Source: a virus. Taken from it: a stretch of 64,000 bases of DNA. The DNA is taken from IMG/VR virus record IMGVR_UViG_3300021961_010841, positions 4,343 to 68,342 of that record, one strand, 5' to 3'. Positions 1 through 64,000 of the stretch are shown one piece after another. The first letter of the stretch is position 1. The number at the start of each line of letters is the position of its first letter. Under the pieces are notes generated by a model. That model saw only the letters and a list, made by a program, of their open reading frames with translations, did no database searches and was not told the DNA's origin. The translations under genes and the position numbers were made by a program.

Positions 1-216
1 GTAAAATTCTTTTCGCCATGATCTACCCTCGAAACAAAATACAACATGATCCGCCTTAAATCTCTCCCAACATTTTTTGACAGAGTTCATCATGATGTGT
101 AAGGCCAATCCTAACTTGGTTTCTACGTCATCACCTCTTACAACATGTCTTGCTCTGAAGAATGTGTTGGCTGAATCTATGATCAGGTATGTTTTATGAG
201 ATTTCTGTTCTGCCAT
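1..216 (-). CDS. rnh: RNase H / 5'-3' exonuclease (T4 rnh-like), N-terminal part, runs off the window edge
   Basis: Manual translation from ATG at 216: MAEQKSHKTYLIIDSANTFFRARH...DHVVFCFEGRSWRKEFY, typical FEN/5'-nuclease N-terminal motifs. Confidence 0.8.
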   Translation of the reverse strand, partial: MAEQKSHKTYLIIDSANTFFRARHVVRGDDVETKLGLALHIMMNSVKKCWERFKADHVVFCFEGRSWRKEFY

Positions 217-538
217 CTTCTAATTTTTCTTCCTTGACTAATTGATTGTCTGGTTGGATAGCAGAGCCTTCATCGGCAATAGTATTGCACAGCACACTGA
301 ACCAATGATCCACTATTTCTTCATCTGTGTTTCCGGAAAATCCATGTTTCTTTAAGTTCGTCACAAAGTGTTGATTCCAATCTAATTCAAAATATCCGTA
401 TTTTGGATTATTCTTATCTACATTTGTTTCCAAAACTTTAACATATGGTTCGCCACGTGCGGTCGCTAAATCTTTTTCAGATTTTTGTTCTTTGTTTACA
501 GTCTTCTTTGTAAAAATATTTTTTAACTTATCCAACAT
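194..538 (-). CDS. hypothetical phage protein
   Basis: 114-aa ORF directly behind a consensus sigma70 promoter, overlaps rnh start. Confidence 0.75.
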   Translation of the reverse strand: MLDKLKNIFTKKTVNKEQKSEKDLATARGEPYVKVLETNVDKNNPKYGYFELDWNQHFVTNLKKHGFSGNTDEEIVDHWFSVLCNTIADEGSAIQPDNQLVKEEKLEDGRTEIS

Positions 539-547
539 AATACTAAT

Positions 548-576
548 ATTATAAGTGATATACCAAGTATTGTCAA
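548..576 (-). promoter_or_regulatory. sigma70-type early promoter
   Basis: Minus strand TTGACA-17nt-TATAAT, perfect consensus. Confidence 0.8.
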
Positions 577-649
577 TGCACTTATTTTCCTACATTTTTC
601 AACAGAGTTAGACATATATTGGTACGTCATATCGTCGGAAGGCAAAGGT

Positions 650-760
650 TTAACCATTGGCCAACTCCATTATAATCATACTCAAAATCAGCATCATGAT
701 GGCCCATACATACGGCTCATACAAGAAGTCTTTGAGCATTTTAAACAACAACTTCATCAT
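650..760 (-). CDS. small membrane protein (36 aa)
   Basis: MMKLLFK...VWAIMMLILSMIIMELANG; ATGA overlap with upstream stop; one hydrophobic helix. Confidence 0.45.
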   Translation of the reverse strand: MMKLLFKMLKDFLYEPYVWAIMMLILSMIIMELANG

Positions 761-1080
761 TGGATAGAACCGAAGTAATAGTTCATCAATCCTCCCATTA
801 ACAGTGTCACCAAGACTGCATTCAGAAAGAGCAGTGCTCGATCGTGCCAAAGATATCCAACCCACGCCCAACCGGCGGTTCCGAACAATCCGAACCACAT
901 GTCGATGTGCGGTATGGTACCAACACTTCTGGCCGCTGTTGCGATCAATATAAGAAGCACCGAACCCCATTTGACATACCAAGATAGATCTCCCCTTGGG
1001 GTTACTTTCTTGTACACTCTGGATGAGTTGAGTGCTTTGATTTTATCGTCTAATTTTTCTTTGATTGGTTCTATGGTCAT
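757..1080 (-). CDS. membrane protein, about 3 TM helices
   Basis: Hydrophobic ORF coupled to queE stop; similar in style to 11844..12059. Confidence 0.7.
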   Translation of the reverse strand: MTIEPIKEKLDDKIKALNSSRVYKKVTPRGDLSWYVKWGSVLLILIATAARSVGTIPHIDMWFGLFGTAGWAWVGYLWHDRALLFLNAVLVTLLMGGLMNYYFGSIQ

Positions 1081-1976
1081 TATGTGCCTATCAAGTTGCC
1101 AAATAAATGTACATGCACACGGGCCGCAACATTATAACCTCGTTGAAATGCACGTCTTGCCACGTCGCCTGCTGTGGCTGATTGTTCTTCTTCTCTCGCA
1201 CCAACGGGCATCACCCACACAGGATAATCGATGCCTTGTGCTTTAAAGTTTGCTAAAACGTCTTCCATTTCGTGCCATTGGGCGTCATCATTACCTAACA
1301 CGAATTTCAATTGTCCTCTGTTAGATAATGCAAAGTAGTCTTTGACTATCTCGGGATGGATGGCTTTGTCGGATTTTTCACCTGCCACTGTCCAAAGTTT
1401 GGGAGAAACAGAAAAGAAAATTTCTGTGGGTTTTTCTGCCACAAACCATTTAAATGAATCTTTCAATTTTTGTGTGCCATTGGTTTCGAATGTGATCGAT
1501 GCGGGAAGATTACCCCTTGCTTCTAATTCCTTGTACACACCCACGAACGCATCTTGTGACTGTGGCATCAGTGGTTCACCACCTGTGATGCACAGATGTT
1601 GATGTTGTCCTGAAACTGGATGAACAAACAAACCATCTGGATTAGAATCATTTCGCATCACATCCATGACTTTGTCTGCCAATTCTTTGGGAGTCGCTTG
1701 GCCCATTAGGTGTTTGTATTTCTTGGCCCATGTGTATGATGAATCACAACCTTTATCCCACACAGGTAAATCTTCTACTCTTTTTACTTGACTGACATCA
1801 AATGTTTCGTATGGAAGTTCCCAAGAGTCTGGATCTGTTGGTTTAAGTTGTCCGAACCCATTACACTGTAAGTTGCACAAGAAGAATCGTATCCAAGCAG
1901 TGGGCACACCCGTGTAGTGTCCCTCACCTTGTATCGAATAAAATATTTCCGAATAATAGTATTTCTTGTCTTCCAT
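1080..1976 (-). CDS. queE: 7-carboxy-7-deazaguanine synthase QueE (radical SAM)
   Basis: EIFYSIQGEG, CNLQC...CDS, ITGGEP, FETNGT, SVSPKL and RVHVHLFG motifs. Confidence 0.9.
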   Translation of the reverse strand: MEDKKYYYSEIFYSIQGEGHYTGVPTAWIRFFLCNLQCNGFGQLKPTDPDSWELPYETFDVSQVKRVEDLPVWDKGCDSSYTWAKKYKHLMGQATPKELADKVMDVMRNDSNPDGLFVHPVSGQHQHLCITGGEPLMPQSQDAFVGVYKELEARGNLPASITFETNGTQKLKDSFKWFVAEKPTEIFFSVSPKLWTVAGEKSDKAIHPEIVKDYFALSNRGQLKFVLGNDDAQWHEMEDVLANFKAQGIDYPVWVMPVGAREEEQSATAGDVARRAFQRGYNVAARVHVHLFGNLIGT

Positions 1977-1982
1977 TGTTTT

Positions 1983-2010
1983 ATTATAACATATATTTAG
2001 AAAATGTCTA
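1983..2010 (-). promoter_or_regulatory. sigma70-like promoter with embedded TAAATA late box
   Basis: TAGACA-16nt-TATAAT upstream of queE; spacer contains TAAATA. Confidence 0.5.
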
Positions 2011-2466
2011 TACTTCCCACGGATAAACTATCCAACGGGGATCTTTTTCTTTATTGATTTTTTCCGCCCAATAATTCACAGTAAAATGTGAGGGTTCGTT
2101 GTCGATCAATACGGCGTATTCTACATAATGGGCGCCACGATGCAACATGATAGACTGCATCCTTTTGAATGTTTCACCTGTGTCATTGATATCATCCACA
2201 ACCAGAAAGTTGTACTGATCTATGTAAGTGTCGCCAGAGCCGTGACCAACAGGAAAATCAGGAATCATTTCCTGTGCATGGTCTCTGGTAGATAGTTTGA
2301 CAGGAATCATTGGTATGTCGAGTTTGTGTGAAATTATGGTTGCTGGTATGCACCCACCACGTGATATGCCTATGACGTGAGTGAACAGTTTGGGTTCAAC
2401 TAAATCAGCCAGGAACAGCGACATGGTTTCAATCTGTTTCCAAGTATAGTATTTTTTATCTGCCAT
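2008..2466 (-). CDS. purine phosphoribosyltransferase (Gpt-like)
   Basis: GISRGG, PRPP loop [13 protein letters not shown]-terminal WIVYPWE. Confidence 0.88.
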
Positions 2467-3499
2467 TACCGAACACCGTGTTTACTTGATTGTGCACCTG
2501 TACGAATGTGGTACACTTGGGAATATCTTTTAATCTTTTGGCACCTATGTATGTGCAAGTGGACCTTAAACCACCCAAATAGTCCGTGATAACGGTCTCT
2601 ACAGCACCCTTGTGGGGTATCGACACTACTTTGCCTTCAGAACCACGATATGAGTGTCTGCCACCATGTGTTTCCATGGCCTTGTCTGAACTCATGCCAT
2701 AAAAAGTGACTCGACCATCTTGAACGGTTGCTTCGGACTCGTCTGTGCCCGCCAACATGCCACCCAACATCACAAAGTCAGCACCACCACCGAATGCCTT
2801 GGCAATATCACCTGGCACTGTGCAACCACCATCTGCTATGATGTGTCCGCCAACTCCATGAGCTGCATCAGCACATTCGATCAAACCCGACAGTTGGGGC
2901 ATGCCCACTCCTGTCATCAATCTTGTGGTGCACACAGATCCAGGACCAATGCCACATTTGACAACATCACAGCCATCGATGATGAGTTCTTCGACCATCT
3001 CTGCTGTGATCACATTACCGGCCACAATGATTTTGTCTGGATATTCGTCTCTGACTCGTTTGACAAAGTCCACAAAGTTCTGTTGATAGCCATTGGCAAC
3101 ATCGATGCAGATCCAACGAATGTCTGGATATGCTGATAAAACTTTTTTCATGGTGTCATAGTCTGGTGCTTCCTGATTGTATTGATAGGCAGAACCGGTA
3201 CAGATCATTACATTCTTTAATTTTAGTCCTGTCTTGACTGCCTGATGCCAGTCATCAACTGTGTAGTGTTTCCTGATTGCTGTGAGTAAATTGTGTTTTT
3301 GCAGTGCCTTGGCCATTGTGAATGTGCCAACGCCATCCATGTTGGCCGCAATGATGGGAACACCCTGCCACTTTTGTGTGGAGTGTTTGAATTCAAAATC
3401 CCTTTCTAATTCAACATTTTTGCGTGATGTGAGTTGTGAACGTTTGGGTCTGAATAGGACATCTTTGAAATCTAATTTGATATCTGATTCTATTCTCAT
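2456..3499 (-). CDS. guaC: GMP reductase
   Basis: [52 protein letters not shown]. Confidence 0.95.
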
Positions 3500-4182
3500 C
3501 TTGGTGCAAACTCTTGCTGTAATTTGATGTTGTCCATAAATTCTTTTTTAGTAGCCGAGTCATTATTGAAAGCACCTTTGAGCACAGTGGTTTGTGTAAG
3601 ACTCGAATGAGCCATTATGCCTCTGTTCTCACAACAACCATGAGTTGCTTGGATGTACACACCGACGTTTTTAGAACCAGTTGCCTTCATTATTTCTCTG
3701 GCTATGTCGTTGCATAATTCTTCTTGCAGTGTGCCACGTCTTGCACACCATTGAGCGATTCTTGTGTACTTGCTCAAACCAATTAGAGTGTCTGCGGCAA
3801 TTATTCCAATGTATGCAACACCACTTACGGGCTGATGATGATGTGAACACACGGATCTCAGTTCAGATCTGACAACCAACATTCCGTCATAACCGTCATC
3901 GACATGGTTAGGAAACGCAGTTGCATTTGGCATAGGAAAGTATCTGCCTTGCATGAGTTCATTCACATACATCTTGGCCAATCTTCTGCCTGTGTCCTGG
4001 GAATTTGGATCTGTTTCACGATCGATGATGAGTGAATCTAAAACAGATTCAAACTTGCCTGTTAGTTCATCGATCAATTGTTGATGTTCACCTTCGCGGA
4101 TGTGTTGTGAAATGTTATCACCTGCCCAAAATCTGTCGCCGGATGATTCTATTCTTTGCTTGATTGTGTCTGATATGCTCAT
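3496..4182 (-). CDS. folE: GTP cyclohydrolase I
   Basis: [25 protein letters not shown]. Confidence 0.93.
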
Positions 4183-5243
4183 TCTTCTATTATACTTTCT
4201 GCGATTGCGTCATACAAGTTAAATCCGTGGAAAAATTCTGTTTGTAATTTTTTACGTTGCCTTGCAATTTCTGTGAGATATTTAGAATAATTTTCCATCA
4301 AGTCAACGATTCTGTCCATAATTTTTTGTTTGTTTTTTTGATAATTCTTCATGTCTTTTGTCCACACACTTGGATATTTCATTGTGTCAAGGAACATCTC
4401 TGTGTATGACAGTCGATCTGGTACCATCACCATGCAGTCAAGTATCAATCCTTCATAGCCTGATATGCCCAGTGTTTCTTGTAGATTCGCTGAAAACACC
4501 AGTTTGGATTCTGCCAGTAGATTGTGATATTCGTGTTTCTTGAGTTGGCGTTCCTGACACACGATAAAATCATACTGTGGCAGTGCTTCTTTTAGATCAT
4601 AGAATATTTCTGGTTGCTTCTCTGGCGCCAAACGATGTGGAAACACAATTTGATTCTTTTTGGGCATTCCCTTGTATGGTTCCAACTCTTTGTCAAAGTA
4701 TTCCATGGGCCAACCTGTTCTCACTACATTTGGTTGATTGTATTCAATATTAAAGAATGCCTTATCCCACAGTTTGATGTGAAAGTCTGTGGCATAAAAA
4801 TTGTGATCATAACAGTTGAACATGCTGATTTCTGCTTGCCTCACCCATTTAGCATCACCAATCAGTCTGCCCAAAAAGTCTGCAGGGTCATATGAGCCAG
4901 CGTGCCACATGCCACCAATTTTAATCTTTACACCCAACAGTTCTGCCATGTATTTCAATTGTATCACAGTGGGATTCCAGGCATCTGTGTACAGGAAGTA
5001 ATCACCATCTTTGATCTTACCAGCACAGAACATGGTTGCAATTTGTTCGAGTTGTTTGGATTTGTACACATTGGTGCCACCAAAGTTTAGGAAAGCACCT
5101 GGAGTGGTTGCCTGCGGAGTTTCACCACCTGATATAGTGACCACTTTGTGACCTGTGGATTTCTCCAGCTGTGGTGGCAGATACTTCTTCCATTCTGCGG
5201 TGTAACGAGTTTCCACTGCTTCAATGTCTACAATGTAAATCAT
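4179..5243 (-). CDS. glycosyltransferase (GT-B/GT4-like)
   Basis: FPHRLAPEKQP and ETLGISGYEG (E-x7-E) motifs; start moved to ATG 5243, which overlaps the upstream stop. Confidence 0.75.
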   Translation of the reverse strand: MIYIVDIEAVETRYTAEWKKYLPPQLEKSTGHKVVTISGGETPQATTPGAFLNFGGTNVYKSKQLEQIATMFCAGKIKDGDYFLYTDAWNPTVIQLKYMAELLGVKIKIGGMWHAGSYDPADFLGRLIGDAKWVRQAEISMFNCYDHNFYATDFHIKLWDKAFFNIEYNQPNVVRTGWPMEYFDKELEPYKGMPKKNQIVFPHRLAPEKQPEIFYDLKEALPQYDFIVCQERQLKKHEYHNLLAESKLVFSANLQETLGISGYEGLILDCMVMVPDRLSYTEMFLDTMKYPSVWTKDMKNYQKNKQKIMDRIVDLMENYSKYLTEIARQRKKLQTEFFHGFNLYDAIAESIIEE

Positions 5244-5542
5244 CCGTGTATGCTGTCCTCCGCCGCAACAGTTGTATATCTGGTTGAAAGATATGTTAAT
5301 AACTTTTTGTCTTTCACTGAAAAACATACTTCATCACAGCCTGCGTCCTCAAAGTAGAAGTCCACACCATACTCATAACCCTTGCGACCCAAGTCATTTG
5401 ACACCATACAGCCAACATCGAAGTCTGTGTAGTTGCCGTTGAGAGCGCCACCCTCTGTGTCATAGTATCCACCACGTTCTGTGGTTTTGTCGGATGCTAT
5501 CACAATGGTGTGTTCAAACTTGTAAGGTCCTGGATTGCTCAT
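5240..5542 (-). CDS. hypothetical protein
   Basis: ORF coupled at both ends within the operon. Confidence 0.65.
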   Translation of the reverse strand: MSNPGPYKFEHTIVIASDKTTERGGYYDTEGGALNGNYTDFDVGCMVSNDLGRKGYEYGVDFYFEDAGCDEVCFSVKDKKLLTYLSTRYTTVAAEDSIHG

Positions 5543-5745
5543 TTCACACTCCTTTTGTTGGATTCCATGTTGTTAACGAACACCCTAACCAGTCTTGAAA
5601 CATCAACTTCTTCTCTTTGCAGAGTTTTTGGATTGGTAAAGATAACTTTACTTTTGTTTGCTTCAAGTTGTATACCTATGTTGGAAGCAACAACAATAGC
5701 ATCATCTGTGTTTTTACGCCAATCATGTGAAGAATAAACTGTCAT
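5539..5745 (-). CDS. hypothetical protein
   Basis: ORF coupled at both ends within the operon. Confidence 0.65.
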   Translation of the reverse strand: MTVYSSHDWRKNTDDAIVVASNIGIQLEANKSKVIFTNPKTLQREEVDVSRLVRVFVNNMESNKRSVK

Positions 5746-6182
5746 TAGTTTATGATACTCCTTACCTGTTCGTCTATCTTTTTAAAGAATGATTTGTTAG
5801 AAGGTTGATCCTCTTCTTTTGGATAGTCGATATCACAACCATTTTCGCCATCCTCCGACACTTCGATTTTGATATGTCTGCCAGGATATCTTGTTTTGAT
5901 CTGTTGTGCCAATGCATCAGCGATCATTTCGCAAGATTTATAGTCCAATTCCAATGTCTTTTCGCTGTATAACTTTTCGAGCCATCTTTTGAATTGAATG
6001 AATTCTATATCTCTATCATCATGGAAGACCTCGATCCACACCTTAAAATGGAATATGTGTCTGTGCGGGTATCCTAAAAAAGACACGTCGTATTCGTCGC
6101 CAGTCTTTAATTTGGGATCTTCCAGTGCCGCAGGATATTTGTGAATGCCTTCCTTCTTAAATGTTACCCATATTGTTTTCAT
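5745..6182 (-). CDS. QueD/PTPS-fold protein, HRH variant (DpdL-like)
   Basis: EGIH...LGYPHRHIFHF...DIEF...SCE...VSEDGENG T-fold motifs; LxxxHRHxF instead of CxxxHGH; start at ATG 6182. Confidence 0.75.
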   Translation of the reverse strand: MKTIWVTFKKEGIHKYPAALEDPKLKTGDEYDVSFLGYPHRHIFHFKVWIEVFHDDRDIEFIQFKRWLEKLYSEKTLELDYKSCEMIADALAQQIKTRYPGRHIKIEVSEDGENGCDIDYPKEEDQPSNKSFFKKIDEQVRSIIN

Positions 6183-6691
6183 ATCGTTGTGTCGTCTCCG
6201 TATTTGTCCCAAGCAGTGTAGTTCTTTTTCTTCATCATGTCTTTCACAGACCAACACCACACACCTGGATTTGTTGCTTTAAAGTCCTTGTCATCGATCT
6301 TGATGACCACATTGCCTTGAATATTGTTTACATTTTCCACTGTGACACCATACACAATGGTAAACTTGGAATATGACAGTAGATCGGTGATGTCTGTAAA
6401 CTTGTAGTCTGGATTCATATCTATGGTCACATGATAATCTCTGTCTAAAAAGTATCTGAGTTGTGATGCGATCGATTGTACTTCTTGCCCATCCATGACT
6501 TTGTATGAATGATTGGCACCAAAGTAGATGTGTTTGCATGAATTTTTTTCTGCGTTTCTCAGCACAGTGGCAGTTCTCTGCAAGTCAACCACAAACAGAG
6601 TTTTCATACCTTCTGTGGGTGTTTTTTCTACTTCTTTACCGACAAAAAATGTGGCACCTTCTTTTACGCCATCATGATAATCACGTTTCAT
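6179..6691 (-). CDS. hypothetical protein in deazaguanine operon
   Basis: 170-aa coupled ORF; HIYFGANHS and DFKATNPGVWC stretches look conserved. Confidence 0.75.
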   Translation of the reverse strand: MKRDYHDGVKEGATFFVGKEVEKTPTEGMKTLFVVDLQRTATVLRNAEKNSCKHIYFGANHSYKVMDGQEVQSIASQLRYFLDRDYHVTIDMNPDYKFTDITDLLSYSKFTIVYGVTVENVNNIQGNVVIKIDDKDFKATNPGVWCWSVKDMMKKKNYTAWDKYGDDTTI

Positions 6692-6956
6692 CTTTGGTCA
6701 TCTCCTCGATCCATTCATATTCACTTAAAGGTGTAGACAGTGTGTGCTCCTGCACATATGCATCAATTTCTTCATCGGTCATGTTTTCGATGCCGTGTAA
6801 CAGATCCTTCCAATATAATTTCTGCTTTTTCATTTCCAACAGTTCTGCTTTGTGATTCCAAGATCTTGTCTTTTCACGCTGTGCTTCCATCTGCTTGACT
6901 TGTTTCTTTAACTTTTTCAACTGCTGTTTGAAATAGATTATCTTTTCGTCTGACAT
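6681..6956 (-). CDS. hypothetical coiled-coil protein
   Basis: 91-aa charged helical ORF directly after dpdA. Confidence 0.6.
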   Translation of the reverse strand: MSDEKIIYFKQQLKKLKKQVKQMEAQREKTRSWNHKAELLEMKKQKLYWKDLLHGIENMTDEEIDAYVQEHTLSTPLSEYEWIEEMTKDET

Positions 6957-8417
6957 TTAAACCTCCTCGAATAAATTATTAAACTGTGTTGACGCATTTA
7001 CTGTTTTTTTGCCTGTTGCACCCCTGGTTCCTATAATACTCATCCAATATCTCGAATACTCTTCTATTATAGCATCTGCTACGGATCTGTCATCCGTTGA
7101 AAATATCGCTTCCACAATATCACGGAACATCACTCGATCGAATGATTCGTTGATCAACATGTTTGGTATTTTACCAGCATCATACTGTCTGTTGGCTTCC
7201 TGCACTGCGTTGATGTGCATCCAAACATTGTGGCCCATCATGATGGCATATGAAAATGAATCCCATGATGTCTTGCCTTCTTTACCAATCTTGTTGAGAT
7301 CACCCGCACCATAAATGCAGATGTCCTTGGCAGTGAGTCCTGTGGTGATGGGTGAATTCATAAAACTTGTGTGCTTGCCTTCTCTCACAAATGCTTCTGA
7401 GAATGGGGTTTTGTCCTGGGCAAATGCTTTGTTGTCGATGGATGGAACCATTCTGTACACCCATTTTTCACGATCATTGGTTTCCAATTCACAGTAGATT
7501 TGTCCGTTGGCTGTGGCCAAAAATGGAGATGCACAGTCGAACGTTACTGTGTAATTTGGATTGTGATGTTTTCTGACTGCTCGTTGGATGTCTGTGAGCA
7601 GTGTGGCCCATTCCAGTTTTGATGTGCCAAGGAAGTGCATGAAGTCATGTTTGCCTTTTTCCAGCAGTCCGTCAAATCTTAGTGCCACTAATCTTTTCAA
7701 CACAAGGTGCACATCACACATGTTCTGTCCGCCCATGGACCAACCGTTGAAATGTGTTTCGGGATATTTCTTGGGATCACAGTAGTCTTTCATCTGCTCA
7801 TACCAATCGTCAGCATCAGCATGATTTTCACCCTGCAACACATTTAAAAATCTACAAGAACCTGTACGATTCTTCATGAAATAATCGTTGTTGATCCTTG
7901 TGGCATTGACGGCATCCTGATAGTTGTCTATGCCAGTTGCTTTGGCGCCTGCTGGTGAACGAGCCACCCAGGCCGGAATATCAAGTATCATACCGTAGTC
8001 CATGTAAGCATCCATCCACGCAAGAACCTGCTCACGTTTCTTTTTAGCCTTGGGACAGTTAGGATCTTTCCAATCACCTTCCCAAACACCCTTACCTATT
8101 TGGAAACCACCTGAGTCGCCGAGTAGCCAAGATGATGATCTATCACGATTGCGGATCATGTCTTCCTTAGGAGAATCTCTGTTGATGTCGAGATCGGCGT
8201 GACCCGCTGAGTACAATGTCCAATTGTATTGGAACAGTCCTTGTTGGGGGTTGAGCCAGTTCAAACTTTCAACGCCATTTGTAAAATGTTGAGGAATTCG
8301 AGAGTTGTCTACATATTCCTCATGACGTTGTTTGCCTACGAATGTAGCAAAGAATCCACTCAGTGCTGGAAGAAACACAGCATAATCTTTTTGTTCAGCA
8401 GTGAGGTTGGTATTCAT
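6957..8417 (-). CDS. dpdA: DNA deazaguanine transglycosylase, DpdA/TGT-like
   Basis: TGT-fold motifs GDSGGFQ, ILDIP, NVLQG, MHFLG, TFDCAS; neighbours folE and queE. Confidence 0.82.
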   Translation of the reverse strand: MNTNLTAEQKDYAVFLPALSGFFATFVGKQRHEEYVDNSRIPQHFTNGVESLNWLNPQQGLFQYNWTLYSAGHADLDINRDSPKEDMIRNRDRSSSWLLGDSGGFQIGKGVWEGDWKDPNCPKAKKKREQVLAWMDAYMDYGMILDIPAWVARSPAGAKATGIDNYQDAVNATRINNDYFMKNRTGSCRFLNVLQGENHADADDWYEQMKDYCDPKKYPETHFNGWSMGGQNMCDVHLVLKRLVALRFDGLLEKGKHDFMHFLGTSKLEWATLLTDIQRAVRKHHNPNYTVTFDCASPFLATANGQIYCELETNDREKWVYRMVPSIDNKAFAQDKTPFSEAFVREGKHTSFMNSPITTGLTAKDICIYGAGDLNKIGKEGKTSWDSFSYAIMMGHNVWMHINAVQEANRQYDAGKIPNMLINESFDRVMFRDIVEAIFSTDDRSVADAIIEEYSRYWMSIIGTRGATGKKTVNASTQFNNLFEEV

Positions 8418-9155
8418 CTACTTGGTTTGTGCTGGTAGGATGTATTGATATGAAGCCATTCCTGAATCAAGTGTGATTTGCAGTGCACCATCATCTGAGA
8501 ATGACATCTCACATTCATTAGATTCAATCAATTTTAGAATCTGTGTGACCTGTGCCACTGGCCATGCCCACGTCTTTGTGAGTTTGCCTGTGATGCCTTT
8601 TGCAAATGTAAATTCACCTGCGTGTGATGAAGCATCTCCGAACTTGAATTTGAGTGCATCACCGTCTGTTGACACAGTGAACACATTTTCTTCTGCGTTC
8701 GCTTGTGCTTGGAAGTTTAATCTCTGCACATCTGGCATGGTTGGCTTGATAGTGACATGCCAATTCACACCCCTGAACTGCACAGATTTTAATTTTTCAC
8801 TGACAATTTCAGCATTCATGAAGCGATAGTCGTTTTTAAAATCTTTGGAATCGTTCTCAAAATGCAATCCTACGGGCACAGTTTCGTTGTTGCGTTCCTG
8901 TGTGTTGACTGTGATTTCTGCTTTGTCTTTGTACACCGGAAGTTTTAACAGGATATCGAGTTTGCCCAAGTTTGGCATACCGAACGTTCCCTTCCATTCA
9001 CTCACTGGTGTCTTTAATTCTGATTTGACCACAACAGATCTGTCTTCCGCCATGGCATCTATTGTTGTTGATTTGTCGTCACCCACCACCTTCACAAGGT
9101 CTATGAAACCGAGAGAATGAGTGTGCTTGACGATGTCTTGTAGTGTATCTTTCAT
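8418..9155 (-). CDS. sliding clamp (gp45-like)
   Basis: 245 aa, beta-rich, immediately downstream of the polymerase, ends YQYILPAQ. Confidence 0.7.
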   Translation of the reverse strand: MKDTLQDIVKHTHSLGFIDLVKVVGDDKSTTIDAMAEDRSVVVKSELKTPVSEWKGTFGMPNLGKLDILLKLPVYKDKAEITVNTQERNNETVPVGLHFENDSKDFKNDYRFMNAEIVSEKLKSVQFRGVNWHVTIKPTMPDVQRLNFQAQANAEENVFTVSTDGDALKFKFGDASSHAGEFTFAKGITGKLTKTWAWPVAQVTQILKLIESNECEMSFSDDGALQITLDSGMASYQYILPAQTK

Positions 9156-9179
9156 ACTGTGTATCTCCTAAGTGTTTTT

Positions 9180-9208
9180 ATTATAGAATTATTTAGAGCT
9201 AAAGTCAA
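9180..9208 (-). promoter_or_regulatory. sigma70-like promoter with embedded TAAATA late box
   Basis: TTGACT-17nt-TATAAT upstream of the clamp/dpdA operon. Confidence 0.65.
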
Positions 9209-9210
9209 CT

Positions 9211-11847
9211 CTAATTAAACAATTTGTCAAAGGTATTTTCTGCTTCGGAATTGCCAAGATTCCAATCCAAAACACCGATGAGGTTTTCTAATTTTTTGTT
9301 GATAAGAGTTGATTCCATTTCGTCATCTGCGAATGGTAACTCTTTGAACCAATCTGGTATTCTCAGTTCATCTGTTGGATATGCGATAGATGTGTACCCC
9401 ATGGGATTGTCCTTGAGTTTACACACGATGCATTTTTGGCCATCGATGATGTCCATGGAATACTTGTCGTTGTAAACCTTTTTGAGGGTGTTCCAATTGA
9501 TGGCCGCTCTGACATGTCCGGGCATGTTGATCTTGCCTTTTCTCTTTTCACGTGAATGGTATTCAGTGAGTTTGTTCACACGACGTGGGGAGCCTTTCTC
9601 CCATCCTGGCATCTTTTTGAATTCCAAACGGAAGTCTGCGATGAAGTCCATGACTTCTTCTTCGGTCTTGCCGGTCAGCACCATGTCCAACACATCTGAT
9701 AGGAAATCCTGGATGTATGCGGGTGTGTCCGAACGTTTTAGATCTAACCCCATGGCTTTGATCTTGTCCACGGGTTCGCCTTCGAGATCGTATATCTTCA
9801 TGGCATATCTTTTCTTTGTGATAAACAGTCCCTTTGATCCCACTGCTTCTCTACCGCCCGCAATCAGTTTGCCATATGTGCCGGGGCAATTGAATGACTG
9901 TTGCATGAACTTGGGGAAAGACTTGTTGACTTCCGCCGCCACAGAATCATACAGTTGCACAACATTTTCTTTGTTCCACGGAATGTTGCCTGCATCGATC
10001 TCCGATTTGAGTGGTTGATATGCGGAGAAATACACAGAGTCTGTGTCACCATATATTATGGCCGGTCCCTTGTAGTCATACTCTCCACAGATGATCTCGT
10101 TGGTCTTGGATGCCATGTGTCTTGTGATGCATCTTCCTGTGAGTGTGGTTGACTGTCCTATGCGTGTGTCAAAGAATCTACAACCTGGATTTAGGATAGC
10201 ACCATACAGCGAATTTAGATTAATCTTTTTTACAAGTTGTCTTTTATCCCAAAATGCCTGTTCGGTCTTGTTGCCGGCATCGATGGCCTTCTTCCTTTTG
10301 GCTTGCAGTTCCTTACGTTCTGCATACCAGCGTTCTAATAGTCCAGGAATAACTCCTGCAAACTCATGCGTGAATATTGTGCCATTAGCACTCAACATCC
10401 ATGGTTGATCTGAATTGAAAATCAGTTCATGTACTTCAGCGGCACTTAATATGTTTGACTCTCCTGTTTCCCAATCAATGGTTATGCTCTGTGCCCGATC
10501 CTTTCGCATCACTGCTTGATATTCAAGTGAACCAAACTCACCTTCCCAAGCACCCGCGAAGGATTTCTTCTCAATGGTCATCCTGCGTTCCATTTCTTCC
10601 TCTGTGAGTGATTGTCTGAGTTGGCCCACGATGGTTTCCGGAGCCATGTTCAATGCTCTGATCACAGATGGATACAGTGAATTGATGTCGATGGATCCTA
10701 TCCAATCCTGCAGACCCTTCTTGGGATATGCCACATAGGCACCCGCCGCCGGATCCGATCCTGGTTCACGTCTAACACGATCTGGAACTACCATGCCACG
10801 CCTGTGTGCTTCGTTGATGATGCCCTGTTCTGTCACTGCCACAGCACCCATGGTTGTCTGTATTAACACGGTGTTTTGGTGTGCCAGTTCGTTGGACAAA
10901 TCAATAAATCTCAGTTTGGCATCCAACCTGCCCAGCAGTGCCACGTCCTGCCTGTTGTATTCCATGAACTTCACAAAATCTTTGTTGTACAATTGATCCA
11001 GAGTGCCTTCGTATGGGGTCTTTTGTTCACCCAACTCCATCTTGGAAATAAAGTCAAGAGCATATGAATGCCGTTCTTCATAAGTGTATTTCCTGTATAG
11101 TTGCATGTAGTCTAAGTGTACTCTGCCAATGATGTCATATGTGACTTCTTCGTTGCCAAATCTTTCAAATGTTCTCTTGCGTGGATATGTGTTCCACAGA
11201 CACAATCTGCGTGTGTCATCCTTTGACATCACTTTGGAAATCCTGTTCACTGTGTAGGGAATATCAAAACCTTCCGAGTTCCATCCGCTCAGCACATCAG
11301 CATCTTCTATAATTGTGATAAATTTATCCAACATGTCTGCTTCGGATTCACACAGCATGGTGTTTTCAAATTCTTTTTCAATAATTTCAGGATTGGGGAA
11401 ATCCTTGGGTGGTATGGCCAATGATATCAACTGATCCAACCACTGCAGATACACGGTGATAGAAATGATTGGCGCCCAAGCATCTGCGGGTTTGGCATAA
11501 CCCTTGTTGGGATCAAAGTCCACCTCGATGTCAAAGAACGCTACCTGTAGTTCCGGAGCATCCTTGTTGAGGTAGTTTTCCTCCAGACAGCGGAAGATTG
11601 GATTGATGTCCGATTCATACAGACGTTTGCCTGACTGCATGTGGACTTCACGTTTGAATTCCTTGCCCGATTTGGTTGCTATCCTTGACACCGGAGTGCC
11701 ATACACAGATTTAAACTTCCCTTTGGGATCGTCATAGTACGCAACATAGCGAGCAGGATATTCCACATACCGCCTTTCGCCCTTGATCCGTTCGACCACG
11801 GATATCTTGTCCGTGTCTCGATCAAACAGTGCGTCTACGTAACTCAT
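9211..11847 (-). CDS. family B DNA polymerase (gp43-like)
   Basis: Exo FDIE, GWNSEGFD, YNRQD; Pol DINSLYPS, KINLNSLYG, YGDTDS, KKRY. Confidence 0.97.
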   Translation of the reverse strand: MSYVDALFDRDTDKISVVERIKGERRYVEYPARYVAYYDDPKGKFKSVYGTPVSRIATKSGKEFKREVHMQSGKRLYESDINPIFRCLEENYLNKDAPELQVAFFDIEVDFDPNKGYAKPADAWAPIISITVYLQWLDQLISLAIPPKDFPNPEIIEKEFENTMLCESEADMLDKFITIIEDADVLSGWNSEGFDIPYTVNRISKVMSKDDTRRLCLWNTYPRKRTFERFGNEEVTYDIIGRVHLDYMQLYRKYTYEERHSYALDFISKMELGEQKTPYEGTLDQLYNKDFVKFMEYNRQDVALLGRLDAKLRFIDLSNELAHQNTVLIQTTMGAVAVTEQGIINEAHRRGMVVPDRVRREPGSDPAAGAYVAYPKKGLQDWIGSIDINSLYPSVIRALNMAPETIVGQLRQSLTEEEMERRMTIEKKSFAGAWEGEFGSLEYQAVMRKDRAQSITIDWETGESNILSAAEVHELIFNSDQPWMLSANGTIFTHEFAGVIPGLLERWYAERKELQAKRKKAIDAGNKTEQAFWDKRQLVKKINLNSLYGAILNPGCRFFDTRIGQSTTLTGRCITRHMASKTNEIICGEYDYKGPAIIYGDTDSVYFSAYQPLKSEIDAGNIPWNKENVVQLYDSVAAEVNKSFPKFMQQSFNCPGTYGKLIAGGREAVGSKGLFITKKRYAMKIYDLEGEPVDKIKAMGLDLKRSDTPAYIQDFLSDVLDMVLTGKTEEEVMDFIADFRLEFKKMPGWEKGSPRRVNKLTEYHSREKRKGKINMPGHVRAAINWNTLKKVYNDKYSMDIIDGQKCIVCKLKDNPMGYTSIAYPTDELRIPDWFKELPFADDEMESTLINKKLENLIGVLDWNLGNSEAENTFDKLFN

Positions 11848-12059
11848 CCAAATATCATTCCAATGACATATATTACTGTCAATCCTGCATTTAGGACAAT
11901 CAAAGAATTTTCACGCCACAGCACCCCCACTGCTACCCAGATAGAATTGGCAATTATAAACAACCAAACATAAACAGGATACACATTGAAGGCCGCCAGT
12001 GTGGCCGCTGTGATCAGCACTGCGGTGCCCAACCACGCCAACCATTGATAGGGTTTCAT
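11844..12059 (-). CDS. small membrane protein
   Basis: MKPYQWLAWLG..., three hydrophobic segments; start set at ATG 12059. Confidence 0.65.
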   Translation of the reverse strand: MKPYQWLAWLGTAVLITAATLAAFNVYPVYVWLFIIANSIWVAVGVLWRENSLIVLNAGLTVIYVIGMIFG

Positions 12060-12060
12060 G

Positions 12061-12312
12061 CTATATTTTCTTTGCGATGGCAAGAATTTCTTCCAGCTCT
12101 TCGATATCGTGTTTTTCTGATGCCAATGATTCTTTGAATGCAACTGCGATGGCCTTATTGAGCAGAGCGGGTTTGATCTCCAATTCCTCTGCCACTGCTT
12201 TCACAGTGTCTCTCAAACCTTCCGATAGGTCTTGCACTTCTTGTTTTACTTTAATGCCACTTTCGATGACATGTTTCACTTTTGCTTGTTCTTCTTGATT
12301 AAGTGTTTTCAT
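12061..12312 (-). CDS. dsDNA-binding protein (T4 DsbA/GapR-like)
   Basis: Helical 83-aa protein, LRDTVKAVAEELEIKP; sigma70 promoter upstream. Confidence 0.6.
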   Translation of the reverse strand: MKTLNQEEQAKVKHVIESGIKVKQEVQDLSEGLRDTVKAVAEELEIKPALLNKAIAVAFKESLASEKHDIEELEEILAIAKKI

Positions 12313-12333
12313 AAGGATCTCCTTGTTGCTCGT

Positions 12334-12362
12334 ATTATAAAACAAAAATTTACTTTTGTCTA
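12334..12362 (-). promoter_or_regulatory. sigma70-like promoter for the polymerase operon
   Basis: TAGACA-17nt-TATAAT. Confidence 0.6.
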
Positions 12363-12515
12363 TTGTTTTTTTTGCTTTGATGCTTTATCGAACCGGGGGT
12401 CGAAATATCTTTTGGATGGTTTGGTTTTGATTAGTTTTAATCCGCGTGAACCTGGTGACTGTGGTGAGTGTGTTTGACTTGATGCTGGCAAATTGATCAA
12501 TTCTACAATTTTCAT
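12360..12515 (-). CDS. small basic late protein (MKIVEL...)
   Basis: 51 aa; TAAATA 5 nt upstream; CTS-like N-terminus. Confidence 0.6.
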   Translation of the reverse strand: MKIVELINLPASSQTHSPQSPGSRGLKLIKTKPSKRYFDPRFDKASKQKKQ

Positions 12516-12523
12516 ATAGGTAT

Positions 12524-13138
12524 TTACCGTATAAAAGCACCGATGCGATGGTTGTATTCGGGACACTCTATGTATGTGTAACCATCCGGAGGTGTAGTGT
12601 CTTGCCCCTGCCAGACAGGAATGAACTCTGTGTTACCATGATCGAAATCAGGATTACATCTAAGATGGACTTCGATTAATTTTCCACCTATGAATTCACA
12701 ATTCATATATTGATATTTTTTAGATATCGTTTTTAGTATTTGCGGGATTTCATGCACAACATCAACTTTGATCCATTTCTTCCATTTAGTAAATGATTCA
12801 GGATATCTAAAACCCTGCACACTGAGGATAGGATCTCCCCATTCGTAGTCGACGGATATATGGTCACCCTCGAATATCTCACACCAAAAAGTTCCTGGTT
12901 GAAGATGATCAGTCCAACCTTTCACAGTAAGCCATTGTTCGTATGCTCCCAATCCTAATCCCACACAGTTTGTTGTGGGGCGGACTATGTAGAATCCATC
13001 GTGTGGCACATCCACTCCGGCAGGACCGCACTGATATCCTAATTTTCTTGACAGGATTAATTTATCAAAGATCCATAGGTCGTCGGGATCGGTGTTTAAC
13101 CAAGCCACATCTTCTTCGATTAATTTCCGGGTTACCAT
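12524..13138 (-). CDS. hypothetical protein, possibly ATP-grasp-like
   Basis: IVRP, FWCE...SVDY and NCEFIGGKLIEVHLR pattern resembles ATP-grasp. Confidence 0.6.
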   Translation of the reverse strand: MVTRKLIEEDVAWLNTDPDDLWIFDKLILSRKLGYQCGPAGVDVPHDGFYIVRPTTNCVGLGLGAYEQWLTVKGWTDHLQPGTFWCEIFEGDHISVDYEWGDPILSVQGFRYPESFTKWKKWIKVDVVHEIPQILKTISKKYQYMNCEFIGGKLIEVHLRCNPDFDHGNTEFIPVWQGQDTTPPDGYTYIECPEYNHRIGAFIR

Positions 13139-13545
13139 TTACGACAAGACCAGTATCGTGCTTTTGTTCTTGGACCTGGGTTAGCACAGTTGTGTCTTGC
13201 TCTAAATGATCTGCGTCTTGCTGGATTTGATTTCTTGATTCTCATGTTGGGGTCACCAAAATTGACTTTTTTGACGTTGCCTGTCTTGGGATCCTTGACA
13301 TAAACTTTAAATTTTTTTACATCGCCTCTCATTGGTTTGCCCAATGGAACTTTTCTGCCTCTGTATTCTGCCTCTTCTATATCTGATAATAATTTGCCTG
13401 TGATATCGTCTGTGTAAATCAGAATGTTTTCGCCCCTGACTTCGATGATGGGTGTGTCTATAGCTAGATCATCGCCGAATTCAAATGTTAAAATATCACC
13501 CGCTTGTGGATGTTGTAATTGTAGGTCAAGTTCATTAAGTTTCAT
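13132..13545 (-). CDS. late protein with basic two-Cys C-terminal module
   Basis: TATAAATA upstream; MKLNEL start; IEE/AEYRGRKV...RARHNC...YWSCRKW. Confidence 0.8.
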   Translation of the reverse strand: MKLNELDLQLQHPQAGDILTFEFGDDLAIDTPIIEVRGENILIYTDDITGKLLSDIEEAEYRGRKVPLGKPMRGDVKKFKVYVKDPKTGNVKKVNFGDPNMRIKKSNPARRRSFRARHNCANPGPRTKARYWSCRKW

Positions 13546-13551
13546 TTGTTG

Positions 13552-13559
13552 TATTTATA
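13552..13559 (-). promoter_or_regulatory. T4-type late promoter
   Basis: Perfect TATAAATA 6 nt before ATG. Confidence 0.75.
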
Positions 13560-14151
13560 ATGCTTGTTTATGGATCTCACTCGGATATACATTTTCTTCG
13601 AACGCTTTGTATATGTCATGGCCCTTGAAACTCAATTGGAATAATATTCTGGGCTCTGCAGATGTGTTTACAACGCCATGCAGGTATTCACCGCGTGTGC
13701 GAAACAGTGCAGGTGCCTTGCTCAATGAAAATTCATCTATGTATTCCTTGTTCTCTTTGTAGAACATCTTTGTTGTCACATTCGTGAAATCACCAGACAC
13801 AGGGAAACTGATTGCCCAGTCTCTTGCTGAAATGATCTTCAACCAATCTATGTAATATTGTGGGAGCTCTTTCATCAATTCTGGTGATTCGAACACTGGT
13901 GCGAGTATTACTTCGTCTTCGTGTGGAACCAGATCATACTTGACATCCACTTTGACGAAACCACAGGTAACAAATGGATCTTGGTAGTTAAAAAATTTCC
14001 TAATGCTGTCTGGAGTGTCTTGCTTGTTGACCAATGGAGCGTCGGCAGTGCCATCCATTTCGAACCATTCGCACTTGTTTGCCAGGATATCAAGCAGTTC
14101 ACTTTGGTCGTAGAGGATGTCTGGCAAGTACACGAAAGGTTTACGCATCAC
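13555..14151 (-). CDS. putative 2OG-Fe(II) oxygenase/cupin-fold protein
   Basis: PHED...HGVVN...RILFQLS pattern. Confidence 0.55.
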   Translation of the reverse strand: MMRKPFVYLPDILYDQSELLDILANKCEWFEMDGTADAPLVNKQDTPDSIRKFFNYQDPFVTCGFVKVDVKYDLVPHEDEVILAPVFESPELMKELPQYYIDWLKIISARDWAISFPVSGDFTNVTTKMFYKENKEYIDEFSLSKAPALFRTRGEYLHGVVNTSAEPRILFQLSFKGHDIYKAFEENVYPSEIHKQAL

Positions 14152-14157
14152 TTTTAA

Positions 14158-14379
14158 TTATTTGGATTCAACTATGGCCACTATGTCTTTGACTCTAACT
14201 ATGGACTCTGCATGTTGGTCATCGATGGTAATACCAAATTGATCCTCGATGTCCATGATGATTTCTAAGCCATCCAAGCTGTCCGCGCCGAGATCATCCA
14301 CCAAGTGAGATTCCAAAGTAATTTTTGATAGGCTGATACCAAGTCGTTCTGAGATTATGTTAAAAATTTTTTCCTGCAT
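14158..14379 (-). CDS. acpP: acyl carrier protein
   Basis: DDLGADSLD phosphopantetheine site, EDQFGITI; start at ATG 14379 behind TAAATA. Confidence 0.9.
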   Translation of the reverse strand: MQEKIFNIISERLGISLSKITLESHLVDDLGADSLDGLEIIMDIEDQFGITIDDQHAESIVRVKDIVAIVESK

Positions 14380-14386
14380 GGGATAT

Positions 14387-14647
14387 TTACCTTGGATCAT
14401 TTTCACTGCATTCTTTTTTGCATATGCTGTCACATCTTTCTGATTGCCAATCCGCATCGTTGAAGTGATCGGTGTAGGCATGGTGACTTAAAATTTCCTT
14501 GATGCTGTGCAAGGACAGATCGTTCCAATCTTTTGGTAATTTTTTGAGATAATCACTATTGTAGTGTGAATTGGCCACGAAGCAACAAGGCCATAATTTC
14601 TTGTCATACTCTATTACCAAACTCTGGGTTTTGCACTTGATGGCCAT
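14387..14647 (-). CDS. stand-alone SPASM/twitch Fe-S domain
   Basis: C...WPCC...CDSICKKEC. Confidence 0.75.
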   Translation of the reverse strand: MAIKCKTQSLVIEYDKKLWPCCFVANSHYNSDYLKKLPKDWNDLSLHSIKEILSHHAYTDHFNDADWQSERCDSICKKECSENDPR

Positions 14648-15310
14648 TTAAAAGTCCTCCATCCATGCGTTGTACTTGTTGACCAATATGTCCTGTTTTT
14701 CTTGATCTAATATCCAAGGTTCCTCATCATCATCAAACGGAGGTCTCGTGTTCACTGTGAACGATATCTCTATGTTGTGTTGACCTGCAAGACGTTTGGC
14801 ATCATCTACCTGATGATAGTTGTGTGGAAACACTATGAACTGCCATGTCACTTTGCCCATTGGCAGTGACTTGGCGCACGCCAGCATGTTGTTCCATGCC
14901 TTGTCGAAATCTACTTTCTTCCTGTAGATGTCATTTACTTCAGCGGTGGTGCCATCGATGCCGAACACGAACTCGCAATGATCACCGTATTTGGCACAGT
15001 CGGAGAACCATTCTTGTTTCCTGATGGCGCCATTGGTGTGTATTCTAAAATTTAATTTTTTTCCGAACACCAGGTAGTCCAGTATTTCATCGAGGTGTGG
15101 ATTCATCAATGGATCTCCATAGTCACCGCATATCCTTATGGTCTTGATAGTGTCGGGGAGGTCTTGGCAAATTTTCTCAAAATCATTTTTGTCTATGTGA
15201 AGCAGTCTAAGATTATCTAATCGGAAAGTCCTGTCGCACAACGGACACTCTGCCTGGCAATAACTTGTTATGCCAACTTCCAGTTCGGAACTAAAATTTT
15301 GCCAATCCAT
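14648..15310 (-). CDS. radical SAM protein
   Basis: CQAECPLC, GDYGDP, HTNG, FGIDG. Confidence 0.88.
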   Translation of the reverse strand: MDWQNFSSELEVGITSYCQAECPLCDRTFRLDNLRLLHIDKNDFEKICQDLPDTIKTIRICGDYGDPLMNPHLDEILDYLVFGKKLNFRIHTNGAIRKQEWFSDCAKYGDHCEFVFGIDGTTAEVNDIYRKKVDFDKAWNNMLACAKSLPMGKVTWQFIVFPHNYHQVDDAKRLAGQHNIEISFTVNTRPPFDDDEEPWILDQEKQDILVNKYNAWMEDF

Positions 15311-15313
15311 GGA

Positions 15314-15565
15314 CTATTTGGTCTTGACGTTCTTTGCAGGGCCTTGTCTGTTCTTGTTGGGATCTTCTCTGCGTTTGCGTGATGCCGCTGTGGCTCTGCC
15401 TTTTTTGCCCAGTGCGTGTGCTTTGGATTGTGGCAGACATTTGGGTTTGCCTTCTGAAGAAGAACCCCTGGCACAGTCGCCACGGATCTTGCCGTCAGGA
15501 CCAAACCTTACCCATTTTTCCTTAAACCATTTTTTGAGATTTTCGTCTATTTCGTATAACTTCAT
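15314..15565 (-). CDS. small basic two-Cys protein (MKLYEIDE...)
   Basis: Start at ATG 15565 coupled to upstream stop; LKKWFKEKWV...DC...PKCLP. Confidence 0.75.
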   Translation of the reverse strand: MKLYEIDENLKKWFKEKWVRFGPDGKIRGDCARGSSSEGKPKCLPQSKAHALGKKGRATAASRKRREDPNKNRQGPAKNVKTK

Positions 15566-17175
15566 TACTTGCTCTTGTTGCCCCAGTTGGCCGCGCCTTT
15601 TTTGCGACACTGCACCAGAGCACCAGAGGCATAAGCTGAAGGCCATACTTTGTATCTTGCTTTTACTTTATGATAGCAGGCATCCTTTTTGCCTGCCGCT
15701 TCGTCAAATTCTTGTTCTGTGATTGCTTTAGATTCTGCGATGGCTTCATTTAAATCTTTGACAGCATCAACATGTCCTTGCACATATGAATGTTCTGATT
15801 CCAATCCCATCATGCCCGCCATGGCCATGATTTGATCAGCTAGATTCTGCATCATAGCAATGTATTCTGGTTCTGCTTTTTTCATTTCCATGGCATGCTT
15901 TTCCATGTAGAATAGCGTGTCATGTAGTTTGGCAGAACGCTCAGCTAAGTCCATATCCTCAACATCAATGTCTTTGTATAATTGTGTGGCTGAAGGACAA
16001 ATATCAAAATGTTTGGTTTGGTATGAACCTACCATCACTTCACCTTTGTCGTCATCTTCTTTGACCTTTTCTTTTTTCTCATCTGATGAGTGTCCAAAAT
16101 ATTTGTGTACCAACCGGTCTAATTCTGTGTGAAAATTGTCGATTGTCTTTTTTGAAACTTGTTCCAGTGTGTGTTCTTCACCATCTGATGTTTTGAACTT
16201 GGTGCCTTTCTTGGCGCCTGTGGCTTTGAGTTGTCTCACCTTTTGTGCAAACTCATTGCCTTCTTCTATGATGAGTCCCAGTTCATCCAACTTGTCTACC
16301 AACCACACATATGGATCACCATCACGTGCTTTTTGTGTGCCGTATGGCATCATGTCGTCAGCATCTGATGATGAGAAGTAAGCAAATAATTTTTCATATA
16401 TGGTTGGAGCATCCATTAGATCTCCTGTGTCCATGAACTTTTTGTATTCGTCTTGATGTTGTTGAATAATCATTTGAGCATAGCCACGATCTTGATGTTC
16501 GTCTTCATACATAGAATTTAAAGTTTTGCTTTTGCCTTTGCCAAGGAAACCTGTGGCGCCCATGTTTTGTTTGAACCGTTCTGCCGCATCTGGTTCAGCA
16601 AAATCCATACCGTCTTGTTGTAGGATGGCTTTGATTTCAATGGGATTCATGTTCAACATCTTTGACATGGCAGAAAATATTTCGTCCCAATCCATGTCTG
16701 CTTGTGTGCCTGAAGCAAACATTGTTGAAATCAATTCATGGAATCCAGGTGACTGTTTGATTTTTTCCAGTGACGTAGAATCTTGACCCATAGGGTTAAT
16801 CAGTTTAGTGAATTGGTCTTTTACATCCTCGCCCACAGCATCCTTGTCCATTCTTCTGCGTTCTTTGTTGGCATCTTTTTTAATCTGTTTCTTAACCACA
16901 TTCATTGCTCGCTTGGTCAAAACTTCTGGTTTGGCATCTCTTCCTTTTTGTGTGGGCACATCCTGTTCACCTATTAATTTTTGTATGATTCGATTTTGAG
17001 CAATTTTTGGATTTTGCTCTGCTATTTTAATTAAAAAATTTCGTGGCATTAGTCCTCTGGCTTTGGCCATCTCTCTGATGGTTTTTTCGAGATCGAACAG
17101 TTTTCCTTGTTTGTTTGATTCCTTTGGTTGCTTGTTTTTCTCGAGTTCTATAAGAATATTTTTTAGTATGCCCAT
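15565..17175 (-). CDS. modular late protein, probable internal head protein
   Basis: TATAAATA at 17182-17189; modules separated by x-x-E sites; C-terminal KKDACYHKVK...VQCRKK module. Confidence 0.75.
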   Translation of the reverse strand: MGILKNILIELEKNKQPKESNKQGKLFDLEKTIREMAKARGLMPRNFLIKIAEQNPKIAQNRIIQKLIGEQDVPTQKGRDAKPEVLTKRAMNVVKKQIKKDANKERRRMDKDAVGEDVKDQFTKLINPMGQDSTSLEKIKQSPGFHELISTMFASGTQADMDWDEIFSAMSKMLNMNPIEIKAILQQDGMDFAEPDAAERFKQNMGATGFLGKGKSKTLNSMYEDEHQDRGYAQMIIQQHQDEYKKFMDTGDLMDAPTIYEKLFAYFSSSDADDMMPYGTQKARDGDPYVWLVDKLDELGLIIEEGNEFAQKVRQLKATGAKKGTKFKTSDGEEHTLEQVSKKTIDNFHTELDRLVHKYFGHSSDEKKEKVKEDDDKGEVMVGSYQTKHFDICPSATQLYKDIDVEDMDLAERSAKLHDTLFYMEKHAMEMKKAEPEYIAMMQNLADQIMAMAGMMGLESEHSYVQGHVDAVKDLNEAIAESKAITEQEFDEAAGKKDACYHKVKARYKVWPSAYASGALVQCRKKGAANWGNKSK

Positions 17176-17181
17176 GTAAAC

Positions 17182-17247
17182 TATTTATAATATTGCAATT
17201 AACACCTGTATTTTTGAATAGACAAAAAACACAAAAATAAGTATAAT
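17182..17247. promoter_or_regulatory. divergent promoters: late (minus) and sigma70 (plus)
   Basis: Minus TATAAATA 17182-17189; plus TAGACA(17219)-17nt-TATAAT(17242). Confidence 0.7.
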
Positions 17248-17254
17248 ATACACA

Positions 17255-17746
17255 ATGAAATATGCAATAACAGGCCATACGGGACTGGTCGGTGGATTCT
17301 TATACAACAATCTTGGTGACTGCGTGGGATTCAGCAGATCCAACGGATTTGATGTCACTGATGACGATGCACAAGATAGGATAATTCTTGAATCCTACAA
17401 GTGTGATGTGTTCGTCAATTGTGCCCATGCAGGGCCAGGCACATCTCAGACAGACATGTTGTGGAAGGTTTACAAACGCTGGAAAAATCACAACAAGCAC
17501 ATCATCAACATAGGCACTGACAGGGCATCGCCTCATCTGTGGAGCACGGTCAGACAGGACTATCCTTTGGAAAAATCCATATTGGCCACCACAGTTGATC
17601 ATATCCAGAAACAGCACATCGGCAAATGCAAGGTGTCCATAATAAATCCCAACGTGATTGAAAATGACACATTGGTGGACATACTCGGAGCGGTCAAATA
17701 CATTGTGCAGAGCAGAACTTACATCACCACCGTAAACTTACAATGA
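17255..17746 (+). CDS. short SDR/NAD(P)-binding Rossmann protein
   Basis: AITGHTGLVG, DVFVNCA, IINIG, YxxxK (YPLEK). Confidence 0.75.
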   Translation: MKYAITGHTGLVGGFLYNNLGDCVGFSRSNGFDVTDDDAQDRIILESYKCDVFVNCAHAGPGTSQTDMLWKVYKRWKNHNKHIINIGTDRASPHLWSTVRQDYPLEKSILATTVDHIQKQHIGKCKVSIINPNVIENDTLVDILGAVKYIVQSRTYITTVNLQ

Positions 17747-18429
17747 TATTCTGTCCTATAGATCTTCCACCCATACCCAACAAGCAATCTATAATCGATG
17801 CCTTCGAGGGCGATGAATCATACGCATATTGGAATTTGGAAGTTTTGCTGGGCAACGGTGAAAATGGCATACGTGACAAGAGCATACCTTTCGGTCCTCC
17901 TGGTACATGGAGCCCTTTCGCCAAGAAGTATCCGGATCTCATAGGTTGGATGGAGCAACATCTTCCTTATGAGTATTTTTGTTATGTGACCATCGGTAGG
18001 AGCCAGTCGGATGTTTGGCCGCACGTGGATGGTTGTGAGTCGTCTTTCGACAGTGATGTGAGACTGAGGCACCATACAACCATGGAGCAATGGTTGGTCG
18101 ATCATCATGTAAACAACGAACCTTCGGGTTACAGATTGATAGTGTCGGGATCACGTGACAAGCTCTATCTCTGCAAGGATTATGATCCCACCTTCAAAAA
18201 CAAAAGCATACTCCAACAACCAAAAACATACACATATGTTCCTGATGACACAGATGTCTACGCAATAAGCCATCAATCACAGCCCCACGGAGTGGACATA
18301 GACGAACAAGAAAAAAAGGAAAGATTGACTGTGTTTGTGATGGGCAAAGTAAATATCGACCAACACCAAGAACTCTTGACAAGAAGCAAAAATAAGTATA
18401 AAAAGTATACAGTAGATCATGTTAATTAG
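17743..18429 (+). CDS. putative oxygenase/cupin-fold protein
   Basis: PHVD...PHGV...ERLTVFV. Confidence 0.55.
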   Translation: MIFCPIDLPPIPNKQSIIDAFEGDESYAYWNLEVLLGNGENGIRDKSIPFGPPGTWSPFAKKYPDLIGWMEQHLPYEYFCYVTIGRSQSDVWPHVDGCESSFDSDVRLRHHTTMEQWLVDHHVNNEPSGYRLIVSGSRDKLYLCKDYDPTFKNKSILQQPKTYTYVPDDTDVYAISHQSQPHGVDIDEQEKKERLTVFVMGKVNIDQHQELLTRSKNKYKKYTVDHVN

Positions 18430-19147
18430 AAAAAAATATCAATTACCGAGCGTTGCACCCATACCGGGCAAGTCATTTGACATCCAAAAACTGCAAGAAG
18501 AAGTTGTAAGATTGGACCAAGAATGGGTCAGTGTGTTCCAGGCCAACAGGGGACTTTGTTCAAACCATCTGGAACTGGCAGAATCTAACTATGAGCACTT
18601 TAGACAGATAAATCTCACATACTTCGAGCCAAGCCTCAACGATGTGTTGGATTTGGATGATCTTAAGACGGAATGCAGGCTACAGGCCAACAACGTGTTG
18701 GAAGGGCAAAGGAAGACAGTGAAGTACAAGACCAAAGTTTTCCGTGACGAAAAGTTACCTCCCGCGATGAACGAACACAACTGGTATCATCCTTTGCCAC
18801 TTTATCAAAATTCATACATCAAGGAAGCCATAGAATCTCAGTTCAAATCCACTCCCATAAGAGTAAGGCTTTCGAGAATCACTGCTGGCAAATTCCTAAC
18901 ACCACACATCGACTACTGCCCTTCCTACGCAGTGAGGGTTATAGTTCCTATACAGGGGACAACGAATGTGGTCAACAAGGTTTGGCGCAGGGGTGTGGAA
19001 GAGTCATATGAAATGCCAGCGGATGGTAGAGCATATTTCCTCAACACAGGTTTCAAACATTCTGTGGAGCACGGTGGTTCAGAAGATAGAATTGCACTGA
19101 TGTTCAGTCTGCCTGACCAAAGAGACATTCAGGAACTTAATTTTTAG
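18419..19147 (+). CDS. aspartyl/asparaginyl beta-hydroxylase-like 2OG-Fe(II) oxygenase
   Basis: RVRLS...PHID...FLNTGFKHSVEH...DRIALM. Confidence 0.78.
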   Translation: MLIRKKYQLPSVAPIPGKSFDIQKLQEEVVRLDQEWVSVFQANRGLCSNHLELAESNYEHFRQINLTYFEPSLNDVLDLDDLKTECRLQANNVLEGQRKTVKYKTKVFRDEKLPPAMNEHNWYHPLPLYQNSYIKEAIESQFKSTPIRVRLSRITAGKFLTPHIDYCPSYAVRVIVPIQGTTNVVNKVWRRGVEESYEMPADGRAYFLNTGFKHSVEHGGSEDRIALMFSLPDQRDIQELNF

Positions 19148-19784
19148 AATAATTTTTAACGTATTCGTCGGAAGCAAAACTCCATCCGGTCACGCAGGGT
19201 CTGTTGCCACTGCATGGTTCGACCATATGTGCCAATCCAACTCTCATCACTACACACTTGTTCTTTTGTGGTTTGATCGACAACGGACCTGCAAATCGCA
19301 CTTGAACTTTTTGCATCATTTCGCTGAATCCTTCTGTCATCATTTCCATGCACTGTGTTTTGTCTGGTATCACAAGGTCACCATCGGGTTCGTCGGACAG
19401 GTACAGCATGAAAACTACATCACCGAACAATTCAGGTGATTCTGTGTGTAGATCATACTTGCTCACCTTGGGATTAAATGTTTTGAAAAAATAGTTCAGT
19501 GGTGAAAGATCTTTTGTGAGTGCAGTTTTGCCAAGCACAGGCTCGTACAGTGTGTTTAATTTGTCTATTATATAAGTCCTATACTCCTCGATGTGTCTGA
19601 GATCGTTCAGCACATTGTAATTGTAGTAAGTTTTTCCAACCAAGTGTTTGGCATCCGCACCATCCAAAGTTTTTCCTTGCGTGTTTGACATTTGAACAAG
19701 TATTTCATCCACCATCTCATCTGGTAAAAAGTCGTCACACTGCCATATCTCGTTGGATATGATCTCTTGCCAATTATCTTTCAT
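19137..19784 (-). CDS. 2OG-Fe(II) oxygenase
   Basis: LHTE...MLYLSD..GDL...HMVEP...R.CVTGW; start at ATG 19784. Confidence 0.7.
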   Translation of the reverse strand: MKDNWQEIISNEIWQCDDFLPDEMVDEILVQMSNTQGKTLDGADAKHLVGKTYYNYNVLNDLRHIEEYRTYIIDKLNTLYEPVLGKTALTKDLSPLNYFFKTFNPKVSKYDLHTESPELFGDVVFMLYLSDEPDGDLVIPDKTQCMEMMTEGFSEMMQKVQVRFAGPLSIKPQKNKCVVMRVGLAHMVEPCSGNRPCVTGWSFASDEYVKNYSKN

Positions 19785-21552
19785 GTGCAATCGCCAAGGC
19801 CTCCTGTGGTTTGATCCGTGCATCTGTGCCATACATGCTCATGTCAAAATCCGTCTTCCATTCTGCAACATCCTGTTCCACCAACTCTCTTGGATACACC
19901 TGACTGAGATCTTCAATGAATTGATCCTTGTTGTGCCAGAACTGGTATATTTCATCCGAACGCAGGCATCTTGAAAAGTACAGATATGTGGCGAGATCTT
20001 TTACTTCTGTCCTTGGTTCGTCCTTGAATATGTTCTTTATGATAGCACGATTCTTTTCCACCAATTGTCGCATGAAAGGCATCTTGTCCAAGTGCTGATA
20101 GAACCAAGTGATCTGGAATTTGATGTCATGCTGTGTGTCATGCAGGCTCTTCATGGTCAGGTTCAATGCCCTCGAATTATGGAAGTTGTGATAGAACCAC
20201 CAGTAGTCGAACATACGCACCACCTCATCCAAATTGTAGGAACTGCACTCGTGCATGATCTCGATTTCTTCGAATTCGTATGTGCTTCTTTCATCCCTGT
20301 ACTCCGGATCTGTGTGAAGTTTCTTGTAACCAAGTCCACTGAATGAGTACGGAAAAGCCAATACCTTTGATTTGACTCTGTTCTTGGTTTTGAATTCTTT
20401 GGTGTATATTTCTGTGTTGGGCACAAGATTAAGGAAGTATGTACGCATGAAATCGATGCCCAGCTCGTAATCCTTTTGCAGTGTGTACAACCAAGAGTCT
20501 GCTGTTTCACCTGGCAGTGCTATGATCATTTCCGACGTCACTGGCAAGCCTTTCTGTTTGAATGACTCTATCAATGGAATCAACTTGTCGTTCTTGATGT
20601 TGGCACGATTTATGGTTTCCAATGTTTTTTCTGAGTGTGTTTGGAAACTCACTTTTAGGTTGCGTTGGTCAGCATCAAGGTCATGATGGATGATGTCTAT
20701 TATCTCAGGCAACCATTTGGATCCATTTTTTGCAAGACCGGAGTAGGATATCTTGGGATTGTTTCCCGTGGCATCCTTGTGCTGTTTCATCTGTTTGACC
20801 ACTTCAAGATCTCGCTCCAGCATGCCAAAGTTCGCGTCAAGTATCTCCAATTCGGCGATGTTTTTCCTGTTGTATATAAAGTCCAGTTGTTCATACACCC
20901 TGTCCAAATCAAATTTTGTGACTTTTGATCTCGCCTGTCCGCCCCAGTCACAGAATGCACACTTGTAGGGGCATCCCCGATTGGTCTCGAAAGATGCCTT
21001 GACTCGTTTCTCTTCCGCCAGTATGGAATCGAACACGCCATCTATGTAGGGTGTGGGCATCTCTTCTGGTGCTATCTGATACAACTTCCTGCCAACTTGA
21101 ACATTGTTCCATGTCCTGCCAAATGATCCTTGATGCGTGTGCAACGGTTGGTCCATGTTCAGCAGGAACTCGCTGATCAATTTTTCTCCAGGACCCACCC
21201 AAAATATGTCGACCCATGGCCTTTCATCTGCGAACTGCTGGGCCAACTCCGGATCCTCCGGCACATTGGGTCCACCGTACATGGTGATGCCGCCGGGGTT
21301 GATCGACTTGTAGTGTTGCATGAGTTGATCGTTGTAGGATTGGTTCCACACATAACAGGTGAGACCAAACACACCGGACTCTTGGAATATGTTGTTGTAT
21401 TCTTCCATAGGTCTGTACTTGTACAATGGATCATTGAACGTGAACTTGGATTTGATTTGAGGAATCTTGTTGCAGTAACTGATCAGGCATGCGGAAGCGT
21501 AGGGCAACCAAGTTTCGTGTATGACTGATATGGTTCCTAACTGTACTCGCAT
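19774..21552 (-). CDS. cobalamin-binding radical SAM protein
   Basis: N-terminal B12 domain (YVWN, GGP, GPGE), ETNRGCPYKCAFCDW, DANFG, IIALPGET; start at ATG 21552. Confidence 0.88.
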   Translation of the reverse strand: MRVQLGTISVIHETWLPYASACLISYCNKIPQIKSKFTFNDPLYKYRPMEEYNNIFQESGVFGLTCYVWNQSYNDQLMQHYKSINPGGITMYGGPNVPEDPELAQQFADERPWVDIFWVGPGEKLISEFLLNMDQPLHTHQGSFGRTWNNVQVGRKLYQIAPEEMPTPYIDGVFDSILAEEKRVKASFETNRGCPYKCAFCDWGGQARSKVTKFDLDRVYEQLDFIYNRKNIAELEILDANFGMLERDLEVVKQMKQHKDATGNNPKISYSGLAKNGSKWLPEIIDIIHHDLDADQRNLKVSFQTHSEKTLETINRANIKNDKLIPLIESFKQKGLPVTSEMIIALPGETADSWLYTLQKDYELGIDFMRTYFLNLVPNTEIYTKEFKTKNRVKSKVLAFPYSFSGLGYKKLHTDPEYRDERSTYEFEEIEIMHECSSYNLDEVVRMFDYWWFYHNFHNSRALNLTMKSLHDTQHDIKFQITWFYQHLDKMPFMRQLVEKNRAIIKNIFKDEPRTEVKDLATYLYFSRCLRSDEIYQFWHNKDQFIEDLSQVYPRELVEQDVAEWKTDFDMSMYGTDARIKPQEALAIAHER

Positions 21553-22154
21553 TGTAAGATTTCTTCCACTGGTATGTCTTGCCCTGTGTGGTTGTGTTTT
21601 ATCACAGATTTGATAGGATTCCATGTGTATTTTGGATCTATGTAGTATGAGTATATGAACTGCAACATGTCTGACTTGGGCGAATCATGAAACAACAAAT
21701 TTGTTTCCAACTTTAGTTGTACATAGTCTTTGTCATCGAACCATTTGTCATCTTTGGTGAACACATATCTCCTCTTGTGTTGGTACAGACTATTCTTTGC
21801 TTTGTCCTTGACGTCGCAGGTCCAATAGTAGTGCTTGTAACCCTGTTGCCTTCCCCATTCGATCTGCTTCTTCATCATCTTGAACCCATATCGACCGTGC
21901 CTGTGGGCCTTGAGGATGTGATATCTGCAAGCTCTCAACGATTCGGGAGTACCCGTTATGTGGCTTTCCTGTGCGTACGAAACGCTGACGACCTTGCCAT
22001 CGACCACAGCCATCCATATGCTACCTTGGATGTTGTCCAGGTCCATTTTGTTCTTGTAGAATGTTTGTTCACTGCCTTCCTTCATGGCCTGTGCCACAAA
22101 CTCTGTGATGTGTGATTTCCAATCAGGACTATACTGTATGATCTCTTCGGACAT
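21537..22154 (-). CDS. GNAT-family acetyltransferase-like protein
   Basis: VDGKVV and HRHGRYG acetyl-CoA motif A-like. Confidence 0.6.
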   Translation of the reverse strand: MSEEIIQYSPDWKSHITEFVAQAMKEGSEQTFYKNKMDLDNIQGSIWMAVVDGKVVSVSYAQESHITGTPESLRACRYHILKAHRHGRYGFKMMKKQIEWGRQQGYKHYYWTCDVKDKAKNSLYQHKRRYVFTKDDKWFDDKDYVQLKLETNLLFHDSPKSDMLQFIYSYYIDPKYTWNPIKSVIKHNHTGQDIPVEEILQCEYS

Positions 22155-22186
22155 TTAACAATTATAAACGATTTAGTTGGATATTT

Positions 22187-22441
22187 CTATCTTTTTATTG
22201 TCGCACCAAAGAAAGAAACATTAGAGTCCAGTGCGTTGTCTGTTGGTTTTTGTTTTTTTGGTTTTGGTTGTGGGGGAGATTTTGTGCCTGATTTACCCGG
22301 CGAACCTATGTAAGATTTCTTACCTCTGGCCGGTCCTGGTGATAGATGGGGGTTGACCACTGAGGCTATGTTGCCGGAAGAAGTCGCGCCTGCTGTGGCT
22401 TGCTCGGATACTTTACGTTCAAAAATTTCTCTCATCTTCAT
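22187..22441 (-). CDS. small late protein (MKMREIFE...)
   Basis: CTS-like start; VSE/QATAGATSSGNIA low-complexity basic module. Confidence 0.7.
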   Translation of the reverse strand: MKMREIFERKVSEQATAGATSSGNIASVVNPHLSPGPARGKKSYIGSPGKSGTKSPPQPKPKKQKPTDNALDSNVSFFGATIKR

Positions 22442-22445
22442 ACTG

Positions 22446-22646
22446 TTACTTATTCCTTCCAGATTTCATGTTGGCGCACCAGTGATACATTTTCGCTCGT
22501 TCACCTGATGCTTTTTTAGCTTTTGCCCTCAATGATGTCACAGAACCCTTGCAGGATGCACCTGCTCGCTTCACTCTGCCCGGACGACTTTTACCCTTTT
22601 TTTTACCGTCAGCAAAGTTTTCTGCAATAATTTCTTGAATCTTCAT
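22446..22646 (-). CDS. small basic two-Cys late protein (MKIQEIIAE...)
   Basis: TAAATA 6 nt upstream; N-terminus close to T4 CTS MKTYQEFIAE. Confidence 0.78.
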   Translation of the reverse strand: MKIQEIIAENFADGKKKGKSRPGRVKRAGASCKGSVTSLRAKAKKASGERAKMYHWCANMKSGRNK

Positions 22647-22662
22647 TTAATATATTTACTGT

Positions 22663-23646
22663 TTAAGGTTTGACACCGCTGATGCATGAATTACACATTT
22701 GAGATTTTTTTTGTGACCAAACATCATCTATGGTATTTTTAAAAAATTCTCCTTGGAAAATTTCCTCAAAAGTCATGACATTTAGATCATTTTCGATGTT
22801 AGGAAAAGTCCATATGTCATCATAATTTGCTTTAGTGACAGGTTGTTCACTGGTATAGCAACAAGGCCAAATTTTTCCGTTGCTGTCGATCTGTACGAAT
22901 CTTGTGGACAACCATGGACAGATATTAATTACATTATCATTGTCGAACTCATTCACGTCTATAAAAGTATTATCACCAAGAATGCTTTCAATTTCTTCTT
23001 GGCTCACAGCAACGCAGTCATGGCTGGGCATATCTCTGTAATTTTTGGCATACAGTCGATCACTGTATGATTCTCTGGTTGAAAAAGTTTTACAATTTAA
23101 TTCCAAAGCAAGTTTCTTTGTCTCTAAGATTTGATGTTTGTTGTGTTGGAAAACAGTCATCCACCATTCCGACATTCCTCCAGCACTGTTGAATGCTTCT
23201 AAATTTTTGATTATGTTAGACCATTTTGTGCCCCTACGATACAAATGGTTGGTGTCTTCCAACCCATCGATGCCCCAAATTAAACTATGTTCATCAAACT
23301 GTGATAAAAGCACTCCAAACTTAGACCAAAATTCAGGATTTCTTATGCTACCATTAGTATGAATTTCTATGTACAAGTTTTTAGGAAGTAGTTCCACCAT
23401 TTGATATATCTTTGGATGCATCAAAGGATCGCCGAACATACCATTCAAACTTATTATTTTTACTTTCTGTGTGAAAAAATCATCATTTAATATTTTTTTC
23501 CAAAGGTCAAGATCTATGTGTTTTAAATTTAATTCTGGGATGGTTTCGCCACCCTTGTAGTTCCTACCACAACCTGGACAAAAGGCGTTACAGTATGAAG
23601 TTATTTCAATTTGCAGTGAGTTGACTATGGAAGAATAATCAGCCAT
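22663..23646 (-). CDS. radical SAM/SPASM protein
   Basis: CNAFCPGC, HTNG, GIDG, C-terminal WPCC...CNSC. Confidence 0.88.
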   Translation of the reverse strand: MADYSSIVNSLQIEITSYCNAFCPGCGRNYKGGETIPELNLKHIDLDLWKKILNDDFFTQKVKIISLNGMFGDPLMHPKIYQMVELLPKNLYIEIHTNGSIRNPEFWSKFGVLLSQFDEHSLIWGIDGLEDTNHLYRRGTKWSNIIKNLEAFNSAGGMSEWWMTVFQHNKHQILETKKLALELNCKTFSTRESYSDRLYAKNYRDMPSHDCVAVSQEEIESILGDNTFIDVNEFDNDNVINICPWLSTRFVQIDSNGKIWPCCYTSEQPVTKANYDDIWTFPNIENDLNVMTFEEIFQGEFFKNTIDDVWSQKKSQMCNSCISGVKP

Positions 23647-23650
23647 ATTT

Positions 23651-24322
23651 TTATTTTTGTAAGCCTGGGTAAAGTTTTTTACAAAATTCTATCAATTGAT
23701 CCGACCATTGAATATGACCTTGCGAGTTGGGGTGCCTGTCATCAAGGCTGACCCTTAATCCATTCTCGTTGACGAAATCCAATTGGCTGGTGGTTGGGTT
23801 GTAGACGTGATTCCAATCAATGGATTTGTGCAAAACATCGTGATCCTGGAAACTGGTGTCGATCTCAGATGGAAGTCCATGATACATCACATACTTGATG
23901 TTGTTGTGTTTGAAATATGTTTGGAGATTCAACATGGTGTTCAGCATGAACAGTGAATGATCTTGGTCCAGATCATATCCTGGTTGGGTCTTGATGAATT
24001 TAATTTCGTTTATCGTTTGCCAAGTCCTCCATGTGGTGGATTGCTGTGGGTGTGGTTTCCAGTGGTCGTTGGTTGGATAATCTCTCCTGAAGGGTGACGT
24101 CCATTCTATCAGTGCCAGCGTGTTGGGTTTGAATTTAGGGTAGGTTTCGAAGAATATTTTTGTGACCACATCTATCCTGTAGTTGCCCCTGCCTCCTCGT
24201 GCAAAGTGATGCAGTTTCAAACCAAAATGATCACTCAATATCTGTCCAGGAAACTCCTTTATGTAGGCCTTTCCGTTGGTGGTATTGAATGAACATCCAT
24301 TTGAATATAGGTCAGTAATCAT
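23651..24322 (-). CDS. SGNH/GDSL-like protein
   Basis: NGCSF, GRGN, DDRHP; start at ATG 24322. Confidence 0.65.
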   Translation of the reverse strand: MITDLYSNGCSFNTTNGKAYIKEFPGQILSDHFGLKLHHFARGGRGNYRIDVVTKIFFETYPKFKPNTLALIEWTSPFRRDYPTNDHWKPHPQQSTTWRTWQTINEIKFIKTQPGYDLDQDHSLFMLNTMLNLQTYFKHNNIKYVMYHGLPSEIDTSFQDHDVLHKSIDWNHVYNPTTSQLDFVNENGLRVSLDDRHPNSQGHIQWSDQLIEFCKKLYPGLQK

Positions 24323-24338
24323 TGCTATAATTATATGT

Positions 24339-24947
24339 ATGACGGGAAAACGCTTTGTAGATGCTGTTTTGAACACACCGATAGACAGCACACCTTGGGA
24401 TCATCAAATAGTCCAAGACACCCTGCCAGATCTTATGTTCCAACAGTTAGTGGATCAATGCAAACAATTTTTGGACATGGAAACTGATGGCCAACTCAAG
24501 TTCATCATGCCCGAGGATTTCACCGGATATGGCATAACCTTGTATGACGAAATCCGAGACGTGGCTCAACACATTTATGACAACGCAAAGGCATTGACCA
24601 AAGGATTGTACTACAAGCCACGTTGGTATCCCGACCACACTGTGTATGCCTACATCTCGATCACACCACCACTGCCCTATCGTTTTGAAATACACGAAGA
24701 AAAACAATCCAAATTCTGGAGCAGTGTGACTTACATCACTCCCCAGAAAAATGTTGGAACCAAGATGTATGAAACCAAAGACCCCAGCACATTTGTGAAG
24801 GAATCACCTTGGGTTCCAAACTCAACATTTGTGTTCTGTGGCAAGAAAGGCAACACCTGGCATTCATATGAAAGCAGTCAAACTTCAAATAGAATCACAC
24901 TCAATTTTTTCTTGATGGATGCCCAGGGTGGAAGATATCTAATCTAA
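24339..24947 (+). CDS. 2OG-Fe(II) oxygenase
   Basis: IHEE...GTKMY...TWHSY...RITLN; start at ATG 24339. Confidence 0.7.
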   Translation: MTGKRFVDAVLNTPIDSTPWDHQIVQDTLPDLMFQQLVDQCKQFLDMETDGQLKFIMPEDFTGYGITLYDEIRDVAQHIYDNAKALTKGLYYKPRWYPDHTVYAYISITPPLPYRFEIHEEKQSKFWSSVTYITPQKNVGTKMYETKDPSTFVKESPWVPNSTFVFCGKKGNTWHSYESSQTSNRITLNFFLMDAQGGRYLI

Positions 24948-25111
24948 CTTACAGATTTTGATTTGGTTGAACTGCCTGACTGACGTTTTTTCCTACCAGC
25001 ACAATGAGCTCGCTGTGAAAATCCTTTTGGATTAGAACAATTTATTGATTTCTTGTACTTCTTGGTCCATGCCTCTAACAGTTCAACTGTGTAGAGTTCG
25101 GCAAGATGCAT
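24944..25111 (-). CDS. small basic two-Cys protein (55 aa), missing from the ORF track
   Basis: MHLAELYTVELLEAWTKKYKKSINCSNPKGFSQRAHCAGRKKRQSGSSTKSKSVS; TAATG coupling to upstream gene. Confidence 0.75.
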   Translation of the reverse strand: MHLAELYTVELLEAWTKKYKKSINCSNPKGFSQRAHCAGRKKRQSGSSTKSKSVS

Positions 25112-26943
25112 TACTTTTTATCTTTGTCTTTGAGTGCTTTTTTCATTGGCTCTTTTTTATCGCCATCTTTGTCAACATCAAGGAAATCAGGTTTTGCTTT
25201 TTTAGCCTCGTTGGTTTCGCCTTTAAGTTCTGCTTGAACCCTGTCCCAGATGTAGGCATACTTTTCGCTATGTGTTTTGATGAACTCTTGTTTGCTCATG
25301 TCAGCGGCATCAGCTTCCATATCCAGCATCCAGTCTTTGACTCTGCCTTCTTTGAATAATTCATATTCTTTGTTAAGTTGTTTGGCAATTTCTTCAATGG
25401 CTTCCAGTGGATTGTCTCCCTGTTTGGCAGATGCTGATCCCATTTTTGAATTTGGAACTTTGTTTCTTTTTAATTCATAGTCATCTTTGTCCAACATCTT
25501 TTCATCTGGAGCATTATCAAATGCTTCTGCTTCTGGTTCATCCATCGGCACATCCATTGGCTCTTCGCCTGGAATTTCCGCAGGCACATCTGGAGTCATA
25601 TCCGGAGCAGGAGCATTCATTGAGGGTGATTGTTGAATGTTCATCTGCTGTGGATCAAGTCCAGCATTTTTTAGTATGGTCATAAGGGCGATTGAATCTT
25701 CCAATGAATCGGTTTGGACTCTGATACCCTCGTTCAGCTTCTTTTTGTTTGTGTCAGTCATTGTTGATTCTCCTATTGACTCTTTGCTCGGTTTACCGTG
25801 CTTGTTGTGTTGAGCCCAGGCAATGGCATATGGTGCCCCTGGGTCATCAAATTTTTTCTTGAGTTTCTTAACTTGTTTTTCTCTGCCTGGAGGAGCTTTC
25901 TCGCCCATTTCTTCTTCACCTTGGTCGTCACTCCTACGCTCACCTTCCATGTAAGCGTGTAACATTTTGATGGTCTCATGAACACCGCTCAGTTTGTTCT
26001 GGAACCATTCTGGAAACTCTCCGCCTGCTTTGACGTTGTCTTCGATTTCGTCCACAGCATATTTGATGAAAGCAATCTGATTGTCCACCATTTCCGCTTC
26101 TGGTCGAGACGCTGGTTGATCATATTCATCATCGTCTTCTTCAACGCTTTCGCCCATGTCACCCAACCAGTGTAAACTAACTTCTGCTCTGAATGGTCTG
26201 CCATCCACAGTTTCTTTATTGTAATAGTCATTAGGTGTTGAGTCATAATAAAAATTAGTATCTAAGTTTTTGCTTTTTAAATAATCTGCTATGGCTTTTT
26301 TGATGTCATCTTCTGAATATTTTTCAGAAGCATACAATTCGCCTATTACCCTTGGATCTTCATCTATGTCATCGGCATTGTCGCCACGTTGTACAATAAG
26401 AATGTTGTCTTCATCTCTGACACCTGATAATAATTCTGTTTCCTCATCACCCATTTCGTTGATGATGTCTTCTGCTATGCCAAAACCCACAACATCGTCG
26501 CCTAAAATCTTTGCCGCTTCTCTGCAATTGTCTTCGTCAATTTCAGACACACCCATTGCTTTCTTGTAGTCTTCTTGCATGGCATGTGTGATGGGCAACA
26601 TTTTGGCAAATTTTTCTGGATTAGCAAATAGATCTTGTTCTGCTTCGTCTCTGTCACCGCCCATGGCTTCAACTGCCTTTGCAAATTCGTTGGCTTCTAC
26701 ACCGTCAGTCAAAATTCCTGTGTCTATGTAGGCCTTCAACATGCCTGCTGGCAACTCATCTGCGTTGACACCTTCATATTTTTTATATTTGTTGAACCAA
26801 TCTCGGAGTGCTGACTTGTCCACTGCTTCTGTGGTTGTTTCTCTGTTGTTGATGTAATCTTGATATGTGATCGGCTGTTCTACTACATTGATAGCACTGA
26901 GAGCCTTCTTGAAAAAATCAATTGTGTGGTTGTGGTCTGACAT
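25111..26943 (-). CDS. acidic modular late protein, probable internal head protein
   Basis: TAAATA 5 nt upstream; many x-x-E junctions; C-terminal DVDKDGD EF-hand-like loop. Confidence 0.75.
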   Translation of the reverse strand: MSDHNHTIDFFKKALSAINVVEQPITYQDYINNRETTTEAVDKSALRDWFNKYKKYEGVNADELPAGMLKAYIDTGILTDGVEANEFAKAVEAMGGDRDEAEQDLFANPEKFAKMLPITHAMQEDYKKAMGVSEIDEDNCREAAKILGDDVVGFGIAEDIINEMGDEETELLSGVRDEDNILIVQRGDNADDIDEDPRVIGELYASEKYSEDDIKKAIADYLKSKNLDTNFYYDSTPNDYYNKETVDGRPFRAEVSLHWLGDMGESVEEDDDEYDQPASRPEAEMVDNQIAFIKYAVDEIEDNVKAGGEFPEWFQNKLSGVHETIKMLHAYMEGERRSDDQGEEEMGEKAPPGREKQVKKLKKKFDDPGAPYAIAWAQHNKHGKPSKESIGESTMTDTNKKKLNEGIRVQTDSLEDSIALMTILKNAGLDPQQMNIQQSPSMNAPAPDMTPDVPAEIPGEEPMDVPMDEPEAEAFDNAPDEKMLDKDDYELKRNKVPNSKMGSASAKQGDNPLEAIEEIAKQLNKEYELFKEGRVKDWMLDMEADAADMSKQEFIKTHSEKYAYIWDRVQAELKGETNEAKKAKPDFLDVDKDGDKKEPMKKALKDKDKK

Positions 26944-26971
26944 AAAGGTATTTATTAGCCGTGCTCTGTGA

Positions 26972-28042
26972 TTATTCCTGGTCTGATGCTTGTTTTTTCA
27001 TGTATGTAGCAAGGTTTTTGAACAGAGAACCGCCCTCTATGAACAGTCTGTGCCTGCCAGGTCGATGTGACTTCGGTGCAATCATGTTGTACCTCACCAC
27101 CATCAAAAGTCCTGCTTTTGCGCCAAGATTTTTGTCATAAACATATAGTTCGGGTTGTTGTGAAGTTGCAGTTTGTTTCTTGAGTGCAACATCCAAATCG
27201 ACATTTTGTAAGTTTTTCAGCAGTAATTCGAATTTGAGTGTGCTGAACGCTCCATCTTCCACATCAACAAGGATTAAATCGTCGCCCCCGGTCATGGCAG
27301 ACTTGACAAAGTCGATCATATTACCAACAAATTTTCTTTCCTGAGAGTCATTGTCGGCCGCCAACTGTGTCTTGAGCTGTGCCTCGGCTTGTTTGAACAT
27401 GGAAGAAAATTCTTTGGTGGCGCTCTTGGTACGGTCAAATTCTTTGTATCTGGTCACATCGATGTTGACACCGAGATTGCTGAAATACTGCTTTGCTGTC
27501 GCCAACGTGTTGACATCTTTGTTGTCCAGCCTCGGACTGTATGTCTTGGCGCTGATGCCGTGGAGTCTTTTTTGAGAACCGTCCGGTTGCACATATATTA
27601 GTGCCACATCAGTTTTGGATCTTTCACCGCCCATCTGTTTGACGAGCACTTTGTCGGGCTTGCCATTTGTGGCGTATTTCTTGGCCAATTTCACGGAAAC
27701 TTCGTCCGAGTTTGCAAACATGATGTCGCCTGCAAGCTGTCCTACCATCTTCACTAAATTTTCTGGTTCTTGGATGTCTTTGCCCAGCGTTTCTCCGGTG
27801 TCACCTATGACGATCTCTATGGGATCACCTTCCGGGTTCCTGCCAGTGATTCTTCTATCAGGGTTTTTCCTCAACATAGACATCAGTTCTTCTACGTGTT
27901 TTCGCTCAACCGGTGCTTGTCCCCTGAAAAATTTTGCACCAACAGCCAATGCCAGCAACACTTCGTTGAAAACTCCCCTGGTGGTTCCGTGTACCAGCTT
28001 ATTGGATTCGGATTCATTGATGTTGAATTCTTCTAATCTCAC
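26972..28042 (-). CDS. hypothetical protein, possible PD-(D/E)XK nuclease fold
   Basis: GVFNE...KTDV...GISAK; MRLEEF start. Confidence 0.55.
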   Translation of the reverse strand: MRLEEFNINESESNKLVHGTTRGVFNEVLLALAVGAKFFRGQAPVERKHVEELMSMLRKNPDRRITGRNPEGDPIEIVIGDTGETLGKDIQEPENLVKMVGQLAGDIMFANSDEVSVKLAKKYATNGKPDKVLVKQMGGERSKTDVALIYVQPDGSQKRLHGISAKTYSPRLDNKDVNTLATAKQYFSNLGVNIDVTRYKEFDRTKSATKEFSSMFKQAEAQLKTQLAADNDSQERKFVGNMIDFVKSAMTGGDDLILVDVEDGAFSTLKFELLLKNLQNVDLDVALKKQTATSQQPELYVYDKNLGAKAGLLMVVRYNMIAPKSHRPGRHRLFIEGGSLFKNLATYMKKQASDQE

Positions 28043-28164
28043 TTCTTGAGGCCTTTGCTGGGATCACGCACTAATATAACCTTGCCATTTTTGGTCTTTA
28101 CACGATATGGATAACGCAACACAGACGGATGATGTCCCATTTTCACAATCTCTTTCAGTCGCAT
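28039..28164 (-). CDS. small basic late protein (41 aa), missing from the ORF track
   Basis: MRLKEIVKMGHHPSVLRYPYRVKTKNGKVILVRDPSKGLKK; TAAATA 5 nt upstream; stop overlaps next GTG. Confidence 0.6.
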   Translation of the reverse strand: MRLKEIVKMGHHPSVLRYPYRVKTKNGKVILVRDPSKGLKK

Positions 28165-28216
28165 GTGTGTATTTAATTGTGTTTGAAGTCTTAGATCAAA
28201 AAACCATGATGGAAAT

Positions 28217-28224
28217 TATAAATA
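28217..28224 (+). promoter_or_regulatory. T4-type late promoter for the structural operon
   Basis: Perfect TATAAATA; AAGGAG RBS before 28362. Confidence 0.75.
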
Positions 28225-28361
28225 TCTGAGTAATATTGTCATTGGGATATATGAGAACATGGCAGGCATTAAAAAAACGGGCATAGGCCCTTTCTTTTAA
28301 ACACGCTATTCCCATAACCATGTATGACTATACACTATATGACCAAGGAGTATAAGATCAG

Positions 28362-28598
28362 ATGGCTACAAAAAACTTTAGAGTGCATAACGGACTCGAC
28401 ATCGTCGGTACTGATATCAAGATAAACAACGCTGTTATCGTAAAAGATAGCTCTGGCACTTTATTAGTGAGAAATGCTGACGACTCTGCGGCAGCCAATC
28501 TCACAGCAGCTACTGTGGCGGCGAGTAGCGTAACTATAAACGGCATCACAGCGGCTACCACAGACGATGCCACAGCATTAAGCATAGCGTTAGGATAA
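28362..28598 (+). CDS. small virion structural protein
   Basis: Ala/Thr-rich, ends ALSIALG; first gene of late operon. Confidence 0.7.
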   Translation: MATKNFRVHNGLDIVGTDIKINNAVIVKDSSGTLLVRNADDSAAANLTAATVAASSVTINGITAATTDDATALSIALG

Positions 28599-28605
28599 AA
28601 AGGAC

Positions 28606-28944
28606 ATGGCAAATACATTTTTTAACAAATTTTCCTCAGGCATAGGCACATCGCTCACAGCAGTGGGTGGTTACGTGGTGCCTGCGGATTCAACTACCAC
28701 AGTTGTTGTGGTGGGGTTGAGTGTGGCAAACACAACAGGCACAGCGATTAACGTCGAAGTCACACTGAACGATGGTTCAACAGATTACTACATCATCAAA
28801 GATGCTCCTGTTTCAGCGGGTGCTTCATTGGTAGCTATCGGTGGAGATCAAAAAGTTGTTTTGGAAGCAGGACACTCCATCAAAGTGAATTCATCAGCAT
28901 CGGCATCATGTGATGCCATAATGAGCATAATGGAGATAACATAA
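28606..28944 (+). CDS. virion structural protein
   Basis: MANTF... beta-rich 112 aa, QKVVLE motif. Confidence 0.75.
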   Translation: MANTFFNKFSSGIGTSLTAVGGYVVPADSTTTVVVVGLSVANTTGTAINVEVTLNDGSTDYYIIKDAPVSAGASLVAIGGDQKVVLEAGHSIKVNSSASASCDAIMSIMEIT

Positions 28945-30341
28945 TGGCTTACATAGGTTTAACACCTAAAGAAACATTATTGATATCATCACAGCAAACT
29001 TTCACAGGTGATGGTTCAAATAGATCTTTCACACTGGACAGAAGCGTTGGAACAGAAAATGACATCCAAGTGCAGGTGGGCAACACTCTGCAGATTCCGA
29101 CCACGGATTACACAGCGACAGGAACAGCACTGACTTTTGGTGCGGGAGCTGTGCCGGCGGATTCATCCTCCATCACAGTGGTATACAGAGCGGGTTCTCT
29201 GCAGACAGTGACACTGGACACGACTTCTTTCCAAGCAGGTTCTGAGGGTTCGCCGACCATCAATCACGTCAGTCAGAACTCAACAGGAATTTATTTCCCA
29301 TCCACATCAAGACTTGGTTTCGTTACCAACGGAAACAAGAGGGTAGAGATCAACAACTCCATCACAGCATCCAGCACCACAACAGGTGCACTGCAAGTGG
29401 CGGGTGGTGTTGGTATCACACAAAAATTATATGTGGGTGACACAGTTTACGCAACAAGCACAACAACTTCGACCAGCACATCATCGGGTTCTTTGGTGGT
29501 GTCGGGAGGAGCTGGCATAGCAGAAAATTTATTTGTGGGTGGAGACATGCAGGTCACTGGTGATTTCATAGTCAACGGCACATTCACAACCACATCATCG
29601 GATTCATTGGCGGTTACAGATCCGTTCATATTTGTTGCCAGCACAAACGCAGGTGACTCTGTGGACCAGGGTTTGGTTGGACAGTACAACGATGGTGCCA
29701 ACACCAGACACACAGGTATTTTTAGAGACGTCACTGATGGCAAATGGAAACTGTTCGACAACTTGATTCCAGAACCCACAACCACAGTGGACACCACAGA
29801 TTCAACATATTCAGCGGCTGATTTCGTGTTGGGCAACTTGGAAATCACAGCTTCCACAGCTTCCACAAACACATCATCAGGTGCACTTATTGTAACAGGT
29901 GGTGCGGCAGTGGGCGGTAACCTAAACGTGGGTGGATCAGGTTCACTCACAGCGACCACAGCCTTCTACGCGGACTTGGCGGAAAAATACACAGCAGACG
30001 CAGACTACGAGCCAGGCACAGTTTTAATGTTTGGTGGTGATGCAGAAGTCACACTGTGCGACACAGATGCTTGCAAAAAAGTTGCGGGCGTGGTTTCCAC
30101 AAGACCAGCACACTTGATGAATGCAGGACTCGAAGGAGACCATGTGATCGACTTGGCCCTATCAGGCAGAGTTCCATGCAAGGTCAAAGGTCCAGTGGCC
30201 AAGGGTGACATGATGGTATCAGCGGGCGGCGGTTATGCCAGAGCAGAAGCCAATCCAAGCATAGGATCAGTGATCGGCAAGGCATTGGAAAGCACAGACG
30301 CCGAACAATCAACAATCGAAGTTGTGGTAGGGAGATTATAA
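28944..30341 (+). CDS. tail fibre protein with C-terminal autoproteolytic/chaperone-like domain
   Basis: FTGDG domain, repeated GALxVxGGxG units, YADLAEKY...IGKALE...VVVGR C-terminus. Confidence 0.8.
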   Translation: MAYIGLTPKETLLISSQQTFTGDGSNRSFTLDRSVGTENDIQVQVGNTLQIPTTDYTATGTALTFGAGAVPADSSSITVVYRAGSLQTVTLDTTSFQAGSEGSPTINHVSQNSTGIYFPSTSRLGFVTNGNKRVEINNSITASSTTTGALQVAGGVGITQKLYVGDTVYATSTTTSTSTSSGSLVVSGGAGIAENLFVGGDMQVTGDFIVNGTFTTTSSDSLAVTDPFIFVASTNAGDSVDQGLVGQYNDGANTRHTGIFRDVTDGKWKLFDNLIPEPTTTVDTTDSTYSAADFVLGNLEITASTASTNTSSGALIVTGGAAVGGNLNVGGSGSLTATTAFYADLAEKYTADADYEPGTVLMFGGDAEVTLCDTDACKKVAGVVSTRPAHLMNAGLEGDHVIDLALSGRVPCKVKGPVAKGDMMVSAGGGYARAEANPSIGSVIGKALESTDAEQSTIEVVVGRL

Positions 30342-30342
30342 C

Positions 30343-30741
30343 ATGGCATACTTAGGAAATACACCAACAGTAGGAGCTTTCAGAAAGATGGACTCCATCC
30401 AGGCTTCTTTTGATGGGTCGACCACACAGTTCACAATCCAAGTGGGAGGTTCAGACTACCAACCACAGAACGCAAATGTGATCATGTGTGCTAAGAACGG
30501 AGTTTTATTAGAACCGGGCGTAGATTTCACAGTGACTGACGCAACATTCACTTTTACTACTGCTCCAACTAATGGACAGACTTTTTTTGCAGTAATTTTA
30601 GGAGACGTGTTGGACACTGGTACACCATCAGACAACACAGTGACCAATGCAAAAATCGTAAACAACACAATCCAAAGAGGCAAGTTCTCTGCGGCACTAA
30701 ACGGTAAATTACTGGGAGACAGTATAGTATTCGGAGTATAA
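30343..30741 (+). CDS. short tail-associated protein
   Basis: MAYLGNTP, FDGSTTQF, NGVLLEPG, FTTAP. Confidence 0.75.
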   Translation: MAYLGNTPTVGAFRKMDSIQASFDGSTTQFTIQVGGSDYQPQNANVIMCAKNGVLLEPGVDFTVTDATFTFTTAPTNGQTFFAVILGDVLDTGTPSDNTVTNAKIVNNTIQRGKFSAALNGKLLGDSIVFGV

Positions 30742-30747
30742 AAAACA

Positions 30748-33700
30748 ATGGCAAGAAAACAAATAAGATATTATGTGTTCACACCAGGAGGAGTTGGAAC
30801 TGGCACGGTCAAATTCTCGGGAACATATGAAAAGAAAGACATTTTAGTTATCTACAACACAACAGATAACATCAACATCTACAACTTCTCAGACTCAGGC
30901 CTGGGGGGAACTGTGTCAACATCTCAAGCAGTGGATTCGGATTTTCCGGAATCACAGGATGGTGTTACCACAGTAACGCTTGACTACAACACTTCATCCA
31001 TGAGTGCCGGCGATGAGCTGTTGATATATGTAGAAAATCAAGAATTCACAATCATACCTTACGCTTTCGGCGTTGACGCTGTTGAGCGTATGAGGGTGTC
31101 CAATCCGGAAGCACTACTTGACGCTGACTTCGAATACGGTCTCCAGAACACAAAATGGCAGTCAGTGGTGACAGTTTCAGACAGACCAGGTCTGTACGAG
31201 TTTGCTGGATCGGATCTTAGATTACCTGAAGCAGGTTACGTCACTCATCTTGCCGCTGACAACACCATTGGGTCTGCAGGTGACACATCCATCGCTCTTT
31301 CTAACCAAGAGACTGGCGACACACCATGGGCCAACAACGACTATGGTTGTTTGATGACAGTTTCGGGCACAACCAACTACAGCACAGCAGCTGTTTTAGG
31401 AGCCACAGGCAGAACATTCTCTGTGGCAGACTCATCAGGATTCACTGTAGGCGACTATGTGATCATGTATGACAATCCTGATTCAGGTGATTCATCATTC
31501 GTGGGATCAACCGTTTCCACAAACATCACATCCACAGGAACTACATCCGTTAACTTAGCATCTGGCACAGGTTTCTCGGACGGTGACTACATCATGGTGC
31601 AGACAGACACATCGAATGTGTATGAGATCATGGCTGTATCTGCCAAGTCGACAAACACATTGACTGTGACCAGACAGGTCAACGGTTCTAATGCCGCTGG
31701 AGCAAACATCACATCAGGCAACACAGCCAGAAGAATCAACAAGTTGGAGATCGGTAAGATCTTCTCCATAGATTCTGCCACACAGTTGACCATCAACAGA
31801 GGTCAGTTCAACACAGAACCTTTGCCATCTTACTCGGCTGGTACTGTGATCGCAGAAATTTCTGCAACTAGAGAAATTGTCAAAATGACATCCACATCAC
31901 GTTCAGTGAACGGTGCTCAGACCATCAGCAGAGGTGCTTTGGGAACATCAGCACTGTCATCAGCGGGAGTGGGATCACTGTTGGTTTACCTAACAGGTGT
32001 GTTCGACAACGGTAATGCCAACCTTCCACAGGTGGGCGTACACATTTCAGCACACGGTTTGACCGCTGAATCTTACATTTCCATCCAGGAATTGGCAGAC
32101 ACAGATGCCAACGGTAGATACTTCATCCACAATGCGGAGACCAACTATTTCTTCTACTATCCAAAAAGAGCAACAGGACTGACAGCGGGTGATGTTTTAA
32201 ACACATCGTCTACGTCAGTTAGACAAGCGGGCAGATACACAGGTGCTCAATTGAACTTGGCGGACACCACTCCGATCGCGTCAGATGGATCAACACCTTC
32301 GACCATAACTGTCACAACCAAGACAGCACACGGCATGCAACCAGGCAACTTGGTGTTGGTGCAGTTGAACTCTGCAACCAATGAAGAATATGCCGAAGGA
32401 TCATTTCCTATACTTACGATACCTTCACCCACAACATTCACATACCAAGCCAAAGGCGGTGCGGCAGTGAGTGGCACGCTGACAGGTACGATCACGGTCA
32501 AGGACAACACTTTCTTCGTACACAGACCGTTCGACGGTGGTGTGTTGATTGGTAACGGAACACCATCGCATGGTTCGTTGGCATCAAGACAGTCAAGAAA
32601 ATACTTTAGATACCAGTCAGGTAAGGGTCTCGTGTTCAGCACAGGTTCGATCCTGTGTCCGACATTTGACATCACAACTCTGTCATCAGACTCCACAGGC
32701 AGTGGCGAAGCCAACATCACAGTGGTGTTGGACAGATACCATGGCTTGAACGCTGGTGCCACAGTGAACATATCAGGCATCACAACTTCAGGTTGGAACG
32801 GTGACTATGTGGTCGAATCCATCGTGTCAGACACATCATTCATCATAGAAGCACAAGCGGCACTGGATTCCACACAGCCAGAACTTGGTTCAGAGCCAAG
32901 GTGTACTGTCAAGAATTGGTACGGTTCTTCCATCCAATTGGGACTTTTCGATGACCAAAATGGCACATTATTCGAATATGACGGTGTCACAATCAATGTG
33001 GTCAAGAGAAGATCCACACTTCAACTCGCAGGTACTGTGAGCGTGGAAGCGGATTCCACAGAAGTAACTGGTGACGGTGACTGCAGATTCACAGAACAGT
33101 GTAAAGTATCAGATCAAGTGATCATCAGGGGAATGACACACACCATCCAGCAGATCACAGACAACAACACATTGATCGTTTCGCCTGCTTTCAGAGGCAG
33201 AAGAAACCAACAGAACGTTAAATTGACACTGATCGAAGAACAGCGTATTCCACAGAGCAAGTGGAACATCGACAAGTGTGATGGCACAGGTCCTTCAGGA
33301 TTCGTGTTCGATGTCACAAAGATGCAGATGTTTTTCATCGAGTACACATGGTACGGTGCTGGTTACATCCAATACGGCATGAGAGGCCAGGGCGGCAAGT
33401 ACCTACACTGTCACAGAATCAAGAACAACAACGTGAACTACGAAGCATACATGCGTTCAGGTAACACACCTGTCAAGTATTGTGTGACCAACACTGCGGG
33501 TAGATCCAGATTGGTTGGCGACATTGAGGCAGGATCGACCACGCTGACTGTTGTGGATGCCACACACTTTCCAACAGCATCAGTGGCGAATCCAGTACAC
33601 ATCGGCATCAACAATGAAGTGATCCGATACACAGGCAAGTCTGGCAACAATCTAACAGGATTGACTCGATCAGCCACACTGACACAATGGTCAGATGGTC

Positions 33701-34395
33701 AGTTGAGATCTTTCACTAAGGGTTCAGCTGCCGGTCACGCAGATGGTGATGGTGTTTATCTGATAGGTAACACTTGTACACCGACTGTGTCACACTGGGG
33801 ATCTGCGTTGATCATGGACGGTGGTTTCCAAACAGACAGAGGTTACAACTTTACGATCAACGTGCAGAACTTCTCAACTTCGGGTTCAGCGGACAGAACC
33901 ATCATCGTGATGAGATTGGCTCCATCGGTTTCGAACTCGATCACTGGTGACATAGGTGACAGGGACTTGGTCAACAAGGCGCAGTTGCTCCTAAACTTCC
34001 TAAGGATCAACGTGTCAGGACGAAGATATCTGATCACAGGTGAATTGAACTCCACAAACATCGATGCTGAGAACACACAATGGCAGGGATTAGACACAGA
34101 GGCGAACGGTTTCCAACCATCCTTCGTGCAGTACGCTGACCCCAATGACATTGCTTTCACAGATGGCGGCATTGCGGCCACAGGTGGTGAGCGTGTGTTT
34201 GCGATACCGGTCAACACTACCAACTCTGGTACATTAGATCTGTCATCTATTAAGGAACTGGCAGCTTCGGCCATACCGGGCAGAGGTGTTTACCCAGATG
34301 GTCCTGAGATTTTGGCTATCAACATTCGACCAACAACGAGATCGGGTTCAGGATCTTGTGACGTGCAGATATCGTTCCAAGAAACACAAGCATAA
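30748..34395 (+). CDS. large virion structural protein (1215 aa)
   Basis: Ser/Thr/Gly-rich beta repeats; DADFEYGLQ, RQSRKYFRYQSGKG, WYGAG; late operon. Confidence 0.75.
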   Translation: MARKQIRYYVFTPGGVGTGTVKFSGTYEKKDILVIYNTTDNINIYNFSDSGLGGTVSTSQAVDSDFPESQDGVTTVTLDYNTSSMSAGDELLIYVENQEFTIIPYAFGVDAVERMRVSNPEALLDADFEYGLQNTKWQSVVTVSDRPGLYEFAGSDLRLPEAGYVTHLAADNTIGSAGDTSIALSNQETGDTPWANNDYGCLMTVSGTTNYSTAAVLGATGRTFSVADSSGFTVGDYVIMYDNPDSGDSSFVGSTVSTNITSTGTTSVNLASGTGFSDGDYIMVQTDTSNVYEIMAVSAKSTNTLTVTRQVNGSNAAGANITSGNTARRINKLEIGKIFSIDSATQLTINRGQFNTEPLPSYSAGTVIAEISATREIVKMTSTSRSVNGAQTISRGALGTSALSSAGVGSLLVYLTGVFDNGNANLPQVGVHISAHGLTAESYISIQELADTDANGRYFIHNAETNYFFYYPKRATGLTAGDVLNTSSTSVRQAGRYTGAQLNLADTTPIASDGSTPSTITVTTKTAHGMQPGNLVLVQLNSATNEEYAEGSFPILTIPSPTTFTYQAKGGAAVSGTLTGTITVKDNTFFVHRPFDGGVLIGNGTPSHGSLASRQSRKYFRYQSGKGLVFSTGSILCPTFDITTLSSDSTGSGEANITVVLDRYHGLNAGATVNISGITTSGWNGDYVVESIVSDTSFIIEAQAALDSTQPELGSEPRCTVKNWYGSSIQLGLFDDQNGTLFEYDGVTINVVKRRSTLQLAGTVSVEADSTEVTGDGDCRFTEQCKVSDQVIIRGMTHTIQQITDNNTLIVSPAFRGRRNQQNVKLTLIEEQRIPQSKWNIDKCDGTGPSGFVFDVTKMQMFFIEYTWYGAGYIQYGMRGQGGKYLHCHRIKNNNVNYEAYMRSGNTPVKYCVTNTAGRSRLVGDIEAGSTTLTVVDATHFPTASVANPVHIGINNEVIRYTGKSGNNLTGLTRSATLTQWSDGQLRSFTKGSAAGHADGDGVYLIGNTCTPTVSHWGSALIMDGGFQTDRGYNFTINVQNFSTSGSADRTIIVMRLAPSVSNSITGDIGDRDLVNKAQLLLNFLRINVSGRRYLITGELNSTNIDAENTQWQGLDTEANGFQPSFVQYADPNDIAFTDGGIAATGGERVFAIPVNTTNSGTLDLSSIKELAASAIPGRGVYPDGPEILAINIRPTTRSGSGSCDVQISFQETQA

Positions 34396-34410
34396 TAAAA
34401 AGATAAAATT

Positions 34411-34442
34411 AAGAAGGGCGCAGGAAACTGTGCCCTTTTTTT
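34411..34442. terminator. intrinsic terminator between convergent genes
   Basis: AAGGGCGCAG-GAAA-CTGTGCCCTT followed by a T-run. Confidence 0.85.
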
Positions 34443-34704
34443 ATGACTGGAGTTCTAATGGAGAGTCGATATCGTCTTCCATGTTCCACGCACCACACCC
34501 TATCTGTTCCAATAGATATCCTGGATAAGCAAGTTGCACTGAAGTGGACATGGCCATGGACACATCTGGATTTGCCAAGGCCATTTGGCATTGTTCGAGA
34601 GTGTCGAAGATTAATCTTTCATAGCGAGGATTCAGTTTTTCACCATTTGGTCCGATCATAACAGCAGTGATCATGTAAACGATTAGAGATATTTTTGTTA
34701 TCAA
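34441..34704 (-). CDS. small protein with N-terminal hydrophobic segment
   Basis: 87 aa, two Cys, coupled to upstream gene. Confidence 0.55.
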   Translation of the reverse strand: MITKISLIVYMITAVMIGPNGEKLNPRYERLIFDTLEQCQMALANPDVSMAMSTSVQLAYPGYLLEQIGCGAWNMEDDIDSPLELQS

Positions 34705-35174
34705 TTTGCTCCCACGTGTGTGGCCCCCATTGCTTGGCCATCACGTGCGATCTGATTCATCTGTTTGATAACTCTGTTGTAGTAGCCTTCTGGTTTGCCC
34801 CCGCCTATCATGGTGGGTCCGCCCGGGTTTTGATCAACTTGATCTGGTACTTCTTTGGATGGTTTGCCTAAATTTTTTTGCAACCATTGTGTGGTCCTTG
34901 CGATGAATTCGCTTATAGGTATGTTGTCATCAACATCATAACCTATGACGTCAAATATGTCATACCAACTCATGTTGGACAAGTGTAAATCATGCTCTTC
35001 TTTGTACTTAGGATTAACGTGGTCCTTGTGATCTCCTTTGAAATCATGTTTGTAGACATCATCCTGGTATTGTGATTCGTCACCAGTTACCATCATCCAA
35101 TATCCTTTTTGGGGGTCTTTCTTGTATGCATGGAAACTCATGCCCTCGTTGATCTGGAATTCTAAGAATCGCAT
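34701..35174 (-). CDS. late protein (MRFLEFQINE...)
   Basis: TAAATA at 35180-35185 supports start at ATG 35174. Confidence 0.7.
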   Translation of the reverse strand: MRFLEFQINEGMSFHAYKKDPQKGYWMMVTGDESQYQDDVYKHDFKGDHKDHVNPKYKEEHDLHLSNMSWYDIFDVIGYDVDDNIPISEFIARTTQWLQKNLGKPSKEVPDQVDQNPGGPTMIGGGKPEGYYNRVIKQMNQIARDGQAMGATHVGAN

Positions 35175-35182
35175 AAAAATAT

Positions 35183-35722
35183 TTATTTTTTTGAGAAAGC
35201 TGTTTTGAGCTGATCGATGGTTTGGTTTATGGTTCCGTTGCTGTGATGTATGCCTATTCCGCCAGCATTCCGCCATGATTTGATGTTGTAGCCGAAGTCA
35301 TCGATGAGAACATTGGGTGTTCCATCTGCCTGCACAGCATATTTTCCCTTGTCGGCTGTGGCCGGCATGATGATGGTCTTTTGGGGTTTGATGGGCAACT
35401 TGTTGACCCATTGTTTTTTCTGTTCAACCACCCTGCTGTCTCCAGCGAGTGCCTTGCTCAATATGGTGTAATTGCCATCTGCTATGGCCGATATGGCCGA
35501 CATCAATCTCGGCACGTCTGACAGCACACCCAAGTTTATCCAAAAATCCTTCTGCTTGGTGATGTCCTTCAGCACCTGGCTGACTGTATCCTTTGAGGCA
35601 TCTTTCCACGATGCCACACCTGCCATCTTGTTGAATGGGCCGTAAAAATCCGCCAACACACCATCCATGTCCACATACAAAATGGGCGATTTAACCGTGG
35701 TTTCTAACTCATACAAGTTCAT
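35183..35722 (-). CDS. HAD 5'(3')-deoxyribonucleotidase-like protein
   Basis: YVDMDGVLADF, LIDD, AGGIGI. Confidence 0.85.
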   Translation of the reverse strand: MNLYELETTVKSPILYVDMDGVLADFYGPFNKMAGVASWKDASKDTVSQVLKDITKQKDFWINLGVLSDVPRLMSAISAIADGNYTILSKALAGDSRVVEQKKQWVNKLPIKPQKTIIMPATADKGKYAVQADGTPNVLIDDFGYNIKSWRNAGGIGIHHSNGTINQTIDQLKTAFSKK

Positions 35723-36381
35723 TTTAGGCGCAGTGCTTTCATTATCTTGCCCAGTGTTTTTTTATTAACATCGGGTGTTGTGTTCTGTTTGGTAACAATA
35801 CCAACACCAGCGGCTTCTTCTTTGACACCCATACCAGTTCTCACTGCCTTGTAGATATTTTTCTTCAACCCTTCGTTGCCCACAAACATTTTCTTGAATG
35901 TTTCATAGTCACCAGCCACCGCCGCTTCACGTGCCTTACTTGCTGAGACACCCGTAACACCTTCGGAGTCTGGATCTCTGTCGCCCGCTGATATCACATC
36001 GATAGAATCAAAGTTGTATTCCTGTCCATTGTATTTTGCTAACAAGTCGTTGAATGCTTTGGTTCTATCTGAACCCACCACCATGGCCACTCGCTTGTGT
36101 CCTGCTTGTTGTAAAAATTTCATCACATCGATGATGGTTCTTATGCTGGGGTCATTGATGATATGATCGCCTGCTTCTGGAAATTGCTTATTAATTATTG
36201 CTATCTTTTGATCCCTGTTCAGTGGATTTTTCTTAGGATCTTGTGTGGGCGAAACAAACACAAAGTAGACATCGCTTACTGTTTTGACTTTGTCAAACAA
36301 TTTTTTGTGTCCTATGGTAGGTGGATTGAATCTACCGAACACGAACGCCGCTGTGGGATTATCTACCTCTATTAATTTCAT
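35719..36381 (-). CDS. cytidylyltransferase-like (HIGH nucleotidyltransferase)
   Basis: FGRFNPPTIGH, KNPL, VVGSDR, SASKAR. Confidence 0.85.
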   Translation of the reverse strand: MKLIEVDNPTAAFVFGRFNPPTIGHKKLFDKVKTVSDVYFVFVSPTQDPKKNPLNRDQKIAIINKQFPEAGDHIINDPSIRTIIDVMKFLQQAGHKRVAMVVGSDRTKAFNDLLAKYNGQEYNFDSIDVISAGDRDPDSEGVTGVSASKAREAAVAGDYETFKKMFVGNEGLKKNIYKAVRTGMGVKEEAAGVGIVTKQNTTPDVNKKTLGKIMKALRLK

Positions 36382-36628
36382 TTTGTACTATCTCGTTGTA
36401 AATGTCCGCTGTCAATTCTTCTTTGGCTTCTGATGGAATGCTCTGGTAATCCAATTTGTTGGCCTTACAAAAACGCATGGTAGCATTGTCCACAAGTTCC
36501 TGGACCCTTGTTTTGTCCTCAGGATTTTTTCTCAAGTACATAACAGTGGGGACATAATGCCTGCGATACATGTCCTCATCACCGAAAACTGAATTAAAAA
36601 TAGCGTCTTTTAGATTTTCGTCATGCAT
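36359..36628 (-). CDS. hypothetical protein
   Basis: 89-aa ORF in operon. Confidence 0.65.
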   Translation of the reverse strand: MHDENLKDAIFNSVFGDEDMYRRHYVPTVMYLRKNPEDKTRVQELVDNATMRFCKANKLDYQSIPSEAKEELTADIYNEIVQNEINRGR

Positions 36629-36634
36629 GATATA

Positions 36635-37453
36635 CTATTTATTGCGTTCAAACCTTGATTGCACTGCTGGAAAAAGATGATCTCTGACCATTTGCTCATC
36701 TATCTGCATGGTGAAATGGCAACCGTCACACAGTATCTCCCCATGGTGTATGTTCATGTAATAGTCCTGTGCATTATCATGATCACCGAATTGAACACGG
36801 TTTAGATCGGGCAACAAGTCACGGAAGCATTTGACTGTAAATTCTGTGTTTGAATTGTGGCTCCAACTCACTAATTTTATGTCCAGTTGCCTGCAGAGGC
36901 TAACCACAGATTGATAGTCTATCACAGACAGTGTTTGGCGCATCTTGTAGTTGGATGCTATCTCCAGTTGGAATTTTTGCCATTTCTGCACATCTCTGAT
37001 TCCAGAAACGATGTTAAGTTTCTTGGACTGTTCTTCCCAGGTCATGTCTCTGATGAACGGCCTTTCCTGCCACAACGGAAACACTCCGTCATCGTGTTGC
37101 AGATGAACTTCCCAACTTTGGAATCCTTGAGGTGCGTAATAAGATTCGGTTATCCAATTTAGATCGTATTCGGAATCGTCTAAGGTAAAATTTTCAGATA
37201 ATGGTACATTAATAGATGCTCTATTGTAACACAATTCCATCAACAGGCAATCTATATCGTGTTTTTCCTTGAGTCTTACCACAGATTGAAGATACTTTTC
37301 AGATCCCTTGCCACCGCATGCGAGATTGTGGAAGTGAAAGTCCGAAGTGAGAGAGTGGAAAATATTCTCGAACTTATAGTTTAACTCGCTCCTACCTGTG
37401 GAAAACGAACTGCCTATGATGCCTACATTAATCTTCTTTGTAGACAAATTCAT
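36635..37453 (-). CDS. SGNH-like protein
   Basis: IGSSFS, NLACGGKG, DGCH. Confidence 0.6.
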   Translation of the reverse strand: MNLSTKKINVGIIGSSFSTGRSELNYKFENIFHSLTSDFHFHNLACGGKGSEKYLQSVVRLKEKHDIDCLLMELCYNRASINVPLSENFTLDDSEYDLNWITESYYAPQGFQSWEVHLQHDDGVFPLWQERPFIRDMTWEEQSKKLNIVSGIRDVQKWQKFQLEIASNYKMRQTLSVIDYQSVVSLCRQLDIKLVSWSHNSNTEFTVKCFRDLLPDLNRVQFGDHDNAQDYYMNIHHGEILCDGCHFTMQIDEQMVRDHLFPAVQSRFERNK

Positions 37454-37619
37454 AACCGTTTAGACTACCCACGTACAATTTGGGTTTGACCTTCCTTAAT
37501 GTCAATTTAAGATCACCCGGTTTCAGTAATCCTACTAACCATCCATCCGTGTGATTGAGTATTTCCAAATCAACCCATTTGTTGTTATCTGTGCAGTGTA
37601 CTTTGACTGTTTCTATCAT
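37428..37619 (-). CDS. hypothetical protein
   Basis: MIETVKVHCTDN..., coupled to upstream stop. Confidence 0.6.
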   Translation of the reverse strand: MIETVKVHCTDNNKWVDLEILNHTDGWLVGLLKPGDLKLTLRKVKPKLYVGSLNGYEFVYKED

Positions 37620-38827
37620 TAATTTTTCTCCCATGTAAATTTGGTGACCATCTCTGTGTCGTTGATTGTGTCCTGCCCGTCTACTCCATATTCAGAGACC
37701 GGTACAGGATAAAAACAACCCAAATCCAAACCTTCTGCAGACCATTCTATCTCATCCTGCAGTTGTATTGTTTCCTTAATCCTTTGTGAGTTGGGGTGAT
37801 CCGGAAAATTGTTGACATATACATATGCCCACCCATTGTGTCCATCCATGCCGTTAAATTTTAGCATGTGATAATATTCTAAATCTTTGTAGTCCTTGCG
37901 TTGACCTTTGCCATCTAATCCTTTGTTTTTCCTCGCATGCTTCCACATGATCTCATGATCGTGCATTGCATCCAGCAAGAACTTGACTGCGTCATGGAAA
38001 GTTTGGCCATTGCTATTGCTGTAATCATAAAGATCTTTACCATTCGATCTGTGTATTTCGGCCACGATTGTTAAAAGATTAAGACCCTTGGAATAGTAGT
38101 GCCAACTCCATGCTCCTCTTTGTGCTTCTCTCCACAATGCTCCATCATCATGCAAGTCGTCTATCGCGAAATGAAATATTTTTTGTCCTTGTTGAAAGTG
38201 TTTTGGATCATTGAAAGTGGCTCCGTACAGCACCCTGGTCAATTGAACATCATAGGTATGGTTCTGACATCCAAAAATGTCTCCACCTTTACTGCATCTT
38301 GACATGGTATATGTGTGATTTGCTTCCCTGTTGATGAATCCAAACAAGTTTTTTGAACGAGATCCCAACATTTCTAAAAATATTTCTTGCTGTGTGTCGT
38401 CCAAATGACCGTTTGATTGAAGTGCATGATAAGAAAAATACAAAGCAAATATGGCTGGTTGCAATCTACCTGCGTTGTCTATACCGTCACCACCACCTAC
38501 ACCATTGGCGAATTTTTTATCATTATATAATTCTAAAAGATATCTGATAAATTGATCTGCATTTTGTTTTGTTGGTTGGCTCCAATAAAAAGAAAGGTTC
38601 CTGATTGTGTTTCTATTGACTTTTGCATAATCAAAATCATTTTTTTGTCTCATTGTCACCCATTTGAAGTTTTTGTTTGGTGACAACAAATGATCTAATT
38701 CCGAAACTTGGAATTGTGCGTTTTCAAGACACCTGGGATTGTGGGTTCCTTGTTTAGGAAAAATTTGGTATTCACCTGCATGCAGTGGTATGCATATCAA
38801 TACAAAATATAAAATATATCTTATCAT
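37619..38827 (-). CDS. secreted alginate-lyase-like protein
   Basis: Signal peptide (..PLHA), QNH and DGALWRE.QRG...HY motifs; TTGACA-16-TATACT upstream. Confidence 0.6.
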   Translation of the reverse strand: MIRYILYFVLICIPLHAGEYQIFPKQGTHNPRCLENAQFQVSELDHLLSPNKNFKWVTMRQKNDFDYAKVNRNTIRNLSFYWSQPTKQNADQFIRYLLELYNDKKFANGVGGGDGIDNAGRLQPAIFALYFSYHALQSNGHLDDTQQEIFLEMLGSRSKNLFGFINREANHTYTMSRCSKGGDIFGCQNHTYDVQLTRVLYGATFNDPKHFQQGQKIFHFAIDDLHDDGALWREAQRGAWSWHYYSKGLNLLTIVAEIHRSNGKDLYDYSNSNGQTFHDAVKFLLDAMHDHEIMWKHARKNKGLDGKGQRKDYKDLEYYHMLKFNGMDGHNGWAYVYVNNFPDHPNSQRIKETIQLQDEIEWSAEGLDLGCFYPVPVSEYGVDGQDTINDTEMVTKFTWEKN

Positions 38828-38865
38828 CCTTTTAGTATATTGCAAATTTAAGTTTTGTCAATGTC

Positions 38866-41550
38866 TTACCAAACATATTTCACACCCAAATTCGCCGTCA
38901 TCAAGTCATTATCTTCAACAAAAGTGTACCTCGAACTTGCAGAAAAATTCCATGATTCTGATAGTTGTTTGGAATACGCCAACTCCACTACCTTAGGAAC
39001 TTCGCTTGATTTTGCCGAAGCAGAACCACTTGTGAATGTGGTCGAGTTGTCGGTCCAATTATATGCTGTTGGAAGGGTATAATTGATATCACCGTCGACG
39101 ACATTCAATTGTTCACCCATTTTGATAATGAATTGATTGTTAATGTTCTGATAGGTCATCCCCAAATACCATGATTGTGACTGTATGTTGGAAGATCCAG
39201 TGATGTATGAATCATTGGCAGATTTAACGTCCGAATATCCCCTAATAAAACCACTATTCCATGTCCATTTTTCCGTCACTGAGTAGTTCATGTCTGCCCC
39301 AACATAATTTGTGGTGCTGGACTTGATTGCGAATGATCCTTGGAAGGATGATCCCAACAGACTGCCGTCCTGTTTCATGCGTCCAAAACTGTATGTGACG
39401 TCCAACTTGTCTGAGTGTTCTACTGATTTTCCATACAGCCAATCATCGCCGTTCTCACTCATTGCAAACAGCATGCCATCCCCTTGCAGTTTTGTCACTG
39501 GTTCATAGTTGACATATTGATTGCCCAGTGCTTGTTCGGTCAATTGAAAGGAAGTGAAATTGTCGTCATCGGCATAGTAATCTCTGTTATATGAATCCAT
39601 CACAACTATGGATGAAACTGCGGATATGTTGTCCAACCCACTCATGGATGAGTCGCCCACGATGCCACCTGATATGGCACTGATGGCTCCGGAAGGTTGC
39701 ACAGCAACTATGTCACCCTGTGGTTTGGTTGCTTCATTCAAATCCACCAATCCGTGTCCATACACAGCATCAACTCCTGGTGCTCCCAAGTCTCGGGCGG
39801 TTGATGTGATTAATCCTACCAGTTGTTCAGGTCTCAGTTGTGGCCATGCCTGTTTCAACACAGCGATAGATCCTGTCACATAAGGAGCCGCCATAGAAGT
39901 TCCACTCTTGGTGGTTGTGCCACCACCGTTGGCACTGGAAAGAATGTTCACACCTGGTGCCACCACAAAGAAATCTTTGGTGTTGAAAGTGTCATCACAG
40001 CCTGTGGCAACGCCGTCCGTGTACACCACATTGGAACAGATGTGTCCCGCCTTGTTGGACCATGAAGCAATTTGATTGTTGGAGTCGACAGCACCCACGA
40101 TCAACCATTGTCCATTAAGATATAAGTCACCATTCGAATCCACTCTGGTGGCGTAGTGCGAAGGCATCATGGGGTAATCCATCCCATAGTTGCCTGCGGA
40201 GTTCACAATGATCATGCCATTGTCGATCGCTGTCTGATAATTCGACAGTGTGGCATCTGCAACACCATCCACGGAAGTTTGTCCGGGCAAGTAGTAAGCA
40301 TCAGTGCTACCAATTTGTGTCAAGATTGTTGTCGATGTGTTAGCGGATAGGTTGGCCACAGCGGCGCCTTGATTGCTCAACACCACCATGGCATCATCGA
40401 AATAGGAAAATGAACATCTGCCACTGCTCGAACACAATTTTATTGAAATAAGATCAGCATCATAGGCCACACCGTGTGTGCCTATGTCATTCTTTGCACC
40501 GGCGATGATTCCAGCCACATGCGTGCCGTGACCATTGTCATCTTCTGTGCCAGCAAATCTGTAATTGATGGTTGAAAATCTATCAGAATCAAGATCTTCA
40601 TGGTCAGTGTCTATGCCTGAATCTATCATGCCAACTATCACACCGTCTCCAGTCCAGCCTCTGGCATAGGCATATGAGGCTCCTATCTGATCCAATGCTG
40701 TGCTGTTGTACTCGTCAGTCAAAAATATTTCACCTACGGGCACAGTTGATGTTGCAGTCAATACTTCTTCCACATCGGCGCTTTCGCTCCAAGTGGTGAC
40801 TGTTTCTGAAACAGGGTCTGAATCAGTTGATGTTGTTGTGCCATCCGACCAATTAAAAGTTGTCCTTGTGGCTCTGGTGGTTGTTGTGTGTGTTGGTACT
40901 TTGGTTGTGGTGGTCGTGGTTTGATATGTCTTGGTCACTGTGCCGTCCAGTGTAGATTCCACAACATTTCTTGTGGTGATCGCTGTGGTGATCACACTTT
41001 CGCCCACAACCACATCTGTGTTTGTAATTGTCTGAGAAATGCTTGTGCTGACAACAACTTTTTGGCCTTGTCCTTGATCTTTGTATAAATCTAATCTTTC
41101 TTGGCTTGATAGTGAATCGTCATACTCAACTATCTGTTGCACTGCTATGTATTCTGCTGACTGATCGTCGAACTGGCCTTGTTCAACTGCCATAGACCAT
41201 AAACTTTCCTTGCCATCATAATACCTCTTTTTGAATCCTTTCAATGCATAATAGCCTTGTTCCAAGGTCATACTTTGGCTGTCGATTATTATGTTGACAT
41301 TTGCCAGCGAACTCGGATCAAAGTTAGGATGCTGTTCCACCCATTGAAATGCTTGATAGGCTTCATTGATATCTATCTGTTTGTCGTCGGCGATGTCGAT
41401 CAAAGCACTGACAAATGAATTAGAAACCACATCGGTGCTGATTGAAATATTTGTAGGATTTGGAACAGAAATAGAAACAGGTCCTCCCCCACTGCCTCCG
41501 CAGTTTGTTAAAAATAGTGATAATAATAGAATACTCACTAATCTTGTCAT
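38866..41550 (-). CDS. subtilisin (S8) protease, lipoprotein autotransporter-like
   Basis: Lipobox LTNC; IDSG, GHGTHVAG, NSAGN, SGTSMAAP; C-terminal beta-barrel-like region ending KYVW. Confidence 0.85.
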   Translation of the reverse strand: MTRLVSILLLSLFLTNCGGSGGGPVSISVPNPTNISISTDVVSNSFVSALIDIADDKQIDINEAYQAFQWVEQHPNFDPSSLANVNIIIDSQSMTLEQGYYALKGFKKRYYDGKESLWSMAVEQGQFDDQSAEYIAVQQIVEYDDSLSSQERLDLYKDQGQGQKVVVSTSISQTITNTDVVVGESVITTAITTRNVVESTLDGTVTKTYQTTTTTTKVPTHTTTTRATRTTFNWSDGTTTSTDSDPVSETVTTWSESADVEEVLTATSTVPVGEIFLTDEYNSTALDQIGASYAYARGWTGDGVIVGMIDSGIDTDHEDLDSDRFSTINYRFAGTEDDNGHGTHVAGIIAGAKNDIGTHGVAYDADLISIKLCSSSGRCSFSYFDDAMVVLSNQGAAVANLSANTSTTILTQIGSTDAYYLPGQTSVDGVADATLSNYQTAIDNGMIIVNSAGNYGMDYPMMPSHYATRVDSNGDLYLNGQWLIVGAVDSNNQIASWSNKAGHICSNVVYTDGVATGCDDTFNTKDFFVVAPGVNILSSANGGGTTTKSGTSMAAPYVTGSIAVLKQAWPQLRPEQLVGLITSTARDLGAPGVDAVYGHGLVDLNEATKPQGDIVAVQPSGAISAISGGIVGDSSMSGLDNISAVSSIVVMDSYNRDYYADDDNFTSFQLTEQALGNQYVNYEPVTKLQGDGMLFAMSENGDDWLYGKSVEHSDKLDVTYSFGRMKQDGSLLGSSFQGSFAIKSSTTNYVGADMNYSVTEKWTWNSGFIRGYSDVKSANDSYITGSSNIQSQSWYLGMTYQNINNQFIIKMGEQLNVVDGDINYTLPTAYNWTDNSTTFTSGSASAKSSEVPKVVELAYSKQLSESWNFSASSRYTFVEDNDLMTANLGVKYVW

Positions 41551-41556
41551 ACGTAT

Positions 41557-41584
41557 ATTGTAATACAGATTAGTGATCTGTCAA
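41557..41584 (-). promoter_or_regulatory. sigma70-like promoter
   Basis: TTGACA-16nt-TACAAT. Confidence 0.55.
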
Positions 41585-41598
41585 TGTGGTAAAACCCG

Positions 41599-41943
41599 CT
41601 ATTTTTGGAAGCCTACAGTGTCTCTCTTGATGTCTTTTTCCGGAAATTCTGCCCAATATAGTTCATACGCCACAGAGTCTTCCAAACACTCAAATTGGTG
41701 TAGGAGTCCTGGTTTTACTTTGGTGTAATCACCCGCTTTTAATACAGTTTCATCACATAGATCATAGTCTGATTGCCAAACTCTAATCATTAGTGATCCA
41801 GATTCGACAAAGAATCCATTCCACTTAAATTCGTGTAGATGTTTAGAACATACTCCGCCTTTTTTGGTTACAATTCTGTGGAATTCGAGAACGCCGTTGC
41901 GTTCCACTAATTCAGTGGTTCCCCATACTTTTCCTGCTATCAT
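41599..41943 (-). CDS. cupin-domain protein
   Basis: KVWG, CSKHLH...FFVESG...PGLLHQF. Confidence 0.8.
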   Translation of the reverse strand: MIAGKVWGTTELVERNGVLEFHRIVTKKGGVCSKHLHEFKWNGFFVESGSLMIRVWQSDYDLCDETVLKAGDYTKVKPGLLHQFECLEDSVAYELYWAEFPEKDIKRDTVGFQK

Positions 41944-41963
41944 GCAGTTAGTTATAATGGAAT

Positions 41964-42311
41964 TTAATAATTAAGTAAAATTTTGGTTACGGATCCTGTG
42001 GTAACATCAACCACTGATCTGATCCATACAAAATTGCCTGTGAAATTCTTATAGGTAGTTGCCACGACGCTGGATCCATCCCCCACCGAGGTTCCGTCTA
42101 TGTCGAACCAATCTGTGGACGCAGGATCAGAGGCCAACGAGGCTTGCAGTTTGATGGTTCCTACGAAATCAGAAGAACAAATGTATGCCACAGTGTGCAG
42201 TCCATCGGCATTGCCATAGTATCCATCTGCTTTAACTTTGTCTGATACTGTTGATGCTGACGAATCGCTTGCATCAACTTGGCTTTGAATGGTGATTGCT
42301 GTTACGGGCAT
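41964..42311 (-). CDS. late, probable virion protein
   Basis: TAAATA 5 nt upstream; beta-rich, GDGS, NFTGNFVWIR. Confidence 0.65.
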   Translation of the reverse strand: MPVTAITIQSQVDASDSSASTVSDKVKADGYYGNADGLHTVAYICSSDFVGTIKLQASLASDPASTDWFDIDGTSVGDGSSVVATTYKNFTGNFVWIRSVVDVTTGSVTKILLNY

Positions 42312-42322
42312 GTGTATATTTA

Positions 42323-42604
42323 TTAGGCTATTTCAGGAAATAGTCTTCTAATAGTGGGCTCATCCATGCCGTTTACTGCGTGTACCTTGGCAGAGCCTAC
42401 GACATATTCTTTTAGATTCTCAGGATCACATCCTTTGATGTAAATCGTTCCCTTGGGGGTGATGGCGCTGTCCTCGAAAAGGATGTCCTTCTTGAGTATG
42501 ACCGGTGATCCTCCCAAACCATGCGATTGTATGGTAGCGTTAATCATGGAATTGGTTTTGATGTATTCATGTTCTATCATGAACTTTAATATTCTATTTT
42601 TCAT
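42323..42604 (-). CDS. hypothetical protein
   Basis: 93-aa ORF with AAGGAG RBS. Confidence 0.65.
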   Translation of the reverse strand: MKNRILKFMIEHEYIKTNSMINATIQSHGLGGSPVILKKDILFEDSAITPKGTIYIKGCDPENLKEYVVGSAKVHAVNGMDEPTIRRLFPEIA

Positions 42605-42623
42605 TTATTCTCCTTGATTCTTT

Positions 42624-42875
42624 TTATACTATTTCTTCTATTATTCCTAATGCTTCTGCAACAAAAAGTGTCACACCGGACCACATCATTAGGAATCCAA
42701 CTTCGGTTATAAAAAAGTCGGTGTAGACTATTTCGCCACTCCATAATCTGTAACCTGCATATGCCAACAAAAATGAGGCAACAAATCTAAACATGCTTTT
42801 GACTATGCTGACATAGAAGTGTCCTTGTCCCGGATCTTTACTGGCTGGTATGATAATTTTTTCTGGTATTGGCAT
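42624..42875 (-). CDS. small membrane protein
   Basis: Two hydrophobic helices; AAGGAG RBS. Confidence 0.65.
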   Translation of the reverse strand: MPIPEKIIIPASKDPGQGHFYVSIVKSMFRFVASFLLAYAGYRLWSGEIVYTDFFITEVGFLMMWSGVTLFVAEALGIIEEIV

Positions 42876-42884
42876 TGTTTCTCC

Positions 42885-45107
42885 TTATTTTGATATTGTA
42901 AAATCCTTTTCATCCTTGTCATAACTCACTGTGAGATCTGTGTGCGATATGCCTTCGAATAATATTTTTTTAGATAAAGGCAATTTAATTCGTGTGTTGA
43001 TCACCCTCTGTAATGGTCTCGCCCCCATCTTTGAATCGAATCCTTCTTCGACTAATTGTTCTTTTGCCGTATCATCAAGCCTTATTGATATGGATTTGTC
43101 TTTCATCTGGTTGTTCAACTCATTAATAAATTTATCAATTATATCGAACATGACAGGTTTTTCAAGTGCCTTGAATCTCAACACAGCATCCAGTCTATTT
43201 CTGAATTCAGGTGAGAAGTAAGCATTTATATCAACTGCTCCATCATGGTTTGTGTTCTCCATGAATCCGAGTGTGTTGGACTGCATATCTTCAGCACCAA
43301 GGTTGGATGTCAACAGTATGATAGAATTAGCGAGATTTACTTTTTTGCCGTTGGACGATGTGATAGTTGCGTCATCCATGGCTTGTAGTAATATTGTCAT
43401 CACATCTCTGTGTGCTTTCTCAACTTCATCGAACAATATCACTGCGTTAGGATGTTTTTCTAATTCGTTTATCAATTGTCCTGATCCGGTTTGTCCATCA
43501 TCGTATCCTACATATCCTGGAGGAGCACCGATCAGTTTGGCCACTGAGTGCTTCTCTTGGTACTCCGACATGTCGAATTTCAATAGTGGAAGATTCAACC
43601 CGTCTGCTAATTTCCTTGCTGTTTCGGTCTTACCACAACCTGTTGGACCCACACACAAGAAAGAGCCTATCGGTTTGTTTTCTTGCTTCAATCCTGCTTG
43701 TGCTACCAAGACAGTGTCCACCATCTTGTCTATCACTTCATCTTGCCCGAACACCTGTGTCTTGATGTGTTCGGAAAGATTCTCCATGGATTCAGTTTTG
43801 GTTTGCACTATGGATTCGAATTTGATTCCTGATATTTTAGAAACTTGTTCTTGCACATCCTTTAGTTGAACATCTTTGAAGGCATCGAATATCTTTGCTT
43901 TGGCGCATGCCCTGTCCAGCACATCGATCGACTTGTCCGGCAGTTGCCTATCAGTGATGTATTTCACACTCAAGTCGACGCTTGCTTCGATGGCTGTGTC
44001 ATCTACCTGCACATTATGGAATCTAACAAATTCATCTTTTAGACCATACATAATCTGTTTGGCATGTTCTATCGACGGTTCCTCAATGTTGACTTTGGCG
44101 AATCTTCTCATTAATGCACGATCCTTTTCGAAATGCTTTCTGTATTCTTCCCAAGTTGTCGAAGCAATAACTTTTAAATCTCCCCTTGCCAAGTGTGGCT
44201 TTAGCAAATTGGCAAGGTCGACACCACCTTGTCCACCAGATCCTGCACCATGCATCATGTGTGCTTCATCTATAAACATGATTGCTTTGTTATTTTTTTC
44301 TAACACACCTAACAAAACTTTTAAACGTTCTTCAAAATCTCCCCTGTACTTGGAACCTGCTATCAATGATCCCACATCCACAGAATAAATGGTATGGTCC
44401 TTGATCACTTCTGGAACCTGATTGTTCACTATCATGTGTGCAAGGCCTTCAGCAACAGCAGTCTTACCTACACCAGGATCACCGATCATGATCACATTGT
44501 TCTTGATCTTTCTTCCTAATACCAGAGTAATTTCGTCTATTATGTCTTGTCTTCCTATGCAAGTGAACGTTTTGTTTGCTTTAGCCTGTTCATTCAAATT
44601 GACTGTGTATTGTTTCAAAATCTTTGACGCTTGTTTCGAAGACACATGACTGGCGGTTTCTTCTCCAAGATCCGATCCGACTTCTGTCATGTAATCCACA
44701 ACTATTTTTTTAGTGAGTCCATTCTTTAAAAGATAAAACACGGCATGTGAATTAGTTTCTGAGTACATGGATGATAGTAGGTGTAGACTGCTCACCGCTT
44801 CATGACCTGCGAAGATGGCGTGTGTGAATGCTCTGTTGACCATACGATCTATGGCCGCAGTCCTTTTAGGGTAAACATCGTCTTTGACTTTGATTTCGTT
44901 GAGTTTAGTTTCGATATGGCTTTTCAGATCAGTTATAAGGTCACCGTATTTGATTTTTTTCGCTTGTTTACAAAGATTAGCAATCTCCTCATCCGACACT
45001 ATGGACAACAGCAAGTGCTCTAATGTGATGTATTCGTGCTTGTGTTTCCTTGCTTCTTTGACTGCATCGTCAAACAAACTCTTTAACTTATCATCTGGTT
45101 CTATCAT
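42885..45107 (-). CDS. clpA: ClpA-type AAA+ chaperone
   Basis: HEYITLEHLL, GDPGVGKT, FIDEAH, GPTGCGKT, FDMSEY, LGF loop, MGARPL; no ClpB coiled coil. Confidence 0.92.
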   Translation of the reverse strand: MIEPDDKLKSLFDDAVKEARKHKHEYITLEHLLLSIVSDEEIANLCKQAKKIKYGDLITDLKSHIETKLNEIKVKDDVYPKRTAAIDRMVNRAFTHAIFAGHEAVSSLHLLSSMYSETNSHAVFYLLKNGLTKKIVVDYMTEVGSDLGEETASHVSSKQASKILKQYTVNLNEQAKANKTFTCIGRQDIIDEITLVLGRKIKNNVIMIGDPGVGKTAVAEGLAHMIVNNQVPEVIKDHTIYSVDVGSLIAGSKYRGDFEERLKVLLGVLEKNNKAIMFIDEAHMMHGAGSGGQGGVDLANLLKPHLARGDLKVIASTTWEEYRKHFEKDRALMRRFAKVNIEEPSIEHAKQIMYGLKDEFVRFHNVQVDDTAIEASVDLSVKYITDRQLPDKSIDVLDRACAKAKIFDAFKDVQLKDVQEQVSKISGIKFESIVQTKTESMENLSEHIKTQVFGQDEVIDKMVDTVLVAQAGLKQENKPIGSFLCVGPTGCGKTETARKLADGLNLPLLKFDMSEYQEKHSVAKLIGAPPGYVGYDDGQTGSGQLINELEKHPNAVILFDEVEKAHRDVMTILLQAMDDATITSSNGKKVNLANSIILLTSNLGAEDMQSNTLGFMENTNHDGAVDINAYFSPEFRNRLDAVLRFKALEKPVMFDIIDKFINELNNQMKDKSISIRLDDTAKEQLVEEGFDSKMGARPLQRVINTRIKLPLSKKILFEGISHTDLTVSYDKDEKDFTISK

Positions 45108-45603
45108 TTAACTTACCTTGTTTCTTTTTTGCCCTTTCGTATTTAAATTTGCTCACTCTATCGATAAAGAGTTTTCCATCCAAGTGATCGATTTCATGCT
45201 GTATACATTTTGCCCATATATTCGTGAATCTGTCAACTGATTTCTTTAATTGTTCATCATACCATTCTACCACTACCCATTCTGGACGTTCCACTGTCAT
45301 GAAAAGATTTGGAAATGACAGGCATCCTTCTTCGGTCAGTGTGGTGGTCTTGGAAAATTCAACAACTTTGGGATTGATAAATGACTTGCGTTCTCTCATC
45401 ACAAACATCCTTATGCCAACGGAGACTTGATTAGCGGCCAACCCAAGTCCGCCTGCGGCTTCCATAGTGGTGTGCATGAGGTTGGCGATCTTGTCCCATT
45501 CTAAATCTTGTTTGAGATCTGTTTCGGGAATGACTTGACGCAGTGCGTCATGAGGATGCAGATTTAGTTTAAGAATATGTTTCTGAGATTCTTCTGATGT
45601 CAT
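45091..45603 (-). CDS. def: peptide deformylase
   Basis: GLGLAANQV, EGCLS, QHEIDHLDG. Confidence 0.95.
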   Translation of the reverse strand: MTSEESQKHILKLNLHPHDALRQVIPETDLKQDLEWDKIANLMHTTMEAAGGLGLAANQVSVGIRMFVMRERKSFINPKVVEFSKTTTLTEEGCLSFPNLFMTVERPEWVVVEWYDEQLKKSVDRFTNIWAKCIQHEIDHLDGKLFIDRVSKFKYERAKKKQGKLNDRTR

Positions 45604-46393
45604 CTTTTTCCCTTTCTGTTAAACTTGTCGGTATGCTTACATTTATATGGATGTACAAATGTCCTACTTGATTGCTGGAATTTACCATTCCATGTTCGGG
45701 TATTCTCATGGTTGTGCCTGGCTGTGTTCCAGGAGGTATTTTTAATGTTATTTTTGATTTGTCCAAATGTGTGATCACTAACTTGGTTCCTAATATTGCG
45801 TCGAAACAATTAACAGTCTGTTCCATGTGCAGATCTAATTTACTTCTTTTGAAGACAGGATGCGGAGACACATACACTTTTATCAAAAGATCCCCGGCCG
45901 GCGCCTCCTTGATTTCACTGCTTCCTAATCCTTTGTATCGTATTGTTTGCCCCGAATCTATGCCACGTGGAATATCTACTGATATCTTTTTTGGTAGTTG
46001 ATCCAAATTGAAAAGTTTTTTTGCGCCATGATAGGAGTCTTCAAGGCTTATTTCCAGATTGACTTGAATGTTTTTATTGCTGGGCCTTCTCGAGTATCTC
46101 CTTTGTTGCCTGAATCCGTCACCAAAGAATTGTGCAAACATATCCTGCATGTCAAAGGGGTCGCCCTGCGAAAAGTTGAAATTAAATCCATCGCCGCCGA
46201 ATCTTTTGGATGCTTCGAACTGCTGGCGTTTTTCAGCAGTTTTTATCTTATCGTAGGCTTCGTTGATTTCTTTGAATTTGTTTTCATCTCCGCCACGGTC
46301 GGGATGATATTTGACAGCCAGTTTCCTGAATGCTTGTTTGATGTCTTGGTCAGATGCAGATTGGTCAACGCCTAATACCGTGTAAGGATCCAT
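45569..46393 (-). CDS. dnaJ: DnaJ/CbpA-type co-chaperone without zinc finger
   Basis: J-domain HPD, G/F region, C-terminal GDL and PGTQPG. Confidence 0.9.
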   Translation of the reverse strand: MDPYTVLGVDQSASDQDIKQAFRKLAVKYHPDRGGDENKFKEINEAYDKIKTAEKRQQFEASKRFGGDGFNFNFSQGDPFDMQDMFAQFFGDGFRQQRRYSRRPSNKNIQVNLEISLEDSYHGAKKLFNLDQLPKKISVDIPRGIDSGQTIRYKGLGSSEIKEAPAGDLLIKVYVSPHPVFKRSKLDLHMEQTVNCFDAILGTKLVITHLDKSKITLKIPPGTQPGTTMRIPEHGMVNSSNQVGHLYIHINVSIPTSLTEREKDDIRRISETYS

Positions 46394-46437
46394 ATCCATA
46401 GTATATTATATAATGTTGATTTGTCAAATGACAAGTG

Positions 46438-46827
46438 CTACTTGTCGTGCTTTTTAGAAGAGCCTGTGTATAAACCAAACCAAGCCGCACCGGCACCAAC
46501 TACAATTGATACCAATCCTGACTGTTCCATGGTTGGATCTGCAAGGTTCATGTACCAAACAACTACTCTGTATAACAAATAAATGTAAGTGGTAATAAAA
46601 ATTCTCGGAAATATTCTCCATGAGTCTACAGCACGAGCAAGATGAATTAATTTAGCATAAGGATTTGGGCCAAGATCCTTCACAGATGTATCCACTTCCA
46701 GTTCAACAGACACTTTCTTAGAAGTTGTCTTTTGGTCGACGGGCGCCACTATCTTGTCTTCCTTGAGTGTGTCCTTTTCAATGTCGTCGAAAACGTTCAG
46801 TTCGTCATCTTTGATATCTTGTGCCAT
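46438..46827 (-). CDS. late membrane protein, holin candidate
   Basis: Two TM helices, TAAATA upstream, near lysis genes. Confidence 0.5.
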   Translation of the reverse strand: MAQDIKDDELNVFDDIEKDTLKEDKIVAPVDQKTTSKKVSVELEVDTSVKDLGPNPYAKLIHLARAVDSWRIFPRIFITTYIYLLYRVVVWYMNLADPTMEQSGLVSIVVGAGAAWFGLYTGSSKKHDK

Positions 46828-46836
46828 TTTTGATAT

Positions 46837-46998
46837 TTAACCTTTTTTACAGATTCTCCAAATCGAGTATGCAACTCCACAGTATGCTAAAATTTTAGCC
46901 AACCCACCGAATGCAATGATTAACAAGCAACCGATCAGCAGTCCTATGCCGTGCTTGGTTGATGATTCTTTTATTCTGTCTTTGATCCATTGTATCAT
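46837..46998 (-). CDS. small membrane protein (53 aa), missing from the ORF track
   Basis: MIQWIKDRIKESSTKHGIGLLIGCLLIIAFGGLAKILAYCGVAYSIWRICKKG. Confidence 0.65.
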   Translation of the reverse strand: MIQWIKDRIKESSTKHGIGLLIGCLLIIAFGGLAKILAYCGVAYSIWRICKKG

Positions 46999-46999
46999 T

Positions 47000-47275
47000 T
47001 TATTTCTCCAACTTTTTGATTCTTGCTTCTAATTCATCTATTTTTTTGGTCACATAAGGATATTTTTTACGCCATCCATCTTCGGGTTGTTGCAACCAAG
47101 TCCAACCATAGCGTTCCACCAAAAAATCAACCATCGTATCAAATTTAGCATACATCCAAAGACCTATGCGAGTTGACTTAAAATATGTGGAAAATGCCAG
47201 ACCAAACAAAGACCCAACTAATGCTGTGTATATCCACAGTCTATCAGAGGCCATACGTTCTATCATTTCTAACAT
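47000..47275 (-). CDS. membrane protein
   Basis: One TM helix, coiled-coil tail; TAAGTA 5 nt upstream. Confidence 0.7.
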   Translation of the reverse strand: MLEMIERMASDRLWIYTALVGSLFGLAFSTYFKSTRIGLWMYAKFDTMVDFLVERYGWTWLQQPEDGWRKKYPYVTKKIDELEARIKKLEK

Positions 47276-47293
47276 GCTAATACTTATCTTTCT

Positions 47294-47932
47294 TTAGTCC
47301 TGCAATCTCCAGTATTTTTGGTGAACGCTCTTTAGCTTGGAGTACACCTCTCGGAGTTGTTCGATGTTTTCAATTGCTGTTTGAGAAGAGATGTGCCTAT
47401 GGGACTGTGATTTAGGAAATTTTATGTCCTCGTAGTACACCAAAATATCATAGTGCTCGTCTAACTGTGACAGATCATTTTTACAACCCATCAACTGTCT
47501 AAATTTGTCTTCGAAAAAATCAACCGGAACATTAAATTTTGCAGAGTGAGGAAAATCCCAATTTTGTGTATACTCCGCCAAGGCAAGACTGCAGGTTTGG
47601 GCGAACCAATCTCTCCTGCTGAGACCCACATTGAACGCGGGTACCTTCCACAGTCTTTCTTTTTCGTTATGGTTTAGATCTAATATAGCAAAGGCATGAT
47701 TTTTCATCACTCTGCATTGCGATGCATTATTGTTAAGATATGTCAGCACATGATCTCGCACATGTGGCTTGTTGTTAGGGTCGAAAGGCTCGTTAAGATT
47801 GAATAGTTGCAAACTTCCCGAAAGGCTTCCATACAGGGCACTGCTTCCTGTCCTTGGTTCTGAAATGATGTGTACGAATGGTTTTGATTTTAAGAAATCT
47901 ATAATTCCTATTGTTAGATGTGAGCTGTCCAT
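47294..47932 (-). CDS. sulfotransferase-like protein
   Basis: PRTGSS PAPS loop, NEPF, RRD..AQ..S, YED. Confidence 0.7.
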   Translation of the reverse strand: MDSSHLTIGIIDFLKSKPFVHIISEPRTGSSALYGSLSGSLQLFNLNEPFDPNNKPHVRDHVLTYLNNNASQCRVMKNHAFAILDLNHNEKERLWKVPAFNVGLSRRDWFAQTCSLALAEYTQNWDFPHSAKFNVPVDFFEDKFRQLMGCKNDLSQLDEHYDILVYYEDIKFPKSQSHRHISSQTAIENIEQLREVYSKLKSVHQKYWRLQD

Positions 47933-48091
47933 CTTTTCTCCTGTTTCTTCAATGGAGAATGGACCGAAACTATTGTAACGTCACCTTATAATATTAACCT
48001 GTTCTTTGTCACCAGCCGTGTCGGACGCGAGCACTGTTACCAAAGGTAGGCGTAACTATAAGTCACCGCCAATCAGCATTGATGCAAATAT

Positions 48092-48460
48092 TTATTGTGA
48101 TTCGTAGTATTCTCGATACTGTTCTAATGTGAGTTTTTGCTTGATCATGTATGCACGGATCTGTGCGAAGTTAGTGGACAGCGTCTCGTAGTCATCATCT
48201 GTGAGGCCAAACAGCACAGGATCCACGTTCTTTTCCTTGAGCTTGGCAAACACTTCCTCCGCGTTTTCTGACGTGATGATGATGAAGTTTAGATCATCTA
48301 TCCTTGGAGTTTCTGGATCAGGTAAATCGAGTGGTGCTCTGGGAACTTCAGTCTTGAACACTTCCAATTTCTTAACTGATGAGCAACTACTCAGCAGGAA
48401 CAAAGTTAGGATTAGCAAGGCTAGGACATTCAGCGTTGATTTCACTTGGCTTAACTGCAT
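48092..48460 (-). CDS. outer-membrane spanin (Rz1-like lipoprotein)
   Basis: Lipobox LSSC, Pro-rich stretch, overlaps 3' end of i-spanin; true start may be an internal GTG. Confidence 0.7.
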   Translation of the reverse strand: MQLSQVKSTLNVLALLILTLFLLSSCSSVKKLEVFKTEVPRAPLDLPDPETPRIDDLNFIIITSENAEEVFAKLKEKNVDPVLFGLTDDDYETLSTNFAQIRAYMIKQKLTLEQYREYYESQ

Positions 48461-48875
48461 TTAACTCCTTTTCTGTGAGTGGTGATCCCATGGCAATTTC
48501 TACACATCGCAGAGCATTGACTGAGGCTTTGTTGATGATTTTTTCTACCATGCCGGGTTTGGCAATGGCAAGATCACCTATGTCTCGCTTTTTGCCAGAA
48601 GCATTTGTTTTGTTGAACTTGTCATCCAAATTGGCAAGTTCTTTTGTAAGTACCTCTTTGGTTTCTTGTAACTTTTTGTTGGCATTCATTATGGACTCGA
48701 AGTCTTGTTTTTGCTGTTCTATAACTTGTTGTTGTGATGACACAGCTTCTTCCAATTTGATTTGATTTGCCTTTAGTATGGCATTGTCTGATCTAAGTTT
48801 CATCACATACAATCCAGCACCTGCCAGCGAACTGACCAGGATGCCTACCATCACAAGTTTAAAGGTTCCAAACAT
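48387..48875 (-). CDS. inner-membrane spanin (Rz-like)
   Basis: N-terminal TM plus long coiled coil, directly after endolysin. Confidence 0.72.
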   Translation of the reverse strand: MFGTFKLVMVGILVSSLAGAGLYVMKLRSDNAILKANQIKLEEAVSSQQQVIEQQKQDFESIMNANKKLQETKEVLTKELANLDDKFNKTNASGKKRDIGDLAIAKPGMVEKIINKASVNALRCVEIAMGSPLTEKELNAVKPSEINAECPSLANPNFVPAE

Positions 48876-49387
48876 TAGATCATTTTAAGAGCAAGGGCAG
48901 TTGTTTCTTCAACCCTTCGAGTCCAACCTCTGCCAAATGTAGAGAATGTAGATAGTGACTCGTAATATTTTTGTCTGCCCATTTGGTACAGTTTGATCGT
49001 ATGCTCAACTCCTTGATCGTCCACATACTCTTTTAATTTTTGTAATGTTGCAGGACCTATGCCACCATCCGGTGTTGTCCCAATCATCTTTTGTAGATAT
49101 TTGGCAGCTCTGCCCGTTCCGGCGTTCACTCCAAAGTCGAAAACGCACAAGTCAAGACCTGCAGGCAAATGATCGCCTTTGACACGATCCCAGTAATTTT
49201 TCTTGTAGATGGGTGAAACATCTTCCACTGTTAGATCCTTCATGTCTTTGGTTCCGCCCCAATCCTCATACACTCTTTTGGTAACACCCAGGTTGGTCTC
49301 GCCACCTGGATCTTTGGGATGGTTAACATAACCACCCTCATGATGTAAAATTGTCTCTAAACATTTTTGCCAGTTTGTTGCCGCCAT
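48875..49387 (-). CDS. endolysin, glycoside hydrolase family 108
   Basis: HEGGYVNHPKDPGGETNLGVT, DGGIGPAT, FGRGWTRR. Confidence 0.93.
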   Translation of the reverse strand: MAATNWQKCLETILHHEGGYVNHPKDPGGETNLGVTKRVYEDWGGTKDMKDLTVEDVSPIYKKNYWDRVKGDHLPAGLDLCVFDFGVNAGTGRAAKYLQKMIGTTPDGGIGPATLQKLKEYVDDQGVEHTIKLYQMGRQKYYESLSTFSTFGRGWTRRVEETTALALKMI

Positions 49388-49388
49388 T

Positions 49389-50102
49389 TTAAAAATCCTT
49401 TGCTTTTAATATCATCACAGAATCATCATTGCTTACTTTGAAATCATCTTCGAATTTCACTACCTTGAAACCAGAACCCAACCATGAGTTTATGTACGAA
49501 CTCTGTGATTCCGATGAAGCATCTATCTTGTAAGTGCCATGACCATTTGTAGAATTAACTGCCTTGACTTCGAATATATGTTTGCTGTACATCTTGTTCA
49601 AAGTAAGAGTCTTGCCGTTTCTTTTGATGTTGTTAATTTTAGCAGATTCGAAAAATTTAGAAATGTCCTCGTCAACCGTGTCGCTGGTTAGGAATTCATA
49701 CTCGGAAGCATTGGTAGGAATCTGATTGGAAAGATTTTCCACATTCAACTTGTGTGTGTCTTCGTTTTTGTAAAATGAGAATTTCCATGGTAGCATACCT
49801 GTGACTTGTTCGATGTCACGTGCCAACTTCACAATGTTGCTTGGTAGTTCTTCATTTCTTTCTACTTCCACGAATATGTCAAAGCTTCCATTTTTATTTT
49901 TGGATGGTGAATGGTCTGCATCTAAAACAAATTTGTATCCGCTTTCGATGAATGACACGAGATCCTTTGCTACATCCTTGTTTGTGGATTCCAAACGTAG
50001 CACACTGACTTCACTGTCTCTACCCAACTTTGCTTGGTGCGAATCCACAGCGATAAACGGTTGGATGAAGTCCTTCATTTCCTGGTGTAGTACGCTTTTC
50101 AT
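49389..50102 (-). CDS. hypothetical protein
   Basis: About 237-aa ORF in operon. Confidence 0.7.
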   Translation of the reverse strand: MKSVLHQEMKDFIQPFIAVDSHQAKLGRDSEVSVLRLESTNKDVAKDLVSFIESGYKFVLDADHSPSKNKNGSFDIFVEVERNEELPSNIVKLARDIEQVTGMLPWKFSFYKNEDTHKLNVENLSNQIPTNASEYEFLTSDTVDEDISKFFESAKINNIKRNGKTLTLNKMYSKHIFEVKAVNSTNGHGTYKIDASSESQSSYINSWLGSGFKVVKFEDDFKVSNDDSVMILKAKDF

Positions 50103-50104
50103 TT

Positions 50105-51265
50105 TCAAATCCTAATGTGCTGTTGCCAATCCAGATTTCTGATAGACCCCAGCATTGTAAGATATTTAGTTAATTTTTCATTGAGCATGTCCAATTTATC
50201 CTGTTCAACAGAACTATTATCTATTGCTTTTTTTACAGAGTGCACCACAGAGCATTTATGATCTTTGGTTGGATATTTGGCGCAGGTATCATGATACACC
50301 TGCTTTGACTCTTCTGAACACAGATATGGCCTTAGATATTCAGGCTCCCAAACCAAGTTTATGTCCCATTCGAATATGTCATGATTATGGTCGATCCAAT
50401 CTGCTATCTCTCCTATGTTATGCACGTTCATCGCATGTAGAGTTGTTTTGACGGAAACAGCGGAATTGGTCAGTTCGTTGCACTTCTTGATGTTATCGCA
50501 AATATTGGACCATTTAGACGGCCAACGCACGAACTCATTAACTTTGCCCACTCCATCCACAGAAAAATCAAACCAAACTGATTGGAAATCCTTGACGCTG
50601 TCGAGCAGGCTCTGAGGAACTTTGAATCCATTAGTTGTCAATTTTAAATCGATGTTTGTAGTGTACTCTCTGAGATATGATAAAAATTTTCTCAAGTATC
50701 CGTTGACTGTGGGTTCGCCACCGGTGAATCTGATCAATCTAGCATTAGAAGCGAACTTGGCCAGTTCCTGCATTTTTTCTTCACGTTCGAACCAAGGTGT
50801 TTGTCCACTGTATAATTTTTCTTTGGTCGCTTCGAATCCGTATGATTCGATAGTATCGAAGTTCTCTGCAGATTCCGATTCGAGCAGACTGGAACAAGCA
50901 GGACCGCACATCACACAACCGAGATTGCACTTGTTGCCAAACTTTATTTCCATGTCGTGTATGCGGAATGAGTTGCTCATGGCATATCTTCTATTGCCCG
51001 CTTCGAACAAAGTATCTCTACCAGACTTTACTTCGTTGATGCAATCACTACACCCACCCTTAGGAAACTGATCGTTAATCATGTTGGATTGCAACACAGA
51101 TAAGAATTTAGAATCTATATAATCTTGTATGGAGGAATCATTAAAATTTATTATATCATTTTCGCCGTAATGATCTTCCCATTCTTCGAAACGCCATGAA
51201 CAGCAAGGTCTGATGCGACCTCGTTGGTCCACTGACACGTGTCTAAAAGGCCAAAGGCAAAGCAT
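50105..51265 (-). CDS. radical SAM protein with N-terminal SPASM/twitch domain
   Basis: CLWPF...RPCC...CSDC, then CNLGCVMC, TGGEP, TTNG, SVDG. Confidence 0.88.
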   Translation of the reverse strand: MLCLWPFRHVSVDQRGRIRPCCSWRFEEWEDHYGENDIINFNDSSIQDYIDSKFLSVLQSNMINDQFPKGGCSDCINEVKSGRDTLFEAGNRRYAMSNSFRIHDMEIKFGNKCNLGCVMCGPACSSLLESESAENFDTIESYGFEATKEKLYSGQTPWFEREEKMQELAKFASNARLIRFTGGEPTVNGYLRKFLSYLREYTTNIDLKLTTNGFKVPQSLLDSVKDFQSVWFDFSVDGVGKVNEFVRWPSKWSNICDNIKKCNELTNSAVSVKTTLHAMNVHNIGEIADWIDHNHDIFEWDINLVWEPEYLRPYLCSEESKQVYHDTCAKYPTKDHKCSVVHSVKKAIDNSSVEQDKLDMLNEKLTKYLTMLGSIRNLDWQQHIRI

Positions 51266-51741
51266 TATAATTCTACAGCGTCTTGAGGAGATTGATCAAC
51301 TTGCATTCCTGAAACTGTTTTAGTTTTTTCAGTTTCGTTGTTAAAGTCTTCTATCACAGTTTTTGGGATAGATACCTTAACAAGCCATACAGGAATTTCA
51401 TCTAATTTTGCTTTCCTTGTGCCAGGACGATAATCATCATAGGACTTAATTTTGCGTGGTGTGAGTTTGATATCTTTCTTGAACTCAACTTTGGCACCCA
51501 AATTGGTAAGTCTCAAAGCACCCTCTGGATCCGGCATTTTGTCTGCTTCCCACATGAATGTTGCTTCTGTGGTATATTTTGTTTGGTGCGGACCGTCTAC
51601 TATTTCTCCCAGATTCCAGTTTTGATAAGCATATAGATTGACGTCATCCATAACTTTCTCCATGCCAACCAGCGAGTTAATCACGTTGTCTGAAGCATAG
51701 ATTTTTTTGATATTACGGATTACATCAAGTGTGTCAATCAT
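51265..51741 (-). CDS. late hypothetical protein
   Basis: TAAATA at 51749-51754 supports start at ATG 51741; MPDPEGALRL. Confidence 0.7.
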   Translation of the reverse strand: MIDTLDVIRNIKKIYASDNVINSLVGMEKVMDDVNLYAYQNWNLGEIVDGPHQTKYTTEATFMWEADKMPDPEGALRLTNLGAKVEFKKDIKLTPRKIKSYDDYRPGTRKAKLDEIPVWLVKVSIPKTVIEDFNNETEKTKTVSGMQVDQSPQDAVEL

Positions 51742-51868
51742 AGTCAAGTATTTATTCATATTAATTTTGTTAACAACTTTTTTATTATAGCACAATTTAA
51801 CGCTAATCACAATCGATCTAAATATTTGTGTATGCATTCGCATAGTCCTATACAGATCGGAGATATTA

Positions 51869-52555
51869 ATGAAACACAAAACTGTACTATCATTTGACGA
51901 CCTTCGTGACGATTTTTCACGATACGAAGTACGACCAAGGTCAGCAAACCAGCACAAGTACTGGAATTTGCTCAAAGACGATAAAAAGTCAATTGTTATC
52001 GCTCATGGCCCTGCAGGGTGCGGAAAAACGCTTTTAGCCACCCAAAATGGCATAGATCTACTCAAACTGCAGAAGATAGAAAAGATAGTTATAACCCGTC
52101 CTGTGGTAGGTGCAGATGAAGATATTGGTTTTTTACCTGGTTCATTACAGCGTAAAATGGAGCCATGGACCAGACCATTGATAGACATATTCCACAAAAA
52201 TTACACCGTTAATAGGGTGCAAAAGATGGTGAGAGAAGAACAGATAGAAATCGCTCCGTTGGCATTCATGCGTGGTAGAACATTTGAGAATTCATACATC
52301 ATAGCAGATGAAATGCAAAACACCACAGTCAATCAATTCAAGATGTTGCTGACAAGAATTGGAGAAGGTTCCAAACTGGTGATCACCGGTGACCTTGATC
52401 AAACAGATCGAGGCAAGGACAACGGTATGGCCGATTTCCTACACAAATTGTGGAGAAGCCAAGCTCATCATATCTGCAACGTTCAGTTAGTGGGCGAGGA
52501 CATAGTCAGGCACAAAGCAGTGACTGAAGCTCTTAAGATCTACGATGAAGCTTGA
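51869..52555 (+). CDS. phoH: PhoH-family protein
   Basis: GPAGCGKT, GFLPG, FMRGRTF, DEMQN, TRIGEG, GDLDQ. Confidence 0.95.
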   Translation: MKHKTVLSFDDLRDDFSRYEVRPRSANQHKYWNLLKDDKKSIVIAHGPAGCGKTLLATQNGIDLLKLQKIEKIVITRPVVGADEDIGFLPGSLQRKMEPWTRPLIDIFHKNYTVNRVQKMVREEQIEIAPLAFMRGRTFENSYIIADEMQNTTVNQFKMLLTRIGEGSKLVITGDLDQTDRGKDNGMADFLHKLWRSQAHHICNVQLVGEDIVRHKAVTEALKIYDEA

Positions 52556-52845
52556 TCAAAAGTCTTAGAGACTTGATCCATATGGTCTTTGTATGCTTTG
52601 TAAAAATATTGATAGGACTGATCAAATGTAAGTTTAGGATCTAAACGATTCTGCACAATGACTTTGTCTTTAAGATCCAGGATGATGGATGCTGATTGAT
52701 CTTTTGCTCTTATCTTGGAATCGAAGGATATCTGTTCATCATACTGCACATTTGCGGGGTCCTTGTTCCAGCCAGGCACAGATGTTATTCCTGGTTTCAC
52801 CGGAACCATGTAGTAATGACAGATCAAATACTTAATTTGAGCCAT
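52540..52845 (-). CDS. hypothetical protein
   Basis: 101-aa ORF coupled to the clamp loader. Confidence 0.65.
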   Translation of the reverse strand: MAQIKYLICHYYMVPVKPGITSVPGWNKDPANVQYDEQISFDSKIRAKDQSASIILDLKDKVIVQNRLDPKLTFDQSYQYFYKAYKDHMDQVSKTFDQASS

Positions 52846-53764
52846 TGCGTATCCTTGCTAATTTGATAAGAACTGCTGACAAATTGATTTCTGCTTCTGC
52901 TACAAATGAATGATCCACAATACCTTGTTTGATAACAAGTGTGGCCTCATCCTGTTGATCCTCTGTGTCGCCAAATATTTCAATGTTGTCGTACATCCAA
53001 CGATAGATGTCTTCCATCTCTTCTGGGCGTGCCTGTGAACACAATAATTTTCTTGCTTCTGTGATCTTGCCCTGTTTGAACAGTTCAACCATCTCTATTC
53101 TGTAATCTTGTTCACCCACATCTGCCACATTTGGTGCTTGTAGTTTGGCATCCGCAGAATTCATTTGCAGTGTGTTGATGCATTTTCTTAGATCAGGATA
53201 CGTTGCCTTGACGTATGTGTCCAGCGTGTCCAAATCAAACTCAACGCCTTCTTCCACCAATATCTCCGCCGCACGAGCAGTGAACTCTGTCTTGTCTATC
53301 TTTTCGATGTGGAAGCCTTGGCATCTCGAGTGCAGTGCAGGAATCACTCTGTTGGGATAGTTGCAAGTGAGTATGAAACGAGCAGATTGATGATACATCT
53401 CCATCACACCTCTCAGTGCCGCTTGTCCGTTGGGTGAAATGTAATCCGCCTCATCCAACAGCACAACTTTGAATTCGCCGAATGGCATGGTTTGCACAAA
53501 GTTTGTGATTTTATCTCTAATCACGTCCACAGAGTTTTCTCTTGAAGCATTTATCTCAAGTATGTCTGTGCCGATCACTTCCAACAAGTTCAGCAGTATC
53601 TTTGCCAGCGTGGTCTTGCCCACACCCGGAGCACCCGAAAATAATAGATGTGGAATTGATTTTGATTTGACCCACTGCTCTACTTGTTTTTTCTGTGCTT
53701 CATCACGAAACACATATCCCTGCAGTGTGTTAGGACGATGTTTTTCTACCCAAAGTGTGTTCAT
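52832..53764 (-). CDS. clamp loader ATPase subunit (gp44/RFC-like)
   Basis: LWVEKHRP, GAPGVGKT, INAS, LDEAD, SRC. Confidence 0.93.
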   Translation of the reverse strand: MNTLWVEKHRPNTLQGYVFRDEAQKKQVEQWVKSKSIPHLLFSGAPGVGKTTLAKILLNLLEVIGTDILEINASRENSVDVIRDKITNFVQTMPFGEFKVVLLDEADYISPNGQAALRGVMEMYHQSARFILTCNYPNRVIPALHSRCQGFHIEKIDKTEFTARAAEILVEEGVEFDLDTLDTYVKATYPDLRKCINTLQMNSADAKLQAPNVADVGEQDYRIEMVELFKQGKITEARKLLCSQARPEEMEDIYRWMYDNIEIFGDTEDQQDEATLVIKQGIVDHSFVAEAEINLSAVLIKLARIRNGSN

Positions 53765-53776
53765 GTTGTTATTATA

Positions 53777-54502
53777 CTATAAAATTTTGGATAACACAAA
53801 TGGTTTTATGAATTCGTTATAGGCAATCTCTGCTCCATAATAGTTGAGATGTTTGTCATCGGAAAGATATTTCTTTACAAAAATTTCATATCCAAATTTT
53901 TCTGTAAGGAAATCATACAAACTTTCCTCTAAATTACAGTTGTTTGTTCTTTGTTGGTAAAAAGAAAAATATACAAATTTATCAAACACATTATCATACA
54001 GGTGTAGTGTTTCATTGAACAGGTCTGAGTACATGCTAGAAAGTTGGGAAGGTCCCCACCAGTTACCTTTGCCCACTTTGGACTCGTAAAAATCTGGGTT
54101 AGGACTGTTGGGAGCCAGTTTGATGTGGATGTTAAAATTTCCGGTCATAGCTACTGTATTAAGTTTCAACCTATATTGAGTAAGATTATCAGCATACCGA
54201 TCTGTGTGCCAAAAACTTTCACCTACTGGCAATGCTCGTGAGGCCAAAGGCATGTACCATCTTGAGTTATCTGTGAGTTGCAACAGCGTGTTCTTGTATC
54301 CTTGGGTGACGAGATGTTTCAGCACAGTGTCAAAGTACACTGCACCATTGCCTCCCGAAGCATATGTGTCAAAATGTACATGGGGATAATCTTGCACCGC
54401 AAACCATAACCAGCTGTAAGTTTGATTAGGATCATCAGGAACCGGATGAAAGCATGGATACAGATCTGTAAAACTACAACCAACCACAGCTAATTTTTTC
54501 AT
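53777..54502 (-). CDS. SGNH-like protein
   Basis: VGCSFT, ASGGNG, DDKHLN; start at ATG 54502. Confidence 0.62.
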   Translation of the reverse strand: MKKLAVVGCSFTDLYPCFHPVPDDPNQTYSWLWFAVQDYPHVHFDTYASGGNGAVYFDTVLKHLVTQGYKNTLLQLTDNSRWYMPLASRALPVGESFWHTDRYADNLTQYRLKLNTVAMTGNFNIHIKLAPNSPNPDFYESKVGKGNWWGPSQLSSMYSDLFNETLHLYDNVFDKFVYFSFYQQRTNNCNLEESLYDFLTEKFGYEIFVKKYLSDDKHLNYYGAEIAYNEFIKPFVLSKIL

Positions 54503-55416
54503 GCCAATGTTCCTTTTACTTTTTTTCCTATCACTGTATCTATGCAGTGTTGCCAATCTTCCGAGTCGAAGTATCCGCCTTCAGAAACTCTGTAATAGTT
54601 TTTCATAAACCATGTTGGTCCTTCGATCCAAAGTTCACTTTTATCTATGTGCTGTCTGTAGGTTTCGTCATACAAATAATGCTTGACAAAATTTGGCCTG
54701 TTTACATTTAACAACAACAGTTTGACCCCCAATGATGCACAGGTGTTAATTATGTTTAACACATTGTTTAGATATAATATTACGTCTGTATCGCTTTCGT
54801 CCATAAACATAGAATAAAAATAAAAATACTTGTTGACTAAGTCTAAATTTTCTTCAGAGCCTAAAACATTTTTCAAACGTTCAAATTTAAAATTTACATT
54901 TTTTCTTTCATGATCTCCCATATCAAGATCTTGCATAAATGATTGGAATTCGTTTGTGATATGACCTTTGAATAAATCTTTATTTGATTTATCTGAAAGA
55001 TAATGATCTAATGCTTCCTGTTTGGATATACTAATTCTGTTTGGCCAAATATAAGGTTCTCCTTTACTCCAATCTTTGGTCAGCACTCGTTGCCTTGAGT
55101 ATATGGGATGATAATCTTCTTTTTGATTGATGTAATCTCCTGTGATGGCAGAACTTATTTCTGCATCTATTTTATCCATGATAGGCAGTTCTACTATAAA
55201 AAGTTCGGGTTTAAATTCATTGTAGAAATTTAAGATCTTATAGGGGAAATAATTTATCGAGAAAGCACTTTCGCCACCGTTGTACACATAATTTTCTATG
55301 CCTTGATCTTCCAGCCATTTGCTGAGCAATCCCGGCCAAGTTTGGTCGAACTCGTAGCGAGTAGTTTTCTGGCCACCGAAGGTGTGCATGGTGCCCAAAC
55401 AAACTATTTTGTGCAT
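54499..55416 (-). CDS. degenerate SGNH-like protein
   Basis: IVCLGTMHTFG...TWPGLL...NGG. Confidence 0.5.
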   Translation of the reverse strand: MHKIVCLGTMHTFGGQKTTRYEFDQTWPGLLSKWLEDQGIENYVYNGGESAFSINYFPYKILNFYNEFKPELFIVELPIMDKIDAEISSAITGDYINQKEDYHPIYSRQRVLTKDWSKGEPYIWPNRISISKQEALDHYLSDKSNKDLFKGHITNEFQSFMQDLDMGDHERKNVNFKFERLKNVLGSEENLDLVNKYFYFYSMFMDESDTDVILYLNNVLNIINTCASLGVKLLLLNVNRPNFVKHYLYDETYRQHIDKSELWIEGPTWFMKNYYRVSEGGYFDSEDWQHCIDTVIGKKVKGTLA

Positions 55417-55766
55417 TATTTTTTGTAAGGCGCTGTTACTGTGTTTGCTTCTGGTTCTTGGTCTGATGTGAGCAGGATGTCGTTTTCATCGATCATTCGC
55501 ACATCAAGATCTTTGCTGTCAGTTTCTAATGTGATATGACGGGTCCAACGACCGTGTGCAACCAGCACCCATTCTCCGATGTGAACATCTTTTTGATCAG
55601 GACCAACCGCATACACTTTTGCCCATCGAGGGTGTGTTCCGTCTGCCTTGCCATCATCATCTAATAGTATCACGCCGCCCTTGGTCTTGACGTCGCCGAA
55701 GTGCATGTCTGATACCAACACTCTTTTTTTCAAGGGTGTTATTTTTCCTTTGATCCTACTGGGCAT
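55416..55766 (-). CDS. groES: GroES-like co-chaperonin
   Basis: TPLKKRVLV, KTKGGVIL, VYAVGP, ENDIL. Confidence 0.85.
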   Translation of the reverse strand: MPSRIKGKITPLKKRVLVSDMHFGDVKTKGGVILLDDDGKADGTHPRWAKVYAVGPDQKDVHIGEWVLVAHGRWTRHITLETDSKDLDVRMIDENDILLTSDQEPEANTVTAPYKK

Positions 55767-55898
55767 ATATTCTCCTTATCGCTGATGCAATATTAGGATA
55801 TAGAAATTTTGACATGTTGTCAAGTTTTTTCAAGTCAGTGTTATCGTACACCAACTTGGTGACAACTTTTATCTTGTAAGGTTTGTTATCTTCGGACA

Positions 55899-56078
55899 TT
55901 ACTTCTGGTCACGTGACTTGACTATTTTTCCGCCCTTGCCCAATGTGTCTCCACGAGCATTAGTTTTAGTGTTACCAACTGCTATCGATTTTTCATTTTT
56001 TGTTCTCAGCGAATCGAAATCAATTGGTTTACCTTGCATGGTGTAGTGTATTTTCTTACCTGGTGCTTTTGCTGGCAT
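55899..56078 (-). CDS. small basic protein (59 aa), missing from the ORF track
   Basis: MPAKAPGKKIHYTMQGKPIDFDSLRTKNEKSIAVGNTKTNARGDTLGKGGKIVKSRDQK; AGGAGA RBS. Confidence 0.7.
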   Translation of the reverse strand: MPAKAPGKKIHYTMQGKPIDFDSLRTKNEKSIAVGNTKTNARGDTLGKGGKIVKSRDQK

Positions 56079-56087
56079 TGTGTTCTC

Positions 56088-56627
56088 CTATCTTAAAAAT
56101 TCTTCGTAGTTCAATTTGTATTTAACCGGGTCTACAGCATGGACCCCCAAAAGATAGAGTGTCAAACTGCTGACAGATGATCCTCTACCCACTCCTGTGA
56201 CTATATCCTTTTCCTTACAGACCGCCATCAAATAGTTGAGGAATTTCCATAACAGTAAAGAACTCTGTGGTGACATCACTTTGCCCCACGCTTCGATCTC
56301 GCCCACAAGATAATTCACGTATTCCTGTGTGTTCAGAGACCTTCTTTCCAATTCCGTGCCGAAGAATTTTATTGGATCGAAGTCCATGTACTGCTTGGGC
56401 ATCTTCCATTGAAAATTTCGTTGTTGATGATACTGGATGAGATCCTGTTCGGGCTTGTTGATGATTTCAACTGGTTGTAATTCGAACCGAGCACAATGCT
56501 CGTTCCATTTTGCTACTTCATCTATGCTCTCCATGAATCCCAACACGGTTTGCCATTCTTGGGAATAGATCTTTTGGATTATTTCTTCAGTTCCAAATGC
56601 TACCTGTCCATACTCATTCACGTTCAT
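56088..56627 (-). CDS. short DNA polymerase III alpha (DnaE)-like fragment
   Basis: GVGRGSSVSSLTLYLLGVHAVDPVKYKLNYEEFL matches the DnaE GxGRGS...DP...L.FERFL block. Confidence 0.75.
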   Translation of the reverse strand: MNVNEYGQVAFGTEEIIQKIYSQEWQTVLGFMESIDEVAKWNEHCARFELQPVEIINKPEQDLIQYHQQRNFQWKMPKQYMDFDPIKFFGTELERRSLNTQEYVNYLVGEIEAWGKVMSPQSSLLLWKFLNYLMAVCKEKDIVTGVGRGSSVSSLTLYLLGVHAVDPVKYKLNYEEFLR

Positions 56628-57183
56628 TTTTCTTGCCCTGTATCACGGTTAGATGTGATCTTATGTTGTTTATTGTAAAACCAATTTCTTCCCATGTCAA
56701 CCTATCTTTTTCGAAGTTGGTAAAATTTGGTTGTGGATCATTCCACCATTGGCTTTTGTCGGTTGGCACGAACTCCCATTCGGGCGAATCCTGTGTGATG
56801 TTGAACCGCAGATTTTCTCCCTGCCATGATTCTATTTGCAAACCATCTATTTTCAAGACATCGCCGCCTATGGTGTTCAATTTGGCGTACAAACAAGTGC
56901 CCGTCATTTGATCCACGGGTCTCACCGGAAAGTCTATCACATAGTTGGCATAATCCTTGAACATGTTGTACTCTTTCTCCTTGTTGCCGATGAATATGGA
57001 ATTCTGCAAAATTTTATTGAAGCAGTATTTGTATTTTTCGAAGGTAATATTTTGTTTGTCGGGATCGTCTGAGTTGGGGGACAGGTGAAGAGTAACGCTG
57101 GTTTCATTGGGCCACAGCTTACCAGCCAACAACACCGTGTTGGTAAATCTCGTGCTCCATTGGATTCCGTCTTCTAAGTACAT
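56614..57183 (-). CDS. hypothetical protein
   Basis: 189-aa ORF; TATAAT upstream. Confidence 0.7.
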   Translation of the reverse strand: MYLEDGIQWSTRFTNTVLLAGKLWPNETSVTLHLSPNSDDPDKQNITFEKYKYCFNKILQNSIFIGNKEKEYNMFKDYANYVIDFPVRPVDQMTGTCLYAKLNTIGGDVLKIDGLQIESWQGENLRFNITQDSPEWEFVPTDKSQWWNDPQPNFTNFEKDRLTWEEIGFTINNIRSHLTVIQGKKNERE

Positions 57184-57247
57184 TGGAATTTATTAGATTT
57201 CATTCATATATTATACAAATTTTTTGGAAAAAGAACAACAAAAGAGT

Positions 57248-57484
57248 TTAGTTGACGTTTATCAAGTCATCGAATTGATCATCGTCCGATTGTTTTTTCT
57301 TGGCTTCGATCATTTTCCTTTTTTCAACTTCTAACTGCAAGGTGTTGTTGATTGCGATCAGTTGATGATAGTAGTTTTCGTTCTGCATGCGAGATGCTTG
57401 ATTAATCTTTGTGATTACTTCTTTGACCTTAGATTCTAATTCTTGATCTGAAAGTCCTCTGGGGTCTAAAGTGGGGTGAAACAT
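57248..57484 (-). CDS. hypothetical helical protein
   Basis: MFHP..., coupled to upstream gene. Confidence 0.7.
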   Translation of the reverse strand: MFHPTLDPRGLSDQELESKVKEVITKINQASRMQNENYYHQLIAINNTLQLEVEKRKMIEAKKKQSDDDQFDDLINVN

Positions 57485-58068
57485 TATCCAGCGTAATCGT
57501 ATTCTTCAGGGTTAGACATGAATATTGTAGTTCCGCTGTCTACTGTGAAGAAGTCGAATACGAAGGTAGATTTCCTTGCTGGAAATGTATATGCTGTTGA
57601 ATCGTCTGCACCATCGCCCATTGAGTATGGCATTTTAACTGCCGCAGGCATAGTTATGGTGTGTGAGTCAACTGCTCTGTGCATGATCACTTTGATCTTC
57701 ACAGCAACATCTGTGGTGCCATCATCTTCTTTGGGAAAGTTTGAAAAAGAAAATGTCGTGTTGCCGGCAGTTGTCAGAGTGACAACATTTCCATTGTTAA
57801 GATCGATAGCGGCAGATGTAACTGCACCTAAAGCCTTGACTTTCTGTGACCAGTCTATGAGATTGGCTTGTCCAACATCATGACCATTGAAACTTGTTGT
57901 TGCATTTGTTGATGCTTTGTTTGATTGCAGTGAAGTTATTTCTGTGCCTGCTGTGGTAAGTTGAGTCTTGATCTGACTGAAATTATCTCTAAACCCTTGC
58001 GAGTCATTGTCTTGTCCTGCTACTGGATATGTAGCATCTATGTTTGTAACTGATATTGCACTTGCCAT
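57484..58068 (-). CDS. virion structural protein
   Basis: YPVAGQDNDSQGFRDNF N-terminus; late box at 58087-58092. Confidence 0.7.
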   Translation of the reverse strand: MASAISVTNIDATYPVAGQDNDSQGFRDNFSQIKTQLTTAGTEITSLQSNKASTNATTSFNGHDVGQANLIDWSQKVKALGAVTSAAIDLNNGNVVTLTTAGNTTFSFSNFPKEDDGTTDVAVKIKVIMHRAVDSHTITMPAAVKMPYSMGDGADDSTAYTFPARKSTFVFDFFTVDSGTTIFMSNPEEYDYAG

Positions 58069-58089
58069 TTTGTATTACCTTCTGAGTAT

Positions 58090-59619
58090 TTATGATGCCT
58101 TACGGATTAAATCCCTGTGTTTTGATGTGTTAGTGATGCCTTCCAGCACGTTCTCACGTGCAAACAGCACCTGCGTGTCCTCTGGTTTTTGCTGATCGAA
58201 TGTAATGATCTGGCTGAAGAATGTGGTGCCCTTGCCGTCAAAAGTGGTTTCCGTGCCACCAAAGTATGAAGTGTCATACAAGTTGCTGTCAGCACTTATG
58301 CGAATAGTATCCGCTGTGATCTTTGGCAATGCTTCGTTGGGCTTGTCAAATGTCACATAATCGTTGACTCCGAAAGTAGTTTTTTTCCTTCTGAAAGTGA
58401 TCACCGAACCAGACCTTGGAGCATAAGCAAAAGTTAAAATGCTTGAATACAAGGCCGTGGAGTCCGCGCCAGCAGAATCCTGCTCGCTGGAATCGTTGAT
58501 GGGTTCGACTGTGTAGGTCGGATTGCCGCTGGCATCCAATGTGTTCATGGAGATCCCATCGATGGTAACTTGTACATGTTTAGGCAATGTTACCCGTTGT
58601 GGTAGTATGTATGAAGTTGTGTTTCCATCTGCTACAAATGTTGCTGTTGGCCTGTTGTCGTCGATGGTTGTTCCCTTGTGTTTGTCTATGTAAAGTCTAT
58701 CGATCTGGAAGAACACTGTAGATAGGTCGAATGATTGCTCATTCTCTAATTTGAACAGCACTCTTTCGGCTTGATTAGGTTTGACGTATCTAATTGGTAA
58801 AATCAATTTGTATCCAGTAGCCAATTGGTTAGATTGATTAGATTTCATCCAGTGTGGCATGTATTCAAATTCCGAAACATTCAAGTTGTCCTTGATGGCC
58901 TTCTTCATGTTGTTGATGCTGGCAATGTAAAGTTCATGACCGTTTATTTTATCCTGCACGGTGTTGGGTGATTTTTCATATGCGTCGATCAGTTCGGCAT
59001 ACACTATTTCGTAGATTACATTGCCTTTTGGATCTCTGGCCTTGCCGACTGCAAAATTAGAAATTCTTAATTTAGTGTTGTAGAAATTCCTACCAAGGGC
59101 ACTGTTGAAATCAGATAGATAAGGTGCTTCTACTCCCGACATTATAAGCACATTCCTTGAGCCTGTCTGGAAATTTATGTCAGACATCCTATATAATATG
59201 TCCGGATCAAATATCTTAGTGTCCGCCACAAATCTATCAAAAGCATTTTTTGTGATCTTGTCCGGAGATATCTTGGCGTAAATGTTTCCTACTTGGTTGG
59301 TGTTCAATCTTTTTTCAGTTATCGAATACTCATGTGTGCTGGTGACAGGTCTGTCTTTGTTAGTGGCTTTGACTGTAAATCTAAAAACTTGATCGAAAGT
59401 TGTTTTTTGGCCATCGAAGTATGTGGTGTTTTCGTCACACTCGAACATGTTGTGCTGAGTGATTCCGAATATTTCTCCGGATGGGTGTACTGATAGTCCT
59501 GGTGGTAACTTGCCGGAATAGTAACTGTATTCCAACGGTACTCCAGCATCCGAAACAGCACTCACCCTGAACAGGCTGTTCTTGTTGTTTGTTATGCTAC
59601 CCAGACTCACGTGTCCCAT
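58090..59619 (-). CDS. baseplate/virion structural protein
   Basis: Ig-like start (GKLPPGL), TTFD repeats. Confidence 0.65.
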   Translation of the reverse strand: MGHVSLGSITNNKNSLFRVSAVSDAGVPLEYSYYSGKLPPGLSVHPSGEIFGITQHNMFECDENTTYFDGQKTTFDQVFRFTVKATNKDRPVTSTHEYSITEKRLNTNQVGNIYAKISPDKITKNAFDRFVADTKIFDPDILYRMSDINFQTGSRNVLIMSGVEAPYLSDFNSALGRNFYNTKLRISNFAVGKARDPKGNVIYEIVYAELIDAYEKSPNTVQDKINGHELYIASINNMKKAIKDNLNVSEFEYMPHWMKSNQSNQLATGYKLILPIRYVKPNQAERVLFKLENEQSFDLSTVFFQIDRLYIDKHKGTTIDDNRPTATFVADGNTTSYILPQRVTLPKHVQVTIDGISMNTLDASGNPTYTVEPINDSSEQDSAGADSTALYSSILTFAYAPRSGSVITFRRKKTTFGVNDYVTFDKPNEALPKITADTIRISADSNLYDTSYFGGTETTFDGKGTTFFSQIITFDQQKPEDTQVLFARENVLEGITNTSKHRDLIRKAS

Positions 59620-60566
59620 TACAGTGATAACTCCTTGAGGTCAGCGAACCATGTGATTTCATTGGCGCCTTGGCCTTCCACTTCTATCTTGAACTGCCTT
59701 GTGAAGGTCTTGTCGTCGAACAGTGGTGATGATTTGATCACTTGGATTGTGAAAGTATAAGTTGTTAGGGTGTCGTATATCAAAGGCACTACTCCGTAAA
59801 TTTCCCCGCTCAAAGTACTCACCGACATGCCAGGAGGCAGTGATCCACTGGAAAGGCTATATCTCAGTGTGGTTTGTCCTGACAGCGAAGGTATGTCTCC
59901 TGGATCATACACATTCACTTTGACCACATTGTAATTTTGGTGCTTGATCCTGCCTATGATACTATCCTCTGCTTGTAACCAGTAAAGATCAGAAACTGAG
60001 GTGAGTTCGTATGTAATTGAAAAATCTCTGTCCACATAATTTACTCCGTCCGTTACTCTCACGGTGAAGTTGTACACAGTGGTAGAATCTGGAGTGTATG
60101 CAACCACTCCTATTATCTTGCCCGTCTTCTTGTTGAGTGTAAGATTGGATGGCAATGATCCGGAAACGATCCTGTATTCCAGAATGCTGTCATCTTGATC
60201 GGTCGCCAGCAGTGAATAGTTAACGTAATCTCCGTTGTTGACTGTGAGTATGTTTCCGCTGGCAGTTGTCCAAACTGGACCATCTGACCCAAGAATCACT
60301 ATGGTGAAAGTGCGGTCAACCGAGTATGTGCCATCTGTGACTCGCACAACGAAATCGTACTCTTTTTTCCTGTCCACTTCCAGCGGCACTCCTGACAGAA
60401 GTCCTTTGCTTGACAGGGTTATTCCTGATGGTAATGTTCCCGCTGATTTAGTGAAAGTAAGGCTTTGTCCTGCAGGGTCATCAGCCAACAACTGCTTGGA
60501 GAATGAAGATTTTTCTTCCACTGTCGCTAACAATCCAGACCGAGTTTTCCATTGAGGTTTTGCCAT
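59619..60566 (-). CDS. Ig-like (cadherin/He_PIG) repeat virion protein
   Basis: Three repeats G.LP.G..L...G.I.G and F.VRVTDG...DR.F; TAAATA upstream. Confidence 0.75.
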   Translation of the reverse strand: MAKPQWKTRSGLLATVEEKSSFSKQLLADDPAGQSLTFTKSAGTLPSGITLSSKGLLSGVPLEVDRKKEYDFVVRVTDGTYSVDRTFTIVILGSDGPVWTTASGNILTVNNGDYVNYSLLATDQDDSILEYRIVSGSLPSNLTLNKKTGKIIGVVAYTPDSTTVYNFTVRVTDGVNYVDRDFSITYELTSVSDLYWLQAEDSIIGRIKHQNYNVVKVNVYDPGDIPSLSGQTTLRYSLSSGSLPPGMSVSTLSGEIYGVVPLIYDTLTTYTFTIQVIKSSPLFDDKTFTRQFKIEVEGQGANEITWFADLKELSL

Positions 60567-60585
60567 TTGTACTATTTATGGAAAA

Positions 60586-60611
60586 TAGTGGGTGTGTGCT
60601 ACACCCACTAT
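60586..60611 (-). terminator. intrinsic terminator hairpin
   Basis: ATAGTGGGTGT...ACACCCACTAT inverted repeat followed by TTT on the minus strand. Confidence 0.75.
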
Positions 60612-60622
60612 AAAAGTTAAGA

Positions 60623-61096
60623 TTACTGTGAATCTATGTTTGCGATACCAAGTGCCGCAACTGAAGATGCGTCAAATGCCTCGTCACCGATCGCCGCACC
60701 ACCTTGTGTGTTGTTGCCATCTGCGATTGAAGATTTGAACTTGTTAGAACCTGCAGTAGCGTCAGCACCGATTCCTCCTACAACAACAGTTCTATTTGTG
60801 ATTTTAGAAGCGTTGTCTACAGATGAATCAAGTGGGTTTACAACTGAGATTCTGAACTCGCCTTCTCCCAGAGCACCGGAAGCTTTGTCAACAAGTGTAA
60901 GCACGACATCTGAAGCGGCTGAGTCAGCCACTGCGTCTACTCTCACTTTGAATTTTCTTGTTGAACGCTGAGAAACGATGTACGCAAGTGAATCTTGTGT
61001 AGTTGTTGTTTCTGTTCCGCCTACGAGTCTGTATGAAGTTACTTGAATCTTGCCTGCGCCTGATCCTAAGTATTTTTTATTAATAGGTCTTCCCAT
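60623..61096 (-). CDS. late protein, probable virion component
   Basis: MGRPINKKY..., AAGGAG RBS, own late promoter and terminator. Confidence 0.7.
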   Translation of the reverse strand: MGRPINKKYLGSGAGKIQVTSYRLVGGTETTTTQDSLAYIVSQRSTRKFKVRVDAVADSAASDVVLTLVDKASGALGEGEFRISVVNPLDSSVDNASKITNRTVVVGGIGADATAGSNKFKSSIADGNNTQGGAAIGDEAFDASSVAALGIANIDSQ

Positions 61097-61118
61097 TATG
61101 TTCTCCTTTTGTTTGTGT

Positions 61119-61190
61119 GTCCAACGTGGGTTCTAGCCACTACGCGGAGGACGTTACCGCATAAGTCCTGCTATGCAAGCTCTATTAGAC
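61119..61190 (-). ncRNA. candidate structured cis-regulatory RNA leader
   Basis: Four mutually compatible stems between TAAATA (61195-61200) and the RBS. Confidence 0.45.
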
Positions 61191-61215
61191 TGTGTATTTA
61201 ATGGTAATGTTGGGT

Positions 61216-62283
61216 TTATTCTACTGTGCTATAACGATAGTTTTGGCGTTTGGCAAAGTCGCCACACTTTTTAAAGCACTCCGGATTGTGGAACTTGGCG
61301 CCTTTGATCCAGGACTTATATAATAGTTCTTTGTAGTATGGTGTTTTGAGAATCTCATCCAACGAGTTGTGCATTAGGCTGTTCCATGTCGACCCGTACT
61401 CTTCATCTATTTGCTTGAGTGTTGGTTCGTTGTCGAAATGGTAGTCTGTTGCAAACCAACAGCAAGGCCAAACCTTGCCACTCCAATCCACGAACACTTC
61501 TTTCTTGTGATACATGAGACAAAATATGGAATCTGCTTTGTCCTGTTCAGTGATGTTTTCTGGTTGCGTCCATTTGCTGACAGTCTTGGTCTCGGGATGC
61601 TCGTGTTTTTCGCTTGTGGTAGGATTGACTATAAATTTCTCTGTGACAATTTTGCCATCTACTTTCTTTTTGATGTAAGAAGTCCATGGTGCGATGTTTC
61701 TCACGTTCTGTCTCAGCATGAGTGGAATCTTCAAACTGTCCGCCAGTTCCTTTGCCTGTGGTATGCTCTTCTCATTGTGAGCGAACACCAGGTACTGCCA
61801 CTCGCCTATGCCGCCGTTGTGCATGTATGCGGTCATGTTCTCTACTATCTTGTCCCAGTCCACATTCACGCGATAAAGATGGTTAGTATCCTCCCACCCA
61901 TCCACTGAGAATTTGACCTGCAATGATTGTGTGCGGGCACTTAGTTTGCCCAGCCTCTCGAATGTTTGCACGGTGTTGGCTCCACCATTGGTGAAGATTT
62001 CTATGGTGGCATGGTTGTCTATGAGGTACTCGCAGATGTCTGCTATGTGCCTATTCATGAATGGTTCATCCACGGTGCCGCCGAGGGTGATGTGTTTATC
62101 TCGGATTATGTCAGGAGTGAATATTTTTTGCACTGTGGGAAGATCCCACTCCATCAGCTTGTCCGCCAGATAAGGATGTGTTTCCCCTTTGTGCGTCCTC
62201 GCACATCCAGGACACCTCGAATTACACTTGTTGGTGATTTCAAAATGAATGTTTTGCAGTTTATCGACAGAAATGTCCAGCAT
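61216..62283 (-). CDS. radical SAM/SPASM protein
   Basis: CNSRCPGC, FTNG, FSVDG, WPCC...CFKKC. Confidence 0.88.
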   Translation of the reverse strand: MLDISVDKLQNIHFEITNKCNSRCPGCARTHKGETHPYLADKLMEWDLPTVQKIFTPDIIRDKHITLGGTVDEPFMNRHIADICEYLIDNHATIEIFTNGGANTVQTFERLGKLSARTQSLQVKFSVDGWEDTNHLYRVNVDWDKIVENMTAYMHNGGIGEWQYLVFAHNEKSIPQAKELADSLKIPLMLRQNVRNIAPWTSYIKKKVDGKIVTEKFIVNPTTSEKHEHPETKTVSKWTQPENITEQDKADSIFCLMYHKKEVFVDWSGKVWPCCWFATDYHFDNEPTLKQIDEEYGSTWNSLMHNSLDEILKTPYYKELLYKSWIKGAKFHNPECFKKCGDFAKRQNYRYSTVE

Positions 62284-62303
62284 CAAGATATTATAACAGA
62301 GTC

Positions 62304-62325
62304 AGTGGGGTTTTTCAACCCCACT
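62304..62325 (-). terminator. hairpin, probable terminator
   Basis: AGTGGGGTT-TTTC-AACCCCACT just past the 62338 stop; weak U-tract. Confidence 0.55.
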
Positions 62326-62337
62326 TATGAATTAGAA

Positions 62338-63648
62338 TTAACCAGGATAAAAGTCCACGTTCCATGCACCGTTGGCAAATATCGCTGTCGCGAGTGAACG
62401 CACTCCCTGTGTGGAGTCAGCATTGGTAGTGCCAGGCATTATGAATGGATACCATTTGTATGAAGCATCCACATCACCGTCGATAGGATTTCTCACATTT
62501 GACAGTGTCACTGCTGTGGAACTGACTGCTGACGAGTCCCCTGCGATTGTGAAGTACATGATTTGTCCTTCGGCTCCATCCGCCAGCGTGTATCCACCTT
62601 CGCCCGCCGCCAATGAATGTACAGTGTATGCAAGTGAAAGTGCAGTGGTCGATGTTGCGAGGTTGTCCGACACACCGTAGATTGTTCCTGCTTCTATGGT
62701 TATGTTGCCGTTGGTTCTCACATTGTTGTTGAAGTAGACAGAGTCGGAGAATCTAATCTGCGAAGAATCACCCGCAGATTCCAGCTCTGATACTCTAAGG
62801 ATTCCTTCCACATCAGTGGCTCCGCCAATCACTAATCTAACAGAGTCTTTGAGATTGATGTTAGAAGTTGTGATGGATGTGGCATCCACATCTCCCTGCA
62901 CAGCAAGTGCAGGAGTTTCGAGTGCGACGGAATCCGAATTAATGATCTTGTTTGCGTCAATAGTGTTTGCCGATAATGTGCCAACCACATGAAGATCTTC
63001 TTCCACCGTTACCGCAGTTGAGTCAGCGGATGATATAGAATTGGTGTCTATGCTGTTGGCAGAAAGTGTTCCTTCGCACAGTATGCCTTCACTGAATGTT
63101 ACCACAGAAGAATCGAGTGATGATACTGAATTGATTTGTAGTGTTTCGCCTTCGAAGTTTGCCACGATGGTTGCTTTTGCTGTGTCAGTCACCGAAGTTG
63201 CTGACGCATTTGAAGTTGATGTGACCGCTTTCCATTTATCATCACCTTCATTCCAATAGAACACAGCATTGTTACCAGCACCGCCTCGATTGATGTATAA
63301 ACCCGCATCAATGTCTGCGCCGGACGAATTTCTGTTGAATTCGACCAAGTTGTCTTCAACTTGCATGGTTGTGGCATTCATTTGTGTTGTTGTGCCTTTG
63401 ACCTCGAAATCTGCATTTACTATAAATTTGCCTGTGCCGTTAGGATCAATTGTGATGTCGCCGTTGGTTGTTCTGTTGGTTATTGTTGAATTTTGGAAAT
63501 ATAAATCAGAAAGTGTGGAAGCACTCGGGCCTCCTAATGTGTCATAAATTTCTGTAAAATTGTCGTTGATTTTATCAAACGCTGTTCTTAACGGATCACC
63601 CGTGCCGTCATTGGCCGCTGATCCTATATTGATGTTTTGGTATGCCAT
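62338..63648 (-). CDS. baseplate/tail fibre protein with T4 gp9/gp10-like N-terminus
   Basis: QNINIGSAANDGTGDPLRTAFDKINDNFTEIY. Confidence 0.8.
   Translation of the reverse strand: MAYQNINIGSAANDGTGDPLRTAFDKINDNFTEIYDTLGGPSASTLSDLYFQNSTITNRTTNGDITIDPNGTGKFIVNADFEVKGTTTQMNATTMQVEDNLVEFNRNSSGADIDAGLYINRGGAGNNAVFYWNEGDDKWKAVTSTSNASATSVTDTAKATIVANFEGETLQINSVSSLDSSVVTFSEGILCEGTLSANSIDTNSISSADSTAVTVEEDLHVVGTLSANTIDANKIINSDSVALETPALAVQGDVDATSITTSNINLKDSVRLVIGGATDVEGILRVSELESAGDSSQIRFSDSVYFNNNVRTNGNITIEAGTIYGVSDNLATSTTALSLAYTVHSLAAGEGGYTLADGAEGQIMYFTIAGDSSAVSSTAVTLSNVRNPIDGDVDASYKWYPFIMPGTTNADSTQGVRSLATAIFANGAWNVDFYPG
62730..63146 (-). repeat. degenerate protein-level repeats of about 25-30 aa, each with an Asp-Ser motif
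   Basis: TLQINSVSSLDSS / TLSANSIDTNSISSADST / TLSANTIDANKIINSDSV / ..NINLKDSV / ..ESAGDSS. Confidence 0.6.
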
Positions 63649-63671
63649 ATTTTGTTCTCCTGTGGTAAGTG

Positions 63672-63684
63672 TATTTACTAAATA
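63672..63684. promoter_or_regulatory. back-to-back divergent late promoters
   Basis: TATTTA-C-TAAATA, i.e. TAAATA on both strands. Confidence 0.65.
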
Positions 63685-63704
63685 ATTCTATAAACCTAAA
63701 GTAA

Positions 63705-63986
63705 ATGTTCATCAAGCAAACCACAGAGATACACCTACATCAGCGTGAAAGCAAATTAGGTAACGTACACAATTTCAAAAGGCGCAGGACAGTGTATCAT
63801 TTCAAGTGTGATTCCTGTGGAAAAGAATTCCTCAGGGACAAGGCCAAAGTTACTGCCAAGCGAGCATCAAATGATTATCATCATGTGTGCACCAAGTGTG
63901 ATGTGCATAGGTATGCTCAGAAAGTGGGTGTTGAGATGCGTAAGATTTGGTCGATCGATGCCAGTTCTACTGAAGTAAAACTTTAA
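63705..63986 (+). CDS. zinc-ribbon protein
   Basis: CDSC...CTKC. Confidence 0.7.
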   Translation: MFIKQTTEIHLHQRESKLGNVHNFKRRRTVYHFKCDSCGKEFLRDKAKVTAKRASNDYHHVCTKCDVHRYAQKVGVEMRKIWSIDASSTEVKL

Positions 63987-64000
63987 CCTGCAGACACTTT

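Follow-up and report, generated by a model that had tools for sequence, protein, structure and literature searches.

A polymerase-type C-terminal peptide on a DpdA-like enzyme of a marine giant phage and its probable docking on the phage sliding clamp

Clamp-bound phage enzymes and described DpdA families

The closest precedent for the arrangement described here is T4 alpha-glucosyltransferase, which binds and co-purifies with gp45 and for which replication-linked modification was proposed (PMC13216743, citing Sommer et al. 2004). In the relevant part of that 2026 report, expression level, not clamp binding, was the main determinant of the modification share of this enzyme (PMC13216743). Both cases concern a phage DNA-modifying enzyme and the phage sliding clamp, their binding being a prediction in the present case, and they differ in chemistry: the T4 enzyme glucosylates 5-hmC, whereas base exchange is expected here. 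We know of no description of a polymerase-like terminal peptide for alpha-glucosyltransferase.

The C-terminal peptide of RB69 gp43 is bound to gp45 in structure 1b8h (PMC3012046). The C-termini of gp43, gp55 and gp33 were described as interchangeable, and the solution data on T4 gp43 showed a preference of its tail for a second site, the open interface between gp45 subunits (PMC2988020). The locus reported here resembles these T4/RB69 clients in that a variable linker leads to a brief hydrophobic-acidic peptide forming the very C-terminus, in that the polymerase and a putative non-polymerase client of a phage-encoded clamp, presumably a trimer, have this peptide in common, and in the pocket predicted to receive it. 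However, a putative DNA base-exchange enzyme takes here the place of the polymerase or transcription factor as proposed client, the clamp is nearer to PCNA in fold than to any Pfam gp45 model, and the core of the peptide is FxxLF, as opposed to the T4-type SLDxLF of ACP17-like phages. PIP boxes are found in PCNA clients such as DNMT1, UNG2 and FEN1, and motifs of the QL[SD]LF type in clients of the bacterial beta-clamp. What these clients have in common with the present case is the concept of a short linear motif, placed at a disordered end, that keeps a DNA-modifying or repair enzyme on the replication clamp; the differences are a motif that departs from the canonical PIP consensus and a system that is wholly phage-encoded.

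DpdA enzymes comprise bacterial DpdA (7ui4), DpdA1 (9g), DpdA2 (nt-1, ACP17-like), DpdA3 (phiST) and DpdA4. The protein studied here shares with them a TGT-type barrel, a D-S-G-G motif and adjoining 7-deazaguanine synthesis genes (PMC10516641, PMC6884629) but, with 486 aa, is much longer than phiST DpdA3 (259 aa). The insertion of the modified base is termed 'post-replication' in the sections of these sources that deal with it (PMC10516641, PMC6884629). The word 'clamp' does not occur in the available text of PMC10516641, nor 'sliding clamp' in the DpdA literature searched, and no paper linking DpdA to a clamp was found, and the first-pass annotation of this DNA likewise knew of no such description for DpdA.

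A DpdA-like gene adjoining clamp and polymerase genes

The window analysed is the whole 64,000-nt stretch covering positions 4,343 to 68,342 of IMGVR_UViG_3300021961_010841, a fragment of a marine giant phage. On its minus strand, the polymerase gene (9211-11847) is followed by the clamp gene (8418-9155) and by the dpdA-like gene (6957-8417), an order already claimed at first pass and borne out by the ORF coordinates; no nucleotide separates the ATG of the 486-aa DpdA-like ORF from the end of the 245-aa clamp ORF at its stop codon. The 878-aa product of the first gene is a family B DNA polymerase (Pfam DNA_pol_B, 9.2e-34; DNA_pol_B_exo1, 7.6e-19; phrog_262, 3.6e-197), 43-49% identical to those of the jumbo phages Phosso, Atu_ph07 and 121Q. 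The clamp ORF had no match in Pfam or NCBIfam and was assigned as a PCNA-fold sliding clamp protomer from its AF2 model (pLDDT 88.8, pTM 0.87), a predicted two-domain fold for which the Foldseek matches listed against the PDB were all PCNA entries (best E 8.6e-12, TMq 0.62-0.73); three copies modelled together reached a pLDDT of 91. Homologues of this clamp occur in PA5oct-like, Phosso and 121Q-like jumbo phages, some of them annotated as PCNA or sliding clamp. The window also encodes a 310-aa AAA+ ATPase resembling the large subunit of clamp loaders (52832-53764, minus strand; Pfam AAA, 4.2e-15; DNA_pol3_delta2, 1.7e-10; Rad17, 1.2e-5; Gp44_lid, 8.4e-5, the latter under the family cut-off), and the phage thus has its own clamp-loading system, with a cognate loader for a clamp of the PCNA/gp45 type.

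The DpdA-like protein had no match in Pfam, NCBIfam or PHROGs, nor in sequence searches of the PDB. Pfam PF01702 was not matched at gathering score by this ORF and was matched by 2 of 60 family members (best E 0.043), a test that is weak for DpdA membership because the known phage DpdAs of 9g, ACP17 and phiST had no Pfam match at E <=0.01 either. Despite these misses in profile searches, the label 'DpdA' given at first pass was upheld by the predicted fold. The AF2 model (pLDDT 93.2) is a TGT-type (beta/alpha)8 barrel, and the 50 Foldseek matches listed for it in the PDB were all TGT (best E 2.4e-7, TMq 0.35-0.43). VIA-align Z scores were 19.2 with ArcTGT, 18.4 with QTRT2, 17.3 with TGT, 16.2 with the DNA preQ0 insertase DpdA 7ui4 (rmsd 4.2, 293 aligned) and 14.8 with Cap10, well apart from those of the next unrelated TIM barrels (<=11.8). 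Among 60 homologues, D101-S102, G104, D146 and D294 were invariant and G103 and Q106 nearly so; the conserved aspartates include that of the D-S-G-G-[FY]-Q motif, the conserved residues being putative counterparts of the catalytic residues of TGT. With hhalign, the protein was aligned to ACP17 DpdA with a probability of 96.4% over 179 columns and to phiST DpdA3 (CGPG_00065; 259 aa against 486) with 62.6% (E 7.2e-5) over 82 columns only, and tblastn with the phiST DpdA3 protein returned no match of the PA5oct type. On these models and alignments, the 486-aa transglycosylase appears as a remote member of the TGT/DpdA superfamily, with a fold that is clearly TGT/DpdA.

Genes attributable to 7-deazaguanine synthesis lie beside it on the same strand. 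They encode FolE (GTP cyclohydrolase I, 3496-4182; Pfam 8.2e-39), a QueE-like radical SAM enzyme (1080-1976; NCBIfam QueE models at 1.7e-10 to 1e-5, all under cut-offs; 35% identity to the QueE annotated in PA5oct) and a DpdL-like protein, the proposed CDG decarboxylase (5745-6260), which probably starts in fact at M27 (6182), where an ATGA combines its start codon with the upstream stop codon. The stretch LGYPHRHIF of the latter fits the DpdL signature LxxxHRHxF (PMC10516641), and its tblastn identity reached 62% in ACP17, 57% in PA5oct and 36% with phiST DpdL. A 382-aa protein (4179-5327, minus strand), with no match in Pfam, PHROG or NCBIfam and no assigned function, travels with DpdA and DpdL; it is 43% identical to PA5oct EST35_0317 and 39% to ACP17 gp124, each of which adjoins the DpdA gene of its own genome. 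A scan of 79 ORFs of the 68-kb fragment revealed no QueD and no QueC. The FolE, QueE and DpdL neighbours and the occurrence of the same DpdA-centred module, with its 7-deazaguanine genes, in PA5oct and ACP17 point to DNA as the likely substrate, while the pathway and the base in this phage are guesses.

The shared C-terminal motif and its link with clamp genes

The polymerase ends in ...NSEAENTFDKLFN and the DpdA-like protein in ...IIGTRGATGKKTVNASTQFNNLFEEV; the match between both C-termini noticed at first pass is genuine, with TFDKLF-N on one side and QFNNLF-EEV on the other. The polymerase motif F873-D-K-L-F877 (9217-9231, minus strand) stands one residue ahead of the stop codon, at the position of the clamp-binding tail of RB69 gp43 (PMC3012046, in its account of that tail). 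The DpdA-like tail (residues 463-486; 6960-7031, minus strand) is made of a basic stretch GTRGATGKK, then QFNNLF and EEV, and the homologue profile and the complex model both place a putative clamp-interacting core at F479-N-N-L482-F483 (6969-6983). In the AF2 model, pLDDT falls below 50 at residues 465-479, a short helix spans 479-482, and the tail does not pack into the TIM barrel. The stretch GTRGATGKKTVNA, called a 'flexible linker' at first pass, is indeed predicted to be disordered, yet close relatives have kept it: G463, T464, R465, G466, G469, K470, N474 and A475 are invariant over 22 sequences of 72-86% identity. The DpdA-like protein carries, at an end predicted to be disordered, a short hydrophobic-acidic motif that it has in common with the polymerase. 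The canonical PIP box Qxx[LIM]xx[FY][FY] (as given in PMC3012046) is matched by neither QFNNLF nor TFDKLF, which may be PIP-box-like in their proposed role but are non-canonical.

Within this genome, sharing of the motif is weakly above chance. The narrow pattern F-polar-polar-L-F, defined post hoc once the data had been seen, occurs twice in 100 ORFs (21,990 aa), solely at the C-termini of the polymerase and of the DpdA-like protein; of 2000 shuffles, 0.1% yielded at least two ORFs with it. Under a broad definition, [FYLM]xx[LMF]F within the final 16 residues, two of the 100 ORFs qualified for a shuffle mean of 1.9, so that this genome alone proves little, and a fortuitous resemblance with no common function would account for such a count. 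Comparison across homologues tells otherwise and makes, at the level of sequence, a strong case for the motif. A library of 50%-identity representatives contained 991 homologues at E <=0.001. Among the dereplicated DpdA-like ORFs of IMG/VR loci, 91 of 125 had [FYLM]xx[LMF]F within the C-terminal 70 residues, to be compared with 38 of 771 among other ORFs of at least 200 aa; a further homologue set gave 42 of 48. In an anchored profile of 89 homologue tails, position 0 was F or Y and +4 was F in all 89, L occupied +3 in 85 and E or D occupied +5 in 73. Between homologues of 30-60% identity the motif persists although the linker beside it varies, and a tree built on the catalytic part shows it in two well-separated clades. 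Of the 284 ORFs of a 256-kb relative, those of the polymerase and of the DpdA-like protein are the sole ones with the motif in their last 40 residues. Chance is thus already disfavoured and is regarded as very improbable. On the polymerase side, [FLM]xx[LMF]F was found in 74 of 75 dereplicated tails from related loci, and in most cases the next two residues are an acidic one and F; an aromatic residue at +6 (69 of 74; 67 F and 2 W) is mostly absent from DpdA tails.

The first-pass proposal also turned on whether the tail is conserved near clamp genes and elsewhere. It is kept in distant homologues and tracks the clamp gene, usually the immediate neighbour of the motif-bearing DpdA-like gene. 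In the first locus set, 90 homologues with the motif and 15 without had a clamp gene in the locus, as opposed to one with and 19 without where there was none; the corresponding numbers in the further set were 41 and 6, and one and none. Most of the clamp-linked homologues failing the strict motif (15 of 105 and 6 of 47, respectively) keep a degenerate aromatic version, and six loci (L113, L115, L125, L128, L147 and L148) have GMDADN..MEMEDF tails with no LF despite a clamp and a polymerase nearby. Four complete genomes of 435-480 kb have the DpdA-like gene far from the replication genes; all encode the same clamp, with E values of 1e-55 to 1e-61, together with a polymerase whose last residues are TTFNDLF[ST]F, and their DpdA-like tails end in GLFDF, GLFA, GLFEL and DVFA, LF-type variants that fail the strict pattern. 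Tail-less homologues retain the catalytic core, and no clamp was found in three of their records (L082, L089 and L095) or in the bacterial locus L162.

A remote type of DpdA, in T4-like phages with matches to gp45-type clamps, likewise has a tail resembling that of its own polymerase, of the SLDxLF type: TLDELFE and SLDDLFE (DpdA and polymerase, respectively) in ACP17, SLDDLFG and SLEDLFGW in Moby, SLEELFG and SLESLFG in X1, SLDSFFD and TLDDFFS in BUCT-ZZ01. The DpdA2 of T4-like KVP40 has no such tail and that of T4-like pf16 a merely degenerate one. These data bear on the alternative that the tail serves the enzyme itself, for dimerisation or autoinhibition, or marks it for degradation, by which its likeness to the polymerase would be a convergence on a generic hydrophobic-acidic ending. 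TGT enzymes are dimers (PMC6884629, where it treats their structure), two ORFs with the broad motif correspond to the chance level in this genome, and the long acidic extensions that follow the motif in many homologues hint at further functions. However, the tail is disordered and free of the barrel in the monomer model, it follows the tail type of the accompanying polymerase in two remote DpdA lineages (FxxLF and SLDxLF), and the catalytic core persists where the tail is missing, which leaves such a role improbable.

Docking model and proposed clamp-coupled base exchange

The complex of the clamp trimer with the DpdA-like C-terminal peptide was modelled together with three controls. The ipSAE was 0.69 (0.68, 0.69 and 0.70 in three runs), against 0.00 for the best of the three controls, among them one with the clamp replaced (0.00); in a calibration whose counts apply only roughly here, 116 of 157 solved complexes scored at this mark, as did 2 of 215 mismatched pairs. 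The runs had at least 74% of contacts in common, with a partner pLDDT of at least 55. In this model, a kind of check named at first pass, F479, L482 and F483 occupy the canonical pocket, which lies beneath the interdomain loop and along the C-terminal strand of the clamp. The docked segment covers residues 473-486, with contacts from 473-479 and 481-486, and is held in the model by the residues of the motif, not by the co-supplied hydrophobic stretch YWMSII. On the clamp, predicted contacts involve residues 38-40, 42, 123-130, 157-158, 197, 199, 222-224 and 239-245, of which 13 of 26 are invariant, compared with 75 of 245 over the whole clamp alignment. The score may reflect what the model has retained from PCNA-peptide complexes, many of which have been solved.

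The shared tail could instead bind another hub of the replisome, such as the clamp loader, the single-strand-binding protein or the helicase, and recruit both enzymes by that route. Tail biology is not simple, as the second site of the T4 gp43 tail on gp45 illustrates (PMC2988020, in its solution work), and other tails of the SLiM type exist in such phages, the helicase of phage 9g ending in DFDDDIPF. This alternative is nevertheless unlikely, given the tracking of the clamp gene by the motif, mostly as immediate neighbour, the modelled docking in the canonical clamp pocket with a null score once the clamp was replaced, and the agreement of the polymerase motif with the solved RB69 case.

The reading that we favour, with fair but not full confidence, is that the DpdA-like enzyme carries a clamp peptide of the polymerase type, docks on the phage clamp and exchanges guanine for a 7-deazaguanine mainly on freshly replicated DNA. 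The enzyme would most likely swap guanine in phage DNA for a 7-deazaguanine supplied by the neighbouring FolE, QueE and DpdL, possibly 7-deazaguanine itself (dDG) by analogy with phiST. At the end of the disordered tail that follows the catalytic barrel, Q478-F-N-N-L-F483 would act as a clamp peptide like T-F-D-K-L-F of the polymerase and dock in the hydrophobic pocket of one PCNA-like protomer; on the model, the tail probably hooks onto the sliding clamp in this way. The trimer could hold the enzyme beside the polymerase or, alternatively, the enzyme may use clamps left behind on the new duplex; by either route, the bases would be exchanged chiefly on phage DNA that has just been replicated. 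Conservation, a free tail and docking lend computational support to the clamp part of the first-pass idea that DpdA rides the clamp; actual binding, DNA as substrate, the nature of the base and the timing relative to the fork are inferred.

A broader reading, which we hold as tentative and rather doubtful, is that copying the clamp peptide onto DpdA is a general solution repeated in at least three remote lineages with different clamps, that the tail sets the completeness of guanine replacement and that insertion is co-replicative. The lineages concerned would be the PCNA-like FxxLF type, the T4-like gp45 SLDxLF type (ACP17, Moby, X1 and BUCT-ZZ01) and possibly 9g-type Queuovirinae. The order of polymerase, annotated clamp and DpdA is also found in the latter, and their DpdAs, at 39-100% identity, end in Q[DE]LF, QRLF, PGLF or QGFF. 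Tail-less DpdA2 of the nt-1/KVP40 type would then give only traces of modification. The 259-aa DpdA3 of phiST has no tail, and a clamp was searched for in phiST and not found; its DNA is described as fully modified in the phiST data of PMC10516641, so that the tail is not needed for complete replacement. If this broader reading is true, insertion of 7-deazaguanine would be co-replicative, and not simply 'post-replication'.

Gene neighbourhood and identity of the clamp and the DpdA-like protein

In the window, which spans bases 4343-68342 of a single virus record of 68,342 bases, three genes lie next to each other on the minus strand. They encode a family B DNA polymerase of 878 aa (9211-11847; Pfam DNA_pol_B, 9.2e-34), a 245-aa protein with a PCNA-like predicted fold (8418-9155) and a 486-aa protein with a predicted fold resembling tRNA-guanine transglycosylase (TGT; 6957-8417), the stop codon of the 245-aa ORF being directly abutted by the ATG of the 486-aa ORF. 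A clamp-loader-like AAA+ ATPase is encoded at 52832-53764. A 179-aa ORF (56088-56627, minus strand) matched the NTPase domain of DNA polymerase III alpha (PF07733, 6.5e-11), consistent with the description of a split, minimal Pol III alpha in jumbo phages of 'group 2.2' (PMC7824862).

The 486-aa protein had no match in Pfam, PHROGs or NCBIfam, and the 245-aa clamp none in Pfam or NCBIfam, its only PHROGs match being phrog_12062, a family of unknown function. Searches with phmmer against all PDB chains gave 0 matches for either protein, a profile of 60 DpdA-like sequences retrieved only noise from PDB (best E 1.3), and no GenBank phage matched the region by megablast. The identities of both unnamed genes were settled, at the level of predicted fold, by structure prediction. 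For the 245-aa model (pLDDT 88.8), all Foldseek matches listed against PDB were PCNA entries (best E 8.6e-12, TMq 0.62-0.73). The best 50 matches listed for the 486-aa model (pLDDT 93.2) were all tRNA-guanine transglycosylases, and in a structure search independent of Foldseek the top five representatives all belonged to the TGT superfamily (Z-scores: ArcTGT 19.2, QTRT2 18.4, TGT 17.3, the DNA preQ0 insertase DpdA 7ui4 16.2 and Cap10 14.8), unrelated TIM barrels scoring from 11.8 down. The residues D101-S-G-G, D146 and D294 were invariant in 60 homologues with 27-62% identity to the 486-aa protein. Alignment of its family by hhalign with DpdA, the enzyme that exchanges guanine in DNA for a 7-deazaguanine, gave a probability of 96.4% over 179 columns for ACP17 DpdA and of 62.6% over 82 columns for phiST DpdA3, suggesting only a remote relationship with the named DpdA subfamilies. 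Marine metagenomes are very rich in members of the family (at least 7871 proteins at E <=0.001 among 8000 candidates scored); bacterial genome contigs yielded a single distant relative (locus L162), 26% identical and lacking the tail.

Genes of the 7-deazaguanine pathway are found nearby on the minus strand, namely FolE (3496-4182), a QueE-like radical SAM enzyme (1080-1976) and a DpdL-like ORF (5745-6260). The latter carries LGYPHRHIF, in accordance with LxxxHRHxF, the signature of the proposed CDG decarboxylase DpdL (Cui, Hutinet and colleagues, PMC10516641), and is 62%, 57% and 36% identical to DpdL of ACP17, PA5oct and phiST, respectively. The same order is observed in PA5oct: polymerase (split by a homing endonuclease), clamp, a small ORF, DpdA-like protein, a homologue of the 382-aa ORF described below, DpdL, QueE and RNase H; a 'deazaguanine synthesis/incorporation system' in this phage had already been noted by Iyer and colleagues (PMC7824862). 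A scan of 79 distinct ORFs revealed no QueD and no QueC. This absence means little for a 68-kb record that represents a fragment, since CheckV puts even a 256-kb relative at 72% completeness.

Several other genes of the window deserve mention. A 382-aa protein without family match (4179-5327, minus strand) has counterparts encoded beside DpdA and DpdL in PA5oct (EST35_0317, 43% identity) and ACP17 (gp124, 39%), and is a conserved, unnamed member of the dDG-type module. A 170-aa ORF (6179-6691, minus strand) is 27% identical to ACP17 gp122, located just before ACP17 DpdA. Inside the deazaguanine cluster, the stretch 2008-3499 (minus strand) encodes a bona fide GMP reductase (NF003470, scoring 528 bits where the cut-off is 397) together with a small phosphoribosyltransferase (Pfam, 7.6e-12), which might, speculatively, salvage or dispose of the guanine freed by base exchange. 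Two small DUF6552 membrane proteins (1.5e-14 and 1.1e-9) are encoded on the minus strand, at 757-1080 next to the QueE-like gene and at 11844-12143 immediately upstream of the polymerase gene. Radical SAM/SPASM enzymes are unusually numerous (five) in the regions 14158-24391, 50105-51265 and 61216-62286, which also encode an acyl carrier protein, GNAT, 2OG-Fe(II) oxygenases, a ClpB-like ATPase, DnaJ, a GroES-like protein and a peptide deformylase; large marine jumbo phages typically have such genes.

Conservation of the C-terminal tail

The first-pass annotation had reported that polymerase and DpdA end in the same type of peptide, and the translated ORFs reproduced both endings exactly (...ENTFDKLFN for the polymerase and ...GTRGATGKKTVNASTQFNNLFEEV for the 486-aa protein). 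A narrow pattern, F-polar-polar-L-F, defined post hoc, was found in 21,990 residues at these two C-termini and nowhere else, and a broad pattern was observed 2 times in the last 16 residues of this genome's proteins versus 1.9 expected. Within this genome alone, the likeness of the tails is therefore only weakly above chance, and it is the comparison across homologues that counts as evidence.

Representatives at the 50%-identity level, searched exhaustively, included 991 homologues, among which endings of the form xF[NDS]xLF recurred at 30-60% identity, preceded by a variable linker. The first locus set (IMG/VR) comprised 150 DpdA-like ORFs of at least 380 aa, 125 once dereplicated. The motif [FYLM]xx[LMF]F was present in the last 70 residues of 91 of these 125, against 38 of 771 control ORFs of at least 200 aa from the same loci, and in 42 of 48 in a second locus set. 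Anchored profiles revealed a core T/Q-F-polar-polar-L-F-acidic common to polymerase and DpdA-like tails; an extra aromatic residue two positions further on, found in 69 of 74 polymerase tails (F in 67, W in 2), was mostly absent from the DpdA-like ones. Among the 284 ORFs of the 256-kb relative, the narrow motif was restricted, within the last 40 residues, to the polymerase and the DpdA-like protein, and no other clamp client with a C-terminal motif was found in either genome. A 78-aa acidic ORF of the window (57248-57484, minus strand), ending in ..DDDQFDDLINVN (DQFDDLINVN), has a different motif and may be a small clamp client resembling gp33.

In 61 of 89 motif-bearing homologue tails, the motif was located 24-34 residues from the end and followed by an acidic extension with a conserved D-E-[TS]-K-L-E-x-L-E-like ending (L018, L020, L021, L027 and many other loci), which is absent from the window's own protein and may represent a second docking peptide, meant for a different partner.

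In the first locus set, 90 DpdA-like ORFs carried the motif and 15 did not when a clamp gene was present in the locus, versus 1 with and 19 without when it was absent, but neither these counts nor those of the second set represent independent events, since the motif is clustered by descent: in a tree of the catalytic part, motif-bearing tails fell in two well-separated clades and tail-less proteins in other clades. The second set gave 41 with and 6 without in the presence of a clamp gene, and 1 with and 0 without in its absence. Thirteen of the 19 ORFs with neither the strict motif nor a clamp gene in the locus came from very large contigs and had LF-type variant ends (e.g. GLFDF); in the four of those records that are complete genomes (435-480 kb), a polymerase ending in TTFNDLF[ST]F and the clamp (E 1e-55 to 1e-61) are both encoded elsewhere. 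Truly tail-less homologues were limited to L082, L089, L095 and the bacterial locus L162. No clamp match was found in the records holding the first three (all incomplete, two classed as proviruses) or in the L162 locus including 8-kb flanks. A minority of clamp-linked homologues had no recognisable motif, the clearest class ending in GMDADN..MEMEDF. In six loci (L113, L115, L125, L128, L147 and L148), tails of the form ..ITGMDADNxxxMEMEDF, devoid of the LF motif, were seen with clamp and polymerase genes nearby; this ending could be a different docking peptide, or docking could have been lost.

Predicted docking on the clamp

A complex of three clamp copies with enzyme residues 457-486, both given as alignments, was modelled in three runs. 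As anticipated by the first-pass annotation, the tail was placed on the clamp, with ipSAE values of 0.69, 0.70 and 0.68, versus 0.00 in all 3 controls; in the calibration set, 116 of 157 solved complexes attained this mark, as did 2 of 215 mismatched pairs, counts that are only roughly valid here. At least 74% of contacts were common to the runs, and partner pLDDT was at least 55. Confident contacts involved tail residues 473-479 and 481-486 and, on the clamp, residues 38-40, 42, 123-130 (interdomain connector), 157-158, 197, 199, 222-224 and 239-245 (C-terminal strand), the region where PIP-type peptides bind PCNA. The hydrophobic stretch YWMSII, also in the modelled segment, remained outside the interface. 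Of the 26 clamp contact residues, 13 were invariant in the clamp alignment, versus 75 of 245 residues overall. The docking result may be owed to likeness to solved PCNA-peptide complexes; as a model, it shows the pair to resemble a clamp with a client, short of showing binding. Taken as a reading of the DpdA-like tail, clamp docking is probably correct; evidence against it comes from the clamp-linked homologues without motif and, as described below, from tail-less DpdA2 of the nt-1/KVP40 type, from phiST DpdA3 and from T4 alpha-glucosyltransferase.

Matching tails in other phages and implications

ACP17 DpdA is only a remote relative of the window's family, and its own relatives are found in T4-like phages, in which the polymerase ends in a T4-type motif copied by DpdA. 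The respective DpdA and polymerase ends are ..TTLDELFE and ..PSLDDLFE in ACP17, ..NSLDDLFG and ..SSLEDLFGW in Moby, ..QSLEELFG and ..SSLESLFG in X1, and ..ASLDSFFD and ..STLDDFFS in BUCT-ZZ01. A gp45-slide_C match was present in all four, two above and two below the Pfam cut-off. The tail is degenerate in pf16 DpdA (TLDLMCA), and KVP40 DpdA2 has no such tail. In the prototype DpdA1 phage 9g (L285; 36-3960, 9945-11948), the order is polymerase, 'replicative clamp' and DpdA, the clamp being identified by the record's own annotation with no Pfam support. The 9g DpdA ends in ..RLQDLFDE, and together with its relatives (39-100% identity) displays the ends QDLFDE, HDLFD, QELF, QRLF, PGLF or QGFF; this case is considered as a lead only. 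The 9g helicase ends in DFDDDIPF, the C-terminal tail of E. coli SSB. In phiST, no tail was found on DpdA3 and no clamp in the phage, which is reported as fully modified (PMC10516641); the tail is thus not necessary for complete replacement. A tblastn search with phiST DpdA3 did not reach the fully modified, T4-like Campylobacter phage CP220.

The DpdA-like tail would act as T4 clamp-client tails do, by docking on the phage clamp. The interchangeable C-termini of gp43, gp55 and gp33 are described as 'highly similar hydrophobic and acidic' (PMC2988020), and structure 1b8h shows gp45 with the RB69 gp43 peptide bound (PMC3012046). Clamp binding has also been confirmed for a phage DNA-modifying enzyme, T4 alpha-glucosyltransferase, and was judged to play no leading part in setting its share of modification (PMC13216743). 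Polymerase-type tails on clamp clients, and phage DNA-modifying enzymes bound to a clamp, are thus already known; what appears to be new is that the client is a putative DpdA-type base-exchange enzyme whose tail seems to copy that of each phage's own polymerase. The main DpdA papers, including PMC10516641, describe insertion as 'post-replication' and make no mention of a clamp; the word 'clamp' is absent from PMC10516641, as is 'sliding clamp' from the DpdA papers listed in a literature search. A full-text search, assessed by title and abstract of the matches listed and with subscription journals and supplements outside its scope, returned no link between DpdA and a clamp.

The clamp-tether interpretation is a prediction supported by all computational tests available. 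Phage 7-deazaguanine levels range from <0.1% to 100% of guanines for a reason stated to be unknown (PMC10516641), and DpdA3 and DpdA4 enzymes, as well as the dpdL-dpdA pairs of phiST and ACP17, are reported to give no modification in E. coli (PMC10516641), a failure that the tail may, speculatively, also explain. The tail provides an experimental handle. If true, a clamp-docking tail would represent a concrete, testable route by which a base-exchange enzyme reaches all newly made phage DNA, and the field's 'post-replication' description of insertion would be sharpened.
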